Source of the DNA: an uncultured Phycisphaerales bacterium
GTDB taxonomy: Bacteria; Planctomycetota; Phycisphaerae; Tepidisphaerales; Tepidisphaeraceae
DNA: 64,000 nt
Direction of reading: 5' to 3'
NCBI GenBank assembly: GCA_963844715.1
Contig: CAWJPJ010000007.1
Coordinates: 832,001-896,000, forward strand
In this document: positions 1 to 64,000 of the stretch, one piece after another
Layout of the letters: the number at the start of each line of letters is the position of its first letter
Position numbering within the stretch: the first letter of the stretch is position 1
The notes under the pieces: generated by a model
What the model was told of the DNA's origin: nothing
The model's input: the letters and a program-made list of their open reading frames with translations, nothing else
The model's database searches: none
Translations under genes and position numbers: made by a program

Positions 1-745
1 GCCTCGATCATCCCGCCGACGTCATCTTCCCGGTCCTCCACGGCGAATTCGGGGAAGACGGCCAACTCCAAAAATCCTCGAAGACAGAAAACTCAAATTC
101 GTGGGCAGCGGCTCCGCGGCCTCGCGCCTGGGCATGAACAAAGTCGCCACCAAGGAGGCCTGGGGCCTGGCCGGTCTCCCCACCCCCAAATACTGCATCG
201 TCGGCCGCGGCGAATCCCCCGACGAATTCACCGGCCGATGGGTCGTCAAAGCCATCGAAAACGGCAGCAGCATCGACGTCTTTGTCTGCAAAGCCCCCGA
301 ACAAACCGGCCACGCCATTCAGGAAGTCCTCAAGCGCCACCCCGAGGCCCTGGTCGAGCAATTCGTCGAGGGAATCGAACTGACCGTAGGCCTACTTGAG
401 GAAGAGCCCCTCGCCCCCATCCACATCGTCTCCAAGCGGGAATTCTTCGACTACGAAGCCAAATACAAAGCCCCCGACACCGAGCACCGCTTCAACACCG
501 GCCTCCCCCAGGAAGTGGTCGAATCCTGCAAGGAACTGGCCCGAAAGGCGAACGCCGTGGTGGGGGCCCGCGATCTCGCCCGCGTCGACATGATCGTCGA
601 TCCCGACATGCACCCCTATCTGCTCGAGATCAACACCCTGCCCGGTTTCACCCCAAAAAGTCTACTGCCCGAAGCGGCGAAGCATGCGGGGGTCGAGTTT
701 GGGCCGCTCTTAGACAGGCTCGTCAAGCGAGCTTGGGCTCGATAG
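1..745 (+). CDS. ddl: D-alanine--D-alanine ligase, 5'-truncated by window edge, frameshift near 95
   Basis: VIFPVLHGEFGEDG read upstream in another frame; GSS loop, FFDYEAKY, LARVD and LEINTLPGFT motifs. Confidence 0.93.
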   Translation, partial: PRSSRRRHLPGPPRRIRGRRPTPKILEDRKLKFVGSGSAASRLGMNKVATKEAWGLAGLPTPKYCIVGRGESPDEFTGRWVVKAIENGSSIDVFVCKAPEQTGHAIQEVLKRHPEALVEQFVEGIELTVGLLEEEPLAPIHIVSKREFFDYEAKYKAPDTEHRFNTGLPQEVVESCKELARKANAVVGARDLARVDMIVDPDMHPYLLEINTLPGFTPKSLLPEAAKHAGVEFGPLLDRLVKRAWAR

Positions 746-1128
746 GGAGGCCGTTCGATAGGCTCAGGGCAGGATACAAAAAGGCCCGAAAGGATGCGCG
801 ACGGCAGGGTGATTAGCCTACTTATCAATCTGCATCTTCTTGTTGGATTGATGGTTATAGATAAGGCGAGACTTCTGTCCTGAAGGGGGCGCATCGTGGG
901 CTGCGTCAGAGAGCAGAGAATTGAATATAGATAAAGGAATCCAGCCTGATCAAAGGAGAAAAACTTGGCGTTGGCCGCCGCAACCGTCCTCGCCGCCCGC
1001 CCTGTCCGACCGGCCCTTGTGTGCGGCAGGGTCCTTGGGCAATTTAGGTTCTTGATGCTAATTGACACCTGTAAAGAAAGGCCCGTGTACGATTCCGGTT
1101 CGGTCGGCGCGATAGAGGTAGCGAATAA

Positions 1129-3447
1129 ATGGCGAGTCGCAAACGAAACAGGAAGACTCGGCGGCGTTTTAGAAACCGTAAGACGCAGAACGGCCCGGTT
1201 CTTTTTCGGCATCCCGTTACCGATATGCCCTTAGAGCAATTCATCCCTGCGGTGGTCGAGGGCGCAAGATCGCGGCCGATCAATTTAAGGAGGTGCTTGG
1301 GTCTGTTGAGGAGATTCTTCGCACAAAGGAGCCTTTGCGGACGATTGCAATCCTTGCATTGTACGGATTGATGACCAGATTGTCGGACAAAGGCGAGCGT
1401 TCGCCTCTTTACAAGACTAAGGGTTTCGCACAATCGCATGTCGAATTTGCGCAGGCACTTGCCTTGAGAGTTCCATTATCAGATATATCCGATATTCCGA
1501 TTGGTCCCGCCGAAATTACGCGGCTATTCGGTCTCTTGCCGCGGCTCACACGCTCTTTCGCTTTTCAAAGGATGGCCAAGATGGGCGAAGAGTGCAGTGA
1601 TGAGCAGAAGGGCGTTTTTCTTGTGCAAGAGATGCTGCGGAGCCATACGCAATTCGTGCGCAATTGGGGATTTTTTGATAGGGTCATCGCGCTCCTAAAT
1701 GTCCTGTATAGCCCACTCGATGACGAGATTCTTCAACATGTTGGATTGTCTGCAAGTCAGCTCATCGCTGCCTTCGTCCATTTAATTCGCCAGTTGGAAA
1801 GCAGATTTTTTGAGGTTTTCCATCGCATGGGGGAAGTCTTACGCCAGGGTACTTTGGAAGAAATGATCAGGAAATACTACGAGGTTCACCCCGATTTGCT
1901 CGACACTCCTGATGATATGCTCGCGTTCGCGGCTGAAGAAAGGCTAACGGCTCAGCAGGTGAAGGTTTTACTATTGGCGCACATGGAGTTTCGACTTCCG
2001 AAAGTATGCAAGTTTACGGTCGAATCCGTGGCGGCCTTTCTCGGCGTGGAGGCGCCCGAGTCAGCGCATCGTTTGGCAAATTGAGTTTGTCGTTGGGGGA
2101 ACTCGCGTCATGTCCGGCCGAGAATCTTTTGCTCGATAATCCTGTATGGCGAAAACCACTCATCAAGGTAGATTCCTCAGAGTACTTCTCGCCGCTCCGC
2201 AGGTGTTCTTTAGTTTCGTGCGGCCAATTTTTGACGACTTGATGGACGGGAATCGATCTCTAGAGCAGTCGTGCGAAAGGCGTAGGGCCGAGTTTCTGGA
2301 ATCCGAGGTTACTCGGCTTTTTCAGAAAGCATTTCCAGGCGCGGAAATCGTCGTTGGGTATAAATGGAAAGACGGTGAGATAGAATACGAAAACGATCTG
2401 ATAGTGCGGGTTGATTCACATCTTTTTCTAATTGAGGCAAAGTCAGGGGCAGTATCATGGCCGGCCTTGAGGGGGGCGCCAGAGCGCGCCAAGAAGCACT
2501 TCCAGGACTTGATCGTGGCGCCGTCAATTCAATCAGCGCGATTGGCAGATCGTGTTGGTGCGGTAATCGAGTCACCAGCGTTACGCGACTCGTATCTTCC
2601 GGGGCTGCAAATACAGCTTGATCGGGTTCATACTGTTCTGCGCCTATCGGTGACGCTAGAAGACTTCGCGATGCTTCCAGCAAACTTGTCCTCTCTGCGC
2701 CACACCGGTTGGCTGTCGGCGGGCCACAGCTTGGCTCCATGCGTTTTGGTGACGGACCTCGAGGTGATTTTCGATATTCTTGAGCCGAAGTCCCAGAAAA
2801 TTCATTATTTGCGGCGGCGCACCGAGCTTGCCCGTCGTTTAGTTACGACTGGTGACGAACTTGACCATTTAGGTTGGTATCTTGCTGGTGGTTTCAACTT
2901 GGGGGAGGCTGAGTTCAGCGCTGGATTGCTTCATCTTGTCGAAATGTCGAAAGAGGTTGATCAATTTTGCTTGGCGCGGGCCGACGGTATCGAAACCGAA
3001 CGGCCGAAGTTGCAGCTTAGTAAGTGGTGGTCCGATATTTGTCTGCAAGTCGAGCGACGCGCGCCGAATCGGTGGACAGACGCCTGTGACGCGCTCCTCC
3101 GGGTTGCACCGGAAGATCAAAAGACGCTTGAGGCGGCCTTTATTAAGATTGAGAGGGATCTTAAAAAGCGAGTGAAGCCGCCGCAAAGGAATTTTGTGGC
3201 TGGTCTACCGCGGCTTGAAAAAGGAACGGCGATAGCGCTTTCTCGCGTTCGCCATGAAGATATTCCTAATCGACGTGAGCAGATATGCTCGGTCGCAAAT
3301 CACTCTTTTGCGGATTCGAATGTGGATAGATGCCTGGTTGTTGCCATCAATATCGATGCTGGCCATTATCCTTACTCGGCGATAGCGCTTATTGATCGAG
3401 AGTCTCCCGACGCTTGCAGCGATGTGGATGATTTGCAGGTCTATTAG
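1129..3447 (+). CDS. Large (~770 aa) hypothetical protein with C-terminal PD-(D/E)XK/NERD-like nuclease motif; split by about 3 frameshifts (ORFs 1129, 1293, 2006, 2146)
   Basis: Consecutive overlapping + strand ORFs; motif ENDLIVRVDSHLFLIEAKSG; sequence visibly AT-richer than flanks. Confidence 0.6.
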
Positions 3448-3649
3448 ACGAGTGGGATATGATCGAGATTAGGGGATAGATGGGTGCTGCAGGGCGGACG
3501 AATCGCCTTTCCATAAGCTTGCCTCAGCGATCGATCCAATGCCGATGGAGGGCCGCTCTCTCCTTGATCCCGCCGCGGCGGGTGCTGGGGGGAGAAGATG
3601 AAAAGGGCGACGGGCGCGGAGCTGGTTGCGGGGGTGCCGCGCACCGCGA

Positions 3650-4564
3650 CTAAATCCGGGTTGGTGGGAGCGGAACTGAACGTAGTTTCCTCATCCGCGC
3701 CAATCCCCAAGCCACCGGCCCCCAAGCCGCAAACCCCAGCGATCCAATCGCCGCCGTGTATTGATGTGCAACGATCAGCAGCAGAATAATCGCCAGCACG
3801 ACAATCAATCTTCCAATCGACCTCTTCCCCCGCAGATAGCGATTCACCAAGTGCGGATACCGCAAATGGCTGATCATCAGCAGCCCGGTGCACAAAACCA
3901 GCACCGGCATGAAATCCGCCCAGAACGTGCCGATATCCTGCGTCACCGCCGACGACTGCCGCAGCAAATCCTGCTGCATCAGCACCGTTGCAGCGACCGC
4001 CGCCGCCGCTCCGGGGCTGGGGAGTCCCAGGAACGAAAAATGATGCTGCTCCCCGTGTTCGTTGCTGACATTGAACCGGGCCAATCGGATCGCCGCGCAG
4101 CTGACATACATTGCCGCCGAGGCCCACACCAGCCGGGAAATCCATAGCGGCACATCCGGTCCCAGGAGCTTGAACAATCTCAATCCCAGGAACGCCGGCG
4201 CCGCCCCGAAGCTGATCATGTCGGCCAGGCTGTCGAGCTGTCCCCCGAAATCGGTCGTATGCCGCGCGAACCGCGCCAATCGTCCGTCGATTCCGTCAAA
4301 CACCATCGCCAGAAAAATCAGATACGCCGCTGCCGCCAGCCCATTCCGCGCCAGCGCGCTTGCCCAAGGATCGCGTTCGATCCCCGTCGATCCCGCCATC
4401 GCCGCCACATAGATCGACGCGAACCCGCACACGGCGTTTCCGAGAGTCGCCATGCTCGGCAGGAAATAGACCGACCGGATATAGGCCCGCCTCCCATGCC
4501 GGCGCAAACGCCGTCGCCGATGGACGCGGCGTCGTCTGCGAAAATCGGGATCGCGCTGAATCAT
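3650..4564 (-). CDS. pssA: CDP-diacylglycerol--serine O-phosphatidyltransferase
   Basis: CDP-alcohol phosphatidyltransferase motif DGIDGRLAR...FGGQLDSLAD, RLARFNV, FLGLPSP; ATG overlaps the psd stop (ATGA). Confidence 0.9.
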   Translation of the reverse strand: MIQRDPDFRRRRRVHRRRRLRRHGRRAYIRSVYFLPSMATLGNAVCGFASIYVAAMAGSTGIERDPWASALARNGLAAAAYLIFLAMVFDGIDGRLARFARHTTDFGGQLDSLADMISFGAAPAFLGLRLFKLLGPDVPLWISRLVWASAAMYVSCAAIRLARFNVSNEHGEQHHFSFLGLPSPGAAAAVAATVLMQQDLLRQSSAVTQDIGTFWADFMPVLVLCTGLLMISHLRYPHLVNRYLRGKRSIGRLIVVLAIILLLIVAHQYTAAIGSLGFAAWGPVAWGLARMRKLRSVPLPPTRI

Positions 4565-5281
4565 GGCCGAGAGTCTGCCGTCGACATATCGGTCGACAAA
4601 TCGCTTTTCATCCCCTCCATGCTCGCCGCCGGAGAAATCGTCGCCAAAACATCCGCCGCTCCCCGAACCTTCTGCCCGATCTGCACGCGAACGGTCGGAT
4701 TCAGCCGCTGCGGAATAGTCAGTTCCGTCCGGCTCCCGAATTTGATCATCCCAATCCGCTGCCCGCGCAAGTCGATCCCCAACCGCCGCCGTGCAGACAA
4801 TCCGCCGGGCGATCAATCCCACGATCTGCTTGACCACCGCCACGGGTTTCCCCGACCCATCCGCCAGAACAACCGTGTTCGACTCGTTCTCCTCCGAAGC
4901 TTCCCGGTGATGCATCGCGTTGATGAATTTCCCGCGCTTATATTCGACGGAAGCAACCCGCCCATCGCACGGCGACCGATTCACATGCACGTTGAAAACC
5001 GAAAGAAAAATCCCAATCCGCACCGCCGGCCCCCCGATCAGCGGATCGTTCTCAATTGGCGTGATATCCGAAACCGTCCCATCCGCCGGCGACACCATCG
5101 CATTTGCATCGCCAGGAATCGCCCGCTCCGGATCGCGAAAAAAAGCCAGCAACCAGATAAATACCGGCACCGGAACCAGCCCCAGCGGCCGCCAAACAAA
5201 AAATAACGCAACCCCCACCGCCCCCAGCAGAAGCGTCCCAACCAGCATTTCCCGCAAACCAAGGCGGGTCAGTCGAATCAT
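4561..5281 (-). CDS. psd: Phosphatidylserine decarboxylase proenzyme (frameshift near 4770)
   Basis: FFRDPER, SPADG, IFLSVFNVHVNRSP; self-cleavage motif IKFGSRTEL lies in the shifted frame (ORF 4561-4800). Confidence 0.9.
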
Positions 5282-5330
5282 GATCTCAGGCTAGAAACGA
5301 GGGAGAGGGATGTCAATTGGGGGAGGGAAT

Positions 5331-5408
5331 GAAGAGGCATAGAGACGAAGAGACGAAGACACAAAGTGAAGAGGCCCGCACATCTTCCAGTTCGTCTCTT
5401 TGTCTCTT
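5331..5408. repeat. Octamer-periodic inverted repeat (GAAGAGAC-like x4 / TTCGTCTC-like x2)
   Basis: gaagaggc atagagac gaagagac gaagacac at 5331-5362; ttcgtctc tttgtctc tt at 5391-5408. Confidence 0.6.
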
Positions 5409-6840
5409 ACCGCTTAAAGAACGTTTTCCCCCGCGCGTTGTACTTGCTCAGCCGATTATTCACGTACAACCCTTCCAGCAGAAATTCACCCACACTCGCC
5501 AGAATCGCCGGATCTCCCGCGTCCAATTGCATTTGTTTCGCCAGCGCCCTGCCCCCTGGCATAGGCCGCGTATCGCCTTCATATTGGCAGTGAATTCATC
5601 CGCCGATAGGTCATCCCCGGCCGGAAACGTCAGATTCGCCTTAAACTGTTCCACGATCGGCTCGTAAGAATCCGCGTCCCCATATCGCCCAAAAACCGTT
5701 TTAACCGCCTCCCCGCTGAGCGACCGGATCAGCTTATCCTCCGCTCCGTCTTCCTCGGCCAGCGTCATCTCAATTTTCCCCCGGCAGCTTGCCACCAGAT
5801 AATTCAAATCGCACACGCGCGGAACCACCCGCCCCTCGCCTGTGCTCAGCCCGCGCCGCTCGGCGTTGCTCACTACCGTCTCCAGATTCGCGATGCTCGT
5901 CCGCACCGAAACCCCCGACGCCTGCGATACGTGCGGGCTCGACCTTGCCAGCCGCACCATCTCCTCGACGATTTCAGACATGAATCGCGGCACTTCCACG
6001 TGCACGCCGCTCCCCGATGTGCTCGTCCCGTTGCGCCAGCCAGGCGTTCTGCTCCGCGATCTCGATTCCCTCGGCAACCGTCTCCGGATAATGCGTGCGA
6101 ATCACCGACCCGATGCGGTCCTTCAGCGGCGTCACAATCCGCCCGCGATTCGTGTAATCCTCCGGGTTCGCACTAAACACCAGGCACACGTCCAGCTCCA
6201 GCCGGATCGGATACCCGCGGATTTGCACATCCCGCTCTTCCAGCACGTTGAAGAGCCCCACCTGAATTCGCGGCGCCAGGTCGGGAAGCTCGTTGATCGC
6301 AAAAATCCCCCGATTCGAACGCGGAATCAACCCATAATGCATTGTCGATTCATCCGATAGATATCTCCCCTCGGCATGTTTCACCAGATCGATCTCCCCG
6401 ATCAAATCCGCGATCGTCACATCCGGCGTCGCCAGCTTTTCATGAAACCGATCATCCCGATGCACCCATTCGATCCGCGCCTCGTCCCCCTCCTTGGCGA
6501 TGATCCGCTTCCCCGTCTTTGTTATCGGCGCAATCGGATCGTCATTGATCTCCGTCCCCGCCAGCACCGGCATCCACTCGTCCAGTAGCAGCGGGAGCAT
6601 CCGCAAAATGCGCGTCTTCGCCTGCCCGCGCAAGCCCAGAAACAGCAGATCATGCTTGGACAAAAGCCCGTTGATAACCTGCGGAATAACACTGTCCCGA
6701 TATCCCACGATTCCCGGAAAGATTTCCTCCCCCGCCTTGATCTTCCCGATCACGTTCCGCCGCAATTCATCCTTTACCGAAGACGGCTGATACCCGGACT
6801 TCTTCAATTGCCCAACAGTCGAAATACTAGGGTGGTTCAT
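5407..6840 (-). CDS. Magnesium-chelatase-subunit-I-like AAA+ ATPase (2 frameshifts)
   Basis: GLRGQAKT Walker-A-like, INELPDL, FSANPEDYTNRGRIVTPLKDRIGS, GVSVR; C-terminus rebuilt to TAA at 5407-5409. Confidence 0.85.
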
Positions 6841-6875
6841 GTGCAGGAATGGTAGGGGACGCAGGGGCCAATCTT

Positions 6876-6910
6876 CAACTAGCAACTGGCAACTAACAAC
6901 GGGCAACTAT
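6876..6910. repeat. Heptamer tandem repeat CAACTRG-like x5
   Basis: caactag caactgg caactaa caacggg caactat; last unit overlaps the stop codon of 6907-7221. Confidence 0.75.
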
Positions 6911-7221
6911 TCAAGCTTTTTCGGCGTCTTGAGCCGTTTCCCCGATTCCGTCCATGCGTCCACATATTGCGTAGGCTTCCCACGTCCGCTAGGCCCTAAT
7001 AGCGACCGCCCAAGCCGAAAAATGAGCACCAGGAACAGCCCCAGCAGAATCAGCAACACCGACATCAGCAGCAGCGCGTGAAGAGAGAGAAGCCTACGCT
7101 CTTTCGGATCGGCCCCGGAAAACGCCTCCAGCGCCGGAATCAGATACCAGTGGCTCACCACGATCAGCAGGATCGTGAACAACCCCATGAACGCGAAATG
7201 CGGCCACACGCTCCGGCGCAT
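6907..7221 (-). CDS. Small membrane protein with two TM segments
   Basis: Two hydrophobic stretches, C-terminal YVDAWTESGKR; directly downstream of the DnaJ-class gene. Confidence 0.7.
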   Translation of the reverse strand: MRRSVWPHFAFMGLFTILLIVVSHWYLIPALEAFSGADPKERRLLSLHALLLMSVLLILLGLFLVLIFRLGRSLLGPSGRGKPTQYVDAWTESGKRLKTPKKLE

Positions 7222-7224
7222 CGA

Positions 7225-8220
7225 TCACCATCCAGTATCCGCGCGCGGGTTCATCGGGTGTTTCGCCGCGATGCGATCGATCGCCTTGCGGTCTTCCTCG
7301 TCCAGTCCCTTCGGAACCATCACCTTGGCGATCACGATCTCATCCCCTTTTTCTTCCCCGCGCTGAATTCCATGCGATTTTATGCGCAGTTTTGCTCCGC
7401 TGCTTGTCCCGGGCGGAATCGTCACCGTCCGCGTCCCGTCCAGCGTCGGCACGTCCACTTTCGCGCCGTTCAATGCCTCATACATGCTGATCGGCAAGTC
7501 CAAATGAATGTCGAGCCCGTCGCGCCGAAAATAAGGATGCGGCGTCACGCGCGTGACGATGTACAAATCCCCCGCCTCACCAAATTGGCTCTGCTGGCCC
7601 CGGCCGCGCACGCGAACACGGCTCCCGTCCTTCACGCCCGCCGGAATCTTGATGTCGATCGTCTCCAGCTTTCCGTCCCGATTGATTTGCAGCGGCAAAT
7701 GCGTTCCGCGCACCGCCTGCTCGAACGACAGCGTCACCGGATGATCGATATCCGCCCCGCGCTGCGGCTCGGGCCGCCCGCGCGTCCGCCCGCCTCCGCC
7801 GCCCCCTCCTCCACCTCGGCGTCCGCCGAACAACTGATCGAAAATACTCCCCATGTCCTGATCGCCAAGATCAAAATCTTCGACGCTCACGCCCGGCCCA
7901 CCCTGCCAGCGCGTCCCGCGTCCCTGCTGCGACCGCCGAAACGCTTCCCACGGATCGGCTCCGCCGGCCTGCCCGCCTTGCCCTCCCGGCGCCGTTCCCA
8001 CCCCCGCATGTCCGAAATCGTTGTAATTACGCCGCTTCGTCTCGTCCGACAAAACCTCGTAAGCCTCCTGCACCTCCTTGAATCGCTCCGTCGATTTCGG
8101 ATCGTTTTTCGTCGCGTCAGGATGCAGCTTCCGCGCCAGCTTGCGATATGCGCTTTTGATCTCATCCGCGCTGGCAGTCCGCGCCACGCCCAGAATGTCG
8201 TAATAATCGCGCTTGGCCAT
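7225..8220 (-). CDS. DnaJ class B co-chaperone (CbpA-like, no Zn finger)
   Basis: J domain with HPD, G/F-rich linker, C-terminal DnaJ_C ([14 protein letters not shown]). Confidence 0.9.
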
Positions 8221-8311
8221 GCAAACTCGAATCTTAGCATCGGTCCACTCGGCGCGAAACATCCCACGCCGCTTGTCCCCACTCCCATTCTAAGTTACAG
8301 TTGGCAAACCA

Positions 8312-8539
8312 GTGGCCAAATCAGAACCCATCGAAGTCGACGCCACCGTTACCACCGCGCTGCCCAACGCGATGTTCAAGCTTCGCGTCGAGCAGGGGGG
8401 GACCACGCGCGAAGTCCTCGGCCACGTCTCTGGAAAGATGCGCAAACACTTCATCCGCATCCTCCCCGGCGACAAGGTCAAAGTGGAACTCTCCCCCTAC
8501 GATCTCACCCGGGGCCGCATCGTATTCCGCCAAAAGTAG
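8312..8539 (+). CDS. infA: Translation initiation factor IF-1
   Basis: [37 protein letters not shown]. Confidence 0.97.
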
Positions 8540-8721
8540 CCCCTTTCCGCCAATATCCCCAATTTCGTATTCCCATACCCGGATTTGCCGCGTCCCATAA
8601 ACCCCCGGTTTAAGCCGATTTGTCGTTTCTCTGCTAAAATATCCCGTGCAATCTTTGCAGAATCGCTCGGCGGATCGGGTCGTGCCATAGTTTAAGAAAC
8701 GCGGCAAGAGGCGGACACCTC

Positions 8722-10286
8722 ATGACTTTGGGGCGAAAAATTATCCTGCGCAACGTCGCCCTCGTTCTGGGCGTCGGAATGCTCGCGGCTTCCTCGCTTT
8801 GGGGTCTTCTTGCGTTGCGCCTCAGGTCGCCGACATCGGCGATGAAACCTCCGAACTCAGCCATCTGCTGAACATCGCCGACGAGATGACCCAGGCCAAA
8901 TCCGCCATCCTCGGCGGCGATATCGAACGCGGCCGCGACCTCCTGGGGGACGCGCACGACGATTGTAAGGCGTACGGAACCCAGGACTCCACCCGTCTTG
9001 CTGAAATGAAGGCCGCGTTGCCCGCTTATTTCGCCTGGGATAAAAATGTCCGCGACGACGTCGCCGTCGCCGCCGCCTTCGTCGGCGACCGTCTCCCCAA
9101 AGCCACGGCTCCCGGCCAAAAAGTAACCGTCCCGCCGGCGCTCCTCGAGAAGCTCGACTACGGCGTGGTTCGCATTCAGAGCGCCGTTCACGAATGTCAG
9201 GGCTTCATGGTTCAGGCCCAGCAGGCCGCCGACCGAATCCTCCAGATCGGCCTCATCCTCGTGGGCGGCCTCTCGGCCCTGATCCTCTCCTGCGCCGTCC
9301 TCATCAGCCAATGGCATTACCAAAGCGTCATGCGACCGCTCGAACGCCTGCGCCAGTGGGTCCGCCGCGTTGGCGGCGCCGGCGACTTCCCGCCTCCCAT
9401 CGAAATCAGCGGCGATCTCGAATTTTGCGAACTCACCGTCGACGTCAATCAAATGGCCAAGGAACTCCACGATTTCTACCGCGAACTCGACCAGAAAGTG
9501 GAGCAAACCAGCCGCGAACTCGTCCGCTCCCAGCGGCTCGCCAGCGTCGGTTTCCTCGCCGCCGGGGTCGCACACGAAATCAACAATCCGCTCAACATCA
9601 TGTCCGGCTACGCTGAGCTGACCCTCAGCCGGCTCGCCCGCGGCTTCGATCCCGAGGCCGCCGCCGATGCCCAGCGCGCCCTCGAAGTCATCCGCGAGGA
9701 GGCCTTCCGCTGCAAGCAAATCACCGCGAAACTTCTCTCCACCGCCCGAGGCAGCGGCGAAAATCGAGAAACTTTCTCCCTCCGGCACCTCAGCCGCGAA
9801 GTCGCCGCCATGTTGCAGGGGCTCCCGCTCATGCGCGATCGCCAGCTCGATCTCAAGTTCGACGGCGACGATCCCCTGGAAGTCAGCGCCAACTACGCCG
9901 AACTCAAACAGGTTCTCCTCAATCTCCTCATGAACGGCCTCGAAGCCGTCAATCCACCGAGCGGCCGCGTCACCCTCTCCGGACGCCGCGACAAGGACTT
10001 CGTCGAACTCATCGTCACCGACAACGGGCGCGGCATGGAAGCCGCCACGCTCGAACGCATCTTCGAACCCTTCTTTACCGAAAAACGCGGTGTCGGCGAG
10101 CCCGGCACCGGGCTCGGACTTTGTATCTCCCACGCCATCATCGAAAATCACGGCGGAAAAATTCTCGCGCAAAGTCCAGGCGTCGATCAGGGCAGCACCT
10201 TCACGGTCCGAATGCCGGCCGCACAACGTGAAGAGCGATCACGCCTCGCCAACGTCTTCCCGCCGGCGCCTCTGGAGGCCACGTGA
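8722..10286 (+). CDS. Membrane sensor histidine kinase with HAMP domain (frameshift near 8805)
   Basis: H-box AHEINNPL, N-box QVLLNLLMNG, DNGRG, FEPFFT, GTGLGL; ATG at 8722 followed by a TM segment. Confidence 0.9.
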
Positions 10287-10912
10287 GATCTTCGCCCCCT
10301 GCCCCGGGTGGATGTCGCCGGGTTCTAATTGTCGATGACGAACCGCGCATGCGCGACATGCTCAGCCAAGCCGTCACCGAAATGGGCTTCGATGCCGCCA
10401 CCGCCGGCTCCGCCGAAAGCGCCCTGCGCGCCATGGAAAATTCCCCCGCTGATATCGTCCTGCTCGACCTCAATCTTCCGGGAATGGGAGGCATGGACTT
10501 CTTCCAGATGCTCCGAAAAAAATGGGCCCAATCCCAGGTCATCATTCTCACCGGGTTCGGAGATCTCACCGCCGCCCAGCAGGCGATCCGCCTCGAGGCC
10601 GTCGATTTCCTCGCCAAGCCCTGCCCGCTCGGCCAGCTCGAGCAGGCCCTGGAGCGCGCCCGCCAGCGTCGCGTCGCCGTCGCTCCTCCCCTTGTCTTGC
10701 CCGAACCTCCCGAGGAAGCCGCGCCCATCCCCGCCGCCCCCATCGATAGCGAACTTCTCGAAGATGTCGAGAGAAATCACATCCTCGCCGCCCTCGAACG
10801 CAACGGCGGAAACCGCGCCGCCGCCGCCGCGGAACTCGGCATCAGCCTCAGAAAACTCTACTATCGCCTGGAAAAATACCAACGCGAGGGACGCCAGTCC
10901 GGCGCCTCATAA
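10283..10912 (+). CDS. Response regulator, REC plus Fis-type HTH, no AAA+ domain
   Basis: VLIVDDE, LLDLNLP, FLAKP; C-terminal NRAAAAAELGISLRKLYYRL. Confidence 0.9.
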   Translation: MRSSPPAPGGCRRVLIVDDEPRMRDMLSQAVTEMGFDAATAGSAESALRAMENSPADIVLLDLNLPGMGGMDFFQMLRKKWAQSQVIILTGFGDLTAAQQAIRLEAVDFLAKPCPLGQLEQALERARQRRVAVAPPLVLPEPPEEAAPIPAAPIDSELLEDVERNHILAALERNGGNRAAAAAELGISLRKLYYRLEKYQREGRQSGAS

Positions 10913-10934
10913 CGCCGCACAACTTAGAAATAAA

Positions 10935-12413
10935 TCACGCAATCACGGGCAGAGATTTGGCCCTCTTCGGCAGTCGCCCGATCGAGTCGTATCCCACGCT
11001 GTCCGTCAAATTCACCTGAACGATCTGCCCCGAGTGCAGCGATCCCCCCTCCACGAACGTGCATGAATCAATTTCCGGCGCCTGCCCCGGCGTCCGCCCG
11101 ACCCATCTCTCCCCCTTGCGGGAATCGATCATCACCGGAACCAACGTCCCAATCCTGTTCCGTGCCTTCGCAAACGCCACCTTCTGCTGCGCCAGCATCA
11201 ACTCCTCGACCCATTCCTTTTTCACCGCCTCCGGAATCTGCCCCTCCATCCGTCCCATCGGCGTGCCGGGCTCCGCGCTGTACGCAAAAACCCCCATCAT
11301 GTCGAACCCAAAATCCTCGACGAACCTGACCAGTTCCTGATGTTCTTCATCCGTCTCGGTAGGGGACCCCGCGATAAACGTCGTTCGAATCGACACCCCC
11401 GGCACCCACTTCCGCAACTTCTGCAGCAGTGTCTCGATCTGCTCGCGAGTCACGCGCCGCCGCATCAGCGTCAGCAGCCGATCATTGATATGTTGCAACG
11501 GCATATCGATGTACTTCACGACTCTGTCGCATTGCGCCAGACCGCGGATCATTTCATCCGTGAAGCAAGACGGATACGCATACATCAGTCGCAGCCAGTG
11601 AACGTCGGTCAGCTCCCGATCCAGCGTCCGCAGCAATCCCGCCAGCCCGCCCGCATCTCCGATATCGGTGCCATAGCTGGTCGTATCCTGCCCGATCATA
11701 TTCAGTTCTACCGCCCCATCCGCCGCCAGTTCCCGCGCCTCGGCAAGAATCTGCTGCACCGGTTTCGATCGCATCGGCCCCCGGATCGACGGAATCGTGC
11801 AAAACGCGCACCCTTGGTTGCACCCCTCGCTCAGCCGCAAATACGCATAATGCCGCGGCGTCAGCCGCAACCGGGCTCGATCATCCTCAAATACTGGCAG
11901 CCGCTTCGTCTTGGTCTGCTTTTCGGCAGGATTCAGATCATTTTCTTCCGCCAGCCGCCTCGATAAATCGTGATATTTCCCCAGAAAATGCCCCGACCCA
12001 TTCCCCATCCCCTCCCCGCGAACCGCCTGCACGATGTGTTCCCGGTCAAAAACCCCCACCAACCGGTCGATTCCCGGGGCATCGTTCAGCAATTCGGTTT
12101 TATACCGCTGCACCAAACACCCGGCCACCACCACCCGCCGGCACTTCCCGTCCCTCTTTAAATCCACGGCCTTTTGAATCTCCCGCATCGATTCTTCCTT
12201 CGATGCCGCCAAAAAACCGCAGGTATTGATGACAATCGCGTCCGCCTGCGAAGGGTCCCCCGTGACCACCAATCCGTCCCCAGCGAGCAGTCCCAGCATC
12301 CGCTCGCTATCGACTAAATTCTTTGGGCAGCCAAGACTTACGAACGCCACCGACTCCACCTTGTCAAGTGAGCTCTTCGACCGCGATTTTTTGCCTGACG
12401 CGATGGATTCCAT
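10935..12413 (-). CDS. rimO: Ribosomal protein S12 methylthiotransferase
   Basis: SLGCPKNLVDSE, NTCGF, radical SAM CNQGCAFC, RLMYAYP, TRAM domain with APEID. Confidence 0.95.
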   Translation of the reverse strand: MESIASGKKSRSKSSLDKVESVAFVSLGCPKNLVDSERMLGLLAGDGLVVTGDPSQADAIVINTCGFLAASKEESMREIQKAVDLKRDGKCRRVVVAGCLVQRYKTELLNDAPGIDRLVGVFDREHIVQAVRGEGMGNGSGHFLGKYHDLSRRLAEENDLNPAEKQTKTKRLPVFEDDRARLRLTPRHYAYLRLSEGCNQGCAFCTIPSIRGPMRSKPVQQILAEARELAADGAVELNMIGQDTTSYGTDIGDAGGLAGLLRTLDRELTDVHWLRLMYAYPSCFTDEMIRGLAQCDRVVKYIDMPLQHINDRLLTLMRRRVTREQIETLLQKLRKWVPGVSIRTTFIAGSPTETDEEHQELVRFVEDFGFDMMGVFAYSAEPGTPMGRMEGQIPEAVKKEWVEELMLAQQKVAFAKARNRIGTLVPVMIDSRKGERWVGRTPGQAPEIDSCTFVEGGSLHSGQIVQVNLTDSVGYDSIGRLPKRAKSLPVIA

Positions 12414-12537
12414 ACGTTAATCGTAGCTAACTTTTCCCTACCCTCCAAACGCCTGTTCAATTCCGTAAATATATGCCGTTTCGAGCCTTATAAGCAAGTT
12501 GAAACTCATGGGTTTACTTGATATAATACTGAACTCT

Positions 12538-14048
12538 ATGCCAGTAAGAGAAAAAGGCAGTGCAAAACCGCGGCCGGCGAAGGTCGCCTCGGGCAAATCC
12601 GGGCGCGCGCTCCGTCGCATCTCCGCAGGCCCGTGCTGCTCGATCTCAAAAAACGCCCCGATTCCGGGGGCGCTGCGGGCTTCACCTATTCCAAAGCCCT
12701 GCGTTTTCTGGCGACTCTTAGCGATTACGAGCGCCTCCGCATCGTCCGCTATAACACCGATAATTTCAACCTCGACCGCATGCGGACCCTCCTCCGCAAG
12801 CTCGGAAACCCACAGGACCAATTCCGCAGCGTCCATATCGCCGGCACCAAAGGAAAAGGCAGCACTTCCGCCATGGTCGCCGCCATGCTCGAAGCCGCCG
12901 GGTACACCGTCGGGCTTTATACCAGCCCCCATCTGGTCGATGTTCGCGAGCGCATCCGCATCAACGGCGAGATGATCTCCCAGGCCGATTTTGCCCGCGC
13001 CGTCAAGGCGATCATGCCCCTGGTCGCCCGCAGCCGGCCGACGCCGACTTATTTCGACGTCCTCACCGCCATCGCGTTCAAATATTTCGCCGATCAAAAG
13101 GTCGAATTGCGCGTCATCGAAACCGGCCTGGGCGGCCGCCTCGACAGCACCAACGTCATCAAGCCCGAAGTCACCGCCATCACCAGCATCAGCCGCGACC
13201 ACATGGCCCAGCTTGGCCCGACCCTCGGCCATATCGCCACGGAAAAAGCCGGCATCTTCAAGCCCGGTATTCCCGCCGTCACCGTGCTTCAGGACCCCGA
13301 GGCCGAAGCCGCCCTCGTCAAGCGTCGCCGAAAAAGTCGGTGCGCACCCTCGACATCACCGGCAAAACAATCGAATTCAGCTACCGGTTCGAATCCAGCC
13401 GCATGCTCGGCCCGCATAACCGGGTCTGCCTCACCACGCCCAACAGCAAATTCGAGCACCTGGCCGTTCCCCTCATCGGCGAGCACCAGGCGATCAACTG
13501 CGGCCTGGCCCTCAGCATCATCGATCGTCTCAAAGGCCGCGGTATCGCCATCAACGACGCCCGCGCCATGGAAGGGCTGGCCAAAGTCACCCTCCCCGGC
13601 CGAATGGAGATGCTCAGCCAGACTCCGCGCGTCCTGGTCGACGGTGCCCACAACGCCGCCAGCCTCGATGCCATGATGAAAGCCATCGGCCAGCACATCC
13701 CCTACGACTCGATGGTCGTCATCTTCGGCTGCTGCGCCGACAAGGACGTCAGCCGGCATGCTCCAGCGCATCAGCAGCGGGGCGGACAAAGTCATCTTCA
13801 CGCGCGTCAACAGCATTCGCACCGCCGATCCCAACGAACTGGCCGCCCAGTACGTCGAACTCTACGGGAAAATGGCCCAGGTCGCCGTCGATCTCGACGA
13901 CGCTCTTGCCATCGCCAATCGAGCTGTCACCAAGGAAGACCTCATCTGCATCACCGGCAGCTTCTACCTCGTCGGCGAAGCCAAGAAGCTTTTCGCCGCC
14001 AAAGCCGCCGCTGCTGCCGCTGCTGCTGCCGCCGAATCGTCCGAATAG
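12538..14048 (+). CDS. folC: Bifunctional folylpolyglutamate synthase/dihydrofolate synthase (about 3 frameshifts)
   Basis: HIAGTKGKGST, YTSPHL, ETGLGGRLDSTNV, EKAGI, PGRME, DGAHN, ITGSFYLVG. Confidence 0.93.
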
Positions 14049-14069
14049 CCCCCAATTCAGCGCACGCGC

Positions 14070-15242
14070 TTGCCGACGCTGGATCACATCCTCTTGGCAA
14101 CTTATCTCCTCCTCGGACCGGGCGTCGGGGCGGCGCTGACTTCGCTATTGCTCATTGGCCACCGCCGCATGAACCGCCTCCAGGCCGGCGCGTCTCCCCC
14201 AATCCCCTCGCCCGCTCCCCTGGCCACCATTCTCGTCCCGGCAAAAGATGAGGCCGAGCGAATCGAAACCTGCCTCACCGCCGCCCTCACCCAGGATTAT
14301 CCCAATTTCGAAATCATCGCCGTCGACGACCGCTCCACCGACGGCACCCCCGAAATCCTCGATCGCCTCGCCGAAAAATCCCCTCGCCTGACCGCTCTTC
14401 ACGTCCCCTCCGGCGATCTTCCCCAGGGCTGGGCCGGAAAAACCAACGCCCTCCACATGGCCGTCCCCAAGGCAAAGGGCGACTGGCTCCTCTTCATCGA
14501 TGCCGATGTGGTGGTAACCCCGATCCTGCTGTCGCGATTATTGAATTTGGCTGCCGCGCGATCCTACGACGCCGTCTCTCTGCTCACCGCGATCCATTGC
14601 AATTCGATGTTGCAGAAGGCGGTCCTTCCCGCCGCGGCCGGCGTCTGGGGAATGATGCACCTCGTCTCGGTCACCAACAACGACAGCCGGAAAAGTTTCG
14701 CCGTCGCCAACGGCCAGGTTTTTCTCATCCGCCGCTCGGCCTACGAATCCGTCGGCGGCCACGCCGCCGTACGCCTCGAACTCGCCGAAGACGTCCAGCT
14801 CATGCGCAAGCTCAAGTCCGCCGGTTTCCGCACCCGCCTCTTCCACGGAAACACCCTCGCCACCACCCACATGTACGGCACCACCCGCCAGGCCATCCGC
14901 GGCTGGGCCAGAATCTACGCCACCACCAACCGCCTGCAAACCCACGCAATCCTCGCCGCACTGGCCATCCTGTCGATCTCGGCGCTCATTTTCTGGCCGG
15001 CGATGGTCTTCGGCATCGCCGCCGCGCATCCAGGTTGGATTCTCGCCGCCGCTCTTCACGCCGCCATCATGGCCCTCTGGCTCGCGCTCCTCTATGGCTG
15101 GAGTAACAACCCGCGCCGCTACGCCGCCGCCGCGCCGGCGACCTTCCTCGTCGTTCTCTCGATTTTGGTTTACGCCCTACGGATGTGCGTTACCGGCCGA
15201 ATCTCCTGGCGAAATACGCAATACGCCCTTCATTCGGGTTGA
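14070..15242 (+). CDS. Family 2 glycosyltransferase, membrane-bound
   Basis: VPAKDEA, VDDRSTD, GWAGK, FIDAD, NGQ, LAED; TM helices at both ends. Confidence 0.88.
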   Translation: MPTLDHILLATYLLLGPGVGAALTSLLLIGHRRMNRLQAGASPPIPSPAPLATILVPAKDEAERIETCLTAALTQDYPNFEIIAVDDRSTDGTPEILDRLAEKSPRLTALHVPSGDLPQGWAGKTNALHMAVPKAKGDWLLFIDADVVVTPILLSRLLNLAAARSYDAVSLLTAIHCNSMLQKAVLPAAAGVWGMMHLVSVTNNDSRKSFAVANGQVFLIRRSAYESVGGHAAVRLELAEDVQLMRKLKSAGFRTRLFHGNTLATTHMYGTTRQAIRGWARIYATTNRLQTHAILAALAILSISALIFWPAMVFGIAAAHPGWILAAALHAAIMALWLALLYGWSNNPRRYAAAAPATFLVVLSILVYALRMCVTGRISWRNTQYALHSG

Positions 15243-15294
15243 AGAAATCGAATCAATAAAGTCGACTCGCTGAAATCCGCCGCACCCTTTTATC

Positions 15295-15331
15295 CCCTCT
15301 CCCGGTACTCCGGGGGAGGGCTAGGGAGGGG
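15295..15331. repeat. REP-like GC hairpin CCCTCTCCCGG-tact-CCGGGGGAGGG followed by ctagggagggg
   Basis: 11-bp stem with one G-T pair in the intergenic gap. Confidence 0.55.
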
Positions 15332-15393
15332 GCATCCGTGCGATCCAGACGGGATCCGCATACGATAATTCCATCGGTCTGGTGGTGATGGTC

Positions 15394-15744
15394 ATGACCA
15401 TTCAAACGCTCAAAATTGCCGGGAAGCGATTCGTGATTCTCGAAGAGCGCGATTTTCGCCGAATCGAGCGGCGGGCGGCGATTTCGCGCGATCGTGGATT
15501 TCCGTCGCTCCCCGACGCTCTTCCTGACGGAAATTATCCCGCCGTCGAAGCGATGCGAGCGGGCCTGGCGCACCGGTTGATTCGCGACCGCCGCGCCGTC
15601 GGTCTAACGCAAGCTGAGCTGGCCCACCGCGCTCGCATTGCCCCCGAGACCCTCAATCGGATCGAAAAAGGCCGGATTACCCCCAACATGGCCACGTTGG
15701 CAAAAATCGATCACGCGCTAACGAACGCGGAAGAACGGGGATGA
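15394..15744 (+). CDS. XRE-family HTH protein (antitoxin-like)
   Basis: RRAVGLTQAELAHRARIAPETLNRIEKGR. Confidence 0.85.
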   Translation: MTIQTLKIAGKRFVILEERDFRRIERRAAISRDRGFPSLPDALPDGNYPAVEAMRAGLAHRLIRDRRAVGLTQAELAHRARIAPETLNRIEKGRITPNMATLAKIDHALTNAEERG

Positions 15745-15897
15745 ATTCCTCGATTTGATTGCGAGCGCCCGGGAAGGTCCCTGTTAATCCCGAACGTCGC
15801 GTTCCACGCAGTCTCCATCTTCCGCGCGGGAAAATCTCCCGGCGCGGAACGCACCATGCAATTCGCGATTCGCAAAAATCCGCCTGAGAAATCATCC

Positions 15898-17436
15898 TCA
15901 CGATTTAGGCAATTCCGCAGCTCGCCGCCGCCGCGCCAGCAGCATCATCGAGGCGATGCTCGCCAGCGCAAACGTCCCGGGCTCCGGGACCGCTGCGATC
16001 GGACCGCCGAGCAGCACCGTCGGGTCATCGCTTCCCGACAGCAGTGTCGGCACCGCCGTCGTGTAGATGGGATTGACCGTCGTGCTGAACGTATCATCCG
16101 CCTCCTCGCTGACGTTATGTCCGCTGCTGCTCTTCAGGTTCGACAGCGAATCCGGAATCGCCGTTCCCTCGATCGTCACGTTGCTGAAATAGGTTCCTGA
16201 GGCGTAATACATCTTCAGTGCGCTGCTCACCGAATTCATCGTGACGTTGATCAGGTTCAGCCCGGTAATATCCGCCGGGCTGCTGTTCAACCCGTAGACG
16301 TCCGCCGCCCCGCCCGTCGCCGTGCCGACCTTCATATTTTCGATCGTCACGTTCTCCCAGAACGGCTCGGTTGCATCGTTCGGCGCCGTCGGCGCCGGAA
16401 TGCTCGGGTAATTGCTCCCCCCGTTGTTGTAATAGCTGTCGATCCCGATCACGTCGTCCACGTTGTTCACCGAGATGTTGTTGAAGGTCACGTTCTGGAC
16501 CACGCCGCCGTTTTCGGTGTTCGCGGTGGTCCCGTCTCCCGCCTTCAGATGGATCGCCCACGAACTCGACGACGATGCCGGATCGAAGGTGACGTTGTTC
16601 ACGAACATGCCGTTCAGCCCCGCGTTCGTCTGTCCGCCGATCGAAATCCCGTGGCCGTTGGTGATCGTGCAGTTCTGGATGTAAATATTCCCGCACTTCG
16701 TGGTCTCCGGCTTGGCCACAATGTCGTCGTCCCCGTCGGAAATGCTGCAATTCTCGATCAGGAAATTAGTGCCCGAAAAATCGATTCCGTCCGTGTTCGA
16801 TTGGATCTTGGAATCCGAAATGTTCACGTCGTTGATCAGCACGCTGGTATCGTTCTCCGCCACCAGGTGTTCCTGCGACGAATTCACTATCGAGACGTTG
16901 TACACCTCGAGATTGGTTATATTCTCGAGGATGCACATGTGATTGCTGCCGGTGCTCGTCGCGTTGTCGTTAATGGTTCCGCCCCCGCCGATCGCCACGT
17001 TCTCGGTCGTTCCCGCGATCGTGTCGATGAACGTGCTTTTCGGGGTCAGGTTCTCGATCGTCGCCCCGGTGGCGATGTCCAAGTCCGTGTTATTCCCGAT
17101 CAGCAGTTCATCCGTCCCGTAAGAATCCCCGTTGCTCGGCTTGGGGATCAACACGGTGCCCCCGCCGTGCGACGCCGCGTACGACAGAAAATCGTTGATT
17201 ACCGTCGTGTTGTTAAACGAAGTGTTGTCGGCCTCGGCAACCGCGCCCCCGTCGATGGCCGAATTCGACACCGTCACGTTGTAGGTCGTCGACCCGATGT
17301 CAGGAAGCTGAATGCTGTACCCCATCGCCGGTTTGCAAACGAAAACCGCGGCCCCCACGGCCGCCGCCCCCGTGATCAGACTCAACCGACGTCCATATTT
17401 CCACGACTTATCCGATGATTGGCTGACAATGCACAT
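15898..17436 (-). CDS. Secreted GH28 (polygalacturonase-like, beta-helix) protein with PEP-CTERM sorting signal
   Basis: NTDGID, GDDDI, GHGISIG motifs; N-terminal signal-like segment; C-terminal VPEPGTFALASIASMMLLARRRR; GGAGAG RBS. Confidence 0.85.
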   Translation of the reverse strand: MCIVSQSSDKSWKYGRRLSLITGAAAVGAAVFVCKPAMGYSIQLPDIGSTTYNVTVSNSAIDGGAVAEADNTSFNNTTVINDFLSYAASHGGGTVLIPKPSNGDSYGTDELLIGNNTDLDIATGATIENLTPKSTFIDTIAGTTENVAIGGGGTINDNATSTGSNHMCILENITNLEVYNVSIVNSSQEHLVAENDTSVLINDVNISDSKIQSNTDGIDFSGTNFLIENCSISDGDDDIVAKPETTKCGNIYIQNCTITNGHGISIGGQTNAGLNGMFVNNVTFDPASSSSSWAIHLKAGDGTTANTENGGVVQNVTFNNISVNNVDDVIGIDSYYNNGGSNYPSIPAPTAPNDATEPFWENVTIENMKVGTATGGAADVYGLNSSPADITGLNLINVTMNSVSSALKMYYASGTYFSNVTIEGTAIPDSLSNLKSSSGHNVSEEADDTFSTTVNPIYTTAVPTLLSGSDDPTVLLGGPIAAVPEPGTFALASIASMMLLARRRRAAELPKS

Positions 17437-17726
17437 GGTCTCTCTCCGCCTGAAGTGAATAAAAAGTATCCACGCACCAACCGCGCCGGCGCCGAAGGTC
17501 CCGTACCTCCGTAGATTTTTTACAAAAACTCCGCCTGCCAAGCGTTCCGCAAGCGCGAAATCACCTAGGCAGTTACGACTTGATTTGAAATTGATGAGCC
17601 CGACGAAAGGCTTACCACAACTGGTCGGAAGCCCACCCTACAACACTATAAGGAATTTACTTGTATGATAATTTCTTTGCAAGATGAATAAATGACTACG
17701 ATAAATTTTTCCGCGCGCTGCGCAAG

Positions 17727-19163
17727 CTAAGCCCTCAAGGCTTGCGCCATTTGCGCGACCACGCTCTCCCAGTCGCCTCCCAACTCCTGACGGAATAACC
17801 GCATCGTGGGATACCACGGACTATCCGATCGATTCAGCAGCCACCGAAAATCCGAAAGATAAGGAATCAGCACCCACACCGGCTTCCCCATCGCCCCGGC
17901 AAGATGCGCCACCGACGTGTCCACGGAAATGACCAAATCCAGATTTTCAATCAGCGCCGCCGTATCCGCAAAATCGTTCAGGTCCGCCGTATGGTCGATC
18001 AGTTCCAAGCCCTCGGGCGGCGGCTGATTCCCCTCGGGTCCCTTCTGCAAACTGTAAAATCGCAACCCGGCGATTCCCGCCAGCGGCGCAAAAACGCCGA
18101 TCTCGCGTGTGCGGTTCCTCGGTTCCGCCGCCGACCCCGCCCAACGGAGCCCGATATTGCGCTTCCCGTCCCGGGGAATTCGCTCTCTCCACCGCTCCAC
18201 ATCCTGCCGAGGCGCCCGAAGGTAGGGAACCGCATTCGGAATGTTCTCCAATCTAATTCCCAAAATCCGCGGTAAACTAAAAAGCGAAATTCGCGAGTCG
18301 AACGCCGGCAGAGGATTCCCGCGCACGACCATTTGATCCACGCCGGGCAGACCCTCAAATAATCTCGACAATTCAGCCTGGCATTCCAAAATCAATTTTC
18401 CAACTCGATCCCGCCCTTGCTGATGAGCCGAATGAAATGAATCGCGTCCCCGGCGCCCCCTTCGGTATAGACCAGGAGCGTTCCATTCTCCATCGGGTCG
18501 CCGTTCCAGAATCGCTGCGGGAAATCGCGGCCCAGCTTCGGGTTTGTCAGCAGCAATCTCCATTCAAACTTCTCCCACCCTTCCGCAAACTCCCCCAGCG
18601 TCAGCAGCAGCACCCCCAGATTCCACTGCGCATCCACGCAATTCGCATCCAGCGCGATCGCTCGCCGATAAGCCGCGATCGATTCATCAAACCGTCCGCT
18701 TTCCCGAAGCGCGATCCCCAGATTCGCGTGATGCTGAGCCCGATTCGGATCCAGCCCAATGGCCCGCCGATACGCCGCCACTGCTTCCTCGAGTTTTCCC
18801 GCATTGCGCGAGCACGCTCCCCAGGTTGCTATGCGCCGTCGCCACGTCCGGCCTGAGCGCGATCGCCTTGGTAAATGCCGCGATCACCTCCTTGGCCGGA
18901 CCCTTGCCGCGCAGCACAACCCCAAGGTTGTAATGCGCCTCAGCCCAATCCGGCCTAATCGCAATCGCCCGCCGCAAAAAATCCGCCGCAACGTCATCCC
19001 GTCCCAATCGGTGCTCAATCAATCCCAGGAGATGCAATCCTTCGGCGAACTCCGGCCGCTGCGCCACAATCTGCTTGCAGACGCGCTCAGCCTCCCCCAA
19101 ACGCCCGGCGCGATGATGCCGCAGCGCCAATTCGTAAGCCTGCTCGATCGTCATCTCAGACAT
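17727..19163 (-). CDS. TPR-repeat protein with C-terminal GT9/heptosyltransferase-like domain (frameshifts)
   Basis: TPR repeats; EGGAGDAIHFIR; DFADTAALIENLDLVISVDTSVAHLAGAMG, SPWYPTMRLFRQ. Confidence 0.85.
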
Positions 19164-19201
19164 GACCGACGTTTACCCAAAGGCGCAAGTATTATGTGAA
19201 T

Positions 19202-20374
19202 TCAACTCAAAGGCAGCTTCCGCGCCGTGGCAAGAAAATTCTGGTAATTCGCCCGCACCTCGAGCAGCGAATCCCCCGCGAACTTATCCAAAAACGCCCG
19301 CGCAATCTCAAACGCCACCACGTTCTCCATGATCACCGACGCCGCGCTGATCGCCGAAACATCGCTCCGCTCCCATCCCGCTTCCGAGGTTTGCTTCGTA
19401 TTCAAATCCACGCTCCGCAGCGGCTTGCCGAGTGTGCTGATCGGCTTCATCGCCCCGCGCACCACCACCGGCTTCCCGTTGGTCATCCCTCCCTCAAGTC
19501 CCCCCGCGTTATTCGTCCCGCGCACAAATCCCAAACTCGGCGTCCCGCTCAACGCCGGATCAAAATCAATCTGATCGTGCACCTGCGACCCCGGCAACCG
19601 CGCCGCCGCAAATCCCATCCCAAACTCGACTCCCTTGAATGCCTGAATGCTCGCCACCGCCGCCGCGATCCGCCCGTCCAGTCTGAGATTTCCGGCCATG
19701 CAACTCCCCAACCCGATCGGGCACCCGAACACATGGGCCTCGACGATTCCGCCGGCTGTATCCTTCGCCATCTTCTGATCGTTGATGAACGCCCGCATCG
19801 CCGCGTCCGCCGCCGCATCCGGGCAATACACTTCCGACGCATCCCGCGCCGCCAGAAGCTGCGGATAATTCTCCGGCGTCACTGCGAAATTCCCCTCCGC
19901 CGACCCTACTGCCCTCACAAACCCAAACACCTCGATCCCAAACTCTTTCAGCAAACACCGCGACAGGGCTCCCGCCGCCACCCGCGCCGCCGTCTCCCGC
20001 GCGCTGGCCCGCTCGAGCGTCTCCCGGCAATCCGTCGTCAGCCATTTCACCGACCCCGCCAAATCCGCATGCCCCGGCCGCGGGCGATACAAGGGCGGCG
20101 TCGCCGTAAGATCGTCCAGCCGCGCATCCTTATTCACGATCTCCATCGCCACCGGCGACCCGATCGTCTTCCCCATCCGCACCCCCGACAAAATCTCCGC
20201 ATGATCCGTCTCGATCTTCTGACGCCCCCCGCGCCCATACCCGCCCTGGCGGCGACGCAATTCGCCGTCGATGAACAGGTTATCCACAGGAATTCCCGCC
20301 GGCAGACCCTCCACCAGTGAGATCAACGCCTTCCCATGCGATTCTCCCGCCGTTCGATAGCTCAAATCACTCAT
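19202..20374 (-). CDS. aroC: Chorismate synthase
   Basis: TAGESHG, RRQGGYGRG, RPGHAD, ERASARETA, NNAGGLEGG, MKPIST, ERSDV. Confidence 0.96.
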   Translation of the reverse strand: MSDLSYRTAGESHGKALISLVEGLPAGIPVDNLFIDGELRRRQGGYGRGGRQKIETDHAEILSGVRMGKTIGSPVAMEIVNKDARLDDLTATPPLYRPRPGHADLAGSVKWLTTDCRETLERASARETAARVAAGALSRCLLKEFGIEVFGFVRAVGSAEGNFAVTPENYPQLLAARDASEVYCPDAAADAAMRAFINDQKMAKDTAGGIVEAHVFGCPIGLGSCMAGNLRLDGRIAAAVASIQAFKGVEFGMGFAAARLPGSQVHDQIDFDPALSGTPSLGFVRGTNNAGGLEGGMTNGKPVVVRGAMKPISTLGKPLRSVDLNTKQTSEAGWERSDVSAISAASVIMENVVAFEIARAFLDKFAGDSLLEVRANYQNFLATARKLPLS

Positions 20375-20563
20375 GGAGCTTGGCATCCTAACAAACCTCC
20401 ATTAAATTGTCCCCGAACCGCGCCGGCAACACATCGATATGCGCAAATTTTGCGCTCTTTGCATCCTTAACCCGTGGACGGAATGTTAAGGATTAAGTAG
20501 TCTCATTCTTTCGTCACATCTTGACCTGCTAAGGGTGATGTGGGAGCTTGCGCGACTCTTTTA

Positions 20564-21976
20564 ATGGCCACGACAATTCCCAATTCCGATCCGGTTTCCG
20601 CCGAAGTGAATCCGCAAAACGGCGGCAGCGGTTTCGGCCTGGCGACTCGCCATGTCTGTCCATTCTGCGGAATGGTTTTGGAAATTCAGGAAGGTCCCTG
20701 CCCCCGCTGCGCTCTCGACGACACGCCGCAAACGCGCCAATCCACCCGCTCGCGCCTCGGGCCCTGGTACGTCCTCCAAACCCGAAACCCCTACGCGCCG
20801 GGAATGAAATACAACACACTCCTGGCCCTCGTCCGTCGCGGCCAGGTCACTCCCAAGTCCGTCATCCGCGGCCCAACCACTCAGCAGTTCTGGCGCTTCG
20901 CCGGCCGCGTCAAGGGAATCAGCCGCGAGTTCGGCCTCTGCTGGTCCTGCGCGGGGCAAGTCCAATCCGTCCCAGGAAATTGCCCGCATTGCGGCAAGGG
21001 CCAGGAACTTCCTCCCAATCCCGACGTCCTCTTTGAAGGCGACAGCTCCAGCAAAACTCTCTACGTCGACGTCAGCCCCAAGTCCGGCGCCGTCTCATCC
21101 AACCCCGGCCTGCCCGAAGCCTCTCCCGCCCCCGCCAGCGATCTTCCCGGCTTCGAAATCCGCAGCCCCAAGCCCATTCCCTCCGCCGCCGCCACCATGG
21201 CCATCAACGCCGGCCTCCCCAATCCGGAAAACGCGCCCCCCGAACTCCGCTCCCGGCCGCTTCAGCAGACACGCGAGAAAATCCTCTCCGCCAAGGAATT
21301 GGCCGCCGCGTTCAGTCTTCAATACAACCCCAACTCCGATGCGCCGCCCGCGCCCGCCAAACCCAAAGGCAAAAATCATCTCATCGCCGCCGCCGCAATT
21401 CTCGTGGCTGTCGGCGTGGGCCTGGCCATGATGAACCCAACCTCGCGCAACGCGATTCTCGGCTTGCTCGGCACCAATGTTCACACTTCTCCGCCGCCCA
21501 CCGCCGCCGCTCAGAATCCGAATCTCGACGATCAATCCGCCTTGGAACATTTCCGCCCCGATTGGGCCATGAAGCCGCCGGTCACGCCACCCGCTGACGC
21601 CACGCCCGCGCCCGCCGTCGCGCCGCAGCAGGACACCCAAGACCAGCAGCAGCCCGCCCAACCGCAGCAGGAGCCGCAACCCCAACCCCAACCGCAGCCC
21701 CAACCCCAGGACAACCCAGCTCCCGCCGAGGCGACCGTTCAAACTCCCGTCGACACGTCATCCCTGACCAACAATTCCAGCCAGGACCTGGACGCCCTGG
21801 CGATGCGTCTTCGCTCCAGCGGCCTCGACGCCGAGGCCCGCCACGATTACGCCGCCGCGCAATATTTCTACGAACAGATCGAAAAGCTTCCCAAAGACCA
21901 CTGGCCCGCCGATACCGATTCGCTCCTGAAAAACGCCCAGAAAATGAACCAATCGGCGGCCGGCGGCCAGCAATAA
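20564..21976 (+). CDS. Hypothetical membrane-anchored protein with CxxC Zn ribbons, GYF-like segment and Pro/Gln-rich linker
   Basis: CPFC..CPRC, CWSC..CPHC, single TM at about aa 275-290, (QP)n repeat; host-like codon usage. Confidence 0.7.
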   Translation: MATTIPNSDPVSAEVNPQNGGSGFGLATRHVCPFCGMVLEIQEGPCPRCALDDTPQTRQSTRSRLGPWYVLQTRNPYAPGMKYNTLLALVRRGQVTPKSVIRGPTTQQFWRFAGRVKGISREFGLCWSCAGQVQSVPGNCPHCGKGQELPPNPDVLFEGDSSSKTLYVDVSPKSGAVSSNPGLPEASPAPASDLPGFEIRSPKPIPSAAATMAINAGLPNPENAPPELRSRPLQQTREKILSAKELAAAFSLQYNPNSDAPPAPAKPKGKNHLIAAAAILVAVGVGLAMMNPTSRNAILGLLGTNVHTSPPPTAAAQNPNLDDQSALEHFRPDWAMKPPVTPPADATPAPAVAPQQDTQDQQQPAQPQQEPQPQPQPQPQPQDNPAPAEATVQTPVDTSSLTNNSSQDLDALAMRLRSSGLDAEARHDYAAAQYFYEQIEKLPKDHWPADTDSLLKNAQKMNQSAAGGQQ

Positions 21977-21995
21977 CCGGCGGGCAGACTCCACC

Positions 21996-22511
21996 ATGCA
22001 AGACCTCAAAAAACTCATCCGCGACGTCCCCGACTTCCCCAAACCCGGCATCCTCTTCCGAGACATCACGCCCCTCCTGGCCGACCCCTCGGGCCTGGCC
22101 CTCTCCGTGGAACTCATGGCCAGCCCCTTCCGAGGCAAGCACATCGACCTGGTCATCGGCGCCGAAAGCCGCGGCTTCATCTTCGGCACCGCCGTCGCCA
22201 TGTGCCTCTCCGCAGGCTTTGGCCTGGTCCGCAAACCCGGCAAGCTGCCGCATAAGAGAGTCAGCCAAACCTACGACCTCGAATACGGCACCGACACGCT
22301 CGAGATGCACGCCGACGCCATCATCCGAGGCCAGCGCGTCCTCATCGTCGACGACGTCCTCGCCACCGGCGGCACCATGAAAGCCTGCGTGGACCTCGTT
22401 CGTCAACTGGGCGGCGACCTCATCGGCATCGCCGTCCTCATCGAACTCCTGGTCCTAAACGGCCGAGAAAAAATCGCACCCCTCCCGCTGCATTCGGTTT
22501 TGCAGTATTAG
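21996..22511 (+). CDS. apt: Adenine phosphoribosyltransferase
   Basis: PDFPKPGILFRDITP, ESRGF, RKPGKLP, VDDVLATGGT. Confidence 0.97.
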   Translation: MQDLKKLIRDVPDFPKPGILFRDITPLLADPSGLALSVELMASPFRGKHIDLVIGAESRGFIFGTAVAMCLSAGFGLVRKPGKLPHKRVSQTYDLEYGTDTLEMHADAIIRGQRVLIVDDVLATGGTMKACVDLVRQLGGDLIGIAVLIELLVLNGREKIAPLPLHSVLQY

Positions 22512-22520
22512 CTGCCAGTC

Positions 22521-23767
22521 GTGTCAGAGCCCCTATTAGCATTACTCCAGCTGGCCGCCGATCGGCTCCGGGCCCGCGACGTGCGCCAGGCCGCCGACAT
22601 CTACCAAAAAATCCTCTCCAAGAATCCGAACCAGCGCGAAGCCCTCGCGGGCCTCGGCACCGTCCACTACGCCGCCGGCGACTACCCTCGGGCCGTCACT
22701 CTTCTCGCCCAGGCCGCCAAAATCGGAGACTTCTCCCCCGAAATTCACGTCAACCTCGGCATGGCACTCCTCGCCGTCGGGCAACTCGACGCCGCCCTCG
22801 CGGAAATGCAAGCGGTCGTCGACCGCCATCCCGACATGGCTTCGGCTCGGCTAGGTTGCGCCACCGCGCGTGCGCCAAGGGCCAAATCGCCGGTGCGATC
22901 GAGCACATGCGCCACGCCGTCCGCCTCCATCCTCAGGCAAGCATCGCCGTCCAACTTGCCGACCTGCTCGACATCGGCGGCCGGCGCCGCGAGGCCATCG
23001 AAGTCTTTCAGCGCGCCGTCGCCGGCATCACGCCCCCCGTCGATTGGCTATGCCGCCTCGCCGAAATGCTTCTGGCCGACCATCAATGCGACGCCGCTCT
23101 TGAAACCTACCGCCAGGCCGTGGAAATCGCCCCTGAAAACGCCGCTGTCCGCGCCCTCCTGGCCAACGCGCGTCAGCTATCAGCGTGAGTTCGACGAAGG
23201 CATCGCCCAGCTCCGCCGCGCCGTCGATCTCGCGCCCCAGGACCCCGCCATCCGCAGCGCCCTCCTCATGGCCCTGCTCCATCACAAAGACACCCAGCCG
23301 CGTGACTTTCTAACCGAGGCCAAAACCTGGAGCGCCCGGCACGTCAAACGCCCGCCCACGCCTCCGCGATATGAAAACACCCGCGACCCAGACCGCCCGC
23401 TTCGCGTCGGCTACCTCTCGACGTTCTTCCGATTCTCCGCCGAGGCTCACTACCTCCTCCCCATCCTCCAGCATCATGACACCGCCAATGTCGAAGTCTT
23501 CTGCTACCCCACGGGAAACATTTCCGATTCCGTCACCGAGCGCTGCGCCGCGCATCCAAAAATTGGCGTCCCCTCCACGGCGTCGATGACGCCGCCGCCC
23601 ACGATCTCATCCGCGCCGACCAAATCGACATCCTCGTCACCCTTGATAACCACCTCCAGGACAACCGCCTCCCTCTCCTGACGCGCAAACCCGCCCCCAT
23701 CTGCGTCACCTGGCTACTCTCCGCCGCCACCACCGGCTGCGACGCCATCGACTACCGTCGGTCATAA
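22521..23767 (+). pseudogene. TPR + O-GlcNAc-transferase (SPINDLY/GT41-like) gene, 3'-truncated at the RAYT repeat
   Basis: TPRs, RPLRVGYLS, DKIDILV, RKPAPICVTWL..TTGCDAIDYR, then reads into the repeat and stops (TAA 23765-23767); C-terminal catalytic half not found downstream. Confidence 0.7.
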
Positions 23768-23792
23768 AGGGGTCACTTCCCATTCTGTCCGC
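23759..23792 (+). repeat. RAYT-associated repeat copy 1
   Basis: cGGTCATAAAGGGGTCACTTCCCattctgtccgc; contains the RAYT stop codon. Confidence 0.9.
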
Positions 23793-24519
23793 CGTTAGCC
23801 GGCGATTCGCGGGCCTGCTTCTCCCTCCTGCGCCTCTGTCGAGGCGACAGTGATTCCAAAGGACCAGCCCGCCGCCCGCGCCGATTCAAGGTCTGCTCCA
23901 CGCCCTGCGCCGCCGCCATTCGGCGCACCCAAGCCGTCGTGCCCAACGGCCGATCGCGAACCACGTGCTCGCGCATCCGCTTCAGCTCCGGCGCCTCCAT
24001 CGTCTCATTCACGAGCCCCAGCCAGTCCCGAGGCCTGGGCATCGGCCACTGCGCCAGCGGCGGAAGAGGTTGCCGATTCACTCGCTGATGCAAACTCGAC
24101 CAAGCCCACGCGTCCGCTCGCCGGCAAAGTCCCGCACGCAGCGGATTCGCTTCGACATATCGGCAGAGCGTGAGAAAATACGAATCTTCCTCAACGCAAA
24201 AATGCTTGTACCGTCCCTGATAAAGATGCCCGCTATCTTCGTCATGATGGGCATGATGCCGGCGGACATGCGTCACCGTAATCCATCGCATGAACTCCTG
24301 AAGCTGCCGTGCCCCGCGCGGACGCACCACCAGGTGCCAGTGATTCGGCATGATGCACCAGGCCAGCAGATCCACGCGATAACGCCGCAATCCTTCGACC
24401 AGGCAACCCAAAAACGCCTCATAATCCCCGGGCTTATCAAAGATCCGCATTCGCCTATTACCGCGGTTTAGCACGTGATAAACTACATCCGGAATGATTC
24501 GCCGCAGAGGTCGAGGCAT
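23773..24519 (-). CDS. REP-associated tyrosine transposase (RAYT, Y1 HUH family)
   Basis: YHVLNRGN, HUH motif MPNHWHLVV, GHLYQGRY, catalytic YVEANPLRAGL, WSS. Confidence 0.92.
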   Translation of the reverse strand: MPRPLRRIIPDVVYHVLNRGNRRMRIFDKPGDYEAFLGCLVEGLRRYRVDLLAWCIMPNHWHLVVRPRGARQLQEFMRWITVTHVRRHHAHHDEDSGHLYQGRYKHFCVEEDSYFLTLCRYVEANPLRAGLCRRADAWAWSSLHQRVNRQPLPPLAQWPMPRPRDWLGLVNETMEAPELKRMREHVVRDRPLGTTAWVRRMAAAQGVEQTLNRRGRRAGPLESLSPRQRRRREKQARESPANGGQNGK

Positions 24520-24548
24520 GCGCCAAAACATAAACGAAACCCCGTCGT

Positions 24549-24580
24549 CGGTCAATTCGGGAAGTGACCCCTTTATGACC
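24549..24580 (-). repeat. RAYT-associated repeat copy 2 (inverted)
   Basis: cggtcaattcGGGAAGTGACCCCTTTATGACC; 22-bp core is a perfect reverse complement of 23760-23781. Confidence 0.9.
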
Positions 24581-24625
24581 TCATTTTTTGCTGTTTCTGC
24601 CCGGGGCTAAAATTCTGGCAATCAA

Positions 24626-25051
24626 ATGATGATCAATTTATTAAAGGACGGCACTAAGATACATCTGTGGGGTGTTGTACAGTCCCATTGGGGCATTGTG
24701 CGCAAGGATAAGCGACTTGGCCCGCTCGAGGGGAATGCCATGGACGCGAGAGCTCTTTTGGCCGATATGGCGCGGTCATTGATTCCTGCCTACTGGCCGC
24801 AAGCGCCGTTTCTGTTTATCGGCTTGGAGTCCGAATCGTTAGGACGCGACTTAAAGCAATTTAAATTGCCAAGATTTCTCGCCGTGGGCCTTTTCATCTG
24901 TAATGATCCCGTTAGCGATAAATCGAAGGAAGGTTCTTTCCTGTACGTTTCCTGGGAACAAGCGAAGCTAGAGCCCCAAATTAGCCCAGAGAATTATGAG
25001 GCGATCGTGAGTATAAGTTGGTCTTCACATGCGAGCGACTTCAGTTGGTAG
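24626..25051 (+). CDS. AT-richer hypothetical cargo protein (141 aa) between RAYT repeats 2 and 3
   Basis: Only long ORF listed in the interval; foreign-looking codon usage; ends about 18 bp before repeat 3. Confidence 0.7.
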   Translation: MMINLLKDGTKIHLWGVVQSHWGIVRKDKRLGPLEGNAMDARALLADMARSLIPAYWPQAPFLFIGLESESLGRDLKQFKLPRFLAVGLFICNDPVSDKSKEGSFLYVSWEQAKLEPQISPENYEAIVSISWSSHASDFSW

Positions 25052-25068
25052 CGGGGCGGTATAAAAGG

Positions 25069-25103
25069 GCGGTCATAAGGGGGTCACTTCCCATTCTGAC
25101 CGC
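25069..25103 (+). repeat. RAYT-associated repeat copy 3
   Basis: gcGGTCATAAGGGGGTCACTTCCCattctgaccgc; 2 mismatches to copy 1 over 34 bp; ends pair as GCGGTCA/TGACCGC. Confidence 0.9.
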
Positions 25104-25383
25104 GCATTGCGCTATCGCGTCCAAAAAGCTTTTAAGCGGCGTCCTTTCGCCGCTTACGGCGCGCTGTCATGGCACGTCGATCTATTGAGCCGTAACTCAA
25201 TCCCGCAGTCGCGGAGCCCCGCAGTCGCGGAATCTGTCCCCGCATCGCATCGCCCAAGATCTAATTATTATTCAACAACCAAACTCCCCATCCCCCCAAA
25301 CGCATCAAAAGTGTCAACTTTTGTCCGCGCTTTCCCCGCCAGCCCCAGTAATTTCTTCCATTTCTCTCTCAGCTTTCCCCGCC

Positions 25384-26202
25384 CTAATCCCCATTATCCT
25401 CATCCCCCGGCGTCCGTATCCGCAGGTTCCTCAAACTCGGCAATATCCCCCGCCCAGGCGCCATCAGGAACGCAATCAACTCATCCAACTCCGGAACCTG
25501 CGGCAGCTTCCTCATCGCCGCCAGGATGTCCGGAAGTGTCCGATGGGTGTGCATGGCATGGTACGCCGCCCGCAGTGAGACAATCGCCTGCCTCGACATC
25601 CCCGACCTGCGGCACCCGATCGCGTTGTACCCCTTCAACCCCCGATACCGAACCGCCCCGAACGGCGGAACATCATGGCTCAGCGCTTCGTTACCCGCGA
25701 TCATGACCAGCCGTCCAATGCGGCAATACTGATGGATCGCCGATCCGCCTCCCAAAAACGCCCGGTCGCCGACAGACACATGCCCGCCCAGCAGCACGGC
25801 GTTGGCCATGATCACATCGTTTCCCACGTTGCAATCGTGTCCGACATGGGCGGCCACCATCAGCATGCATCGATCGCCGACCCGCGTCGCGTGGTCGCCG
25901 TCCGGATAAATGGATCGATGGACCGACGCCGTTTCTCGGATGATGACGTCGTCCCCGATGATCAGGCGCACCCCCACTCCGTCGTGCTTCAGATGCTGCG
26001 GCGCGAGCCCGATATACGCAGCCGGTCCTATTTTGCAATTCTTCCCGGTCTGGGTGTTCCCATGAATATGGGTGTGCTCGTGAACGATGGTCCCCGCACC
26101 AGGCGTACGCCCGCCTTGATGATGCAGTACGCCGCCGATCCGAACATCATCGGCAAGCTCAGCTTTTGGATCGACAATCGCGGTAGGGTGAATTTCTCTC
26201 AT
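25384..26202 (-). CDS. lpxA: UDP-N-acetylglucosamine O-acyltransferase
   Basis: IHPTAIVDPKAEL, hexapeptide repeats, IRE..SVHR, HVGHDC, LGGHV, IHQYCRIG, GYNAIGCRR. Confidence 0.88.
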   Translation of the reverse strand: MREIHPTAIVDPKAELADDVRIGGVLHHQGGRTPGAGTIVHEHTHIHGNTQTGKNCKIGPAAYIGLAPQHLKHDGVGVRLIIGDDVIIRETASVHRSIYPDGDHATRVGDRCMLMVAAHVGHDCNVGNDVIMANAVLLGGHVSVGDRAFLGGGSAIHQYCRIGRLVMIAGNEALSHDVPPFGAVRYRGLKGYNAIGCRRSGMSRQAIVSLRAAYHAMHTHRTLPDILAAMRKLPQVPELDELIAFLMAPGRGILPSLRNLRIRTPGDEDNGD

Positions 26203-26348
26203 CAAATCCCTGCCACGGGGGTAAGAACGCCCAAGTCGCGGGAGGGTTGATTTTAAACGCCAGTGGCGTTTCCCACAATTGCTGTACCGGGCGCGAATAA
26301 TCCGGTAAAAATGACCCGCAAGCACCAACAAGAAGGAGAAAACCGTCA

Positions 26349-27536
26349 ATGGAGATCGGGCTTTGGGCCATGCTCGGCGGGGCGATGCTGCTTCTCCGCG
26401 CGGGTCTGGCGATCTATCTCTGCGGGGCCAGCCGATCCAAAAATGCCCTCTCCACGATTTTCCGCTCGATCGCGGAATTGGCCGTGGGGATTCTCGCCTT
26501 CTGGGCCATCGGCGACGCCATCGACCGGCACGCCCCCGGCGCCATGTTTTTCCGCTACCCGCCACCAGCGCGTCCACGCTTTTTGTCGCGATGGTCTGTA
26601 TTTTCGCCGCCGGCCTCGCCGTCGCCCCCACCATCGAGCGCAGTCGCGCCCGTCGTCTCCATGCTCGGCGCGTTTCTCTGGGCCGGAATTGTCACGCCGC
26701 TCGCCTGGCATCACGCCTGGGATGGATGGCTGCACCGCGTCGGATTTGTCGATTGCGCCGGCAGTTGCTTCGTTCATTTTTCCGCGGCCATGGCGGCGCT
26801 GGCGGGCGTGATTTTCATCGGGCCACGCCAGGGAAAATACAATCGCGACGGCTCGACGAACGTTTTGCTCGGCCATCACGGCGTCTCAACGTCCATCGGT
26901 TTGCTCCTCATGCTGGCGATCTGGCCGATCTATGTCGTCGGCTGCGCTCTGTTACACGGCGCGGGAGATGAAGCCGCGAGCGCCGCGGCGTTCAACACCA
27001 TCCTCGCCGGTTCCGCGGGAGCGGCACTGGCGATGATTTTCACGGAAATACGATTCCGCAAACTCGACGTCCTGCTGATCTATTTCGGATTGCTCGGAGG
27101 ACTGACGGCCGTCACCGGCGGGGCGGATCAGTTTTCCTCACCCCAGGCCGCCCTGGTCGGAGCCTTGGCCGGCGTGATCGCGCCGTGGGCGGCGATGCGG
27201 CTCGATTTAGTCTGGAAAATCGACGACCCAAGCGGCTTCATCGCCGTCTGCACCACAGGTGGAATCATCGGAACCCTGGCAACCGCATTGCTTTCGCCCG
27301 GGCAACCGGACGAGCGGATTCACCTGCTCGGCGTGCAATGCGTAGGGCTTACGGCGATCGGCGCGATCAGTTTCGCCATCAGCGCGGCCGCGATGCTCGC
27401 GCTGAAATCACTCGGCCGTCTTCGCGTATCGGATGCCGATGAATTCGACGGCCTCGATCTGGCCGAGCACGACATGAACGCCTATCCCGATTTTCAGCAG
27501 ACCACGATCAAGAGCTATCACACCCGGGAAATCTGA
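26349..27536 (+). CDS. amt: Ammonium transporter family protein (compensating frameshifts near 26560-26650)
   Basis: DCAGSCFVH, GPRQGKY, NTILA, GLTAVT, IDDP, GLDLAEH; many TM helices. Confidence 0.85.
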   Translation: MEIGLWAMLGGAMLLLRAGLAIYLCGASRSKNALSTIFRSIAELAVGILAFWAIGDAIDRHAPGAMFFRYPPPARPRFLSRWSVFSPPASPSPPPSSAVAPVVSMLGAFLWAGIVTPLAWHHAWDGWLHRVGFVDCAGSCFVHFSAAMAALAGVIFIGPRQGKYNRDGSTNVLLGHHGVSTSIGLLLMLAIWPIYVVGCALLHGAGDEAASAAAFNTILAGSAGAALAMIFTEIRFRKLDVLLIYFGLLGGLTAVTGGADQFSSPQAALVGALAGVIAPWAAMRLDLVWKIDDPSGFIAVCTTGGIIGTLATALLSPGQPDERIHLLGVQCVGLTAIGAISFAISAAAMLALKSLGRLRVSDADEFDGLDLAEHDMNAYPDFQQTTIKSYHTREI

Positions 27537-27550
27537 CGCAAAGATTTTTT

Positions 27551-27663
27551 GCCACAGATTTAAATCAGATGAACACGGATTGGATTTCACTGGCAACTAA
27601 CAACTAGCGACTAGCAACCAGCATTTTGTTCTTATCTGTGTCCATCTGATTTCCATCTGTGGC
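27551..27663. repeat. 30-bp periodic inverted repeat (CACAGAT units) enclosing a CAACTAG heptamer array
   Basis: Arms 27551-27580 and 27634-27663 match at 26/30; heptamers at 27587-27621. Confidence 0.85.
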
Positions 27664-27667
27664 TAAT

Positions 27668-28791
27668 CTAATCTCCCATCGCGTCAAGGATCTTGGGGAT
27701 TTGGTTTTCCCATCGCAGGTTTTGCATCGCCTTCACGCCGGCCGCGGCGCGGCGGCGGGCTTCTTCTCTGTTTTGATAAATCTCTTCCAGCCTCTGGACG
27801 ATTTCGTCGACGGATGATTCGCCCCATCCTTCCACATTGGGGAAGAACGTCGTCGGGCGGACCGGTTTTTGCGATTTCAGCGGATAGCAGATTTCGTCGG
27901 AGATGATGTCCAGATGTCCGGTGTTGGCCGAAAGGATGGTCGGCACACCGCAGGCGAGGCATTCCATCGCGGTGAAATTCGTCGCCCCTTCGCAGCGGCT
28001 CGGGAAAATCGCGGCGTCCATCTCGCGCAAAAGCGGCGGCAGGTGCCAGTTCAACGGCATCCCAAGGTCCAGGAACAGGGGCAGGCCGTGCTTGTGCAGC
28101 CACGGGGCGAAGTCAATTTTGCCGTCGGAGTGGACCGCTGGCGGGCCGTCGACGAGCCCGCCGGTGGCGATTTCCGTCATGGTCAGAGGCCACGCATTGT
28201 GCCAGGCGAAGACCAGAATCGTTTCCGGATGCCGCTGTCGGAAAGCCCGCACGGCCGCGACAACCAGGTCCTGACCTTTGCGGTATTCGAGTTTTCCCCC
28301 CGAGAAAATGAGAAAATGGTTTTCCCAAAGTCCGGAACGCTCGCCGGGCGAGAAGAGGGAGGTATCGACGCCCTGAAGCACAACATGGGGATTCGCGATG
28401 CCATGCGCCCGCAGAATTTTGGCGTTAAATTCCGATCCGGTGATCCAGGTGCGGATGTTTCGGGTTCTTTCCAACCCGCCGGGATTGATGCGGGAATTTT
28501 CGAAGACCGTGATCGCGGCGTTGTGGCTCGACTTGGCCTTGGCGAGCTGCTCGCCCCCTCGAGGTGATTGGTCAGATTGGTAATGATCGGGCAATCCAGC
28601 GGCGCGGGTCGCGCCGGAGCCTGCACCGCCATCGAAAATGCCCCCTGAAGCGGCGACAGCGAACCCCAATCCGGCAGGCGGACAAGAAGCGGCCCAACCC
28701 CTTCGGCTGCGCACTGCAGTGCAAGGTTCAACCCGTAAACCCCCCAGCCGGTGCGGGAGTCGATCTGAATGTCGATGGCAAGATGGTTCAT
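27668..28791 (-). CDS. Family 4 glycosyltransferase (frameshifted)
   Basis: [45 protein letters not shown]. Confidence 0.85.
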
Positions 28792-28831
28792 GGTGGCGGC
28801 CATTATGAACGAGCAGCGCACCCGGACAAAC

Positions 28832-28940
28832 CCGAATGACGAAACCCGAAATCCGAATCAAATCCGAAATCCGAATGAGCGACAGCCTTCGGTCATTCGG
28901 ACATTTTGGTTTGATTCTGGTTTCGGGTTTCGTCATTCGG
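28832..28940. repeat. ~47-bp heptamer-periodic (CCGAAAT/CCGAATG) inverted repeat
   Basis: Arms 28832-28878 and 28893-28940; outer 20 bp perfectly complementary. Confidence 0.9.
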
Positions 28941-28969
28941 CTTTCTCCTTGGTATATTCCCACCCCCTT

Positions 28970-30067
28970 ATGGCTCTAGAAGTCGGCATCGTCGGTCTCC
29001 CCAACGTGGGCAAAAGCACCATCTTCAACGCCCTCACCGCGGCAGGGGCGCTGGCGGCCAATTACCCTTTCGCAACCATCGAACCCAACGTCGGCGTCGT
29101 CTCCGTCCCCGACGAACGCCTCAAGATCATCAACCAGTTTCAGGAAACCGAAAAAATCATCGCCGCCGCCCTGCGCATCGTCGATATCGCGGGAATCGTC
29201 CGCGGCGCGAGCACGGGGGAGGGATTGGGGAACAAGTTCCTTTCGCATATCCGGGAAGTGGATGCGATTCTGCATGTCGTGCGCTGCTTCGCCGGGACGG
29301 ATATCCTGCACGTCGAGGGATCGGTCGATCCCATCCGCGACATCGAAACCATCGACACCGAACTGGCCCTGGCCGATTTGGAAACGGTCTCCGCCTCGCT
29401 CGATAAAACCGAGCGCCTGGCCCGCAGCGGCGACAAGGACGCCGCCGCCCGCGTCGAAGTCCTGAAAAAATGCCGCGGCGGTTTTGGATCAGGCCAAACC
29501 CGTCCGCTCGCTCGAGCTTCATTCCGACGAGAAAAAAAATCCTGCGCAGGGTTGGGCTTGATCACCGCCAAACAGGTTCTCTATGTGGCGAATGTCGAGG
29601 AATCGGATTTATCGGGGACCGGACCGCTAGTTCAGAAAGTGCGCGAGCGGGCCAAAACTGAAGAGGGCGCGGTCGTCCCGGTTTGCGGGAAGCTCGAAGC
29701 GGAACTCGCGGAACTGCCCGAGGCGGACCGACTCGAGATGCTGGCCGGTCTGGGCCTGAAAGAACCCGCCCTGGCAACCCTGGCCCGCGAGGCGTATCGT
29801 CTGCTGGGTCTGCAAAGTTATTTCACCTCAGGCCCCGACGAAATCCGCGCCTGGACAATCCCCGTCGGCGCCACGGCCCCGCAAGCCGCCGGCGTCATCC
29901 ACACCGATTTTGAAAAAGGTTTCATCCGCGCCGAGGTGTACACGCTGGATGACCTGAAGCAGTACAAAACCGAGCCGGCGATCAAATCAGCCGGAAAAAT
30001 GCGGGCCGAGGGGAAAACCTACGTGGTGCACGATGGGGATATTATCCACTTCTTGTTCAGCAGTTGA
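28970..30067 (+). CDS. ychF: Redox-regulated ATPase/GTPase YchF
   Basis: [56 protein letters not shown]. Confidence 0.96.
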
Positions 30068-30194
30068 TAAACAGAAATCATGAACCATGAACGGGAAACG
30101 GGGGTCGGTGGACGATCCGCAGCGGCTCTAGTAGGATCGGCCCGGGAATCGATTCAAAGCGATCCGGTTGGATATTTAAGTGAACGGCCACGCA

Positions 30195-31601
30195 ATGAGG
30201 CATTTTGATTTAGTTGTGATCGGGACCGGTCCGGCCGGCCAAAAGGCGGCGATTCAGGCGGCGAAGCTCGGCAAGAAAGTCGCCATCATCGAAAAAAATA
30301 ACGTCCTCGGCGGCGCTTCGATCAATACCGGCACCATCCCATCCAAGGCTCTGCGCGAAGCCGTGCTGCATCTCACCGGCGTGGGTAAACGCGGCCTCTT
30401 CGGCGAAAGCTATCGGGTCAAGCGGAACATCACCATCGCGGACCTGATTTATGTCAGCCAGCAGGTGGTGCATCACGAACTCGATCTCATCCGCGACCAC
30501 CTCGAGCGGAACAATATCGAATTGATCTGGGGGGCGGCCCGGTTCGATCAGCCTAAGACGCTTTTCGTGGATCGGCAGGAAGATTTCGAAGTGGTGACGG
30601 GCGACATCATCGTGATCGCCACGGGAACCCGCCCCGCGCGGCCGGCGAGTGTGCCATTCGATGACAAGACGATTTTCACCTCCGACGGGCTTCTCGGCCT
30701 CGACCACATTCCCAAAACCATTATCGTCGTCGGCGGCGGTGTCATCGGAACCGAATATGCCTGCATGATGTCGGCTCTAGGCGTCAAAGTGACGCTCGTC
30801 GAAGGCAGGCACGAAGTTCTGGGCTTCCTCGATCATGAAGTGACCGAAGCGTTTCAATATTCCATGCGCCGCATGGGCATGACGCTTCGGCTCGGGGAAA
30901 AAGTCGCCAAGATCGAACACATTTGCGAGGAGAACGACGTCAGCGGCGCGTGCGTGCAGGCAACCCTGGAGAGCGGGAAAACACTCCGGGCGCAGTGCCT
31001 GCTCTACGCGGTAGGGCGGCAGGGGACGACATCGTCGCTGCAACTCGATCGCGCGGGTTTGCAGGCCGACGATCGCGAGCGATTGAAGGTGAACGAGCAT
31101 TACCAGACCGCCGTGCCGCACATTTATGCGGCGGGAGACGTGATCGGTTTTCCCGCCCTGGCGAGCACAGCCATGGAACAGGGGCGCTTGGCCGTGTGTC
31201 ATGCATTCGGAATCCCGACGCACAGCATCCCCGAACTCTTTCCCTATGGCATCTACGCGATTCCGGAAATCTCGATGGTGGGAAAGACGGAAGATCAACT
31301 TACCCAGGCCGGCATCCCCTACGAAGCGGGGATCGCGCAATATCGCGAACTGGCGCACGGGCAACTATTGGGTGACACGGAGGGAATGCTCAAGCTCCTG
31401 ATTCATCAGGAGAATTTGCAAATCCTCGGCGTTCACGTGATCGGCACGGGGGCGACGGAGCTGATCCACATCGGGCAAGCCGTGATGGCGCTTCAGGGGA
31501 CCGTGGAATACTTCATCAACAGCGTTTTCAATTACCCAACGCTGGCCGAGGCTTACAAAGTTGCGGCGCTGAATGGGATTAACAAGCTACGGCACGTTTA
31601 G
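30195..31601 (+). CDS. sthA: Soluble pyridine nucleotide transhydrogenase
   Basis: GTGPAG, TGTIPSKALRE without redox Cys pair, GFPALAS, PYGIYAIPEIS, FNYPTLAEAYKVAA. Confidence 0.9.
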   Translation: MRHFDLVVIGTGPAGQKAAIQAAKLGKKVAIIEKNNVLGGASINTGTIPSKALREAVLHLTGVGKRGLFGESYRVKRNITIADLIYVSQQVVHHELDLIRDHLERNNIELIWGAARFDQPKTLFVDRQEDFEVVTGDIIVIATGTRPARPASVPFDDKTIFTSDGLLGLDHIPKTIIVVGGGVIGTEYACMMSALGVKVTLVEGRHEVLGFLDHEVTEAFQYSMRRMGMTLRLGEKVAKIEHICEENDVSGACVQATLESGKTLRAQCLLYAVGRQGTTSSLQLDRAGLQADDRERLKVNEHYQTAVPHIYAAGDVIGFPALASTAMEQGRLAVCHAFGIPTHSIPELFPYGIYAIPEISMVGKTEDQLTQAGIPYEAGIAQYRELAHGQLLGDTEGMLKLLIHQENLQILGVHVIGTGATELIHIGQAVMALQGTVEYFINSVFNYPTLAEAYKVAALNGINKLRHV

Positions 31602-31766
31602 TTGCGGCCGCGTAGTAGGGACCGGCCGGGGGACATCGGACCGGTGATCGTTCAACGCGCCGGCAAGCAGCCAGCCGCCCCAGAGCCCGGCGACGATTGC
31701 CGCCAACCGGACCACAAATCTCAATTTCCTGCTCTTCACGAGATGCAGTATAACCGGCGGGGCAAT

Positions 31767-31925
31767 CTGCCAAAGTTGGCGCTGCGGGGCGGGTTTTGAT
31801 CCGCAAGCTGCCAGCCTGACAGGAAGCGGCGCAGAAATCTCCCAGGATCGACGGATTATAAGTCGTTCAAATTAAACAAGTAAGGGTAGATCCGTTCGGC
31901 TCGGATAGCGCGGCATTGGCTTTGT
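31767..31925 (+). promoter_or_regulatory. Possible sigma54-type promoter of the chaperone operon with upstream palindromic activator sites
   Basis: CGGCAT-N5-TTGT at 31911-31925 (GT instead of GC); TGCCA-aagt-TGGCG at 31768 and TGCCA-gcc-TGACA at 31809; AT-rich tract between. Confidence 0.35.
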
Positions 31926-31994
31926 TTAGGGGAACTATGACGTCGGGCGCGGGTTCCCCCGTCCGAGCGAGTATCAATTTCAGAAAAGAAATGA

Positions 31995-33680
<1,686 letters not shown>

Positions 33681-33705
33681 AACGGACGCGATTCCAGAGG
33701 GAACC

Positions 33706-33972
33706 ATGTTACGAACGGTCAAGGCAACGATTGACAGAAACGGCACGGTGAAGCTTGCGGAGGCCGTTACGCTTTCGGAGCGCCGGTCAGCGCTTGTTAC
33801 GATTTTGGATAGGGTCCCGGCGCGATCGGGAAGCATCAGTGAATCCGCCATTTTAGCGGAATCTGCCCTGAAGGCTGATTGGCTCAGCAGCGAGGAAGAT
33901 GAGGCATGGAAGCACTTGACTGAACTGCCTGGCCTGGACAAAAAAAGGAATGGGAAAAAAGGCCGAAAATGA
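33706..33972 (+). CDS. Putative antitoxin
   Basis: 88 aa with ESALKADWLSSEEDEAWKHL motif typical of PemK-associated antitoxins; ATGA overlap with the toxin. Confidence 0.7.
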   Translation: MLRTVKATIDRNGTVKLAEAVTLSERRSALVTILDRVPARSGSISESAILAESALKADWLSSEEDEAWKHLTELPGLDKKRNGKKGRK

Positions 33973-34294
33973 TCGCAGGCGATGTCGTTCTGCTCCATTT
34001 TCCGTTCAGCGATTTATCGGGCGCGAAACTGCGGCCTGCGGTTGTACTTGCCGTAGTTGATCGAGCGGATTTTATTGCGTGTCAAATCACCAGCAAAAGA
34101 ATGGCTGACCGGCAGCGGTTGAACTGGCGGATGAGAGTTTTTCGGCTGGCGGTTTGCGGGTCGTGAGTTTTGCCCGACCAGGAAAATTGTTTACCGCGCA
34201 CCGGAGCGTCGTGTCGCGAGTAGTCGGTCGGCTGCGAAATGTGCAATTGGGCCGGATTCGCAACGCCGTTGTGGAGTTGATCCATGGCGCTTGA
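33969..34294 (+). CDS. PemK/MazF-family toxin (frameshift near 34110)
   Basis: GDVVLLHFPFSDLSGAKLRPAVV..CQITSK; shifted frame continues GLRVVSFARPGKLFTAHRS..VGRL to TGA at 34292-34294. Confidence 0.85.
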
Positions 34295-34328
34295 CGAGCG
34301 ACGGCGACAAAGTCCGAGATTCGAGCTT

Positions 34329-34592
34329 ATGAAAAAGAAATCAAACAAAGGTTCCGAAAAGCCAAGTGAAAACCTGGACGTTGCGCCGACACCGCCCGGC
34401 TTCTTCGGGAAGGCCGTGATGGGCAAATACCATGGGCAGTATGTCCAAGGACGAAAGGTCGTTCGCGCCGTGAATCTTGAAGAGGATGTTGCGGCGGTAT
34501 TTAAGGACTCGAATTCGGTGAACAAAGTGCTGCGTGCAATCATAACCAGCTTGCCGCAGGGAAATTCAAGGAAGCGAAAGAAATCTGCGTAG
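34329..34592 (+). CDS. Orphan BrnA-like antitoxin
   Basis: GKYHGQY..VNLEEDVAAVFKDSNSVNKVLR resembles antitoxins normally paired with BrnT; no BrnT ORF seen. Confidence 0.55.
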   Translation: MKKKSNKGSEKPSENLDVAPTPPGFFGKAVMGKYHGQYVQGRKVVRAVNLEEDVAAVFKDSNSVNKVLRAIITSLPQGNSRKRKKSA

Positions 34593-34626
34593 TAGCGGAC
34601 AAAGAAAAAGAGAGGATTATTGCACT

Positions 34627-34917
34627 ATGAAACTTCGACCCCTACAGGATCGTGTGATCGTCAAGCAATCGGAGGCTGAGGAAAAGACGGCCAGCGGGAT
34701 TCTTTTGCCGGATACGGCGAAGGAAAAGCCGACCAAGGGCAAGGTCATTTCCGTCGGGCCGGGGAAGTTGGACGAGAAGGGCAAGCCGATGGAGTTGGCC
34801 GTCCGAAACGGCGACACGGTTTTTTACGGAAAATACAGCGGGACCGATATCGAAGTGGACGGCGAGAAATTCGTCATCCTGCGCGAGTCGGACATCCTGG
34901 GCGTACTTGAGAAGTAG
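34627..34917 (+). CDS. groES: Co-chaperonin GroES
   Basis: LRPLQDRV, TASGILLPDTAKEKP, YSGT, ESDILG. Confidence 0.98.
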   Translation: MKLRPLQDRVIVKQSEAEEKTASGILLPDTAKEKPTKGKVISVGPGKLDEKGKPMELAVRNGDTVFYGKYSGTDIEVDGEKFVILRESDILGVLEK

Positions 34918-34975
34918 ATAATGAACTTGAATGCGGAACGATTAAATCGTCCGCGCTCATGATTGGAGAAAGAAC

Positions 34976-36601
34976 ATGGCCGCTAAGCAGATGAAGTTTG
35001 AGAACGACGCACGCGCCGAAATTGCCAGCGGGCTCTCGCAGCTCGCCAGGGCCGTCAAGGCGACCCTCGGGCCGCGCGGGCGAAACGTGGTGTTGCAGAA
35101 GTCGTTTGGTAGTCCGCGCATCACCAAGGACGGCGTTACGGTTTCGAAGGAGATCGAACTCCCTCAGCCGTTCGAGAATATGGGCGCGAAGCTGGTGAAT
35201 ATGGTGGCCAGCAAGACCAGCGACGTGGCCGGGGATGGAACGACGACGGCCACGGTGCTGGCCGAGGCGATCTATTCCGAAGGGCTGCGGATGGTCACGA
35301 CCGGCGTGAATCCGGTCATCATTCAGCGCGGGATTCTGAAGGCGGCGGAAGTCGCCGCCGATGCGATCACCAAGCAATCCAAGAACGTCAAAGGGCGCGA
35401 GGATTACAAACGCGTCGCGACGATCAGCGCCAACGGCGACGAAAAGATCGGCGATCTGATGGCCGATGCCATGGAAAAAGTGGGCAAGGAAGGCGTCATC
35501 ACCGTCGACGAAGGGAAGAGCACCGAATCCGTTCTCGAATACACCGAAGGCATGCAGTTCGATAAGGGGTATCTATCCCCGTACTTCCTGACCAACACGA
35601 CCTCTCTGGAGGCGGTGCTGGAAAACTGCCTGATTCTTTTGCACGAGAAGAAGATCGCGAATCTGGCGGAGTTGCTGCCGCTGCTGAACAAGGTTGTCAC
35701 CGCCGGTCGTCCGCTGCTGCTTATCGCGGAGGATGTGGAAGCCGAAGCGCTGGCTGCTTTGGTGGTGAACAAGCTTCGCGGCATTTTGCAGGTGTGCGCG
35801 GTCAAGGCCCCGGGGTTCGGAGATCGGCGCAAAGCGATGATGGGCGACCTGGCGGTCGTCGTCGGCGCGAAATTCATCAGCGAGGATCTGGGTTTGAAGC
35901 TTGAGAATATCGAACTCGACGATCTGGGCACCGCCAAGCGCGTGGTCGTCGACAAGGACAATACGCTCATCGTCGAAGGAGCCGGAAAGCGAAAGGATAT
36001 CGACGCGCGTGCGGATCAGATTCGCAAGCAGATCGATCTGACGACCAGTGATTACGACCGCGAGAAATTGCAGGAACGGCTCGCCAAGCTCACTGGCGGC
36101 GTGGCCGTGATCAAGGCCGGCGCGGCGACGGAAACGGAAATGAAGGAGCGCAAGGACTTGATTGACGATGCGCTGCACGCCACCAAGGCCGCGGCCGAGG
36201 AAGGGATCGTGCCGGGCGGCGGCGTGGCGTTCCTTCGCGCCATCGAAGCTGTTGAAAGCGGCAAGTCCAAGGCCAGGGGAGATGAGAAACTTGGCTTTGA
36301 CATTGTCGCGCAGGCGCTTCGTTCGCCCACTCGGCAGATCGCCGATAACGCCGGCGAGGATGGCGACGTCGTCGTGGATGAGATTCTGACCAACAAGAAT
36401 CCCGCCTGGGGATATAACGCCGCGACGGGCGAATATGTCGATATGCTCAAGGCGGGCATTATCGATCCGACGAAAGTCGCGCGCACGGCGCTGCTAAACG
36501 CGGCGAGCGTCAGCGGGCTGGCGCTGACGACAGAAGTGCTGATCACGGAACTGAAGGAGAAAGACGGCGAGTCGATCCCGGTTGCCGGGGCGGTGGTTTG
36601 A
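34976..36601 (+). CDS. groEL: Chaperonin GroEL (copy 2, no GGM tail)
   Basis: Full GroEL motifs, sequence divergent from copy 1, ends [17 protein letters not shown]. Confidence 0.97.
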
Positions 36602-36636
36602 GGCGCGACGAAGTGAAGAATTTGGTATCGCCGAAA

Positions 36637-36662
36637 GCCCACGGCAGCGCCGTGGGCGTTTG
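36637..36662 (+). terminator. Hairpin GCCCACGGC-agc-GCCGTGGGC followed by GTTT (terminator- or REP-like)
   Basis: Perfect 9-bp stem between groEL2 and dnaJ. Confidence 0.5.
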
Positions 36663-36738
36663 GCTAAATTAGAAAGTCAGCCGTTTACGGGTAAGATGAG
36701 ATAGCAGGGACGGATTTCGCGATTTTTTGAGGTTTTTC

Positions 36739-37881
36739 GTGGCCACCGCCAAGCGCGATTATTACGAAGTTCTGGGGGTGACGCGGACGGCGTCGGGCGA
36801 TGAGATCAAGCGCGCGTACCGCCGGCTGGCGATGAAATACCACCCCGATCGCACCAACGGCGACAAGTCCGAAGCGGAAATGCACTTCAAGGAATGCTCG
36901 GAGGCGTACGAGGTTCTGAGCGACGATACGCGACGCCAGCGGTACGACCAGTTTGGACATCAAGGGGTCACCGGGCAGCACGATTTTTCGCACATGGATG
37001 TCACGGACATCTTCTCGATGTTCGACGAAATCTTCGGCGGGGCTTTCGGTGGACGCGGCCGCGGACGCACGGCCGGGCGCGGGCCGACGCGGGGATATGA
37101 CCTGGAGACGCGCGTCGAACTAACGCTCGTGGAAGTCGCGGGGGGCGCGGACAAGACGTTGGATTTCGAGCGGCAGGATCGATGCGAGGCGTGCGCGGCT
37201 CGGGAGCCAAGCCGGGGACGAGTCCCGTCGTGTGCGTTCAGTGCGGGGGACAAGGGCGGCGTTGCCCAGCAGGGGTTCGGCGGAATGTTCCGGATGGTCG
37301 TTGCCTGCCCTAACTGCCGCGGGCGCGGGACGGTCATTCGCGATCACTGCCGGCAATGTGGCGGGACGGGCCGGCAACTTCGCAAGCGCGCGGTGGTGGT
37401 GAAAATTCCCGCCGGAGTGCACGACGGCCAGGCGGTTCGCGTGACCGGCGAGGGGGAGGCGGGCGAAAATGGCGCTCCGCCGGGAGACCTGCACGTTTAC
37501 ATTACGGTCAAGGAGCATCCGGTTTTCACGCGGCACAACAACGATCTGGTTTGCCAGATGCCGATTTCATTCACCGAAGCGGCCCTGGGCGCGACGGTCG
37601 AGGTGCCCACGCTGAAAGGGAGCGAGCCGCTGGAGGTTCCGTCAGGGACGCAGCACGGCGAAGTCTTCAAGTTGAAGGGGAAGGGGCTTCCCGACGTGCG
37701 GTCGTATCGGAACGGCGACGAATTGGTGCAGGTGGTGATCGAGGTGCCGCGAAAACTGACCGATAAGCAGAAACAGTTGCTGCGCGATTTGGCTGCCACG
37801 GAAGACGCGCGGATCAAGGAGCAGCGGAAAGGGTTTCTCGACAAACTGAAGGATTTGATCAAGGGAGAGGATAAGAAGTGA
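36739..37881 (+). CDS. dnaJ: Chaperone DnaJ (class A; compensating frameshifts in the Zn finger)
   Basis: HPD J domain, DIF motif, CxxCxGxG repeats, PPGDL. Confidence 0.95.
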   Translation: MATAKRDYYEVLGVTRTASGDEIKRAYRRLAMKYHPDRTNGDKSEAEMHFKECSEAYEVLSDDTRRQRYDQFGHQGVTGQHDFSHMDVTDIFSMFDEIFGGAFGGRGRGRTAGRGPTRGYDLETRVELTLVEVAGGADKTLDFERQDRCEACAAREPSRGRVPSCAFSAGDKGGVAQQGFGGMFRMVVACPNCRGRGTVIRDHCRQCGGTGRQLRKRAVVVKIPAGVHDGQAVRVTGEGEAGENGAPPGDLHVYITVKEHPVFTRHNNDLVCQMPISFTEAALGATVEVPTLKGSEPLEVPSGTQHGEVFKLKGKGLPDVRSYRNGDELVQVVIEVPRKLTDKQKQLLRDLAATEDARIKEQRKGFLDKLKDLIKGEDKK

Positions 37882-37911
37882 ACGAAAAAAAACGGAATTT
37901 AGATTGAGGAT

Positions 37912-38445
37912 GTGAAAATGAGCACGCGACCCACAGAACCGAACGCCGACGCCGCCGAAGCCTCCGGCGACCGTGACAGCCTGAAACAGGGGCGAGATGC
38001 CCTACAGCAGGAACGCGATTCCCTGTTCGAGCGATTGGCGCGAACAACCGCGGAATTCCAGAACGCGCGGCGGCGTCTCGAAGCGGATAAAGACCAAGCC
38101 GTCGCGTTCGCCAACAGTTCGCTGATCAAGAGTTTGCTCCCGGTGCTGGACAATTTCGAGCGGGCGCGGTCGGTCGATCCCGCCAAGGCGGACGTGGCGA
38201 CCATTCTCAAGGGGATGCAGATCGTTCATGATCAATGGATGACGGTCCTGAAGAGCCAGTTTGTGGAAACGATCGCGCCCGAGCCCGGTGCGCCGTTCGA
38301 TCCGTCGAAGATGGAGGCGATAATGCATCAGCCCAGCGCTGAGTATCCGCCGAACACGGTGACGCAGCTTTTGCAAAGTGGATATGCATTGCATGGGCGG
38401 ACGCTACGGCCCGCGCAGGTCGCCGTCAGCAGTTCGCCGGAGTAA
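37912..38445 (+). CDS. grpE: Nucleotide exchange factor GrpE (true start possibly GTG near 37878 via a frameshift)
   Basis: AEFQNARRR, LLPVLDNFERA, FDP, QSGY..LRPAQVAV. Confidence 0.93.
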   Translation: MKMSTRPTEPNADAAEASGDRDSLKQGRDALQQERDSLFERLARTTAEFQNARRRLEADKDQAVAFANSSLIKSLLPVLDNFERARSVDPAKADVATILKGMQIVHDQWMTVLKSQFVETIAPEPGAPFDPSKMEAIMHQPSAEYPPNTVTQLLQSGYALHGRTLRPAQVAVSSSPE

Positions 38446-38453
38446 AACCTTTC

Positions 38454-38813
38454 ATGCCGACATATGAGTACAAATGCGAGGCCTGCGGCAACCAGTTTGA
38501 AAAGTTCCAATCCATCACGGCGCCGGCGATTCGCAAGTGCCCCAAATGCGGCAAGAACAAGGTTAAGCGTCTCATCGGCACGGGCGCGGGTCTGATTTTC
38601 AAGGGGTCGGGGTTTTACACCACGGATTACCGCAGCGATTCGTATAAAAATGCCGCCAAGAATGAGAGCCCGGCGCCGGCGAAGAGCGAAGGCGATTCGA
38701 AGCCGGCGGGGGCGGAAACGCCCAAGCCCGCTCCTGCCGCCTCGTCCTCGGGATCGGACGCTACGCCCGCGGCGAAACCCGCACCTTCGCCGCGAAAGAA
38801 ATCCGGAAAATGA
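38454..38813 (+). CDS. FmdB-family zinc-ribbon protein
   Basis: MPTYEYKCEAC..CPKC..FKGSGFYTTDY. Confidence 0.92.
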   Translation: MPTYEYKCEACGNQFEKFQSITAPAIRKCPKCGKNKVKRLIGTGAGLIFKGSGFYTTDYRSDSYKNAAKNESPAPAKSEGDSKPAGAETPKPAPAASSSGSDATPAAKPAPSPRKKSGK

Positions 38814-38819
38814 ACCGCC

Positions 38820-39005
38820 ATGGAATGCCCGATCTGCAAAAAGACGGTGGTCCGCGGCGATGATCCAATTGCCCCCAATCGCTTTTTCCCGTTTTGCAGC
38901 GATCGGTGCAAATTGATCGATTTGGGCCGTTGGCTTGGCGGAAAGTATTCGATTCCCGTGGAGGATCCGCCCGCCGAGCGGGAGCCACCGCCGAAAGGAC
39001 GCTGA
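38820..39005 (+). CDS. yacG: DNA gyrase inhibitor YacG
   Basis: CPIC..FPFCSDRCKLIDLGRWL. Confidence 0.92.
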   Translation: MECPICKKTVVRGDDPIAPNRFFPFCSDRCKLIDLGRWLGGKYSIPVEDPPAEREPPPKGR

Positions 39006-39118
39006 GTTTGTAGGTTTGGCCCGCGAGACTATAATCCCGGTTTCGCTGGGCCTCGGCGTGTGCAACCGGGGATTTCGCCGGCGCCGGATGTTGGGTGAAG
39101 GGAAAGGAGCTTCGGTTC

Positions 39119-40871
39119 ATGCCATCCGATGGTTCAGGCGAAGTGCTACGCGGTATTGATTGGAAGCAGACGTTGCCCTTCATCCAGATCTTTGGGTCGT
39201 TCCGGATCGCCATCCATCTATCGAAAATGGCCCTGGGTCTGGCGCTGCTTCTGTGCGTATGGTTCGGGGGCGTCGTTCTGGATGGAATCTGGTTTCACTC
39301 GGCTCGAGCCGTGAGCGGTGAGATCGAGGCTTACAGCAAAATCACGTCCCACGACGTCGGCGAATCGCTCTCGACCTGGCGCGATCAGACTCAAAAGCAG
39401 ATGGAGTCGGATTACGCGGACATGCTGCTGGATTACGGGGTTATTGCACCGCAGGACAATCAGACCCTGGATGACGTGCGGCAGTCGGCGCTGGACGCGG
39501 CGGCAAATCGCGCGGATCTCGGAGAGCTGGACAGTAAGATCATCGCCAGGCGAGACGCGGCGGTGAAGCAAGCCGACAGCGACTACGACACGGCGGTCAA
39601 GAACGCCGACGCCAAGACCAAACAACAGGTGACCGATGACGCCGCCAACGCGCGGGACGCGGCGAAAATCGCCGCTTACCAGCAGGCAAGCGAGGACCAC
39701 GCCAAGGCCCATAAACTGGATGGGCAGGGGCTTTTTGCCGCGTTCTTCAGCTATGAGATTCGTCAGGTTTATCTCATTGTTTCCAGCATCGCGCACAACA
39801 ACTTGGTTGCCCCCGACGGAGCTGCGGACCATCTTTACGACTTCTTCGCCGTGGCGCCGGTATGGCTGATCTTCCACCACACGGTTTTCTTCGTGATCTT
39901 CGGAGTCTGGTTCCTGCTGATCTGGTCGATCTTTGGCGGCGCCATCAGCCGCATCGCGGCGGTGCAGGTTGCCCGGGACGAAAAGATTTCGATCCGGCAG
40001 GCGATGAATTTCGCGGTCGGGAAGGTTCTTTCATTCGGGTCGGCGCCGGTTATTCCGGTGGCGATCGTATTGGCGCTGGGTCTGCTCGTTGCGGCGGGAT
40101 CGCTGGTTGGAAATGTGCCGTTCCTGGGGCCGATCGCGGTTGGAGTGTTATTCTTCCTGGCGCTGTTGGCCGGGTTCATCATGACCCTGGTTCTGCTGGG
40201 CACGGCGGGCGGGTTTAATCTGATGTATCCGACGATCGCGGTCGAAGGTTCGGACAGTTTCGACGCCATCAGCCGAAGCTTCAGCTATGTGTATGCCCGC
40301 CCCTGGCGAATGGCGTTTTACACGCTGGTCGCCCTGGCGTACGGGGCGGCGACGTATCTGTTCGTGCACTGCTTCATCTATATGACGCTGGTGCTGGCGC
40401 ATCGCTTCGTGGGGATGAGCTTGTTCGGTCACGCCGCCGACACGCGGACGCTCTTTTCCGTCATGTGGCCGAGTCCTGCAGCTTCGGGGCGCGTGGCTTA
40501 TCAGGTGGATTACGAGCGCCCTTTCGTTCGGGCAATCGGTCGGTGCTTTCTTCATTCACGTTTGGGTCATGCTGCTGGTTTCGTTCATGGGGGCATTTGC
40601 GATCAGCATTTACTTTTCCGCCAACACGATCATTTACTATTTGATGCGGCAAGAGGTCGATAGCACGGAGATGGACGACGTTTATCTCGAGCAGTCTCCG
40701 GACGACTTCGACACCAGGCAGCCCCCCGCGACAGAGGCGATTCAGGTCACCGCGACGGTCACGACGGTGAGCACACCGGCGTCCCCGGATGAATCCGAGC
40801 CCACGCCCGAATCGGCCGGACAGGATTCGCACGAGGAGCCGCCCTCATCCGGCTCTGAATCGACGACATAG
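39119..40871 (+). CDS. Conserved multi-pass membrane protein (frameshift near 40520)
   Basis: Multiple TM helices, GGAISRIAA, DSFDAISRSFSY, IYYLMRQEVD..DDVYLE. Confidence 0.75.
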
Positions 40872-40887
40872 ATTTTCCCCCGCGCGG

Positions 40888-40893
40888 TATAAT
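40888..40893 (+). promoter_or_regulatory. -10 box (TATAAT) of the tRNA gene
   Basis: Perfect TATAAT 18 bp upstream of the tRNA 5' end. Confidence 0.55.
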
Positions 40894-40911
40894 TGCGATC
40901 GAGATAACAGA

Positions 40912-40985
40912 GCACCCGTAGCTCAATTGGACAGAGCATCGGTCTTCGGAACCGAGGGTTGGGGGTTCGACTCCCTCCGGGTGCA
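40912..40985 (+). tRNA. tRNA-Arg, anticodon UCG (CCA not encoded)
   Basis: Acceptor GCACCCG/CGGGTGC, D arm GCTC..GAGC, anticodon stem TCGGT/ACCGA with loop CTTCGGA, T loop GTTCGAC. Confidence 0.95.
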
Positions 40986-41013
40986 TTTTCCTAAGCTGCT
41001 CCGAAATCAAACT

Positions 41014-42288
41014 TTACGGCAGCGGCTTGAACACCTTCCGTTTGGGAAACTCCCGCTTTCGGCCCAAGTTGGTCAGTTTTTGGTCAGTCGGGTCGTCCGC
41101 TGAGCCAACTGTGCCGACCAACACCTGCTGAATTTGCTGCGCCTTATCGATGTCCTCCGGACGCACCGACAAATAAAACTGCTGTGTCGTCTTAATGTCG
41201 CTGTGTCCGGCCAACTGCTGCACCACGTGGATCGGCAGTTCGTTTGCCCAATTCGTGATGCAACTGCGCCGCAGGTCGTGGATCGTGTAGGGACCAACAC
41301 CCGTCTGGCGGCAGATCGTCTGGAACCGCCGCAAGGCATTATTCATTAAATCCCGGTCGGTTTGCCATAAGCCATCTTGGACTTGCTGGCGGTAATACTC
41401 CCACCGACCATGATCCATGAACACATAGGGACATTGCTCGGGTGCGATCGTCTGCCACCTTGCCAGCAAGTCGATCGCCTGCCTGGGCAATGGAATGGAT
41501 CGCATTTCGTGGTCCTTCGGCGTCCATGCCTGCACGAACCCTTCGGCTACTTTTCGCGTTACGTGAACCTGGCCTGATGCAAAGTCGATGTCCGCCCAGG
41601 TTAGATTCAACGCTTCACGAAGACGCAAACCGGTCGTGTAAAGCACTACGAGTAATGCTCGCCACATCGCATCCGGCGCCCTGCCGACCAAAGCCAAAAA
41701 ATCTTTGGGCGGACAATACGGCGGACGCTTGCGCCCAACCTTCAGCAGGGGAACGCCGGAACACGGATTGGCTCCCTTTGCCAAGTAACCTCGGAAAATC
41801 GCGAGGTTGAACAGACGCCGAAGCGTCTTGACCTCACGATTGGCGGAAGCCGGCACGATACCGGCGCCAATTCGTTGCGAGCGGAACTGCTCCATCTCCC
41901 TTGCGGTGACGCGATGGATCGACCGGTCCCATCCGGTAGAATCGGCCAGCAATTTCAACGTCGCCAACTGCATATGCAGTGTCTTTCGAGCGACGCTGCC
42001 TTTCATAAGCTGCTTGTGCTCGTCGTAAAACGCTTTCAGTGAGACCGGCGTCGGGGCATCGCCCTTTCCCTGCCGGACCTCTTGTTGGGTGTTTTCGGCG
42101 AAACGCTCAGCCTCCTTTCGGCCATTAAAGCTCTTGGAATACCGATTGCCGTCGTTGCCGAACCACCGCACCACCCAGCTGAACGGCCGCTTTTTTGGCC
42201 ATTCGGATTTTGGTAGCGGGTGGCCCGACGCATCGGTCGGAACCGGCCCATAATAACTGCGATAGATACCAACTTTCGTCGTCGCCAT
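41014..42288 (-). CDS. Tyrosine integrase
   Basis: TGLRLREA, HDLRRS, LAGHSDIKTTQQFY; GGAGAGG RBS; stop 28 bp from the tRNA end. Confidence 0.95.
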   Translation of the reverse strand: MATTKVGIYRSYYGPVPTDASGHPLPKSEWPKKRPFSWVVRWFGNDGNRYSKSFNGRKEAERFAENTQQEVRQGKGDAPTPVSLKAFYDEHKQLMKGSVARKTLHMQLATLKLLADSTGWDRSIHRVTAREMEQFRSQRIGAGIVPASANREVKTLRRLFNLAIFRGYLAKGANPCSGVPLLKVGRKRPPYCPPKDFLALVGRAPDAMWRALLVVLYTTGLRLREALNLTWADIDFASGQVHVTRKVAEGFVQAWTPKDHEMRSIPLPRQAIDLLARWQTIAPEQCPYVFMDHGRWEYYRQQVQDGLWQTDRDLMNNALRRFQTICRQTGVGPYTIHDLRRSCITNWANELPIHVVQQLAGHSDIKTTQQFYLSVRPEDIDKAQQIQQVLVGTVGSADDPTDQKLTNLGRKREFPKRKVFKPLP

Positions 42289-42416
42289 GATGGGAACCTC
42301 TCCGGCCCGCATGCCCGGGGCCGATTGGGCCACCACGTGACGACTGACCAATGAAAGGAGTATAGCGCCAGGCGGCCGGGGCGTGAAGGCAATCGCAAGC
42401 GAAATTCGCAACGTTT

Positions 42417-42683
42417 TTAAGCTTCCGTTTTCACTTCCAGGAACCGATCCAATTCCTTCCTGCGGAACCAGACATGCCGCGCGTACTTGGTGGCGCGGAG
42501 CTGTCCCTTATCGCGCCAGAAGGTGATGGTGCGCATCGCCGATCGCGGCGTATGCGAGCTGATCTCGTCCAACCGCAGATACTGCGCCGCCTCCAGCGGC
42601 GTCATCAGGTCGGGGAACAGGGCCGGTCGAGGCGGCCACTCCAATGGCAACGGACACTCAAGCTTTTCCTCATGGTCGTTCAT
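42417..42683 (-). CDS. Excisionase-like HTH protein
   Basis: LMTPLEAAQYL..WRDKGQL..FRRKELDRFL; directly upstream of the integrase. Confidence 0.8.
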   Translation of the reverse strand: MNDHEEKLECPLPLEWPPRPALFPDLMTPLEAAQYLRLDEISSHTPRSAMRTITFWRDKGQLRATKYARHVWFRRKELDRFLEVKTEA

Positions 42684-42955
42684 GGATTTGCCGATTCCGT
42701 CTGCCGTTCGGACTCTTGAAACTCGTGAATGCGCTCAAAGGATAGTTGCGCGACCAAGGCAAGGATCAAGAGATCGTCCCGTCCGAAACTGTCGGCGCTT
42801 TGCCATTTGCCCGCACTGTCGCGGTACAGACGCTGGAACGTCGCGGCGAATAGGGGGCGGCTGCTGTTGCCGTTGTCCACGGCATTCTTCCAGATGGCTG
42901 CCTTCACGGTGCGCCGGCGGACTTCGACGATCGGCTTGATCGAATTGTGGTTCAT
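42680..42955 (-). CDS. Small hypothetical protein (possible nucleic-acid-binding), in frame with upstream DUF2274
   Basis: VKAAIWKN..TFQRLYRDSAGKWQSADSFGRDDLL; own AAGAGG RBS; ATGA overlap with xis. Confidence 0.65.
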   Translation of the reverse strand: MNHNSIKPIVEVRRRTVKAAIWKNAVDNGNSSRPLFAATFQRLYRDSAGKWQSADSFGRDDLLILALVAQLSFERIHEFQESERQTESANP

Positions 42956-43282
42956 GGAATGCCTCTTAAAAGAGTCACGTTGCCCCGGCTCTTTGGCCGT
43001 TATGCCTTTGGGGTATTGGTCGGACCGTGCCGCCGATCCGACCCCGGCCGAGGCCGGTGCAACCGGATGCTGTTTCTTGAATTTCCGGAAGGAACGGTCG
43101 GTCGCCAAAAATCTCCTCACGATCGGCTCCAACAGGTCTTTCGGTTCGATCTCCTGTCCATAGGTCTGCACATAGAGCCGACGGTACAAGAGTAAATCTT
43201 CGTTCAAGCCTGGATCGAGCCGGACGCGATATTCCACGGGCGGGCGGTCGTCGCGGAGTTTGGGAAGAGCAATCGTGGGCAT
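42956..43282 (-). CDS. DUF2274-like protein (no stop before the next gene)
   Basis: LPKLRDDRP..DLLLYRRLY..YG..RFLATDRSF; position after trbI; AAGGAG RBS. Confidence 0.75.
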
Positions 43283-43299
43283 GTCGACTCCTTGGCTAA

Positions 43300-44654
43300 T
43301 CACTCCGCATAGGGCGGCAGGTCAAAATCGCGGTTGACGAGCACGCGCACCGGCCAGCCGGGGCGGACAGTGATGGTCGGCTGCACATTCAATTGCCGGT
43401 CGATGATCTTGGAGCCGATGGCGCTGGCCTGTTGCGCAACCGCGTCGCCCACGACATCCCCCGAAGAATTATTCACGTCCTCCTGGGGATTGCGGGCCAG
43501 GTTGCCGGCATAGGCGACGATGCCGGAGAGCACCGCGGCGGCGGCAAGCTTATCACTGTGATAATCCACCTGATCGGCGATCCCGGCGTAGCCGCCGCCG
43601 TCCGTGCCACGCATGCGGTCGAGATTGACGGAAGCTCCATCTGGAAAGAGCAGCTGATGCCACACCAGCAGCGCCCGATCCTGCGCCATGCTGATCTGGC
43701 TGTCATAGCTCCCGTAGAGCCGTGCCCCCTGGGGAATCAGCAGGTGGTTTCCCGTGGCCGAGTCATAAACGGGGGACGTGACTGTGGCCACCACGTCGCC
43801 GGGCAGATCGGTGTTAATGCCGGTGAGCAGCGCCGCGGGGATCACCGTTCCGGCTTGTAACTGGTAGACGCCGGACTTTTCATCGGGCGGTTCTTGCAGG
43901 ACCGGCCGCGGCGGCTCACTACCTGGCGAGGACGGGCCATTGAGGAATGCCAGCTTGCGCTCCTGGTCACTTTGCGGCTGTGGCCCCGGCGCCTGCGGGA
44001 GCAGGGCTTCAAGGCGCTCTCCCTGGCTCTGAATCTCTCGCTCAAAGGCATTGGCATTCCTGTCGGCACCCGGCTCACCGGCGGCGACCATTTGCGCAGG
44101 GTTCGCCGGGGCTTGCACTGCTGAGCCGCCGTGTCATCCAATTTGAAGAACAATCCCGACGCCCAGACCTTGGCTTGCTGCTGGCCGGCGGCGGATTGAT
44201 AGGCGGCGATCTGCTGGGCCAGTTGCTTGTTCTCCTGGCCCACCTTCTGAATAGATTCGGCCAGGCGTGCCAGCGCCTGCTGTAGCGCTTGCTCGCGCGG
44301 CGACGGCTGCATGGAGCCCTGGTAAGGATTCTGCCGGTCCAAATCCGTCGACGCGGCGGATTTTGGCTTGCGCTAGCCACATCCGCATAGCTGGAAGGCA
44401 GGTCCGCGATGGGCGAAGGCTGGGCATTTTCCGGCGGCAGGTCGATCTTGCGCTCCTGAGACGCGCGGATGAAAGTCAATCCCCAGTCCCACGATCAGGG
44501 CTGCCGCGACGACCGCCGCCAATAGAGCCGCCGCCAGGCGAATGTGCCGCCGCTTTAAGCCTGACACGCGCCCGCGGGGAACGCGAATGGTCAGGTTCCG
44601 TGATTCCTCAGCAGAATCATCATGAGGAGTAGGATTGATGGATTCAGAAGACAT
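43300..44654 (-). CDS. trbI: TrbI/VirB10 (about 3 frameshifts)
   Basis: LQAGTVIPAALLTGINTDLPG, LLIPQGARLYGSY, DQVDYH, QPTITVRPG. Confidence 0.92.
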
Positions 44655-44711
44655 GGCATTTTCCTTTTTTGCTGCAAGCGGATTGATTCGAAAGCACCGT
44701 TGGCGCCGCCA

Positions 44712-45686
44712 CTACTCCCGTTCGATTCGGACCACTTCCTGGGGCGATTCGCCCAGGCGCAGCTCGGCCTTTTGGATCACCTGATCGACGATGTAGTAGT
44801 TGCCTCGCTGGCGGTAATTGACGAGCTGCGCATCGCCTTTGCGGCTGAGCACAAACAGAGGGGGCGCTTCCTTGGCGTCCAAACTTGCGGGAAAGGCGAT
44901 AAAGGTCTTGTGACCGTCGGTGAAGACGCGCAAAGGCATCCAGTCGGGCGTATCACCCTTGGCGCGGATGGTGTAATCAAAATCCATGTCCGCCAGATTC
45001 ACCGCCGGGTCGATCAGCATCCGGCTCAACTGGTTCTGCTGCTCCTGGTCGTCAGCAAGCTGGCGGGCAAAATCGGCCGGATAGGTCCACTGGACGGCGG
45101 AGTGGTAGACGCCGGCAAGGCTTTGCAAATCGATCTGGTAGACCCGGCGGTCCGTGCATAAGACCAAGTTGGTTTGAAGGTCCGGCTTGAGAGGCTTGAT
45201 GAGCACCAAGGTCTGAATGCCATTCCCGCCGCCACTGTGACTGTCGCCGACCAGCCACTGCGCGGTGTCTCCGCAGACTTTGGAGATCAGTTGCTCTCCC
45301 GGCTCCAGCAGGATGGTCGTCACGTGACCGGGGCTGGCGATGACCTGATAGACCATGCCTGATACAAAGTCATAGGTCTGGGCCGCCTGGATAAAGCCCT
45401 CTTCCGTGGGCCGCTGAGCAGCGCCGCGTGTGGCGTCGGCGATCACCTGCCCAGCGCTTGGCTGTGAGGCGGCGACCGGGCGAATATCCGGCAGTCGCCG
45501 CCACTGCGGGACGGCCACCGGCACTGCCACCTCTTTGACGATAGGCGGCGGTGGCTCGGTGAGGCGATTGGCCTCCAGGTAGACCGTCTGCGGCGGCGGC
45601 GAACTGCTGCACCCGCCCAGCATCGCTGCGGCGGCGAGCCATATATATGTTGTATGGAAAGAACCCTTCTGATTGATCTGTTTCAT
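44712..45686 (-). CDS. trbG: TrbG/VirB9
   Basis: Lipoprotein-like signal (LGGC), GDTAQW, TNLVLCTDRRVY, PLRVFTDGHKT, PPLFV, LVNYR. Confidence 0.92.
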   Translation of the reverse strand: MKQINQKGSFHTTYIWLAAAAMLGGCSSSPPPQTVYLEANRLTEPPPPIVKEVAVPVAVPQWRRLPDIRPVAASQPSAGQVIADATRGAAQRPTEEGFIQAAQTYDFVSGMVYQVIASPGHVTTILLEPGEQLISKVCGDTAQWLVGDSHSGGGNGIQTLVLIKPLKPDLQTNLVLCTDRRVYQIDLQSLAGVYHSAVQWTYPADFARQLADDQEQQNQLSRMLIDPAVNLADMDFDYTIRAKGDTPDWMPLRVFTDGHKTFIAFPASLDAKEAPPLFVLSRKGDAQLVNYRQRGNYYIVDQVIQKAELRLGESPQEVVRIERE

Positions 45687-45734
45687 GATGTGCTCCGGAT
45701 AAACATGCGATTAAAGTGAAAAGATCTGTAGCTC

Positions 45735-46430
45735 TTAATTGTTCCCGGCAAACTCCTGGCTCCACGTGAAACTGGTGACGTAAACGCCTAGGGGATTTTG
45801 AAAGATAGCTCGGGCGGTTTTGGGCGGCACGATCCTGGTGGTGAACAGACCGGTCCAATAGCTGACCGTGGAGCGGGCGCCATTTTCAAAGGCGGTTTCC
45901 CTCCACGCGCACCTGGTAGCTGGCGTCGGAGCGCTGAAGGACGCTGACGATCTCGACGGACATGGTCACATCCTGGTTGGCGGGATCGGCCAGGCCCGCA
46001 TGTGCGCCGTACTCGCTCATGGTCGTGACGGCATCGCCGGCCAGATAGTGATAGGCTTCCTCCCAGTTCTCCTTGAGCACGACTGGATCGGAAGGGCGTG
46101 AGCGCACCTTCCGCACCAGCTCCGCTAAGTGAAAAGCGATCTGGGCGCTGGTAGGAGTGTAGCCGCGATCCAGAAGCTCAACCTGGCCGATCAGCGCCCC
46201 TGCGGGTCCACCTGGGCGACATAAGCTTCGATCCGCGTGCGGCTGGATTGATAGAGCAGGCCAATCGTCAGCACACCGCTGAGGCCAAAAGCGGCGAAGG
46301 CCATCATCCGCCAGTTCTCCGCTTGCACCTGGGCTGAGCCGATGCGCTGGTCCCACGCCTGCCCCGCGAGCGCAAAGGGGGACTGTTCGACTCCGTGTGA
46401 CTGATAGCTGCGCGTTTGTTTTTTGAACAT
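45735..46430 (-). CDS. trbF: TrbF/VirB8 (2 frameshifts)
   Basis: WDQRIGSAQVQAENWR, SDPVVLKENWEEAY, SYQV, NPLGVYV. Confidence 0.88.
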
Positions 46431-46458
46431 GTGCGATTCCTTTGTTGAAAAAAACTTC

Positions 46459-47480
46459 TTATTTGCCATCCGCTTTGGGCGCGCGCCGGCCGCGGTGACG
46501 GACGCACCGGCGGCGACCACGGCGCCGCCCCCTGTAAACATCGAAGCTGCTTTCATCGCGCCCCAGCGCATCGCTTGACCGGCATAGGGCGCGCCCTTCT
46601 TGGCCGCGTCGATGGCGGTTCCCGCGGCATACGCGCCAGCCCCACCGGCCATGACGGCCCCTCCCATGCCGTCGGCGGCCAGACTGGGCGAGCCCGAGAC
46701 CAAATCCGAGCTCATGGAGGTGGCCATGCGGGCCAGGAGCAGCAGCGCCACCGCGCCGATCGCCGCGGCGGTCGCCTGACGGATGGTCAGCGCGTCGGCG
46801 GGGACGGCAGTGACCTGCTGCACCAGATTCAGCCCCAGCGCCATCACCAGGGCGAGAACCATGAGCCTTACGCCGCTGGCGATGAGCCAGCCGATGGGGC
46901 GCTCGGCCAAAAATGCCGTCTTGCTGAGCAGCGCCGTGGGCAGGAGCACGAACGACGCCAGCGAGCCGGCCTTGAACTGCACCAGCGCGAGGAATATCTG
47001 GAACGCCAACATGGCGAAGGCGATGAAGTAAACGAGTGCCGCCAACTCGATGATCATGATCTGCGGCAGGTTCTCGAAGGTGGCGCGGATGCCGGTCAGC
47101 TTGGTCGCCGCCATGATCATGTTCCACGCTCCCGACCAGCCGATGGCGACGACCTGGCCGGGGTTGTAGAACTGCTGGGTGGTGATCGAGGAATTCCCCG
47201 CCTTCATCCCCAAGCTCACAAAACCCTGGCCGACGGTGTTGATCAGCGAGGGCCAGTTCATCACCAGCCAGGCGAAGAAGCCGATGTAGAGGAATCTTCG
47301 CGCCAGCGCCGAGAGCACTTCCTCCTGGCTCAAGGCCCAGGTGAGTCCCGCCAGGGTCAGATTGATCAGCAGTAGGGTGGCGAAGAGCCAGTAGACGTCC
47401 CCCTGGATCAGACCGAAGCCGTGGTCGATGAAGTTGAGCGTGTGCTGCAAAACATCGTTGAGGACATTGCCTTCATCCAT
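46459..47480 (-). CDS. trbL: TrbL/VirB6 (3' end approximate)
   Basis: FIDHGFGLIQGDV, LYIGFF, TAFLAERPIG, many TMs, Gly/Ala-rich tail. Confidence 0.9.
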
Positions 47481-47513
47481 AAATGCTCCTTCGCTCCACG
47501 GAGACCTGGGAAC

Positions 47514-48308
47514 TCAATTTCCAAACGGTTCGGTAACGGGCGCTACGTCGTAGGTGGTCTGGGCGTCTGAGGTGGCGCGGTTGACCAGTTCCTGGTTCCG
47601 CACGTATTCGGCGGATTCTTCGGACTGCTGCAAGGCCAGCGATCGCTGCGTTGCCAGTTCCGCCGCCTGCTGGTCTTGAAGTTGGGCGCTGAGGGTGACG
47701 AGCATCTCGTTGGTCGCCTGGATCGCCGCCGTTTCACCCGGCGCGTTTTGGCTCGCCGTGGCGAGATCACTCATACGCTGTTGCGTGCCGCTCATGGACG
47801 CCACCGACGCCTCCTGCATCTGAATGGCCTTGGCCGCCGCGCCGCGCGCCGCAGAGTTCCACTGGTCGGGGTACTGGGCGATCTGTGTGTCGGACTGGCC
47901 TCGCCAGTCCTGGGGAGCGGGATAGGCGTCGCGGATCAGTTGCGCGATCAATCCGCAGTTGAAGGCCGCGGTGAAGCCGATGGGGTCGGTCGAGCCTTCG
48001 CTTTGCATCTCGCCGCAGAACTGCTGGAGGGTCTGCTGAATCTGCTCCATGATCCCCACCGCCTGCTGGGCATTGGAGATGCTCAGGTGCTGGAGCATGC
48101 GGCTTTCGTTCTGAAGGGATTGGATCTGGTTCTGAATCTGCTGGACCTGGTTATCGATCTCCTGAGCCTGATGCGCCAGTTGCTCGATCAGCAGCGTCCC
48201 ATTGGTCGGGTCATAGACGATCCACTGGGCTTTGGCCCGCGAGGCCAGAATCAAAGGGAGCAGAAACGACCCCGCAAGGACGATATTGCGAATGAAGTTC
48301 TTACTCAT
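47514..48308 (-). CDS. trbJ: TrbJ/VirB5-like
   Basis: Signal peptide, IVYDPTN, NQVQQIQNQIQSLQNE, SQNAPG..AIQATNE. Confidence 0.88.
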   Translation of the reverse strand: MSKNFIRNIVLAGSFLLPLILASRAKAQWIVYDPTNGTLLIEQLAHQAQEIDNQVQQIQNQIQSLQNESRMLQHLSISNAQQAVGIMEQIQQTLQQFCGEMQSEGSTDPIGFTAAFNCGLIAQLIRDAYPAPQDWRGQSDTQIAQYPDQWNSAARGAAAKAIQMQEASVASMSGTQQRMSDLATASQNAPGETAAIQATNEMLVTLSAQLQDQQAAELATQRSLALQQSEESAEYVRNQELVNRATSDAQTTYDVAPVTEPFGN

Positions 48309-48311
48309 GGT

Positions 48312-50772
48312 CTACTCCTTCGTAGTTGAGATTTGGGAACCTGGACTATTCACACTGTCGAGCAGCGCCGCATCCACTCCCCGCGCGGTAAGGAACCGCC
48401 TGGCAAATTCACTCCGCGGGCAGTCGCGGCAGAATCTTTCCGGCGAGCGTGCGGTCACCGTGGGAACTGGCGGCGCACACCGCCAGGGCTACGGGACTTA
48501 ATCCAAGCTCAAAGAGGCGGTCCCCGTCGCGGCTTTGGTAGTAGTAATCGCGTTTGGGGGCTGCGGAGGCGAGGATGCGAAGCTGCTGCTCGCTGAGGCC
48601 AAAGGCTTCATAGACCCGCCGCACGGCCGGCTCCATCGCCCGTGCGTTGGGCAGGAAGATGCGCGTGAGGCAGTTTTCAATCAGCGCCGGCGCGATGGGC
48701 GAGTCGGCGATGTCGCTGAGGCTTTGGGTGGCGAAGACGACGGCGACGTTGCGCTTGCGCAGGACCTTGAGCCATTCGCGGATTTTGGAGGCAAACAACC
48801 CATCCGCCAGAAACACCCACGCCTCATCGAGCACGAGGAGCGTTGGCCTTCCCCCTGTCTCCTCGGCGGCAAAGCGCTCTTCCAGACGATGAAACAAATA
48901 AGTCAGCACCGCGGCGGTGGCGGCTTTGCTCTGCATCAACTGCTCGGTCTCAAAAGCTTGCCAGGTTCCGCGATTCAGTTCGTCTTGATTGGCGTCCAGC
49001 AAGTGGCCGTAAGGCCCTTGCAACGTGTAGCGCCGCAAAGCTTCCTTGGCGGCGCGGTGCTGTAAGAGATTGGTGAAGCTGCTGAGTGTCCGATCTCGCA
49101 CCTCGCTGGCGCCCAGCAGTTCCAATACACGCCAGAGCTCTTCCTTGAGAATTGGATCAGCCTTGACGCCCTCGCGCTCCAGGATGTCGAGGAGCCATTC
49201 CTGCGCCCAGAGCGCTCCGGCGGCTCATGCACGCGCGCCAGTGGCTGAAAGCTCAAGCCTCCTTCGGTCGCGCCAAGATCGTAGTAATCGCCGGCGGCGG
49301 CGAGCGTCAGCACCTTAAAGCTTCCCCCCTTGTCAAAGAAGTAGACCTGCGCCTGCGGGTATCTTCTCCACTGGCTGGCCAGGAAGTTGAGCAGCGTGCT
49401 CTTGCCCGCCCCGGTGGGGCCGCAGACCATGGTGTGGCCGACGTCCCCCTGGAACAGCGACAAACGAAACGGCGTAGCGCCCTTGGTCTGAGCTTGAAGG
49501 AGTACCGGGCCATTCAGGTGCTCGCATCGCCCCGGTCCCGGCCATACGCTGCTGAGAGGGATCAGATCGCAGAGATTCAGCGAGCCGATCACCGGCCTTC
49601 GCACGTCGGCGTAGGCATGACCGGGAAGAGAGCCCAGCCACGCCTCCACCGCGTTGACCGTTTCGATCTTGGAGACCAGCCCCACGCCGTCGATCACGCG
49701 CTGCACCGCCGCCGCCTTCTGATGGGCCTGATGAAGATCGCTGTCCCAGACCGTGACGGTGAGGGTCAAATACCCATAGCTGCACAGGTCCGCGCCAGGT
49801 ATTGCATTGCCTCATCGGCATCGTGCGCCTTGTTGACGCTGTCGCTGTCTTCCAGCGTGGAGGCTTCCTTGGTGATTGTCTCTTTCAGCAGCGAAGCGAG
49901 GCCCTTGCGCTTGGCGAACCACTGGCGGCGCAGGGAGGCCAGGAGCTTTTCAGCATTGGTCTTGTCCATGGGAAGCCAGCGCACGACCCAGCGATACGGC
50001 AGAGGGAGTTGATTCAGGCCGTCCAAAAGTCCCGGCATGGTGCGGTGGGGGTAGGCGCGGATGCTGACGGTCTGGAGATAATCATTGCCAAGCTTTGGCT
50101 CGAATCCTCCGGCTAAACAATCGTCGGTCAGCATCTCATCCAGGTAGAACGGCACGGGCGGGAGCTCGATGTGCAAGTGCCGGCGCGTGGAGACGCACTG
50201 ATGCAAATAGGTCAGCAGGTCGCTTTCAGCGAGCTCCAAAACCAGCGGCATAAAGGAGCGCAGGAGGCCGCCGATCTGGTCCACCTGCGCAGGAAACCTT
50301 CCAGTTCCCGATGATAGTCAAGTCCGCGCAACTGCGCCGCGGACTCGACAAACAGATCGCGCCCACCGGCCAGGCGCTCCTCGGGTGGCAGGTAGGTCAG
50401 AACCAGGGCGTGATCCGATTCAAAATGCGTCTGGTCCGCCTCAAAACTTTTTCGCCGCTCGGCTTCGATCGCTGCGGTGACGGGATCGGGGAATACTGAG
50501 GTCGGGTAATCCTGGCTGGGGCGGCGATGGGCTTCGACGTGCAGGCACCAGCGCGAACCCAGGCGCTTGAGCGCATTGTTCATTCGCGCCCGCACCGCGA
50601 TGAGCTCGTGATCCGAGCAGCTGTCCAAATCCGGCCCGCGGAAGCGATACGCCGCCAGGAATGAGCCATCTTTGTTCAGGACGACGCGCGGGTGAATCAG
50701 GGCCGCCCAGGGGAGGTAGTCACTGAGCTTTTTGCCTTTGCGGCGATATTCGGAGATGTTAAACATGAGCAT
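48312..50772 (-). CDS. trbE: TrbE/VirB4 ATPase (about 4 frameshifts)
   Basis: LPWAAL, NKDGS, GPDLDS, Walker A GPTGAGKS, FDKG, Walker B LDEAW, FATQS; C-terminus rebuilt to TAG at 48312-48314. Confidence 0.93.
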
Positions 50773-51062
50773 CAACCTTCCAAATGAGCGGGCAAACGAA
50801 TCTGACGGCGGAACACGTCCAGCCACAGCGGATCGGCCTTGGTCAGCGCCACCGCCGCCGCGTGCATCGCCAGCCCCAGGGGTACTCCCAGCCACCAAAC
50901 CTGCAAGCCCAAGGACAGGGCCGCGGCCATCGTGCCGTTGAGGATCGCCACGGGTCGGGGCACGCCTCCCATAAGCACCGATTGCGTCAGGGAAATGCTC
51001 AGGGGGATCTCGAAACCTTCGGGCTTTTCCTGATGAAGCGAACTGGTGGCGAGGGTTTTCAA
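50772..51062 (-). CDS. trbD: TrbD/VirB3
   Basis: GFEIPL..SLT..LMGGVPR..ILNGT, DP; TTG start overlaps the trbC stop. Confidence 0.88.
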   Translation of the reverse strand: MKTLATSSLHQEKPEGFEIPLSISLTQSVLMGGVPRPVAILNGTMAAALSLGLQVWWLGVPLGLAMHAAAVALTKADPLWLDVFRRQIRLPAHLEG

Positions 51063-51376
51063 AACGTCAGCCCTCCGGTGAACCCGAAGAAGGTCAGGCC
51101 GAACTGCGCGGCGGCGAAGGCGATGGACAGGCCCAGGACGACCCCCAGTACCCGGCGCAGGGTGCTGCCCCCCTCGCTGAACGCGAAGGCGAAGCCGACC
51201 GAGACAATGGCCAGCACTCCCAGGCCCTTGGCGACAGGGCCGGTGAGGCTTTGGACGATCTGGTCCAGAGGCCCCTCCCAGGGCATATCGGTGCCGGCGG
51301 CGAAGGCGGCGCTGGGGACAGCCAGCGCCATTCCTGCCGCGACTGCCATCAGCAGGCGAGAAGATCTGTGTTTCAT
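51059..51376 (-). CDS. trbC: TrbC/VirB2 pilin
   Basis: Signal peptide, MPWEGPLDQIVQSLTGPVAK, GLSIAFAA. Confidence 0.92.
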   Translation of the reverse strand: MKHRSSRLLMAVAAGMALAVPSAAFAAGTDMPWEGPLDQIVQSLTGPVAKGLGVLAIVSVGFAFAFSEGGSTLRRVLGVVLGLSIAFAAAQFGLTFFGFTGGLTF

Positions 51377-51629
51377 GATGAAACTCCTCGTTAAAGTTCA
51401 CGTCATATGGCCCACCTGTCAGCGCACCTGAGCCAGTTGTTAGGAATGATGAGCATGAAGCGCGCGCCGTCGCGCGCAAGATCGGCGCGAAGTGACGGCG
51501 ATTTGAGTTGCGGGATCGTTGCGCTCTCGCGCTTCTCTAACGATGAAAGTGGCGCCACATATCGGGGGAGTGGGGATCGGGGAGAGGGGTCAAACCCCTC
51601 TCCCCGGCGCGGTTTCACACAATATATAT

Positions 51630-51672
51630 ATAGAAAGGCAGCCGGATCGGAATTCAAATCCGATCCGGCTGC
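51630..51672 (-). terminator. Probable intrinsic terminator after parB
   Basis: Perfect 14-bp stem GCAGCCGGATCGGA/TCCGATCCGGCTGC (51638-51672) followed on the - strand by CTTTCTATATAT. Confidence 0.6.
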
Positions 51673-51700
51673 TGCACTTCATCGGCTGACAACGATGTCG

Positions 51701-53179
51701 CTATGCCCCCGGCGTTTGCTCCTGGTTCCGGGCCTCTGGCTCCTCCCGCAGATTGGATGGCAGCCATGCGTTGAGCTTCGCCGCCAGCTTGGCATCCTCC
51801 ACGCGTCCTTCGGCGGCATCGGTAAACAGCTTGGCAAGCTCCGAAACGAGCTCCGATTTCTTCTTGTTCTCGGCGGCTTTTGAATAGACCGGACCGCGAA
51901 ACTCGCCGATCAGGTGGGCAAGTTGAATCTTCTGGTATCCCGCCAGCCACTTCTCATCGGGACGCCAGTAGCGGCGCACTTCCACGCCCAACTCGACGGC
52001 CAGACGCCAGACCAGTTCCGTTCGGCGTTGCAGGTGGACCGTGATGCACTCGACCGTCAGAAGATCGATCAGCGCATCCAGCTTCTTCTCGGATAGGCGC
52101 TTCACGGCCTCGTAAGCAACATGATCCTCGACGTAGTGCTGGTCATGCAGCGGGTCCAACTCAACCCGACGCTTACGGAGGATGTCGAGCGCCATTGACG
52201 CGAAGCCTTCGGCTCGGTCGGCGTGAACGGTCGTCCCGTTCGCATCATGCCGGATCGAAAGCGCCTCGCTACGCACCTTGTCATGCAGTATCAATGCCAA
52301 AACACGTCTGCAAACTCGGCCGTCTTTGAGCAGAAGTTCGCGGACGGCCAACGCCTGATGCGTGAACGTCGCGGCAAGCTGTGGCTCTTTCAGGTCATCC
52401 GAAGTCGGCGGCTTCGGTGCGACGTGTCCATTGCCCCCATGAACGCCATTGCCCGATGCGTTGCGACGGTTTCGCGGGATACGGTATTCACGTCGCACCC
52501 GACCATCCGGGTCGAGCAACAAGAACGCCGTGCCAACGGCCTTCGTCGCCTCGGCGTAGTGAACCTCGGCATCCTCGGTTAAGGTCTGTCCCTCGTCGTC
52601 CAGCGTTTCCAGCTTCGTCTGAACGTCCTGATATGCCTTTTGCTCCGACTCGCTGAACTCGCCGGGTCCGGCTTCTAGTTCCGCGATCTTCGCCTCCAGC
52701 TTGCTCCGTTTGTGCGCCAGCTTTTCGAGCTTGGCGGTGGTCTGCTGGTCGTACTCCTGCGGCGCATCAGCCATCGAAAATAGCCGATCCTGCACGTCGG
52801 CCTGCGGACCAACCACAACGTCGCCCCAACCTTCCTCGATCAGCTTTTGCCGCTCGGCCAAAAGCGCTTCAGCCTGCGCCTCCATGAACGCCTTGCGCTC
52901 GATCAGCACGCGCTCGGCAAACAGGTCTTTGCTGACGGCGGATTCCGGCAACTTCGACACGTCGAAGGTGGCGGACTTGGCGTCGATCCACGCGTGGGCA
53001 ATCACGTTGCGGACGTGCTGTGCATGCTCTGGGTTGCTGCCGACTTCCTGCCAGACTTCCAATTGACGATCCGCCGGAACGGACGCGAACGCCTCGGCGG
53101 TCGCGGTGTCGATTTCACCTTGGCGGTACGCGGCCTTCACCGGATCGGCCAGAGTTGCCAGCTTCATGCGCTGGCGCAC
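51701..53179 (-). pseudogene. parB: ParB-family protein, C-terminal part (interrupted by RIT1)
   Basis: Begins VRQRMKLATL, second helix of the ParB HTH; joins in frame to 56831-57286. Confidence 0.88.
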
Positions 53180-53265
53180 TTATGTGTTGAGTATATTTAT
53201 GTTGTCAGATCACACCAACCAGTGGCTTCCCTGGACGCGATAGGCTGTTGTGACCACATAATTTT

Positions 53266-54279
53266 TTACAATGCCTGCAAGAACTCCATCAGTTTTGGAT
53301 TGGCTTTCCATGATTTGCGTTTGGACGACCTTGGCCCAGTGAGCTCGCATGTGGCGAGCATTTTTGCTTTGGTTTCCAAGTCGATCTCGGCGTACACGTT
53401 GGTCGTATTGATTGACACGTGACCGAGCCAGGCGCGAATGGTGTTGATGTCCACGCCAGCGCGCAGTAGATGTGTTGCGGTGGTGTGGCGGATCGTGTGC
53501 GGCCCGACTCGCTTCCTGGCCAGCGTTGCGACTTTCCTGCTGGCCGCGTCGACGTGCCGCGACACCAACGCATGAACGCCGAAACGTGTGAGCGGCTCGC
53601 CGCGTTGGTTTAAGAACAGTTTTTCGCCTTCGGCGCGGTTGTCAGCCAGTTCCTTGAGCTTGTCGATCGTCGTGGGCCAGAGCGGACAAAATCGAGTTTT
53701 GTTCCCCTTGCCAACCAAGCGCACCGATCCGGCGCCATCGGCGCGGCGTTCGATATCAGCCAGCGTCACCGCAACTGCCTCGCTCACGCGGGCGCCGGTG
53801 TTGTACAAAAACAGCAGCAGTGCATGATCGCGGCGACCAATCTGGCGCGCAACATCCGGCGCGGCGATCAGAGCGTCAATCTCCGGCTTATCGAGATAGC
53901 ACAGCGCCGGTCGATGGAACCGCTTCGATGGAATAACCCGGATTGCCGAGCACCAGGCGATGTGTTCGGGTGCATGGTCGGCGACAAAGCGAGCGAAGGC
54001 GTGGATGGCGGCAAGCCGCTGGTTGCGAGTACGTATGGTGCATTTGCGCTCTGATTCCAGGTGTGACAAAAAGCTTCGCAACCGATCAGGCGAGAGCGCA
54101 TCGACTGTCAGGCGATCCACCGCCGCACCTGTCTTCTTGGAGACGAAAGGCATCAACTGAGCGAAGGCATCGCGATAACTGCGCTGTGTGTTGCGCGATA
54201 AATTGCGTTCGGCAACCAGATGTTCCAGAAGGAAACGGCGAATCCACGTACCCAGTAAAACGCTTTTTTGTGTCATCAT
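53266..54279 (-). CDS. ritC: RIT1 recombinase C
   Basis: RTRNQRLAAIHAF, YNTGARVSE, GKGNKTR, HTIRHTTA, WLGH..TTNVY. Confidence 0.92.
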   Translation of the reverse strand: MMTQKSVLLGTWIRRFLLEHLVAERNLSRNTQRSYRDAFAQLMPFVSKKTGAAVDRLTVDALSPDRLRSFLSHLESERKCTIRTRNQRLAAIHAFARFVADHAPEHIAWCSAIRVIPSKRFHRPALCYLDKPEIDALIAAPDVARQIGRRDHALLLFLYNTGARVSEAVAVTLADIERRADGAGSVRLVGKGNKTRFCPLWPTTIDKLKELADNRAEGEKLFLNQRGEPLTRFGVHALVSRHVDAASRKVATLARKRVGPHTIRHTTATHLLRAGVDINTIRAWLGHVSINTTNVYAEIDLETKAKMLATCELTGPRSSKRKSWKANPKLMEFLQAL

Positions 54280-55208
54280 CCTGCCATCGGTAAGGCGTAG
54301 TTGCGGAAGAGAGAGCTTGCCTCCTGGGCCAGTTCGCTGGTCAGTTGCAGATAAACCTGCGTCTCGCGAACGCTGCAATGGCCCAGATACGTCGCCAAGC
54401 GTGGTAGTAATTGCTGAACGTTCTTGCCCGCGCGGTACCAGCTAATCAGCCGGTTCACAGCGAAGGTATGCCGCAGATCATGCAACCTCGGCTGAAAGAA
54501 AAAGCTGGTTGGTCGGCGGATTCCAATCTGTTCGCGCAGGAGCTTGTAGCTGTGTTGCGCGGTCTGCTTGGCAATCCGCCGTCCCGTGCGATCGGTTAGA
54601 AACGGCTTGTCATTGCCGGCGTCGCCGGCGCGATGCTTGCCTTGGTAGGCGATCAGCAGACTGCGCAGGTCAGCGCCGATCGGCACCAGCCGGCTTTTGT
54701 AGAACTTGGTCTGGCGGATGGTAAGGATGCTCGCCCGCAGGTCCACGTCTTCCACATTCAGCGCCAACGCTTCGCTGATGCGAAGCCCGCTGCCATATAG
54801 CAGCAACAGAATCGTTCTCATGGTGGCTGGGCTGAGTAACCAACAGTTGCGATACCGCTGACTGGTCGCTTCCAAGAGCGACTTCATCTCCGCGACCGAA
54901 TAAATGTAGGGAATGAACGACCACTGCCGACGAGGCTTGTCCCGCGGCAACGGAGACGCCGATGCGTACTTGCGGCTGATCGCAAACCGATAAAAACCGG
55001 CCAGGGCATGATACTTGGAGAGCCAATAGTTGGTGACGGGGCCATCTCCATCGAGATAGCGGCGCACTGTTTGAGGAGTCACGCGCCGCAGCTCGACATC
55101 GCCAACGGCTCGGGCAAAGGCGTGGAGCAGGCCTTTTTCTCTGCAAAAACCAATGCCCAGTGATTGGCGGTACTCCACGTAACTGTTAACACAGGCCGAG
55201 ACCTTCAT
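54276..55208 (-). CDS. ritB: RIT1 recombinase B
   Basis: PYIYS, GLRISEAL, TKFYKSRLVP, PRLHDLRHTFAV, LATYLGH. Confidence 0.92.
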   Translation of the reverse strand: MKVSACVNSYVEYRQSLGIGFCREKGLLHAFARAVGDVELRRVTPQTVRRYLDGDGPVTNYWLSKYHALAGFYRFAISRKYASASPLPRDKPRRQWSFIPYIYSVAEMKSLLEATSQRYRNCWLLSPATMRTILLLLYGSGLRISEALALNVEDVDLRASILTIRQTKFYKSRLVPIGADLRSLLIAYQGKHRAGDAGNDKPFLTDRTGRRIAKQTAQHSYKLLREQIGIRRPTSFFFQPRLHDLRHTFAVNRLISWYRAGKNVQQLLPRLATYLGHCSVRETQVYLQLTSELAQEASSLFRNYALPMAG

Positions 55209-55218
55209 TCCTGCTCCT

Positions 55219-56559
55219 TCAGGCTACATAACCACACAGTTGCCGCCGAGCGCATCGCGTCGCGCAAAACCGGTCGGGATGCCGAGAGTGTCGGCGCTCG
55301 CAGGCGGCGTTGAACTCGATCAGTTCGCCCAAATCGACGTCGCCCACCGTCATCAAGCTCGTCATATCCACCTTGGCGTAAATCTCAGTGGACTGAACGA
55401 TGGAGTGCCCAAGATGATCGCCGATCTGTTTGAGGCTGAATCCCTCCGACAACAAATGGGTTGCACAAGCATGACGCAAGCCGTGCGGTCCGTAACGCTT
55501 GAGCTTTTGGCCCAGCGACTTCTGGCGGTCGCAGACGACCGTGGCAGCCGACATCAACGGGCGATAAGGCTGAAGCATGGAAATGAAGACCTCTCTGTGC
55601 CGGCAGATGGGCCGGATCTTCAGATAGGCGACGATGGCATCACCCACGGTGGAAATGAGCGGATAGGTTCCGACACGATGCAGCTTCGGCCGTGGCGGAC
55701 GAATGACCCCATTCTCCCAGTCGATATCTTCCAGGCGCAGGCCGCAAACTTCGCCTGAGCGAAAACCATAAACGGCCATCAACAGCATCATCGCGCGATC
55801 GCGAACGTCGACAGGATCGTTGGTATCGGCTGAATCAAGCAGTTCACGGACTTGTGCCCATGTCGGCCCCTGGGGGTAGCGTTCGTGGCGATAGAGCCGC
55901 GGCGCATGGATGCAGTCCCACAGGGTTGGTTCGCAACCGCGCCGACCGCCGAGCCAGCGCAAGAACACGCGCACGTGACAGATATGGCTGGCGATGGAGC
56001 ACCGCGACCATCGCGTGAACTGTGGTTCCTGTAGATAGCCCGTCAACATTCGCGCGTCGAGCTTCCGCAAATCGCCGCCCGGATGTTTGGCCGCCCAGGC
56101 TAGAAACAGGCCAACGTCGCGGCGGTAAATGCCGACGGTACAGGGCGACCATCCATGTTCGGCGCGCTTGAACTCGATAAAACCCTGCATCAGATCATCG
56201 AAAGGCCCGCGGATGAACGAACGTTCCATGCGTCCGCAAAATGCCAGCCAATGTCTTATCCGGCCCAGGAATTTATGGATGGTGGCGGCCGATGGCTTCC
56301 TACGATGCAAGCCGCCGCGAAAGTTGCCGTCACGCCATTTAGGACCCAACGTGCGCAACTGTTCCTCGTTAACAACCTGTCCAGGCTTGAGGTCCAGCAA
56401 TATGGCAGCATGGAGGGTATATCCAGCAGCATGTTTGAACGTCTCCAGCGCGCGGCCATCTTCGACCAGATGCCGCAGGTAACGTTCCCGTTCCTCGCGC
56501 ATCGGGCTTTCGCGGTGCAACTGCAAATGCTTTCGACGGGTGACAAACTGCTCAAACAT
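55219..56559 (-). CDS. ritA: RIT1 recombinase A
   Basis: RDRAMMLL..YGFRSGEV, GPHGLRHACA, IGDHLGH..TEIYAKVD. Confidence 0.92.
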   Translation of the reverse strand: MFEQFVTRRKHLQLHRESPMREERERYLRHLVEDGRALETFKHAAGYTLHAAILLDLKPGQVVNEEQLRTLGPKWRDGNFRGGLHRRKPSAATIHKFLGRIRHWLAFCGRMERSFIRGPFDDLMQGFIEFKRAEHGWSPCTVGIYRRDVGLFLAWAAKHPGGDLRKLDARMLTGYLQEPQFTRWSRCSIASHICHVRVFLRWLGGRRGCEPTLWDCIHAPRLYRHERYPQGPTWAQVRELLDSADTNDPVDVRDRAMMLLMAVYGFRSGEVCGLRLEDIDWENGVIRPPRPKLHRVGTYPLISTVGDAIVAYLKIRPICRHREVFISMLQPYRPLMSAATVVCDRQKSLGQKLKRYGPHGLRHACATHLLSEGFSLKQIGDHLGHSIVQSTEIYAKVDMTSLMTVGDVDLGELIEFNAACERRHSRHPDRFCATRCARRQLCGYVA

Positions 56560-56830
56560 CGCGGAACAAATCGAGATCGGCTTTGCCCGCTGCTTCGGCA
56601 ATGAGGCGTGGACGATCAATTAGTTATGTTGCGAGTATCGGCGTGGGAGTGGAACAGCATTAGCTGATCGAATGATGGCGCACACGGGATGAATCCAACG
56701 AAAATAATGCTCTTGCCGTAACAGATCAGAAGCGAGAAGGCCCACAGACCACAGGAACATCTCTTACGGCCGAGCACATAACTAAACTCAACACATAAGT
56801 ACGATTATGTGGTGGACAACATAACAAGCC

Positions 56831-57286
56831 ATAGGGCTGGCTGACGCCGAATTCGGCGGCGATGGATTCAACGCCTTTCGCTTCCTCCCGCGCCAACTTG
56901 GCGAAGGCTTCGGCTTCGTCCAGCGGGTGCATCGGCTCCCGGATAAAGTTCTCGGCCAGCGCCAAGGCGTCGGCCGTGTCGTCATCGACGGAACGCAGGA
57001 TGCACGGCACTTTCGGCGGTCGCCCCCCCTTGGCTGAATCCTTAAACACGGCGCAGCGCGCTGCCAGACGGCCATTGCCGACAATCACCCGGTAGCCACC
57101 GGCTACTTTGTCATCGGCGCGGACCACCAGCGGTTGGATCAGGCCAAACGCCCGAATCGACGCGACTTTCTGCCGATGGGCGTCCCGTTCCGGCTTGACG
57201 CGGCGGGGATTCCGCTTGTTCGGAATCAGCTTCGACAACGCAACGGAAATCTGAACACCATGAAATTGAGATAGATTGCGAGTCAT
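56831..57286 (-). pseudogene. parB: ParB-family protein, N-terminal part (ParBc domain plus HTH start)
   Basis: NPRR, SIRAFGLIQPLVV, GNGRLAA, ENFIREPMHPLDEAEAF, IAAEFGVSQPY. Confidence 0.9.
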
Positions 57287-57319
57287 AAAAATAGCTCTCT
57301 GTCGATAAAGTTGAATGAA

Positions 57320-57556
57320 TCAAATACCTTGTTGGCCTTTCGCCGGCGCGTCGGGGTTGCCGACACGGACCTCAACGCGAGGCCCATAGCGGTACACGTC
57401 CACGGTCATTCGTCCGTCCTCATGCTGGACCAGACTGATCAGACCGCCGTTGCCGCCGCCGCCGACAAATTCGACGATCCGCTCGCAGGGAGCGGCATAG
57501 TGATTGGCAACACAATTCTTGATGACACGGGGCCTTTGCTGCAATGGCTGGCACAT
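57320..57556 (-). CDS. Small hypothetical protein
   Basis: 78-aa ORF filling the gap between ssb and parB on the same strand. Confidence 0.5.
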   Translation of the reverse strand: MCQPLQQRPRVIKNCVANHYAAPCERIVEFVGGGGNGGLISLVQHEDGRMTVDVYRYGPRVEVRVGNPDAPAKGQQGI

Positions 57557-57568
57557 GGGACACCTCGG

Positions 57569-58030
57569 CTAAATCGGAATATCCCGGCCCGCGCGGGCAA
57601 ACTCGCCTTGGGCGGGCTGCTCTGGTCTGGCGCTCTTGGCATTGTTTCGGCGCTGACCACGCCCCTTGCGTTCGGCGGGTGGACCGTTGCTGCCCGGCTT
57701 GCGATCGACAAACCGGAACTGTTCGACAACCACGCGAATCTTGCTGCGCCGCTGGCCGTCTTCCTGTTCCCACTGTTCCAGCCGCAAGCGGCCTTCGATG
57801 TGGATCGGGCGTCCCTTGGTCAAGCTCTCGCCGATAGTCTGCCCTGTCTTGCCGAAGGCGGAACAGTCGATAAATAGCACGTCCTCACGGTCGCCACCCT
57901 TAGCATCTTTCCACCGGCGATTGACCGCCAGTGAGAAATCGCAAACCCGGGTATCGGAGTTGGGCAGCGCCTTTAACTCCGGGTCCCGCGTCAGGTGTCC
58001 CATGAGGATCACCTTGTTGTAGTTGGCCAT
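57569..58030 (-). CDS. ssb: Single-stranded DNA-binding protein
   Basis: NKVILMGHLTRDPEL, FSLAVNR, KGRPIHIEGRL, C-terminal DIPI; AAGGAGA RBS. Confidence 0.95.
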   Translation of the reverse strand: MANYNKVILMGHLTRDPELKALPNSDTRVCDFSLAVNRRWKDAKGGDREDVLFIDCSAFGKTGQTIGESLTKGRPIHIEGRLRLEQWEQEDGQRRSKIRVVVEQFRFVDRKPGSNGPPAERKGRGQRRNNAKSARPEQPAQGEFARAGRDIPI

Positions 58031-58139
58031 GATGAATCTCCTTGTGTAAATGGCCACTGATGAGTGCGGCGTCACCGTGACAACCGCTCCCAGCCCGCCC
58101 CGGCGAAACACAACCGGGATGGGTTCGGGAGGGGTTGGC

Positions 58140-59262
58140 TCAGATATCCGTCATTTGGAAATCTTGGACTTCCCCGCCTGTGCCTTCGCCTTCTGCGGCG
58201 GAGGCTTTGGCTTCGATGGCCAGTCCCAACGCGCTGTAGTAGGCGGCTTGCTTCAATCGGTGCGATGCGCCGAACCAGACGGAATCGAGCCGACGATTCA
58301 GCTTTTCAGCCGGGTTCAATCCCCGGTAATTCCGCTGATGGTCGGCCCATTCGCTCACCGCGTTGTACGCCGCCCATGCGGTGTGCTTCATGCTGGGGAG
58401 CGTGTTCCGCTCGTTATCGAAATTGGCGAGCAACTGACCGAAAACCTTCTCTCGGCTCTTCTTCTGGCGGTCGGTCCCGCCGGGAACATCCGCACCCGCC
58501 AACCCCCGGAAGTAACCCGATGCCTCGGTTACGCTGAGGTCTTTGGCAAGCATCGCGTGAAGTTCTTCGTCAAACTGGTCGAACCGCGCCGCGATGATCC
58601 CTAACTTGGTGCGGGCCTCGGCAATCCGGCTTTCCAACCGGGGATGATGGGAAATGGTCAATCCGTCCATGCCCGCCTCACGCATGGCCAGATTGAGTGT
58701 GTTCTGACAGACCACGCGCACGGTCGTCGGAATCATCCGAAGCGCCTGGCTTCCGTCGTGAGTGTTGGTCAAGAGAACATAGGGCTTAATCAGGTCGTCG
58801 GCTCCGGCCCGGTATTCCCTGGGAATCCTGCGCCAGCATCCACACGCGCTTACCGCCGTGGAGACTGCCCGCCGTCTCGTATATGGCGAGCTTGTCGCCG
58901 ACCAGCGCATCCATAAAATCGAAGGCTTCCCGATTCTGGAATACGCGGTAACGTCTGCCCACCACGCCCAACACCGCTTTCGTATCGGTGCGAACGTTGG
59001 CGACAAACTCCGGTACGTCCACTTCGACAGGCTCAGTGCGGGCCGCCTCCTGACTATTGTTGTCCGGGTCGCTAGTCGCGCGCTCTGCCGAGCGGAAAGC
59101 CCGGACCGGCCATTGCTCTACGTGCCAATCCAACCCGGCGAGGCTGATCGCCTCGGCGCTGGTGGTTGCCTGTTCGATCACTATGCCCAAGCGATGCCAA
59201 GCAGGCTCGCCCGTCACAAAAACTGCCGCTCGTCCGGTTGTCTGGTCGATCTCGTGTGCCAC
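58140..59262 (-). CDS. DUF932-family phage/plasmid protein (frameshift near 58830)
   Basis: PAWHRLG, AGLDW, YETAGSLHGGKRVW, NTHDGS, VRVVCQNTL, TAWAAYNAVSEWADH; GTG start with GGGAGG RBS. Confidence 0.9.
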
Positions 59263-59329
59263 AAGACACCTCCCGAAAAGGAAGAAAAACTCCAAACCGG
59301 GAAGGCGTAGGCCCAAAGCCCACGCAATA

Positions 59330-59375
59330 TTTTTGACCTCCCGGCTTCGGTAGAAGCACGCCGGGAGGTCAAAAA
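59330..59375. promoter_or_regulatory. Perfect 16-bp hairpin upstream of the DUF932-ssb-parB operon
   Basis: TTTTTGACCTCCCGGC-14 nt-GCCGGGAGGTCAAAAA. Confidence 0.55.
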
Positions 59376-59602
59376 CATGAGATCCATCTGGCTGGCGACG
59401 GGAACGCGAGCGCAGCGGACGAAGGGCATGCCACGCGCAGAGGTTGAGAGTTGCATATGTGCGTTTATGTTGAGTTCCGAATTATTTTTGAGTTCGGCGG
59501 AAAATCCCTGCATTTCGGGGGTTCTGAGCAGAATGGCGAAGCGGTTTGCTTCACATAATCCTGATGTCTTTCTTATGCCCATGTGGCGGAAAGGAAGGCG
59601 TC

Positions 59603-60863
59603 ATGTCTCACGATCTGTTTCTTCGATGTGTTCGCAGGCGGATCAGCGGCAATCCACAGGAACCGCTGTTGGAGCGATTCCTGATTTATCTCACCCAGCG
59701 TGGTTACGCTCCGGGAACGTGGTATCGGCTTCTGCGCATTGCCGATCACTTCGGGCGATGGCTTGGCCCTGGACCTTTGACGTACAAGGCGGCGCAGGGC
59801 TTCCTCAAACGCCATTTGCCGAGGTGCCGATGCACAACGCATTCGCTGCGCAGCCTGCAATGCAATCGCGAAGCGCTGCGGCTTTTGCTTGAGATGGCCG
59901 CAATCACGCCGACTCCGTCGCCAGCCCCCATGCATTTTGCGGATCGGCTGCTGGAACAATATGGACAGCACCTGATACAGGCGAGAGGACTCGCGCCGGT
60001 GACTGTCCATCATCGGTTGGATCTGGCCAGGCGAATGCTTCGACAGTTCCGAGTGCGTCAATCATCACAGTTCCGCGCCTGGACGGCCGCTCAGATCCAG
60101 CAATACATCGCGCGAATGGTGCGTCCTTACCAGACGTCCACCGGCCGCGCCATGACTTCAGCGACTCGCTCGTTCCTATGCTATTTACTGCAAAATCGCT
60201 TGATTCGGCGGGATTTGGCCGCGGCGGTTCCCGCATTGGCCCATTGGCGATTAGCGCCCTTGCCCAACACTCTGACAATCAAGGAGATTGAACGGCTCCT
60301 CAGGGCTGTCCGGCAATGCACCCCGCTCAATCTTCGCGACCGCGCCATTCTCCTGTGCATGGTCGAACTGGGTCTCCGGCGCCCCGACGTGACGGGACTG
60401 GAAGTCATCGGGGTGGATCTGGCCCATCGAGTGTTGCGCCTTCAACATCACAAGGAACGGGAGGCGGCGGCAACGCCCATGACCAGCCGACTGGCAGAGG
60501 CGATTGAAGCGTATCTCCGCAAAGGCCGTCCTGCCTGCCAGTCACCGTTCCTGTTCGTCTCGCATCGCGCCCCGGTTGGCAAGCCCTTGTCCACTGCCGG
60601 CCTTGGACACATCGTGCTCAGGATTGCTGGTCGCGCGAGATTGCAGGGCCGCGTCAGGGGCACCCATATATTTAGGCATAGTCTCGCCAGCCGACTGCTC
60701 GCTTCGGGAGGCGCCTTAAACAAATCGCCGACGTGCTGGGTCATCAGTCGATTGAGACAACGATGATTTATACCAAAGTCGATCTGCCGCGCTGATGCAG
60801 GTGGCGTTGCCTTGGCCCGGGGGCGCCAAAGACAAAACCTCCGCCGGGGAGGTGCGGCCATGA
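59603..60863 (+). CDS. ritA: RIT2 recombinase A (2 frameshifts near the 3' end)
   Basis: RDRAILLCMVELGLR, THIFRHSLA; shifted frames give IADVLGH..TTMIYTKVD and VALPWPGG. Confidence 0.9.
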
Positions 60864-61816
60864 CACACCAACTGACGATGGTTCGCCACGCCAGAGCCTA
60901 CCTTGAATACCGCCGCTCCCTGGGCTTTGCACTGCGCGGTCATGGCAGATTGGCGATGCAATTCGCTCGTTTCCTCGATCGCCGCCGTCACGAGCTTCCA
61001 ACGATCGGCCTGATGCTGCGCTGGGTCAATGGAAAGGGAACGCATTCCCAAAGCTATCGCGCCAGTCGTTTAACGGCGGTTCGCAGTTTTGCACGCTATC
61101 TGGCGGCAAGGGATGAACGAATCCCCATCCCGCCCGCCCGACTCTTATCCGTGAGGATTCGGCGCTGTCGGCCTCACATTTACAGCCCGCTGCAACTTGA
61201 GCAGCTGCTGTCCGCTGCCGGGCGGCTGCATCCTCACTTTGCGCTTCGCCCTTTGACCTATCAGACGCTTCTGGGACTGATCGCCGCCACAGGCTTGCGC
61301 ATCTCTGAAGCCATCAGGCTCCAGCGCGGACAGATCGATTTGAAGCGTGGTCTGCTGGAGATTACGCAGACCAAATTCAAAAAGTCACGCCTTGTGCCGA
61401 TGCACCCGACCACAACGCGGGCCTTGCGCCATTACCGCGATAAGCGCGATCAGCAATGGGGAACACGACAGGAAGCACCATTCTTTCTCAACGCCGCAGG
61501 CCGATATTTGCCATCGGAAACGGTACAGGCTGTATTCCGTCGGCTTTGCGAAGGTCTCGGCTGGCATCGGGGCAACGGCGAATTACCCAAACCACGCCTC
61601 CATGACCTGCGCCACAGCTTCGCCTGCCGCCGCCTATTGATCTGGCATCGCAATGGCGACGACATCGGGAACCGCATCGCCGCGCTGGCGACGTACCTGG
61701 GCCATGGCAGGGTCCGGGACACCTATTGGTATCTCACCGGCACCTCGGAACTGCTTGCCATTGCGGGAGACCGCTTCGGACGATTCGCCGATTCGGCAGA
61801 AGGGAGCAACCCATGA
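60860..61816 (+). CDS. ritB: RIT2 recombinase B
   Basis: RRSLGF, PHIYS, TGLRISEA, TKFKKSRLVP, PRLHDLRHSFA, LATYLGH..TYWYL. Confidence 0.93.
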   Translation: MTHQLTMVRHARAYLEYRRSLGFALRGHGRLAMQFARFLDRRRHELPTIGLMLRWVNGKGTHSQSYRASRLTAVRSFARYLAARDERIPIPPARLLSVRIRRCRPHIYSPLQLEQLLSAAGRLHPHFALRPLTYQTLLGLIAATGLRISEAIRLQRGQIDLKRGLLEITQTKFKKSRLVPMHPTTTRALRHYRDKRDQQWGTRQEAPFFLNAAGRYLPSETVQAVFRRLCEGLGWHRGNGELPKPRLHDLRHSFACRRLLIWHRNGDDIGNRIAALATYLGHGRVRDTYWYLTGTSELLAIAGDRFGRFADSAEGSNP

Positions 61817-62826
61817 AAGCCAAGGAACTTATCCCCACGCTTCCACTGGCGCCGTTACTCCAGAACTATTTTTGTTCTCATTTGATCGGCCAGCGCGACC
61901 TGAGCCGGCGGACGATCCATGCCTATCGCGACACATTCCGGCTGCTGCTGAAGTTCCTGGCTCACCGCTTCAAGTTGATGCCCGAAGCATTGCGCGTGAG
62001 TGATCTGGACCCGCCAAGAGTCCTTGCCTTCCTTGATGACCTGGAACAATCCCGTGGCAACGGCGTTCGCACCCGCAACGCCCGGTTGGTGGCGATCCAT
62101 TCCTTCATGCGCTACATCGCATCCGTCGAGCCGTCGTTGTTGAATGTGGCCCAGCGCATTCTTGCGATTCCCGCCAAGCGATTCGATCGCCCATCCATCG
62201 GCCATCTTACGCGCCAGCAGATGCAAGCCATTCTGGACGCGCCTAATGCCGCGACGCGCGGCGGACAGCGCGACCGTCTTCTGTTGATGATGCTGTACAA
62301 CACCGGCGCGCGAGTGTCGGAGGTGGCGGCTCTTCACGTACACGATGTGCGCCTGGATTCCCAAGCCACGGTGCAGTTGCACGGGAAAGGACGGAAGAAT
62401 CGCGCCGTACCGCTGTGGCGTTCGACAACGCGATTGCTGCGGCAGTGGCTCAAGGACACTGGCGCCGCGCCTGAATCCCCGCTGTTTCCCAATGCACGAG
62501 GCGAGCCGATGAGCCGGCATGGCATCGCCCAGCGCTTGGCAACGGCCGTGGCTCGCGCCTCGAAGAAGTTGCCGGGTTTGGGGAACATCCGCGTGACTCC
62601 ACACAAAATCCGGCACTCCACGGCCATGCACCTGCTGCAATCGGGCGTGGATCTTTCAGTCATTGCGATGTGGCTGGGCCACGAACACATCGAAACAACA
62701 CATCAATACCTGGACGCCGATCTGGAATCGAAGAAACAGGCGTTGGCATGCTTGGATTCACCCCGTCTGCACCGGTATCGCCGCTCTGCGCCCAAACCGC
62801 TCCTTCAGTTCCTGGAAGGCCTGTGA
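61813..62826 (+). CDS. ritC: RIT2 recombinase C
   Basis: RTRNARLVAIHSF, YNTGARVSE, GKGRKNR, TPHKIRHSTAMHLL, WLGHE..TTHQY. Confidence 0.93.
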   Translation: MKAKELIPTLPLAPLLQNYFCSHLIGQRDLSRRTIHAYRDTFRLLLKFLAHRFKLMPEALRVSDLDPPRVLAFLDDLEQSRGNGVRTRNARLVAIHSFMRYIASVEPSLLNVAQRILAIPAKRFDRPSIGHLTRQQMQAILDAPNAATRGGQRDRLLLMMLYNTGARVSEVAALHVHDVRLDSQATVQLHGKGRKNRAVPLWRSTTRLLRQWLKDTGAAPESPLFPNARGEPMSRHGIAQRLATAVARASKKLPGLGNIRVTPHKIRHSTAMHLLQSGVDLSVIAMWLGHEHIETTHQYLDADLESKKQALACLDSPRLHRYRRSAPKPLLQFLEGL

Positions 62827-63560
62827 TTATGTTGAGCCATCATGCACGAGAACCCCCGAAATGCAGGGATTTTCCGCCGAACTCAAAAATAATTCGGAAC
62901 TCAACATAAACGCGCAGGCCCGCAGCGCTGTACTCAGCGTGAGGAACCGAGCATGGCAAGGCCGTACTCGGCCGGTGGCGTTTCGATAGCGGAGTCGAGC
63001 TAGACGTGCTGCGTAGGCCCGCTGCATCTGGTCCCGGCGCGCGCGGGGGCCTTTCAACAACTTAGCGGGCCTACCCTCCACCCCATGTTCCCGGCGCCAT
63101 CCTTATTGTTTCCGACAGTCATCACACCGGATTGACGGCCAAGGAGAGGAGGTGCGGAGGAGAGGACCGGCCTGAGGTCCTCTTCTCTGCATTCGCATTT
63201 CTTTATTTATAGAATGGCAAGCAGGGGCGTTTCTCTCGGTCGATAGTCTTGCGCTGTAATGGATATATGGCCGGTTTTAGCGTCGGGTCAGGAGAGCGTG
63301 ATGGTCACGACTTCCATCCCCTACGGTGTACCAAATGGCAGTGGACGCCGTATACCGCATTTTGCGGGTTGAGCTTGGATGCCGATTCTCGAAAAGTTTT
63401 TTTTAATCCAAGGGACGGCGGTCGCATTAATCTCCTAAAATCTCCAAGTAGTAACAGCGGCTGTATTGATATTGCCCTCCTCATCATGCTACGCCGGGTT
63501 GCTGTCAAGTGAACTGATTCATTGCGCATGCGGCCGCACTGTCCCGAAAGGAGACTCATC

Positions 63561-63944
63561 ATGCGGACCAAAGAGATTCGTGCTGAAGAGTGGCCGCCAT
63601 TTTTCAATGAGTTTACGCAGCTTCACCACGGTAAGCGCGTGAACGTGGAAACGCTGGGTAGCGGCGGGCTGGGCGTTACATCGCATGTGCGCGATCTGCC
63701 CTTGGTGGGGATTGTGGCCGCCGATCCCAAGGGCGGCACGGGCGAGTGGATTGAGATTATCGCCGGCGATTCCGCTCAAACTCACGCTACGCATTCCGTT
63801 CCCAATCCAGCTCATGTGCATCTGGCCGAGGAAGAGGACGGAAAAGCCGTGGCGCTACAGATCGAGTCAGCTAAGGGATTGGTAACAATGATCCGCTTTG
63901 AGAAGAAGAGTGAAGGAATGCCCCCGGGATTCACCATTGAGTGA
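63561..63944 (+). CDS. DUF5335-like hypothetical protein
   Basis: EIRAEEWPPFFNEFT..H.G..LPLVGI; AAGGAGA RBS. Confidence 0.7.
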   Translation: MRTKEIRAEEWPPFFNEFTQLHHGKRVNVETLGSGGLGVTSHVRDLPLVGIVAADPKGGTGEWIEIIAGDSAQTHATHSVPNPAHVHLAEEEDGKAVALQIESAKGLVTMIRFEKKSEGMPPGFTIE

Positions 63945-64000
63945 ATAGGGTGCTTCAGGATGCAGCCGACTAAGTGCAAGCATCCCAGATGGACAAATAT

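Follow-up and report, generated by a model that had tools for sequence, protein, structure and literature searches.

Six bases acquired at another insertion site of the same genome flank a RIT element in parB and probably reveal how RIT elements move

A RIT element interrupts a parB gene

The window, i.e., the whole stretch of 64,000 nucleotides that was analysed, holds a parB-family gene interrupted by an element, RIT1, and a second element of the same build, RIT2. Their features are the following:

51701..53173, (-): parB-family gene, 3' part, codons 155-644 and stop
53174..53179, (-): native target 6-mer GTG CGC (V-R), adjoining the ritC-side repeat end
53180..56798, (-): RIT1 core of 3619 bp, bounded by the two repeat ends
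53180..53202, (+): terminal inverted repeat next to ritC, holding two TTATGT sites; 53256 has a third one in inverted orientation
53266..54279, (-): ritC, tyrosine recombinase, 337 aa, R/HxxRH/H-Y motifs intact
54276..55208, (-): ritB, tyrosine recombinase, 310 aa, motifs intact, ATGA overlap with ritC
55219..56619, (-): ritA, tyrosine recombinase with a long N-terminus, 446 aa from ATG 56559 or 466 from TTG, motifs intact
56776..56798, (-): terminal inverted repeat, ritA side; third site at 56624
56799..56804, (+): GTACGA, the inner 6-mer, which separates the module from the repeat end
56805..56824, no strand: 20-bp module with inverted TTATGT/ACATAA arms, belonging to the element
56825..56830, (+): foreign 6-mer CAAGCC, which codes for G-L in gene sense and is native at the flank of copy X (see below)
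56831..57286, (-): parB, 5' part, codons 1-152, ParB_N domain
59433..59464, (+): RIT2 module block (outer 6-mer 59433-38, 20-bp module 59439-58, inner 6-mer 59459-64)
59465..62909, (+): RIT2 core
62910..62915, (+): native 6-mer ACGCGC of RIT2, repeat side

The 3' part of parB is 88% identical to intact ParB homologues of 643-647 aa, and the target 6-mer falls within the HTH_ParB match (residues 133-196 of homologue P0001). Cutting out 53180-56830 (3651 bp) yields a 644-aa ORF reading ...FGVSQPYVRQRMKLA..., in agreement with the coordinates of an earlier note on this DNA. Its proposal that a second excision variant would also be in frame is borne out by the alternative cut, 53174-56824, which again gives 644 aa and reads QPYGLQRM. 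The flanking 6-mers, GTGCGC and GGCTTG in gene sense, match at only 1/6 bases, and there is therefore no target duplication, as the note had said. We compared 104 full-length ParB homologues, of which 99 could be parsed and 5 could not; the spacing is the same in 99/104, so we rejected the idea that intact ParB has additional residues at this position. G-L occurs there in 0/99 parsed homologues.

The three genes all match PF00589 and are adjacent and co-oriented in the order A (long), B, C, with the catalytic R, HxxRH, and H..Y motifs present in each. The gap between ritA and ritB is 10 bp, and ritB and ritC overlap by ATGA (the RIT definition has overlaps of 4-8 bp). RitC is up to 58% identical to the C genes of annotated trios on plasmids. 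The terminal inverted repeat spans 28 nt at 89% identity. The earlier note described an element running from TTATG at 53180 to CATAA at 56824 plus six extra bases. These coordinates hold, and the description is incomplete: the repeat at 53180-53202 pairs with 56776-56798 and not with 56824. Past the repeat end at 56798 come a second variable 6-mer, the module, and then CAAGCC (56799-56830). The inner GTACGA is itself a parB V-R hexamer and is present at the ritA end of copy Z.

Self-complementarity like that of the module (at least 8/10 arm positions) is found for 20-mers at 0.07% of random genome positions. The genome has three exact copies of the module, every one adjoining a RIT1. A contig of sequencing run X1 skips exactly 59433-62909, i.e., the RIT2 module goes with its element, whose second copy lies at G000:C8 about 832797-836243. 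The empty RIT2 site in this run may never have been occupied. We considered whether the module could be target DNA or a free mini-element, and rejected both because it occurs beside RIT1 alone in the genome and departs with RIT2.

CAAGCC matches the native flank of another copy

The genome has four copies of RIT1 (W, the window copy, X, Y, and Z), which are 99.8-99.9% alike and carry differing 6-mers. This excludes CAAGCC as a fixed end of the element and agrees with the expectation that the six bases vary among copies; they are heterologous and come from a site where the element was inserted before. In copy X, which interrupts a GH28 gene, CAAGCC forms the native flank (G000:C7:1357886-1357891). 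The chance that a random 6-mer equals the flank of X is p ~3e-4; for a match to at least one of the 8 6-mers at junctions of the other copies, it is p ~3e-3. The exchange is reciprocal: X bears the parB V-R hexamer, and W bears the native hexamer of X. The four uninterrupted GH28 paralogues have G-L (3) or G-F (1) and never V-R (0). Foreign and native 6-mers have 1/6 bases in common at W and at X, which fits the homology independence proposed earlier. Judged from the sequence, RIT1 in parB thus carries six bases acquired at another insertion site of the same genome.

We compared two rules for the bases taken along. If the circle takes the native 6-mer of its donor, W accounts for both 6-mers of Y; if it takes the foreign one, a full match is obtained in 0/6 ordered copy pairs. 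W and Y are the closest pair, and 4/5 shared SNPs group W+Y against X+Z, with one in conflict (W+Z against X+Y). The donor chain requires a junction of the ritA end, GTGCGC, and parB, which is missing from the assembly; reasoned out beforehand, it was found on a contig of run X1. W is not derivable from X in one hop and requires an unseen intermediate at the Z2 site. Copy Z has no module; it joins two differing 3' halves of parB, with neither 5' half present. These assignments of ends to copies come from one 85%-complete assembly with indel errors. Besides parB and GH28, RIT1 sits at one further site, seen in run X1, whose flank was not found in that assembly (G000).

The footprint lies on one side in other RITs

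The native 6-mer lies at the repeat end, and the foreign one on the module side, in 9/9 decided cases (W, X, L056, L052, L104, L087, L114, L125, and L231). The first element of L108, with chimeric flanks, leans the opposite way by one synonymous base; including it, the tally is 9/10 (sign test p 0.011, W and X being the same element). Left aside are Y, L004, L115, L008, L033, L035, L036, and RIT2 at C8, where the 6-mers differ and are synonymous or had no follow-up, and some 20 elements with an identical 6-mer on both sides, including the E. coli set, which are uninformative on this point. Paraburkholderia (L115 to L114) and Mesorhizobium (L104 to L106) each add a donor-recipient pair that fits, and the donor's native 6-mer is carried in all three pairs. 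Hops from parB to parB leave silent V-R codons as footprints (copy Y, locus L004). The closest empty alleles to L065, L234, and L235 match neither 6-mer; L079 gave 0 matches, and L227 and L230 have no close allele.

The target has a polarity as well. In all 8 parB junctions holding a 3' half, the repeat end is at that half, with V-R codons. These 8 junctions lie at one codon of a gene of 61% GC, a codon targeted repeatedly across Planctomycetota and Acidobacteria contigs, and all four parB-family 3' halves of the genome are struck there. No intact parB island was found in 400 other genomes of the phylum (0/400). A metagenome scan for junctions gave 3 matches, 2 real and 1 due to chance. One-sided placement and fixed target polarity are seen in the sequences themselves; our literature look-ups found neither the one-sided rule nor the donor chain.

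We inspected by eye the 35 protein-selected RITs with both ends resolved: 27 have a module and 8 do not. This count leaves out 11 trios with unresolved ends (L012, L013, L015, L016, L017, L034, L111, L112, the second trio of L114, the first of L120, and L226), partial or broken loci, and L006, L101, and L102, where a module was seen at the one end available. The 6+20+6 spacing is repeated in unrelated lineages with different arm sequences. Some relatives have the module flipped relative to the core (L093 versus L101; L008 versus L009), for which a simple circle model offers no explanation. L005, L007, and a complete plasmid (L096/L109) likewise show the form without module that joins same halves, and double modules are present in L084 and L121. 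Insertions of this kind by other RITs are seen in istA, istB, ritB, ltrA, methylase, and phage genes, and targeting looks aimed at conserved codons of mobile elements. RitC has matches in 538 of 72,556 plasmid records; a search for multi-copy RITs in GTDB genomes found 11/301 with one match each, on fragmented contigs.

A model of RIT movement and its alternatives

We think it likely that RIT1 moves as a two-junction, one-sided, copy-out element resembling SE elements and Tn554 rather than Tn916. The mobile unit would be the repeat-bounded core, a 6-bp spacer, and the 20-bp module. It would move as a circle with two junctions, each consisting of repeat end / 6 bp / module, either of which could recombine with a target of the form half 1 / 6 bp / half 2. 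Exchange at one edge of the six bases, with no need for homology, would always produce half 1 / foreign 6 / module ... repeat end / native 6 / half 2; the element may face either way, while its module always meets the same target half. On departure, exchange would occur at the other edge, so that the circle acquires the donor's native 6 bp. We infer the circle itself, a single-strand exchange that replication resolves while the donor is kept, as SE elements do it, and distinct roles for RitA, RitB, and RitC. A rare true excision would leave G-L behind more often than restore V-R.

RITs may go further and represent an undescribed two-junction, strand-biased transposition, a proposal we hold tentatively. 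The module would create two interchangeable attachment junctions, with one recombinase cutting by the repeat end to integrate and another by the module to copy out, and the ready junction of an integrated copy would attack a second target in place. Genes belonging to other mobile elements would thereby be lost or fused, which would give the form without module seen in copy Z.

The earlier note had proposed Tn916-type chemistry: a cut-out in which both strands are exchanged, with heteroduplex 6-mers in circle and empty site, and a side bias arising later by replication or repair. This accommodates the heterologous 6-mers, the lack of duplication, the crossover without homology, the catalytic motifs kept in all three recombinases, and the empty RIT2 site, if it was ever occupied. 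However, the native 6-mer is on the same side in 9/9 decided cases, with the foreign one by the module, which is indirect evidence as it comes from fixed insertions; all three donor-recipient pairs carry the donor's native 6-mer; and RITs hit specific codons of GC-rich genes, one parB codon repeatedly, whereas Tn916 needs AT-rich DNA only (PMC5812530). We therefore regard this chemistry as unlikely for RITs.

It is still less probable that most of the pattern postdates insertion and stems from gene conversion or homologous recombination between near-identical copies, or from assembly chimeras, the module being a scar and not a working part. Copy Z, the module-less loci, the double modules, and the one SNP against the copy tree are in line with such events. 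However, recombination between cores cannot place a GH28 hexamer between module and parB; hexamer, module, and parB junction lie within 32 bp, and no repeat can mis-join them. Nor do such events suit a spacing that recurs in unrelated lineages with differing arms, or a RIT2 module that departs with its element.

Finally, RIT1 hardly acts on the island's ParB as a reversible switch or mutator, as the earlier note had suggested from the intact 644-aa frame after either cut and as repeated hits at one codon (4/4 halves) might suggest, since any 6-for-6 swap preserves the frame at any site, RIT1 also lies in GH28 and one more site, other RITs strike a range of other genes alike, G-L is absent from the parsed homologues, and the assembled contigs of four runs (one study, possibly the source sample) contain no empty RIT1 allele or circle junction, rare forms being dropped from contigs. 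In our view, RIT1 in parB is probably a hotspot knock-out within the HTH domain.

If the two-junction, copy-out reading holds, its rule places element boundaries correctly, 26-32 bp past the usual repeat, and orders RIT hops in any genome. RITs are common, yet target specificity, the empty site, and movement are listed as not tested in Table 1 of a 2023 paper (PMC10214605). In this genome, successive hops can be read from their reciprocal footprints, one copy is intact, and circle junctions can be predicted exactly. A recombinase system aimed at conserved codons without spacer homology would also be of interest to tool builders.

Comparison with known systems

RIT1 is a RIT element: trio order, size of ~3.5 kb, repeats, motifs, and near-identical copies all agree, and nothing separates it from the ritA-ritB-ritC family (PMC3414803, PMC2864759, PMC8138268). 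Like RIT1, family members have three adjacent co-oriented tyrosine recombinase genes in ~3.5 kb, terminal inverted repeats (28 bp, range 28-34 bp), identical copies within a genome, and insertions that interrupt genes of other mobile elements. Sequence variation at the ends has been noted, as has an 'overlapping palindromic sequence' (PMC3414803); the 6+20+6 module, the two junctions, and the one-sided footprint are not given in the RIT passages of these three papers.

Integrases of Tn916/CTnDOT-type ICEs share tyrosine chemistry without homology between 6-bp coupling sequences. Their accounts describe one Int plus Xis and conjugation genes, joints that are heteroduplex in either product, roughly equal frequencies of empty sites and circles, and AT-rich targets without site specificity (PMC5812530, PMC5991714). 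In contrast, RIT1 has none of these genes, is filled by three recombinase genes, and leaves a one-sided footprint.

Tn554 is closer: three genes, tyrosine recombinases, a specific target, no duplication, and 6 bp from the donor flank. Yet only TnpA and TnpB are recombinases and TnpC is auxiliary, whereas the third gene of RIT1 is a tyrosine recombinase, and the account in PMC10214605 describes no end module.

In SE-6283/Tn6283 and SE-6945, the circle takes the 6 bp native to the donor site, and these always end up on the same side when the element next inserts (PMC5991714, PMC10214605, bioRxiv 2022.09.22.508988). As in RIT1, there is no duplication and no homology, targets are selected, and footprints trace the order of hops; for SE-6283, empty sites are reported as rare and hold the foreign 6 bp (PMC5991714). 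SE elements have four genes (intA, tfp, intB, srap), unlike RIT1, and in these sources one circle junction, with the rule tied to the left and right ends of the element. In RITs the rule instead follows the module and the polarity of the target, with either orientation and probably two usable junctions.

RIT1 and RIT2 are built alike

RIT1, which interrupts parB at 53180-56830, clearly belongs to the RIT family; its three genes encode tyrosine recombinases, with intact catalytic motifs in all. An earlier note had described the 6 bp CAAGCC at its outer end as a Tn916-like coupling sequence. These bases are present, but the note overlooked where the terminal inverted repeat ends, together with the inner 6-mer and the palindromic module:

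56798: end of the terminal inverted repeat
directly after 56798: inner 6-mer, GTACGA
56805-56824: 20-bp module with inverted TTATGT/ACATAA arms
after the module, outermost: CAAGCC

A second RIT, RIT2 (59433-62915), 2.6 kb away, shows the identical 6+20+6 build at 59433-59464. One contig of sequencing run X1 (short side of 39 letters) jumps precisely over 59433-62909 and represents an empty RIT2 site; because it omits exactly this interval, module included, the module is part of the element. A second RIT2 copy, at about 832797 of contig C8, occupies the equivalent site in a paralogous island, where its core as well as its module is flipped.

The outer 6-mer comes from another RIT1 site

The source genome contains four RIT1 copies:

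W: the copy in the window
X: C7:1354242-1357885, within a GH28 gene
Y: C8:838928-842570
Z: C8:1780-5398 (L003)

The key proposal of the note, a heterologous 6-mer carried by the element, holds: CAAGCC is the native flank of X at its ritC end, where it encodes G-L in the GH28 reading. Four uninterrupted GH28 paralogues have G-L (three) or G-F (one) at that place. The outer 6-mer on the module side of X is the V-R hexamer of parB, and W and X therefore hold one another's target bases. GH28 genes with PEP-CTERM-like tails form a tandem cluster at L001:87-11071, and X interrupts one of them. Read in the target sense, W, X, and Y have the same arrangement (5' half, foreign 6-mer, module, 6-mer, core, native 6-mer, 3' half), although the core of Y is in the opposite orientation.

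Copy Z connects two distinct parB 3' halves back to back and has no module; the 5' halves of both genes are absent from the assembly. This form is not necessarily an assembly error, because it is also found in a complete plasmid (L096/L109), in L005, and in L007. Two copies may have undergone homologous recombination, or an integrated copy may have attacked a second target with its inner junction. Four other loci (L049, L068, L069, L075) show the end-plus-module pattern but have no rit gene in the sequence around it, and are possibly miniature elements or scars.

Native bases lie at the repeat end

We compared RITs with differing outer 6-mers for which an uninterrupted allele or homologue was decisive. 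The native 6-mer was at the repeat end in all nine decided cases.

Cases with the native 6-mer at the repeat end, and deciding evidence
W: parB homologues
X: GH28 paralogues
L056: 5/5 empty alleles
L052: 1 near-identical allele
L104: 99% allele
L087: F-R-G in 0/62 parsed (of 80 homologues), F-R-F in 5
L114: H-E-N-G in 2/2
L125: sister allele
L231: 1/3 alleles agrees, 2/3 match neither 6-mer

In the first element of L108, whose flanks are chimeric, a single synonymous base points in the opposite direction. By the sign test, p is 0.002 (9/9), or 0.011 with L108 counted against (9/10); this significance is slightly overstated because W and X are one element. The donor's native 6-mer was likewise carried in two additional pairs of donor and recipient, L115 to L114 and L104 to L106. 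Such a one-sided footprint does not fit the Tn916-type label.

The pattern of repeat end, 6 bp, and module occurs at 55 viral loci: 27 adjoin rit genes, 18 are close to the locus end, and 10 are neither. Among 35 RITs found by protein search outside the source genome, with both ends resolved (counted by eye, several being kin, and omitting 11 trios with unresolved ends, partial or broken loci, L006, L101, and L102), 27 carry the module, once in 26 of them and twice in one, three have one target half, inverted, on both flanks, and five have neither arrangement, of which three abut an IS-like end. A RIT of E. coli plasmids that contains one additional gene (L093, L100, L101, L102) interrupts a DNA methylase gene and occurs there in either orientation; L093 has the module flipped.

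Target choice

A related RIT in an Acidobacteria contig (L004), 70-75% identical, is inserted at this parB codon as well and with matching polarity; all three of its 6-mers are V-R codon variants. With two further parB junctions from two metagenome contigs, the repeat end adjoins V-R in 8/8 junctions with a parB 3' half. At the unrelated RIT1 sites, TA directly precedes the 6-mer and RTGA follows at +7 to +10; with three such sites, this gives only a hint of a shared target signature. Elsewhere, one RIT lineage occupies one conserved coding stretch, presumably the end of a portal gene, in many viral contigs and in both orientations (L046, L052, L061, L063, L065, L080, L088). In Mesorhizobium (L103, L104, L125), RITs are nested: one is inserted at the catalytic L-R-H codons of the ritB of another, itself within the ltrA gene of a group II intron.

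Consequences for parB

Removing 53180-56830 does restore a 644-aa frame, reading FGVSQPYVRQRMKLA, as the note had it; the alternative cut gives QPYGLQRM, likewise 644 aa. The insertion site falls inside the HTH_ParB match (placed on a homologue). Of 104 full-length ParB homologues, 99 could be parsed, and all 99 share the motif Y-[V/T/I]-R-[Q/R]-R here, with identical spacing and no additional residues; none has G-L. Footprints from parB to parB are silent. G-L would substitute residues conserved across these 99 proteins. The idea of a reversible switch or mutator of ParB is thus not sustained: frame retention is a matter of arithmetic, G-L is absent from the homologues, and RIT1 also sits in a GH28 gene. 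No empty RIT1 allele was seen in the assembled contigs of four runs from one study, which is weak evidence. Each of the four parB-family 3' halves that the assembly contains is interrupted, and therefore a hotspot fits better than regulation.

The parB island also encodes ssb, DUF932, and trb-type conjugation genes. The latter (46191-51376: TrbC pilin, a VirB4-like ATPase over several ORFs, and TrbL continuing into a VirB8-like part) are either decayed or split by assembly indels. Frameshifts at 60710 and 60787 (RIT2 ritA) and 58829 (DUF932 gene) are probably assembly errors, because the runs differ from the assembly there (one additional base at each of the first two in 4/4 runs, one base fewer at the third in two runs); the same may apply to the frameshifts in RIT1 copies X and Y.

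A model for RIT1 movement

The anatomy of RIT1, the donor origin of its 6-mer, its one-sided placement, its fixed polarity, and exchange free of homology can be read from the sequences compared; movement by copy-out is proposed. The proposed circle would consist of core, 6-mer, module, and 6-mer, with two junctions, and its opening at either one would yield both core orientations with a constant module order. If the circle picks up the donor's native 6-mer, W accounts for both 6-mers of Y; if it retains the inherited one, none of the six ordered copy pairs matches fully. Among the copies, W and Y also resemble each other most, with one of five SNPs in conflict. A chain of hops from D0 to X, then to the Z2 site, to W, and to Y is consistent with all 6-mers. 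Two states that it requires are missing from the assembly, namely a complete insertion at Z2 and a donor carrying the junction ritA-end/GTGCGC/parB. This junction is found in an X1 contig, which also shows an additional RIT1 flank that the assembly lacks; its two ends may belong to different copies because the contig collapses several. Following standard tyrosine recombinase chemistry, exchange at the 6-mer edge adjoining the repeat end would produce the integrated form, and exchange at the opposite edge a circle bearing the native 6-mer. For each step, a single strand exchange followed by resolution through replication would suffice. Because the donor chain can be traced and the rule is one-sided with two junctions, the mechanism of RITs becomes directly testable.

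Comparison with known elements

We found no description of the RIT module as a recombination part, or of a 6-bp RIT footprint, in the portions of the literature covered. Ricker 2013 and a later thesis reportedly treat the end palindromes and target preference of RITs, so part of the present findings on RIT ends may be in print already. Published work describes a 28-9-bp repeat, an overlapping palindrome, and end variation (PMC3414803), and imperfect palindromes at the ends with no circle resolved (PMC5737581); a further paper lists RIT movement as not tested and gives the footprint rule for SE and Tn554 (PMC10214605). Portions of PMC8138268, PMC2864759, PMC5812530, PMC10322971, and bioRxiv 2022.09.22.508988 complete this basis. 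In SE-6283, the circle has a single spacer type, empty sites amount to <0.1% of circles, and 17/19 cloned empty sites contain the foreign 6 bp (PMC5991714). By analogy, rare excision of RIT1 would leave G-L rather than V-R. The exchange scheme proposed here for RIT1 would match that of SE-6283 (PMC5991714).

What the first reader, a model, noticed from the sequence alone, without database searches (positions are those of the whole stretch)
56772..59470. Both RITs share a 6+20+6-bp module outside the inverted repeat at the ritA end
Seen, each in its own orientation. RIT1: [GGCTTG][TTATGTTGTCCACCACATAA, 16/20 palindrome][TCGTAC][TTATGTGTTGAG...]. RIT2: [ACGCGC 59433-38][AGAGGTTGAGAGTTGCATAT][GTGCGT][TTATGTTGAG...], with ACGCGC(AG) repeated right after the far end (62910-62917). 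In RIT1, CACATAA-N6-TTATGTG is a perfect tyrosine-recombinase core site. Inference: two adjacent 6-bp crossover positions separated by a 20-bp two-faced binding site, suggesting a two-step or alternative-site mechanism that could help explain why three recombinases are needed. The RIT2 20-mer is degenerate, so its assignment is weaker.
Basis: partly seen in the sequence, partly recalled or inferred. Interest (0 to 1): 0.72.

Follow-up and report, generated by a model that had tools for sequence, protein, structure and literature searches.

The report
Two-slot crossover cap of RIT transposons
The 32-bp cap on these three-recombinase jumping elements is real, travels with the element, can sit at either end, and its two 6-bp slots keep the sequences of earlier landing sites, which points to a testable circle-based way of moving for a family whose movement has not been explained.

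Summary
The 6+20+6-bp module is real in both RITs and belongs to the element: empty parB (13 loci) and RIT2 (17 loci) sites hold one 6-mer and no 20-mer. It is not tied to ritA. This genome has 4 RIT1 and 2 RIT2 copies; in one of each the module sits at the ritC end, as a circular permutation of core-x-20-y. Among 95 other RIT loci the spacing is 6+20 in 80 (42 ritA end, 33 ritC end, 5 both). In every multi-copy set compared, the 20-mer abuts the same arm of the target. The core-side 6-mer is the target's own and the outer one is carried in (7 of 8 tests): the window copy carries codons of a polygalacturonase-like gene hit by a sister copy, which in turn carries parB codons. Best model: a circle with two equivalent crossover slots, either used alone, leaving Tn554/SE-like footprints. 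The circle is inferred, not seen. 'Alternative site' is supported; 'two-step' and 'explains three recombinases' are not shown. The 20-bp palindrome is in print since 2008; this scan noted similar RIT ends on other DNA.

The parts
56825..56830 (-). RIT1 outer 6-bp slot (GGCTTG): crossover used for this insertion; foreign to parB, identical to the target 6-mer of sister copy B in a polygalacturonase-like gene
56805..56824 (-). RIT1 20-bp imperfect palindrome (two abutting TTATG-type 10-bp units); element-borne, same orientation relative to the core in 3 of 3 copies that have it
56799..56804 (-). RIT1 inner 6-bp slot (TCGTAC): reverse complement of the parB codons that flank the core of copy C8:1780
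53180..56798 (-). RIT1 core, 3619 bp, terminal inverted repeats with TTATG units at offsets 0 and 17; ritA (446 aa from ATG), ritB (310 aa), ritC (337 aa), each with PF00589
53174..53179 (-). Native parB 6-mer (GTGCGC, Val-Arg) left at the naked core end
   Evidence: 13 of 13 intact homologs read Val-Arg here
56831..57286 (-). 5' part of the interrupted parB-like gene (ParB_N, PF02195); its end is the target arm that the 20-mer always joins
51701..53173 (-). 3' part of the interrupted parB-like gene (target arm joined by the naked core end)
59433..59438 (+). RIT2 outer 6-bp slot (ACGCGC), same as the target 6-mer
59439..59458 (+). RIT2 degenerate 20-mer (6 of 20 bases pair); element-borne, at the ritC end in the sister copy, absent from empty sites
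59459..59464 (+). RIT2 inner 6-bp slot (GTGCGT); its reverse complement is a target variant found in 2 of 17 empty sites
59465..62909 (+). RIT2 core, 3445 bp, 68-bp near-perfect inverted repeats; ritA (two 1-bp gaps in this assembly, filled in contigs of 4 of 4 runs; 433 aa in the sister copy), ritB 60860-61816, ritC 61813-62826
62910..62915 (+). Native target 6-mer (ACGCGC) of the conserved non-coding site upstream of the DUF932 gene
   Evidence: 14 of 17 empty sites

Best explanation
The mobile unit is core + 20-mer + two 6-bp slots. It most likely leaves as a circle whose junction reads core end - x(6) - 20-mer - y(6) - other core end. Because the core ends are inverted repeats and the 20-mer is a palindrome, the junction holds two equivalent tyrosine-recombinase sites back to back. 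One of them (x or y) recombines with the target, always so that the 20-mer half joins the same (upstream, 'U') target arm and the freed core end joins the other ('D') arm. Use of x gives the module at the ritA end, use of y gives it at the ritC end with the core turned round. Exchange is polar: the slot's 6-mer ends up outside the 20-mer, the target's own 6-mer next to the naked core end, and the next excision picks that target 6-mer up into the slot. Each copy therefore records its last crossovers, like the 6-bp footprint of Tn554 and SE elements but in two slots. Shown by sequence: unit and length, either-end placement, fixed target arm, co-orientation of 20-mer and core, native versus carried 6-mers. 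Inferred: the circle, the strand bias, the order of events, and any division of labour among RitA/B/C.
For: Own genome: window RIT1 copy W (outer GGCTTG, inner TCGTAC, core-side GTGCGC) and copy D (core, GTGCGC, 20-mer, TCGTAC) are the same circle opened at x or y; likewise RIT2 copies W2 and E. Empty sites have one 6-mer and no 20-mer: 13 of 13 parB loci, 17 of 17 RIT2 loci, one X1 contig skipping 3477 bp. Reciprocal footprints: W's outer 6-mer encodes Gly-Leu, found in 0 of 13 parB homologs but needed at copy B's site (7 of 9 intact paralogs read Gly-Leu), while B's outer 6-mer is the parB Val-Arg. Core SNPs group W+D against B+C at 4 sites, as the footprint lineage predicts. Family-wide: 80 of 95 loci with exact 6+20 spacing, 42 ritA end, 33 ritC end, 5 both; identical copies with either placement and the same target arm in G306 (5+5), G309, G308, G302, G305, G313 and S. 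meliloti pSymA. An asymmetric 20-mer keeps its orientation to the core in ritA-end and ritC-end copies in 7 of 7 sets. Native 6-mer at the core side in 7 of 8 tests, including near-exact empty alleles for Acidiphilium (L344) and Sphingobium L257 (L348). G302 copy L326 is exactly the daughter predicted from L164. Precedent: SE circles and Tn554 6-bp footprint (PMC10214605, passages and Discussion read).
Against: No circle junction was seen: the runs laid were contigs only, and PMC5737581 (passages) found raised mobilome coverage of RITs but could not map circles and proposed hairpins. One of 8 native/foreign tests goes the other way: in Sphingobium L256 the outer 6-mer matches 4 of 4 usable empty homologs; excision leaving a swapped 6-mer followed by re-integration would explain it, but that is after the fact. 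L138 has its 20-mer reversed against two sister copies. One core SNP groups W with C, and the assembly has indel errors, so the SNP support is soft. 15 of 95 loci lack the module by the strict rule, as does copy C here. In 46 of 75 single-module loci outer and core-side 6-mers are identical and so cannot tell the source. RIT2's 20-mer pairs at only 6 of 20 bases yet both its sides appear as junctions, which is awkward if both halves must be bound like core ends. The survey found ends by TTATG motifs, so RITs with other ends are not covered (46 of 157 trio loci and 18 of 67 gave no repeat, many truncated).
Confidence: 0.75

Rival explanations
1. Two-step use: both 6-bp positions are cut in one integration, by different recombinases, with the 20-mer as an intermediate scaffold.
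For: Two crossover positions do exist 26 bp apart; three proteins all keep His-Leu/Ile-Arg-His and a tyrosine.
Against: In traceable pairs (W to D, W2 to E, L164 to L326, L311 to L312) only one slot becomes the junction with the target and the other is handed on unchanged inside; one crossover explains all products.
Confidence: 0.07
2. No free circle: copies are turned round in place by inversion of the core and separately of the 20-mer, and the element moves by another route (for example hairpin or cointegrate intermediates).
For: Orthologous sites hold both orientations (Bradyrhizobium L339 vs L342/L343); L138 shows that 20-mer and core can be inverted against each other; no circle was found in PMC5737581.
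Against: Core-only inversion would reverse the 20-mer against the core, but it is co-oriented in 7 of 7 informative sets; W and D, and L164 and L326, sit in different target genes, so the permutation went with a move; a 6-mer must pass from the far core end to the 20-mer end, which needs the two ends joined.
Confidence: 0.13
3. Ordinary two-strand exchange as in Tn916: both slots are heteroduplex coupling sequences, either allele can be inherited at either junction, and the polarity seen is a small-sample effect.
For: L256 goes against the polarity; 18 of 75 loci have outer = core-side with a different inner 6-mer, which mixed inheritance could also give.
Against: 7 of 8 tests agree in direction; the tests are few and not fully independent. 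This rival shares the two-slot circle and differs only in the strand step.
Confidence: 0.2
4. The module is target DNA or an assembly artefact of a metagenome-assembled genome.
For: The genome is an 85% complete assembly with indel errors in ritA; copy C lies at a contig start.
Against: 0 of 30 empty sites hold a 20-mer; the same design occurs in finished plasmids of isolates (Acidiphilium, Bradyrhizobium, Sinorhizobium, Sphingobium).
Confidence: 0.01

Closest known systems
RIT (recombinase in trio) elements; Van Houdt 2012 PMC3414803 (section on RITs read), Janssen 2010 PMC2864759 (passage), Ricker 2013 (not held, not read)
   Same: ritA-ritB-ritC in one direction, about 3.5 kb, terminal inverted repeats, insertion into genes of mobile elements. 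[quoted passage not shown]
   Different: The papers I could read do not describe the 6+20+6 spacing, the either-end placement on a fixed target arm, or the carried 6-mers, and say the ends do not fit usual recombinase sites. From recall only, Ricker's paper and thesis discuss a 20-bp palindrome, orientation relative to a target gene and DUF1738 targets, so part of this may be in print.
Mobile integrase cassettes (MIC) of Bifidobacterium longum; Lee 2008 PMC2430713 (passages and supplement legend read; the supplement figure not seen)
   Same: Three contiguous integrases, an inverted repeat and 'a conserved 20 bp palindrome' with a variable extension.
   Different: Descriptive only in the passages seen; no crossover slots, circle or footprint proposed. 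That MICs are RITs is my recall, not tested here.
SE (strand-biased circularizing integrative) elements and Tn554; PMC10214605 (passages and Discussion read)
   Same: Tyrosine-recombinase elements with a circle; 6 bp picked up at one end of the donor site and placed at the other end of the next insertion.
   Different: One crossover slot and one orientation per target; proteins IntA/Tfp/IntB/Srap or TnpA/B/C. RITs have two slots around a 20-mer and a symmetric core that can land either way round.
Tn916 / CTnDOT coupling sequences (recalled, no call)
   Same: Non-homologous 6-7-bp overlaps carried from donor to new site.
   Different: Single integrase with arm-binding domain and Xis, heteroduplex joint, no 20-bp spacer; RIT data lean to one-sided inheritance.

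Membership tests
RIT element | Three adjacent, co-directional tyrosine recombinase genes in A-B-C order with short overlaps | tested here: met
   PF00589 in all six frames; ritB/ritC overlap by 4 bp in both; order by size and cross-similarity B-B 36%, C-C 41%
RIT element | [quoted passage not shown] | tested here: inconclusive
   No subgroup model in the libraries searched; a profile built on ritB retrieved trios in 157 of 171 loci; no tree against the named archetypes was built
RIT element | About 3.5 kb with terminal inverted repeats | tested here: met
   Cores 3619 and 3445 bp; repeats of 28 bp (89%) and 68 bp (99%)
RIT element | Near-identical copies at different sites (mobility as a unit) | tested here: met
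   4 RIT1 and 2 RIT2 copies over 99% identical in G000
RIT element | Catalytic His-x-x-Arg and tyrosine in all three proteins | tested here: met
   HxLRH or HxIRH/HxFRH motif, LGH and downstream Tyr visible in all; activity not tested
SE / Tn554-like 6-bp footprint transposons | 6 bp from one flank of the donor site placed at the opposite end of the new insertion | tested here: met
   7 of 8 tests; works like them
SE / Tn554-like 6-bp footprint transposons | Gene set IntA-Tfp-IntB-Srap or TnpA-TnpB-TnpC | tested here: not met
   Three simple recombinases of 310-446 aa and no fourth gene in the core; not a member
SE / Tn554-like 6-bp footprint transposons | Strand-biased circle, no empty site left in the donor | not testable with these tools
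   Only contigs available

The most novel reading that the evidence does not exclude
RITs are a distinct class of tyrosine-recombinase transposon with a two-slot attachment site: a 20-bp spacer carried between two mutually exclusive crossover sites lets a symmetric element land either way round on a polar target, each copy stores its last two landing sites so that insertion histories can be read from genomes, the unused inner site stays live in the chromosome and may rearrange host DNA (module-less and double-module cores), and the trio divides the work, with RitC on the element's TTATG half-sites and the other two on the unrelated target arms, which would make target choice reprogrammable by swapping one gene.
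Probability: 0.3. Interest if true: 0.85.

Novelty: new variant of a known kind. Interest (0 to 1): 0.64.

Why it matters
RITs are widespread and were described as never transposed in the laboratory, with target specificity and movement 'not tested' (PMC10214605, Table 1). The anatomy here defines the real ends (32 bp beyond one inverted repeat), so constructs cut at the repeats would lack a needed part; it predicts the exact circle junction, two products per target and which 6-mer goes where. That makes the mechanism testable with a few PCRs and barcoded 6-mers. It also gives a way to order insertion events among copies and explains gene-splitting rearrangements where a core has the same target arm on both sides.

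Tried and rejected
20-mer as target DNA: absent from 30 of 30 empty sites. Module tied to ritA: 33 of 75 single-module loci have it at ritC. My interim idea that double-module copies never occur was a boundary mis-call; the recount gave 5 of 95 plus L276, so module-less and double-module cores may simply be reciprocal recombinants of two oppositely placed copies. Orphan 20-mers in G000: none. Targets as TTATG-like half-sites: no (mean 1.2 and 1.0 of 5 matches, 59 loci). Targets as single-strand hairpins: folding z-scores between +0.1 and -2.3 for 5 RIT2 sites and -0.6 to -1.2 for 2 parB sites, not convincing. Which protein tracks which site: partial rank correlations of 0.17 (RitC with 20-mer and with core end) and 0.06 (RitA with target arms) over 1703 non-independent pairs: a hint only. 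A 2-bp homology need at the U side (outer = target at positions 1-2 in 26 of 29, against 10-15 of 29 at positions 3-6) is confounded by codon constraint in the target genes (His codon of ArdC); left open. Single-protein scan of viral contigs found nothing. No empty allele for L173 in 150 genus genomes. L349 and L352 gave no usable junction. No close RIT1 or RIT2 copy in 300 relatives. Literature: 6 searches found no paper describing the two slots; Ricker 2013 is not held.

Full report
Observation. The window holds two recombinase trios inside a Trb-type conjugative element. RIT1 (minus strand, core 53180-56798) splits a parB-like gene; RIT2 (plus strand, core 59465-62909) sits in non-coding DNA upstream of a DUF932 gene. 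The RIT1 20-mer pairs at 16 of 20 bases, the RIT2 20-mer at only 6 of 20.

The module belongs to the element. Intact parB homologs read Pro/Xaa-Tyr-Val-Arg-Gln with a single 6-mer in 13 of 13 loci where the junction was found (from the 20 loci). A contig of run X1 skips exactly 3477 bp, the core plus 32 (X1 may be the source sample, so this is not independent). One parB locus (L002) and one RIT2 locus (L057) come from G004, which is unpublished; the counts stand at 12 and 16 without it, but the closest match to copy D's flank is L002.

It is not tied to ritA. G000 has 4 RIT1 and 2 RIT2 copies over 99% identical. Written in gene direction: W (window) = parB 5' arm, GGCTTG, 20-mer, TCGTAC, core, GTGCGC, parB 3' arm. 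D = parB 3' arm reversed, GCGAAC, core, GTGCGC, 20-mer, TCGTAC, parB 5' arm reversed. B = GTGCGC, 20-mer, GCGCAC, core, GGCTTG, in another gene. C has no 20-mer and parB 3' arms on both sides. For RIT2, W2 has the module before ritA and E has the same three blocks in the same order after ritC. W/D and W2/E are thus one circle, core-x-20-y, opened at x or at y, and the 20-mer always touches the same target arm.

The 6-mers are footprints. B lies in a polygalacturonase-like gene; 7 of 9 intact paralogs read Gly-Leu at the junction and none Val-Arg. So B's core-side GGCTTG is native and its outer GTGCGC is parB DNA, while in W the reverse holds. The chain B, then an unseen ritC-end copy in a parB paralog, then W, then D accounts for every 6-mer; the left end of C preserves the junction predicted for the unseen copy, and an X1 contig shows the core's ritA end on a parB 3' arm with GTGCGC, as predicted for B's parent. 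Four core SNPs group W+D against B+C, one groups W with C; the assembly has indel errors (the two ritA frameshifts of W2 are filled in 4 of 4 runs), so this support is soft.

Family-wide test. A RitB alignment retrieved 80 genome and 79 viral-collection loci (the best of 351 and 129 confirmed), to which 12 loci from relatives were added. Of these 171, 157 held a trio and 111 a TTATG-anchored inverted repeat. After dropping 11 with short flanks, 2 weak repeats and 3 duplicates, 95 remained. A TTATG-N10-CATAA 20-mer lay exactly 6 bp outside the core in 75 (42 ritA end, 33 ritC end); the next spacing/length was seen twice. A recount moved 5 more to 'both ends' and left 15 without; by eye two of those are boundary mis-calls, two are unclear, and 9 of the other 11 have the same target arm on both sides (18-30 of 32 bases complementary), like copy C. 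Background is 4 in 40,989 positions. These loci are related to each other and the end-finder sees only TTATG-type RITs.

Multi-copy sets. Of 67 loci from multi-copy genomes and plasmids, 49 gave ends: 22 ritA end, 23 ritC end, 4 other, one of them a double module. Identical cores occur in both placements on the same target arm. An asymmetric 20-mer keeps its direction relative to the core in 7 of 7 sets with both placements (RIT1, RIT2, G306, G308, G313, S. meliloti pSymA, Acidiphilium); a third G313 copy, L138, is reversed. Where outer and core-side 6-mers differ and the native one can be judged, the core side is native in 7 of 8: W, B, D (3 of 13 against 0 of 13 homologs), E (weak), Acidiphilium L340/L341/L345 against empty L344, Bradyrhizobium L339/L342 against L343 (no empty allele, constant core side) and Sphingobium L257 against empty L348. 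The exception is L256. In 28 of 75 loci all three 6-mers are the same, as repeated landing on one conserved target would give; this makes the module look like a 32-bp palindrome and probably hid the slots.

Mechanism. Shown: unit, length, either-end placement, fixed target arm, co-orientation, native versus carried 6-mers. Inferred: excision joins the outer half of the 20-mer to the naked core end, giving a circle with two equivalent sites; one of them recombines with a polar target; exchange is biased so that the donor slot stays by the 20-mer and the target 6-mer by the core. The 6-bp overlap fits tyrosine recombinases (established knowledge). The 20-mer is two 10-bp units back to back, the same unit that occurs twice, 17 bp apart, in each core end (a half matches its own core end at 8.0 of 10, other cores at 6.9). 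Target arms do not resemble this unit, so other binding specificities are needed; this is the only link to 'why three', and the correlation test gave no more than a hint for RitC on the element sites. The three RIT1 target types seen share G[TG]NNNN followed 6 bp later by RTGA, too few for a consensus.

What is known. The family and its inverted repeats are known (PMC3414803 section read; PMC2864759 passage; PMC8138268 passages). A conserved 20-bp palindrome beside three integrases is in print for B. longum MICs (PMC2430713 passages; PMC5412050 passages). PMC5737581 (passages) saw 47- and 51-bp palindromic ends and suggested hairpins. PMC10214605 (passages and Discussion) lists RIT movement as untested and describes the one-slot 6-bp footprint of SEs and Tn554. 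Six searches found no paper with the two-slot reading; Ricker 2013 could not be read and, from recall, may cover the palindrome and orientation. Earlier notes of this scan on other genomes reached similar ideas; my reading was written down before I saw them.

Verdict. Real feature, ordinary RIT elements, and a well-supported but unproven mechanism for a known family. Interest 0.64.

Noticed in passing
window 60710 and 60787: The two frameshifts in RIT2 ritA are assembly errors: contigs of 4 of 4 runs and the sister copy have the extra bases. A 1-bp difference at 58829 in the split DUF932 gene is seen in 2 runs.
   Followed up: yes
G000:C8:1774-5404 (L254): RIT1 copy C has no 20-mer and 3' halves of two different parB paralogs on both sides; its reciprocal product was not found in the assembly.
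   Followed up: partly
window 44700-59316 and G000:C8:831500-845000 (L255): At least two related Trb-type conjugative elements each carry RIT1 in parB and RIT2 upstream of DUF932, with both RITs in the opposite placement in the second element.
   Followed up: partly
survey loci: Targets that could be named are conserved genes of other mobile elements: parB, ardC-like, IS66 transposase, a serine-recombinase-like gene, radC (from the paper); copy B in a polygalacturonase-like gene is an off-pattern hit.
   Followed up: partly
G306:C1 (L276-L295, L321-L325): One Vicinamibacterales chromosome has 29 ritB matches, including 11 copies with identical scores of one RIT and 7 of another; the flanks of the first family repeat between copies, as if it sits in another mobile element.
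   Followed up: no
window 59440-59448; L056, L068 and copy E flank: Nine bases of the degenerate RIT2 20-mer match the reverse complement of the loop of a variable hairpin about 35 bp downstream of the target in some alleles; may be chance.
   Followed up: no
window 59300-59432 and 62916-63100: The RIT2 target is a conserved non-coding block upstream of DUF932/SSB/parB with a variable hairpin insert, present in many family members; its function is unknown.
   Followed up: partly
run X1, loose end before 53178: A further RIT1 insertion site not in this assembly (core followed by GTCAAC and unrelated DNA).
   Followed up: no
G000:C7:1348146-1358449 (L253): Tandem polygalacturonase-like genes with PEP-CTERM-like tails; the third is split by RIT1 copy B.
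   Followed up: partly
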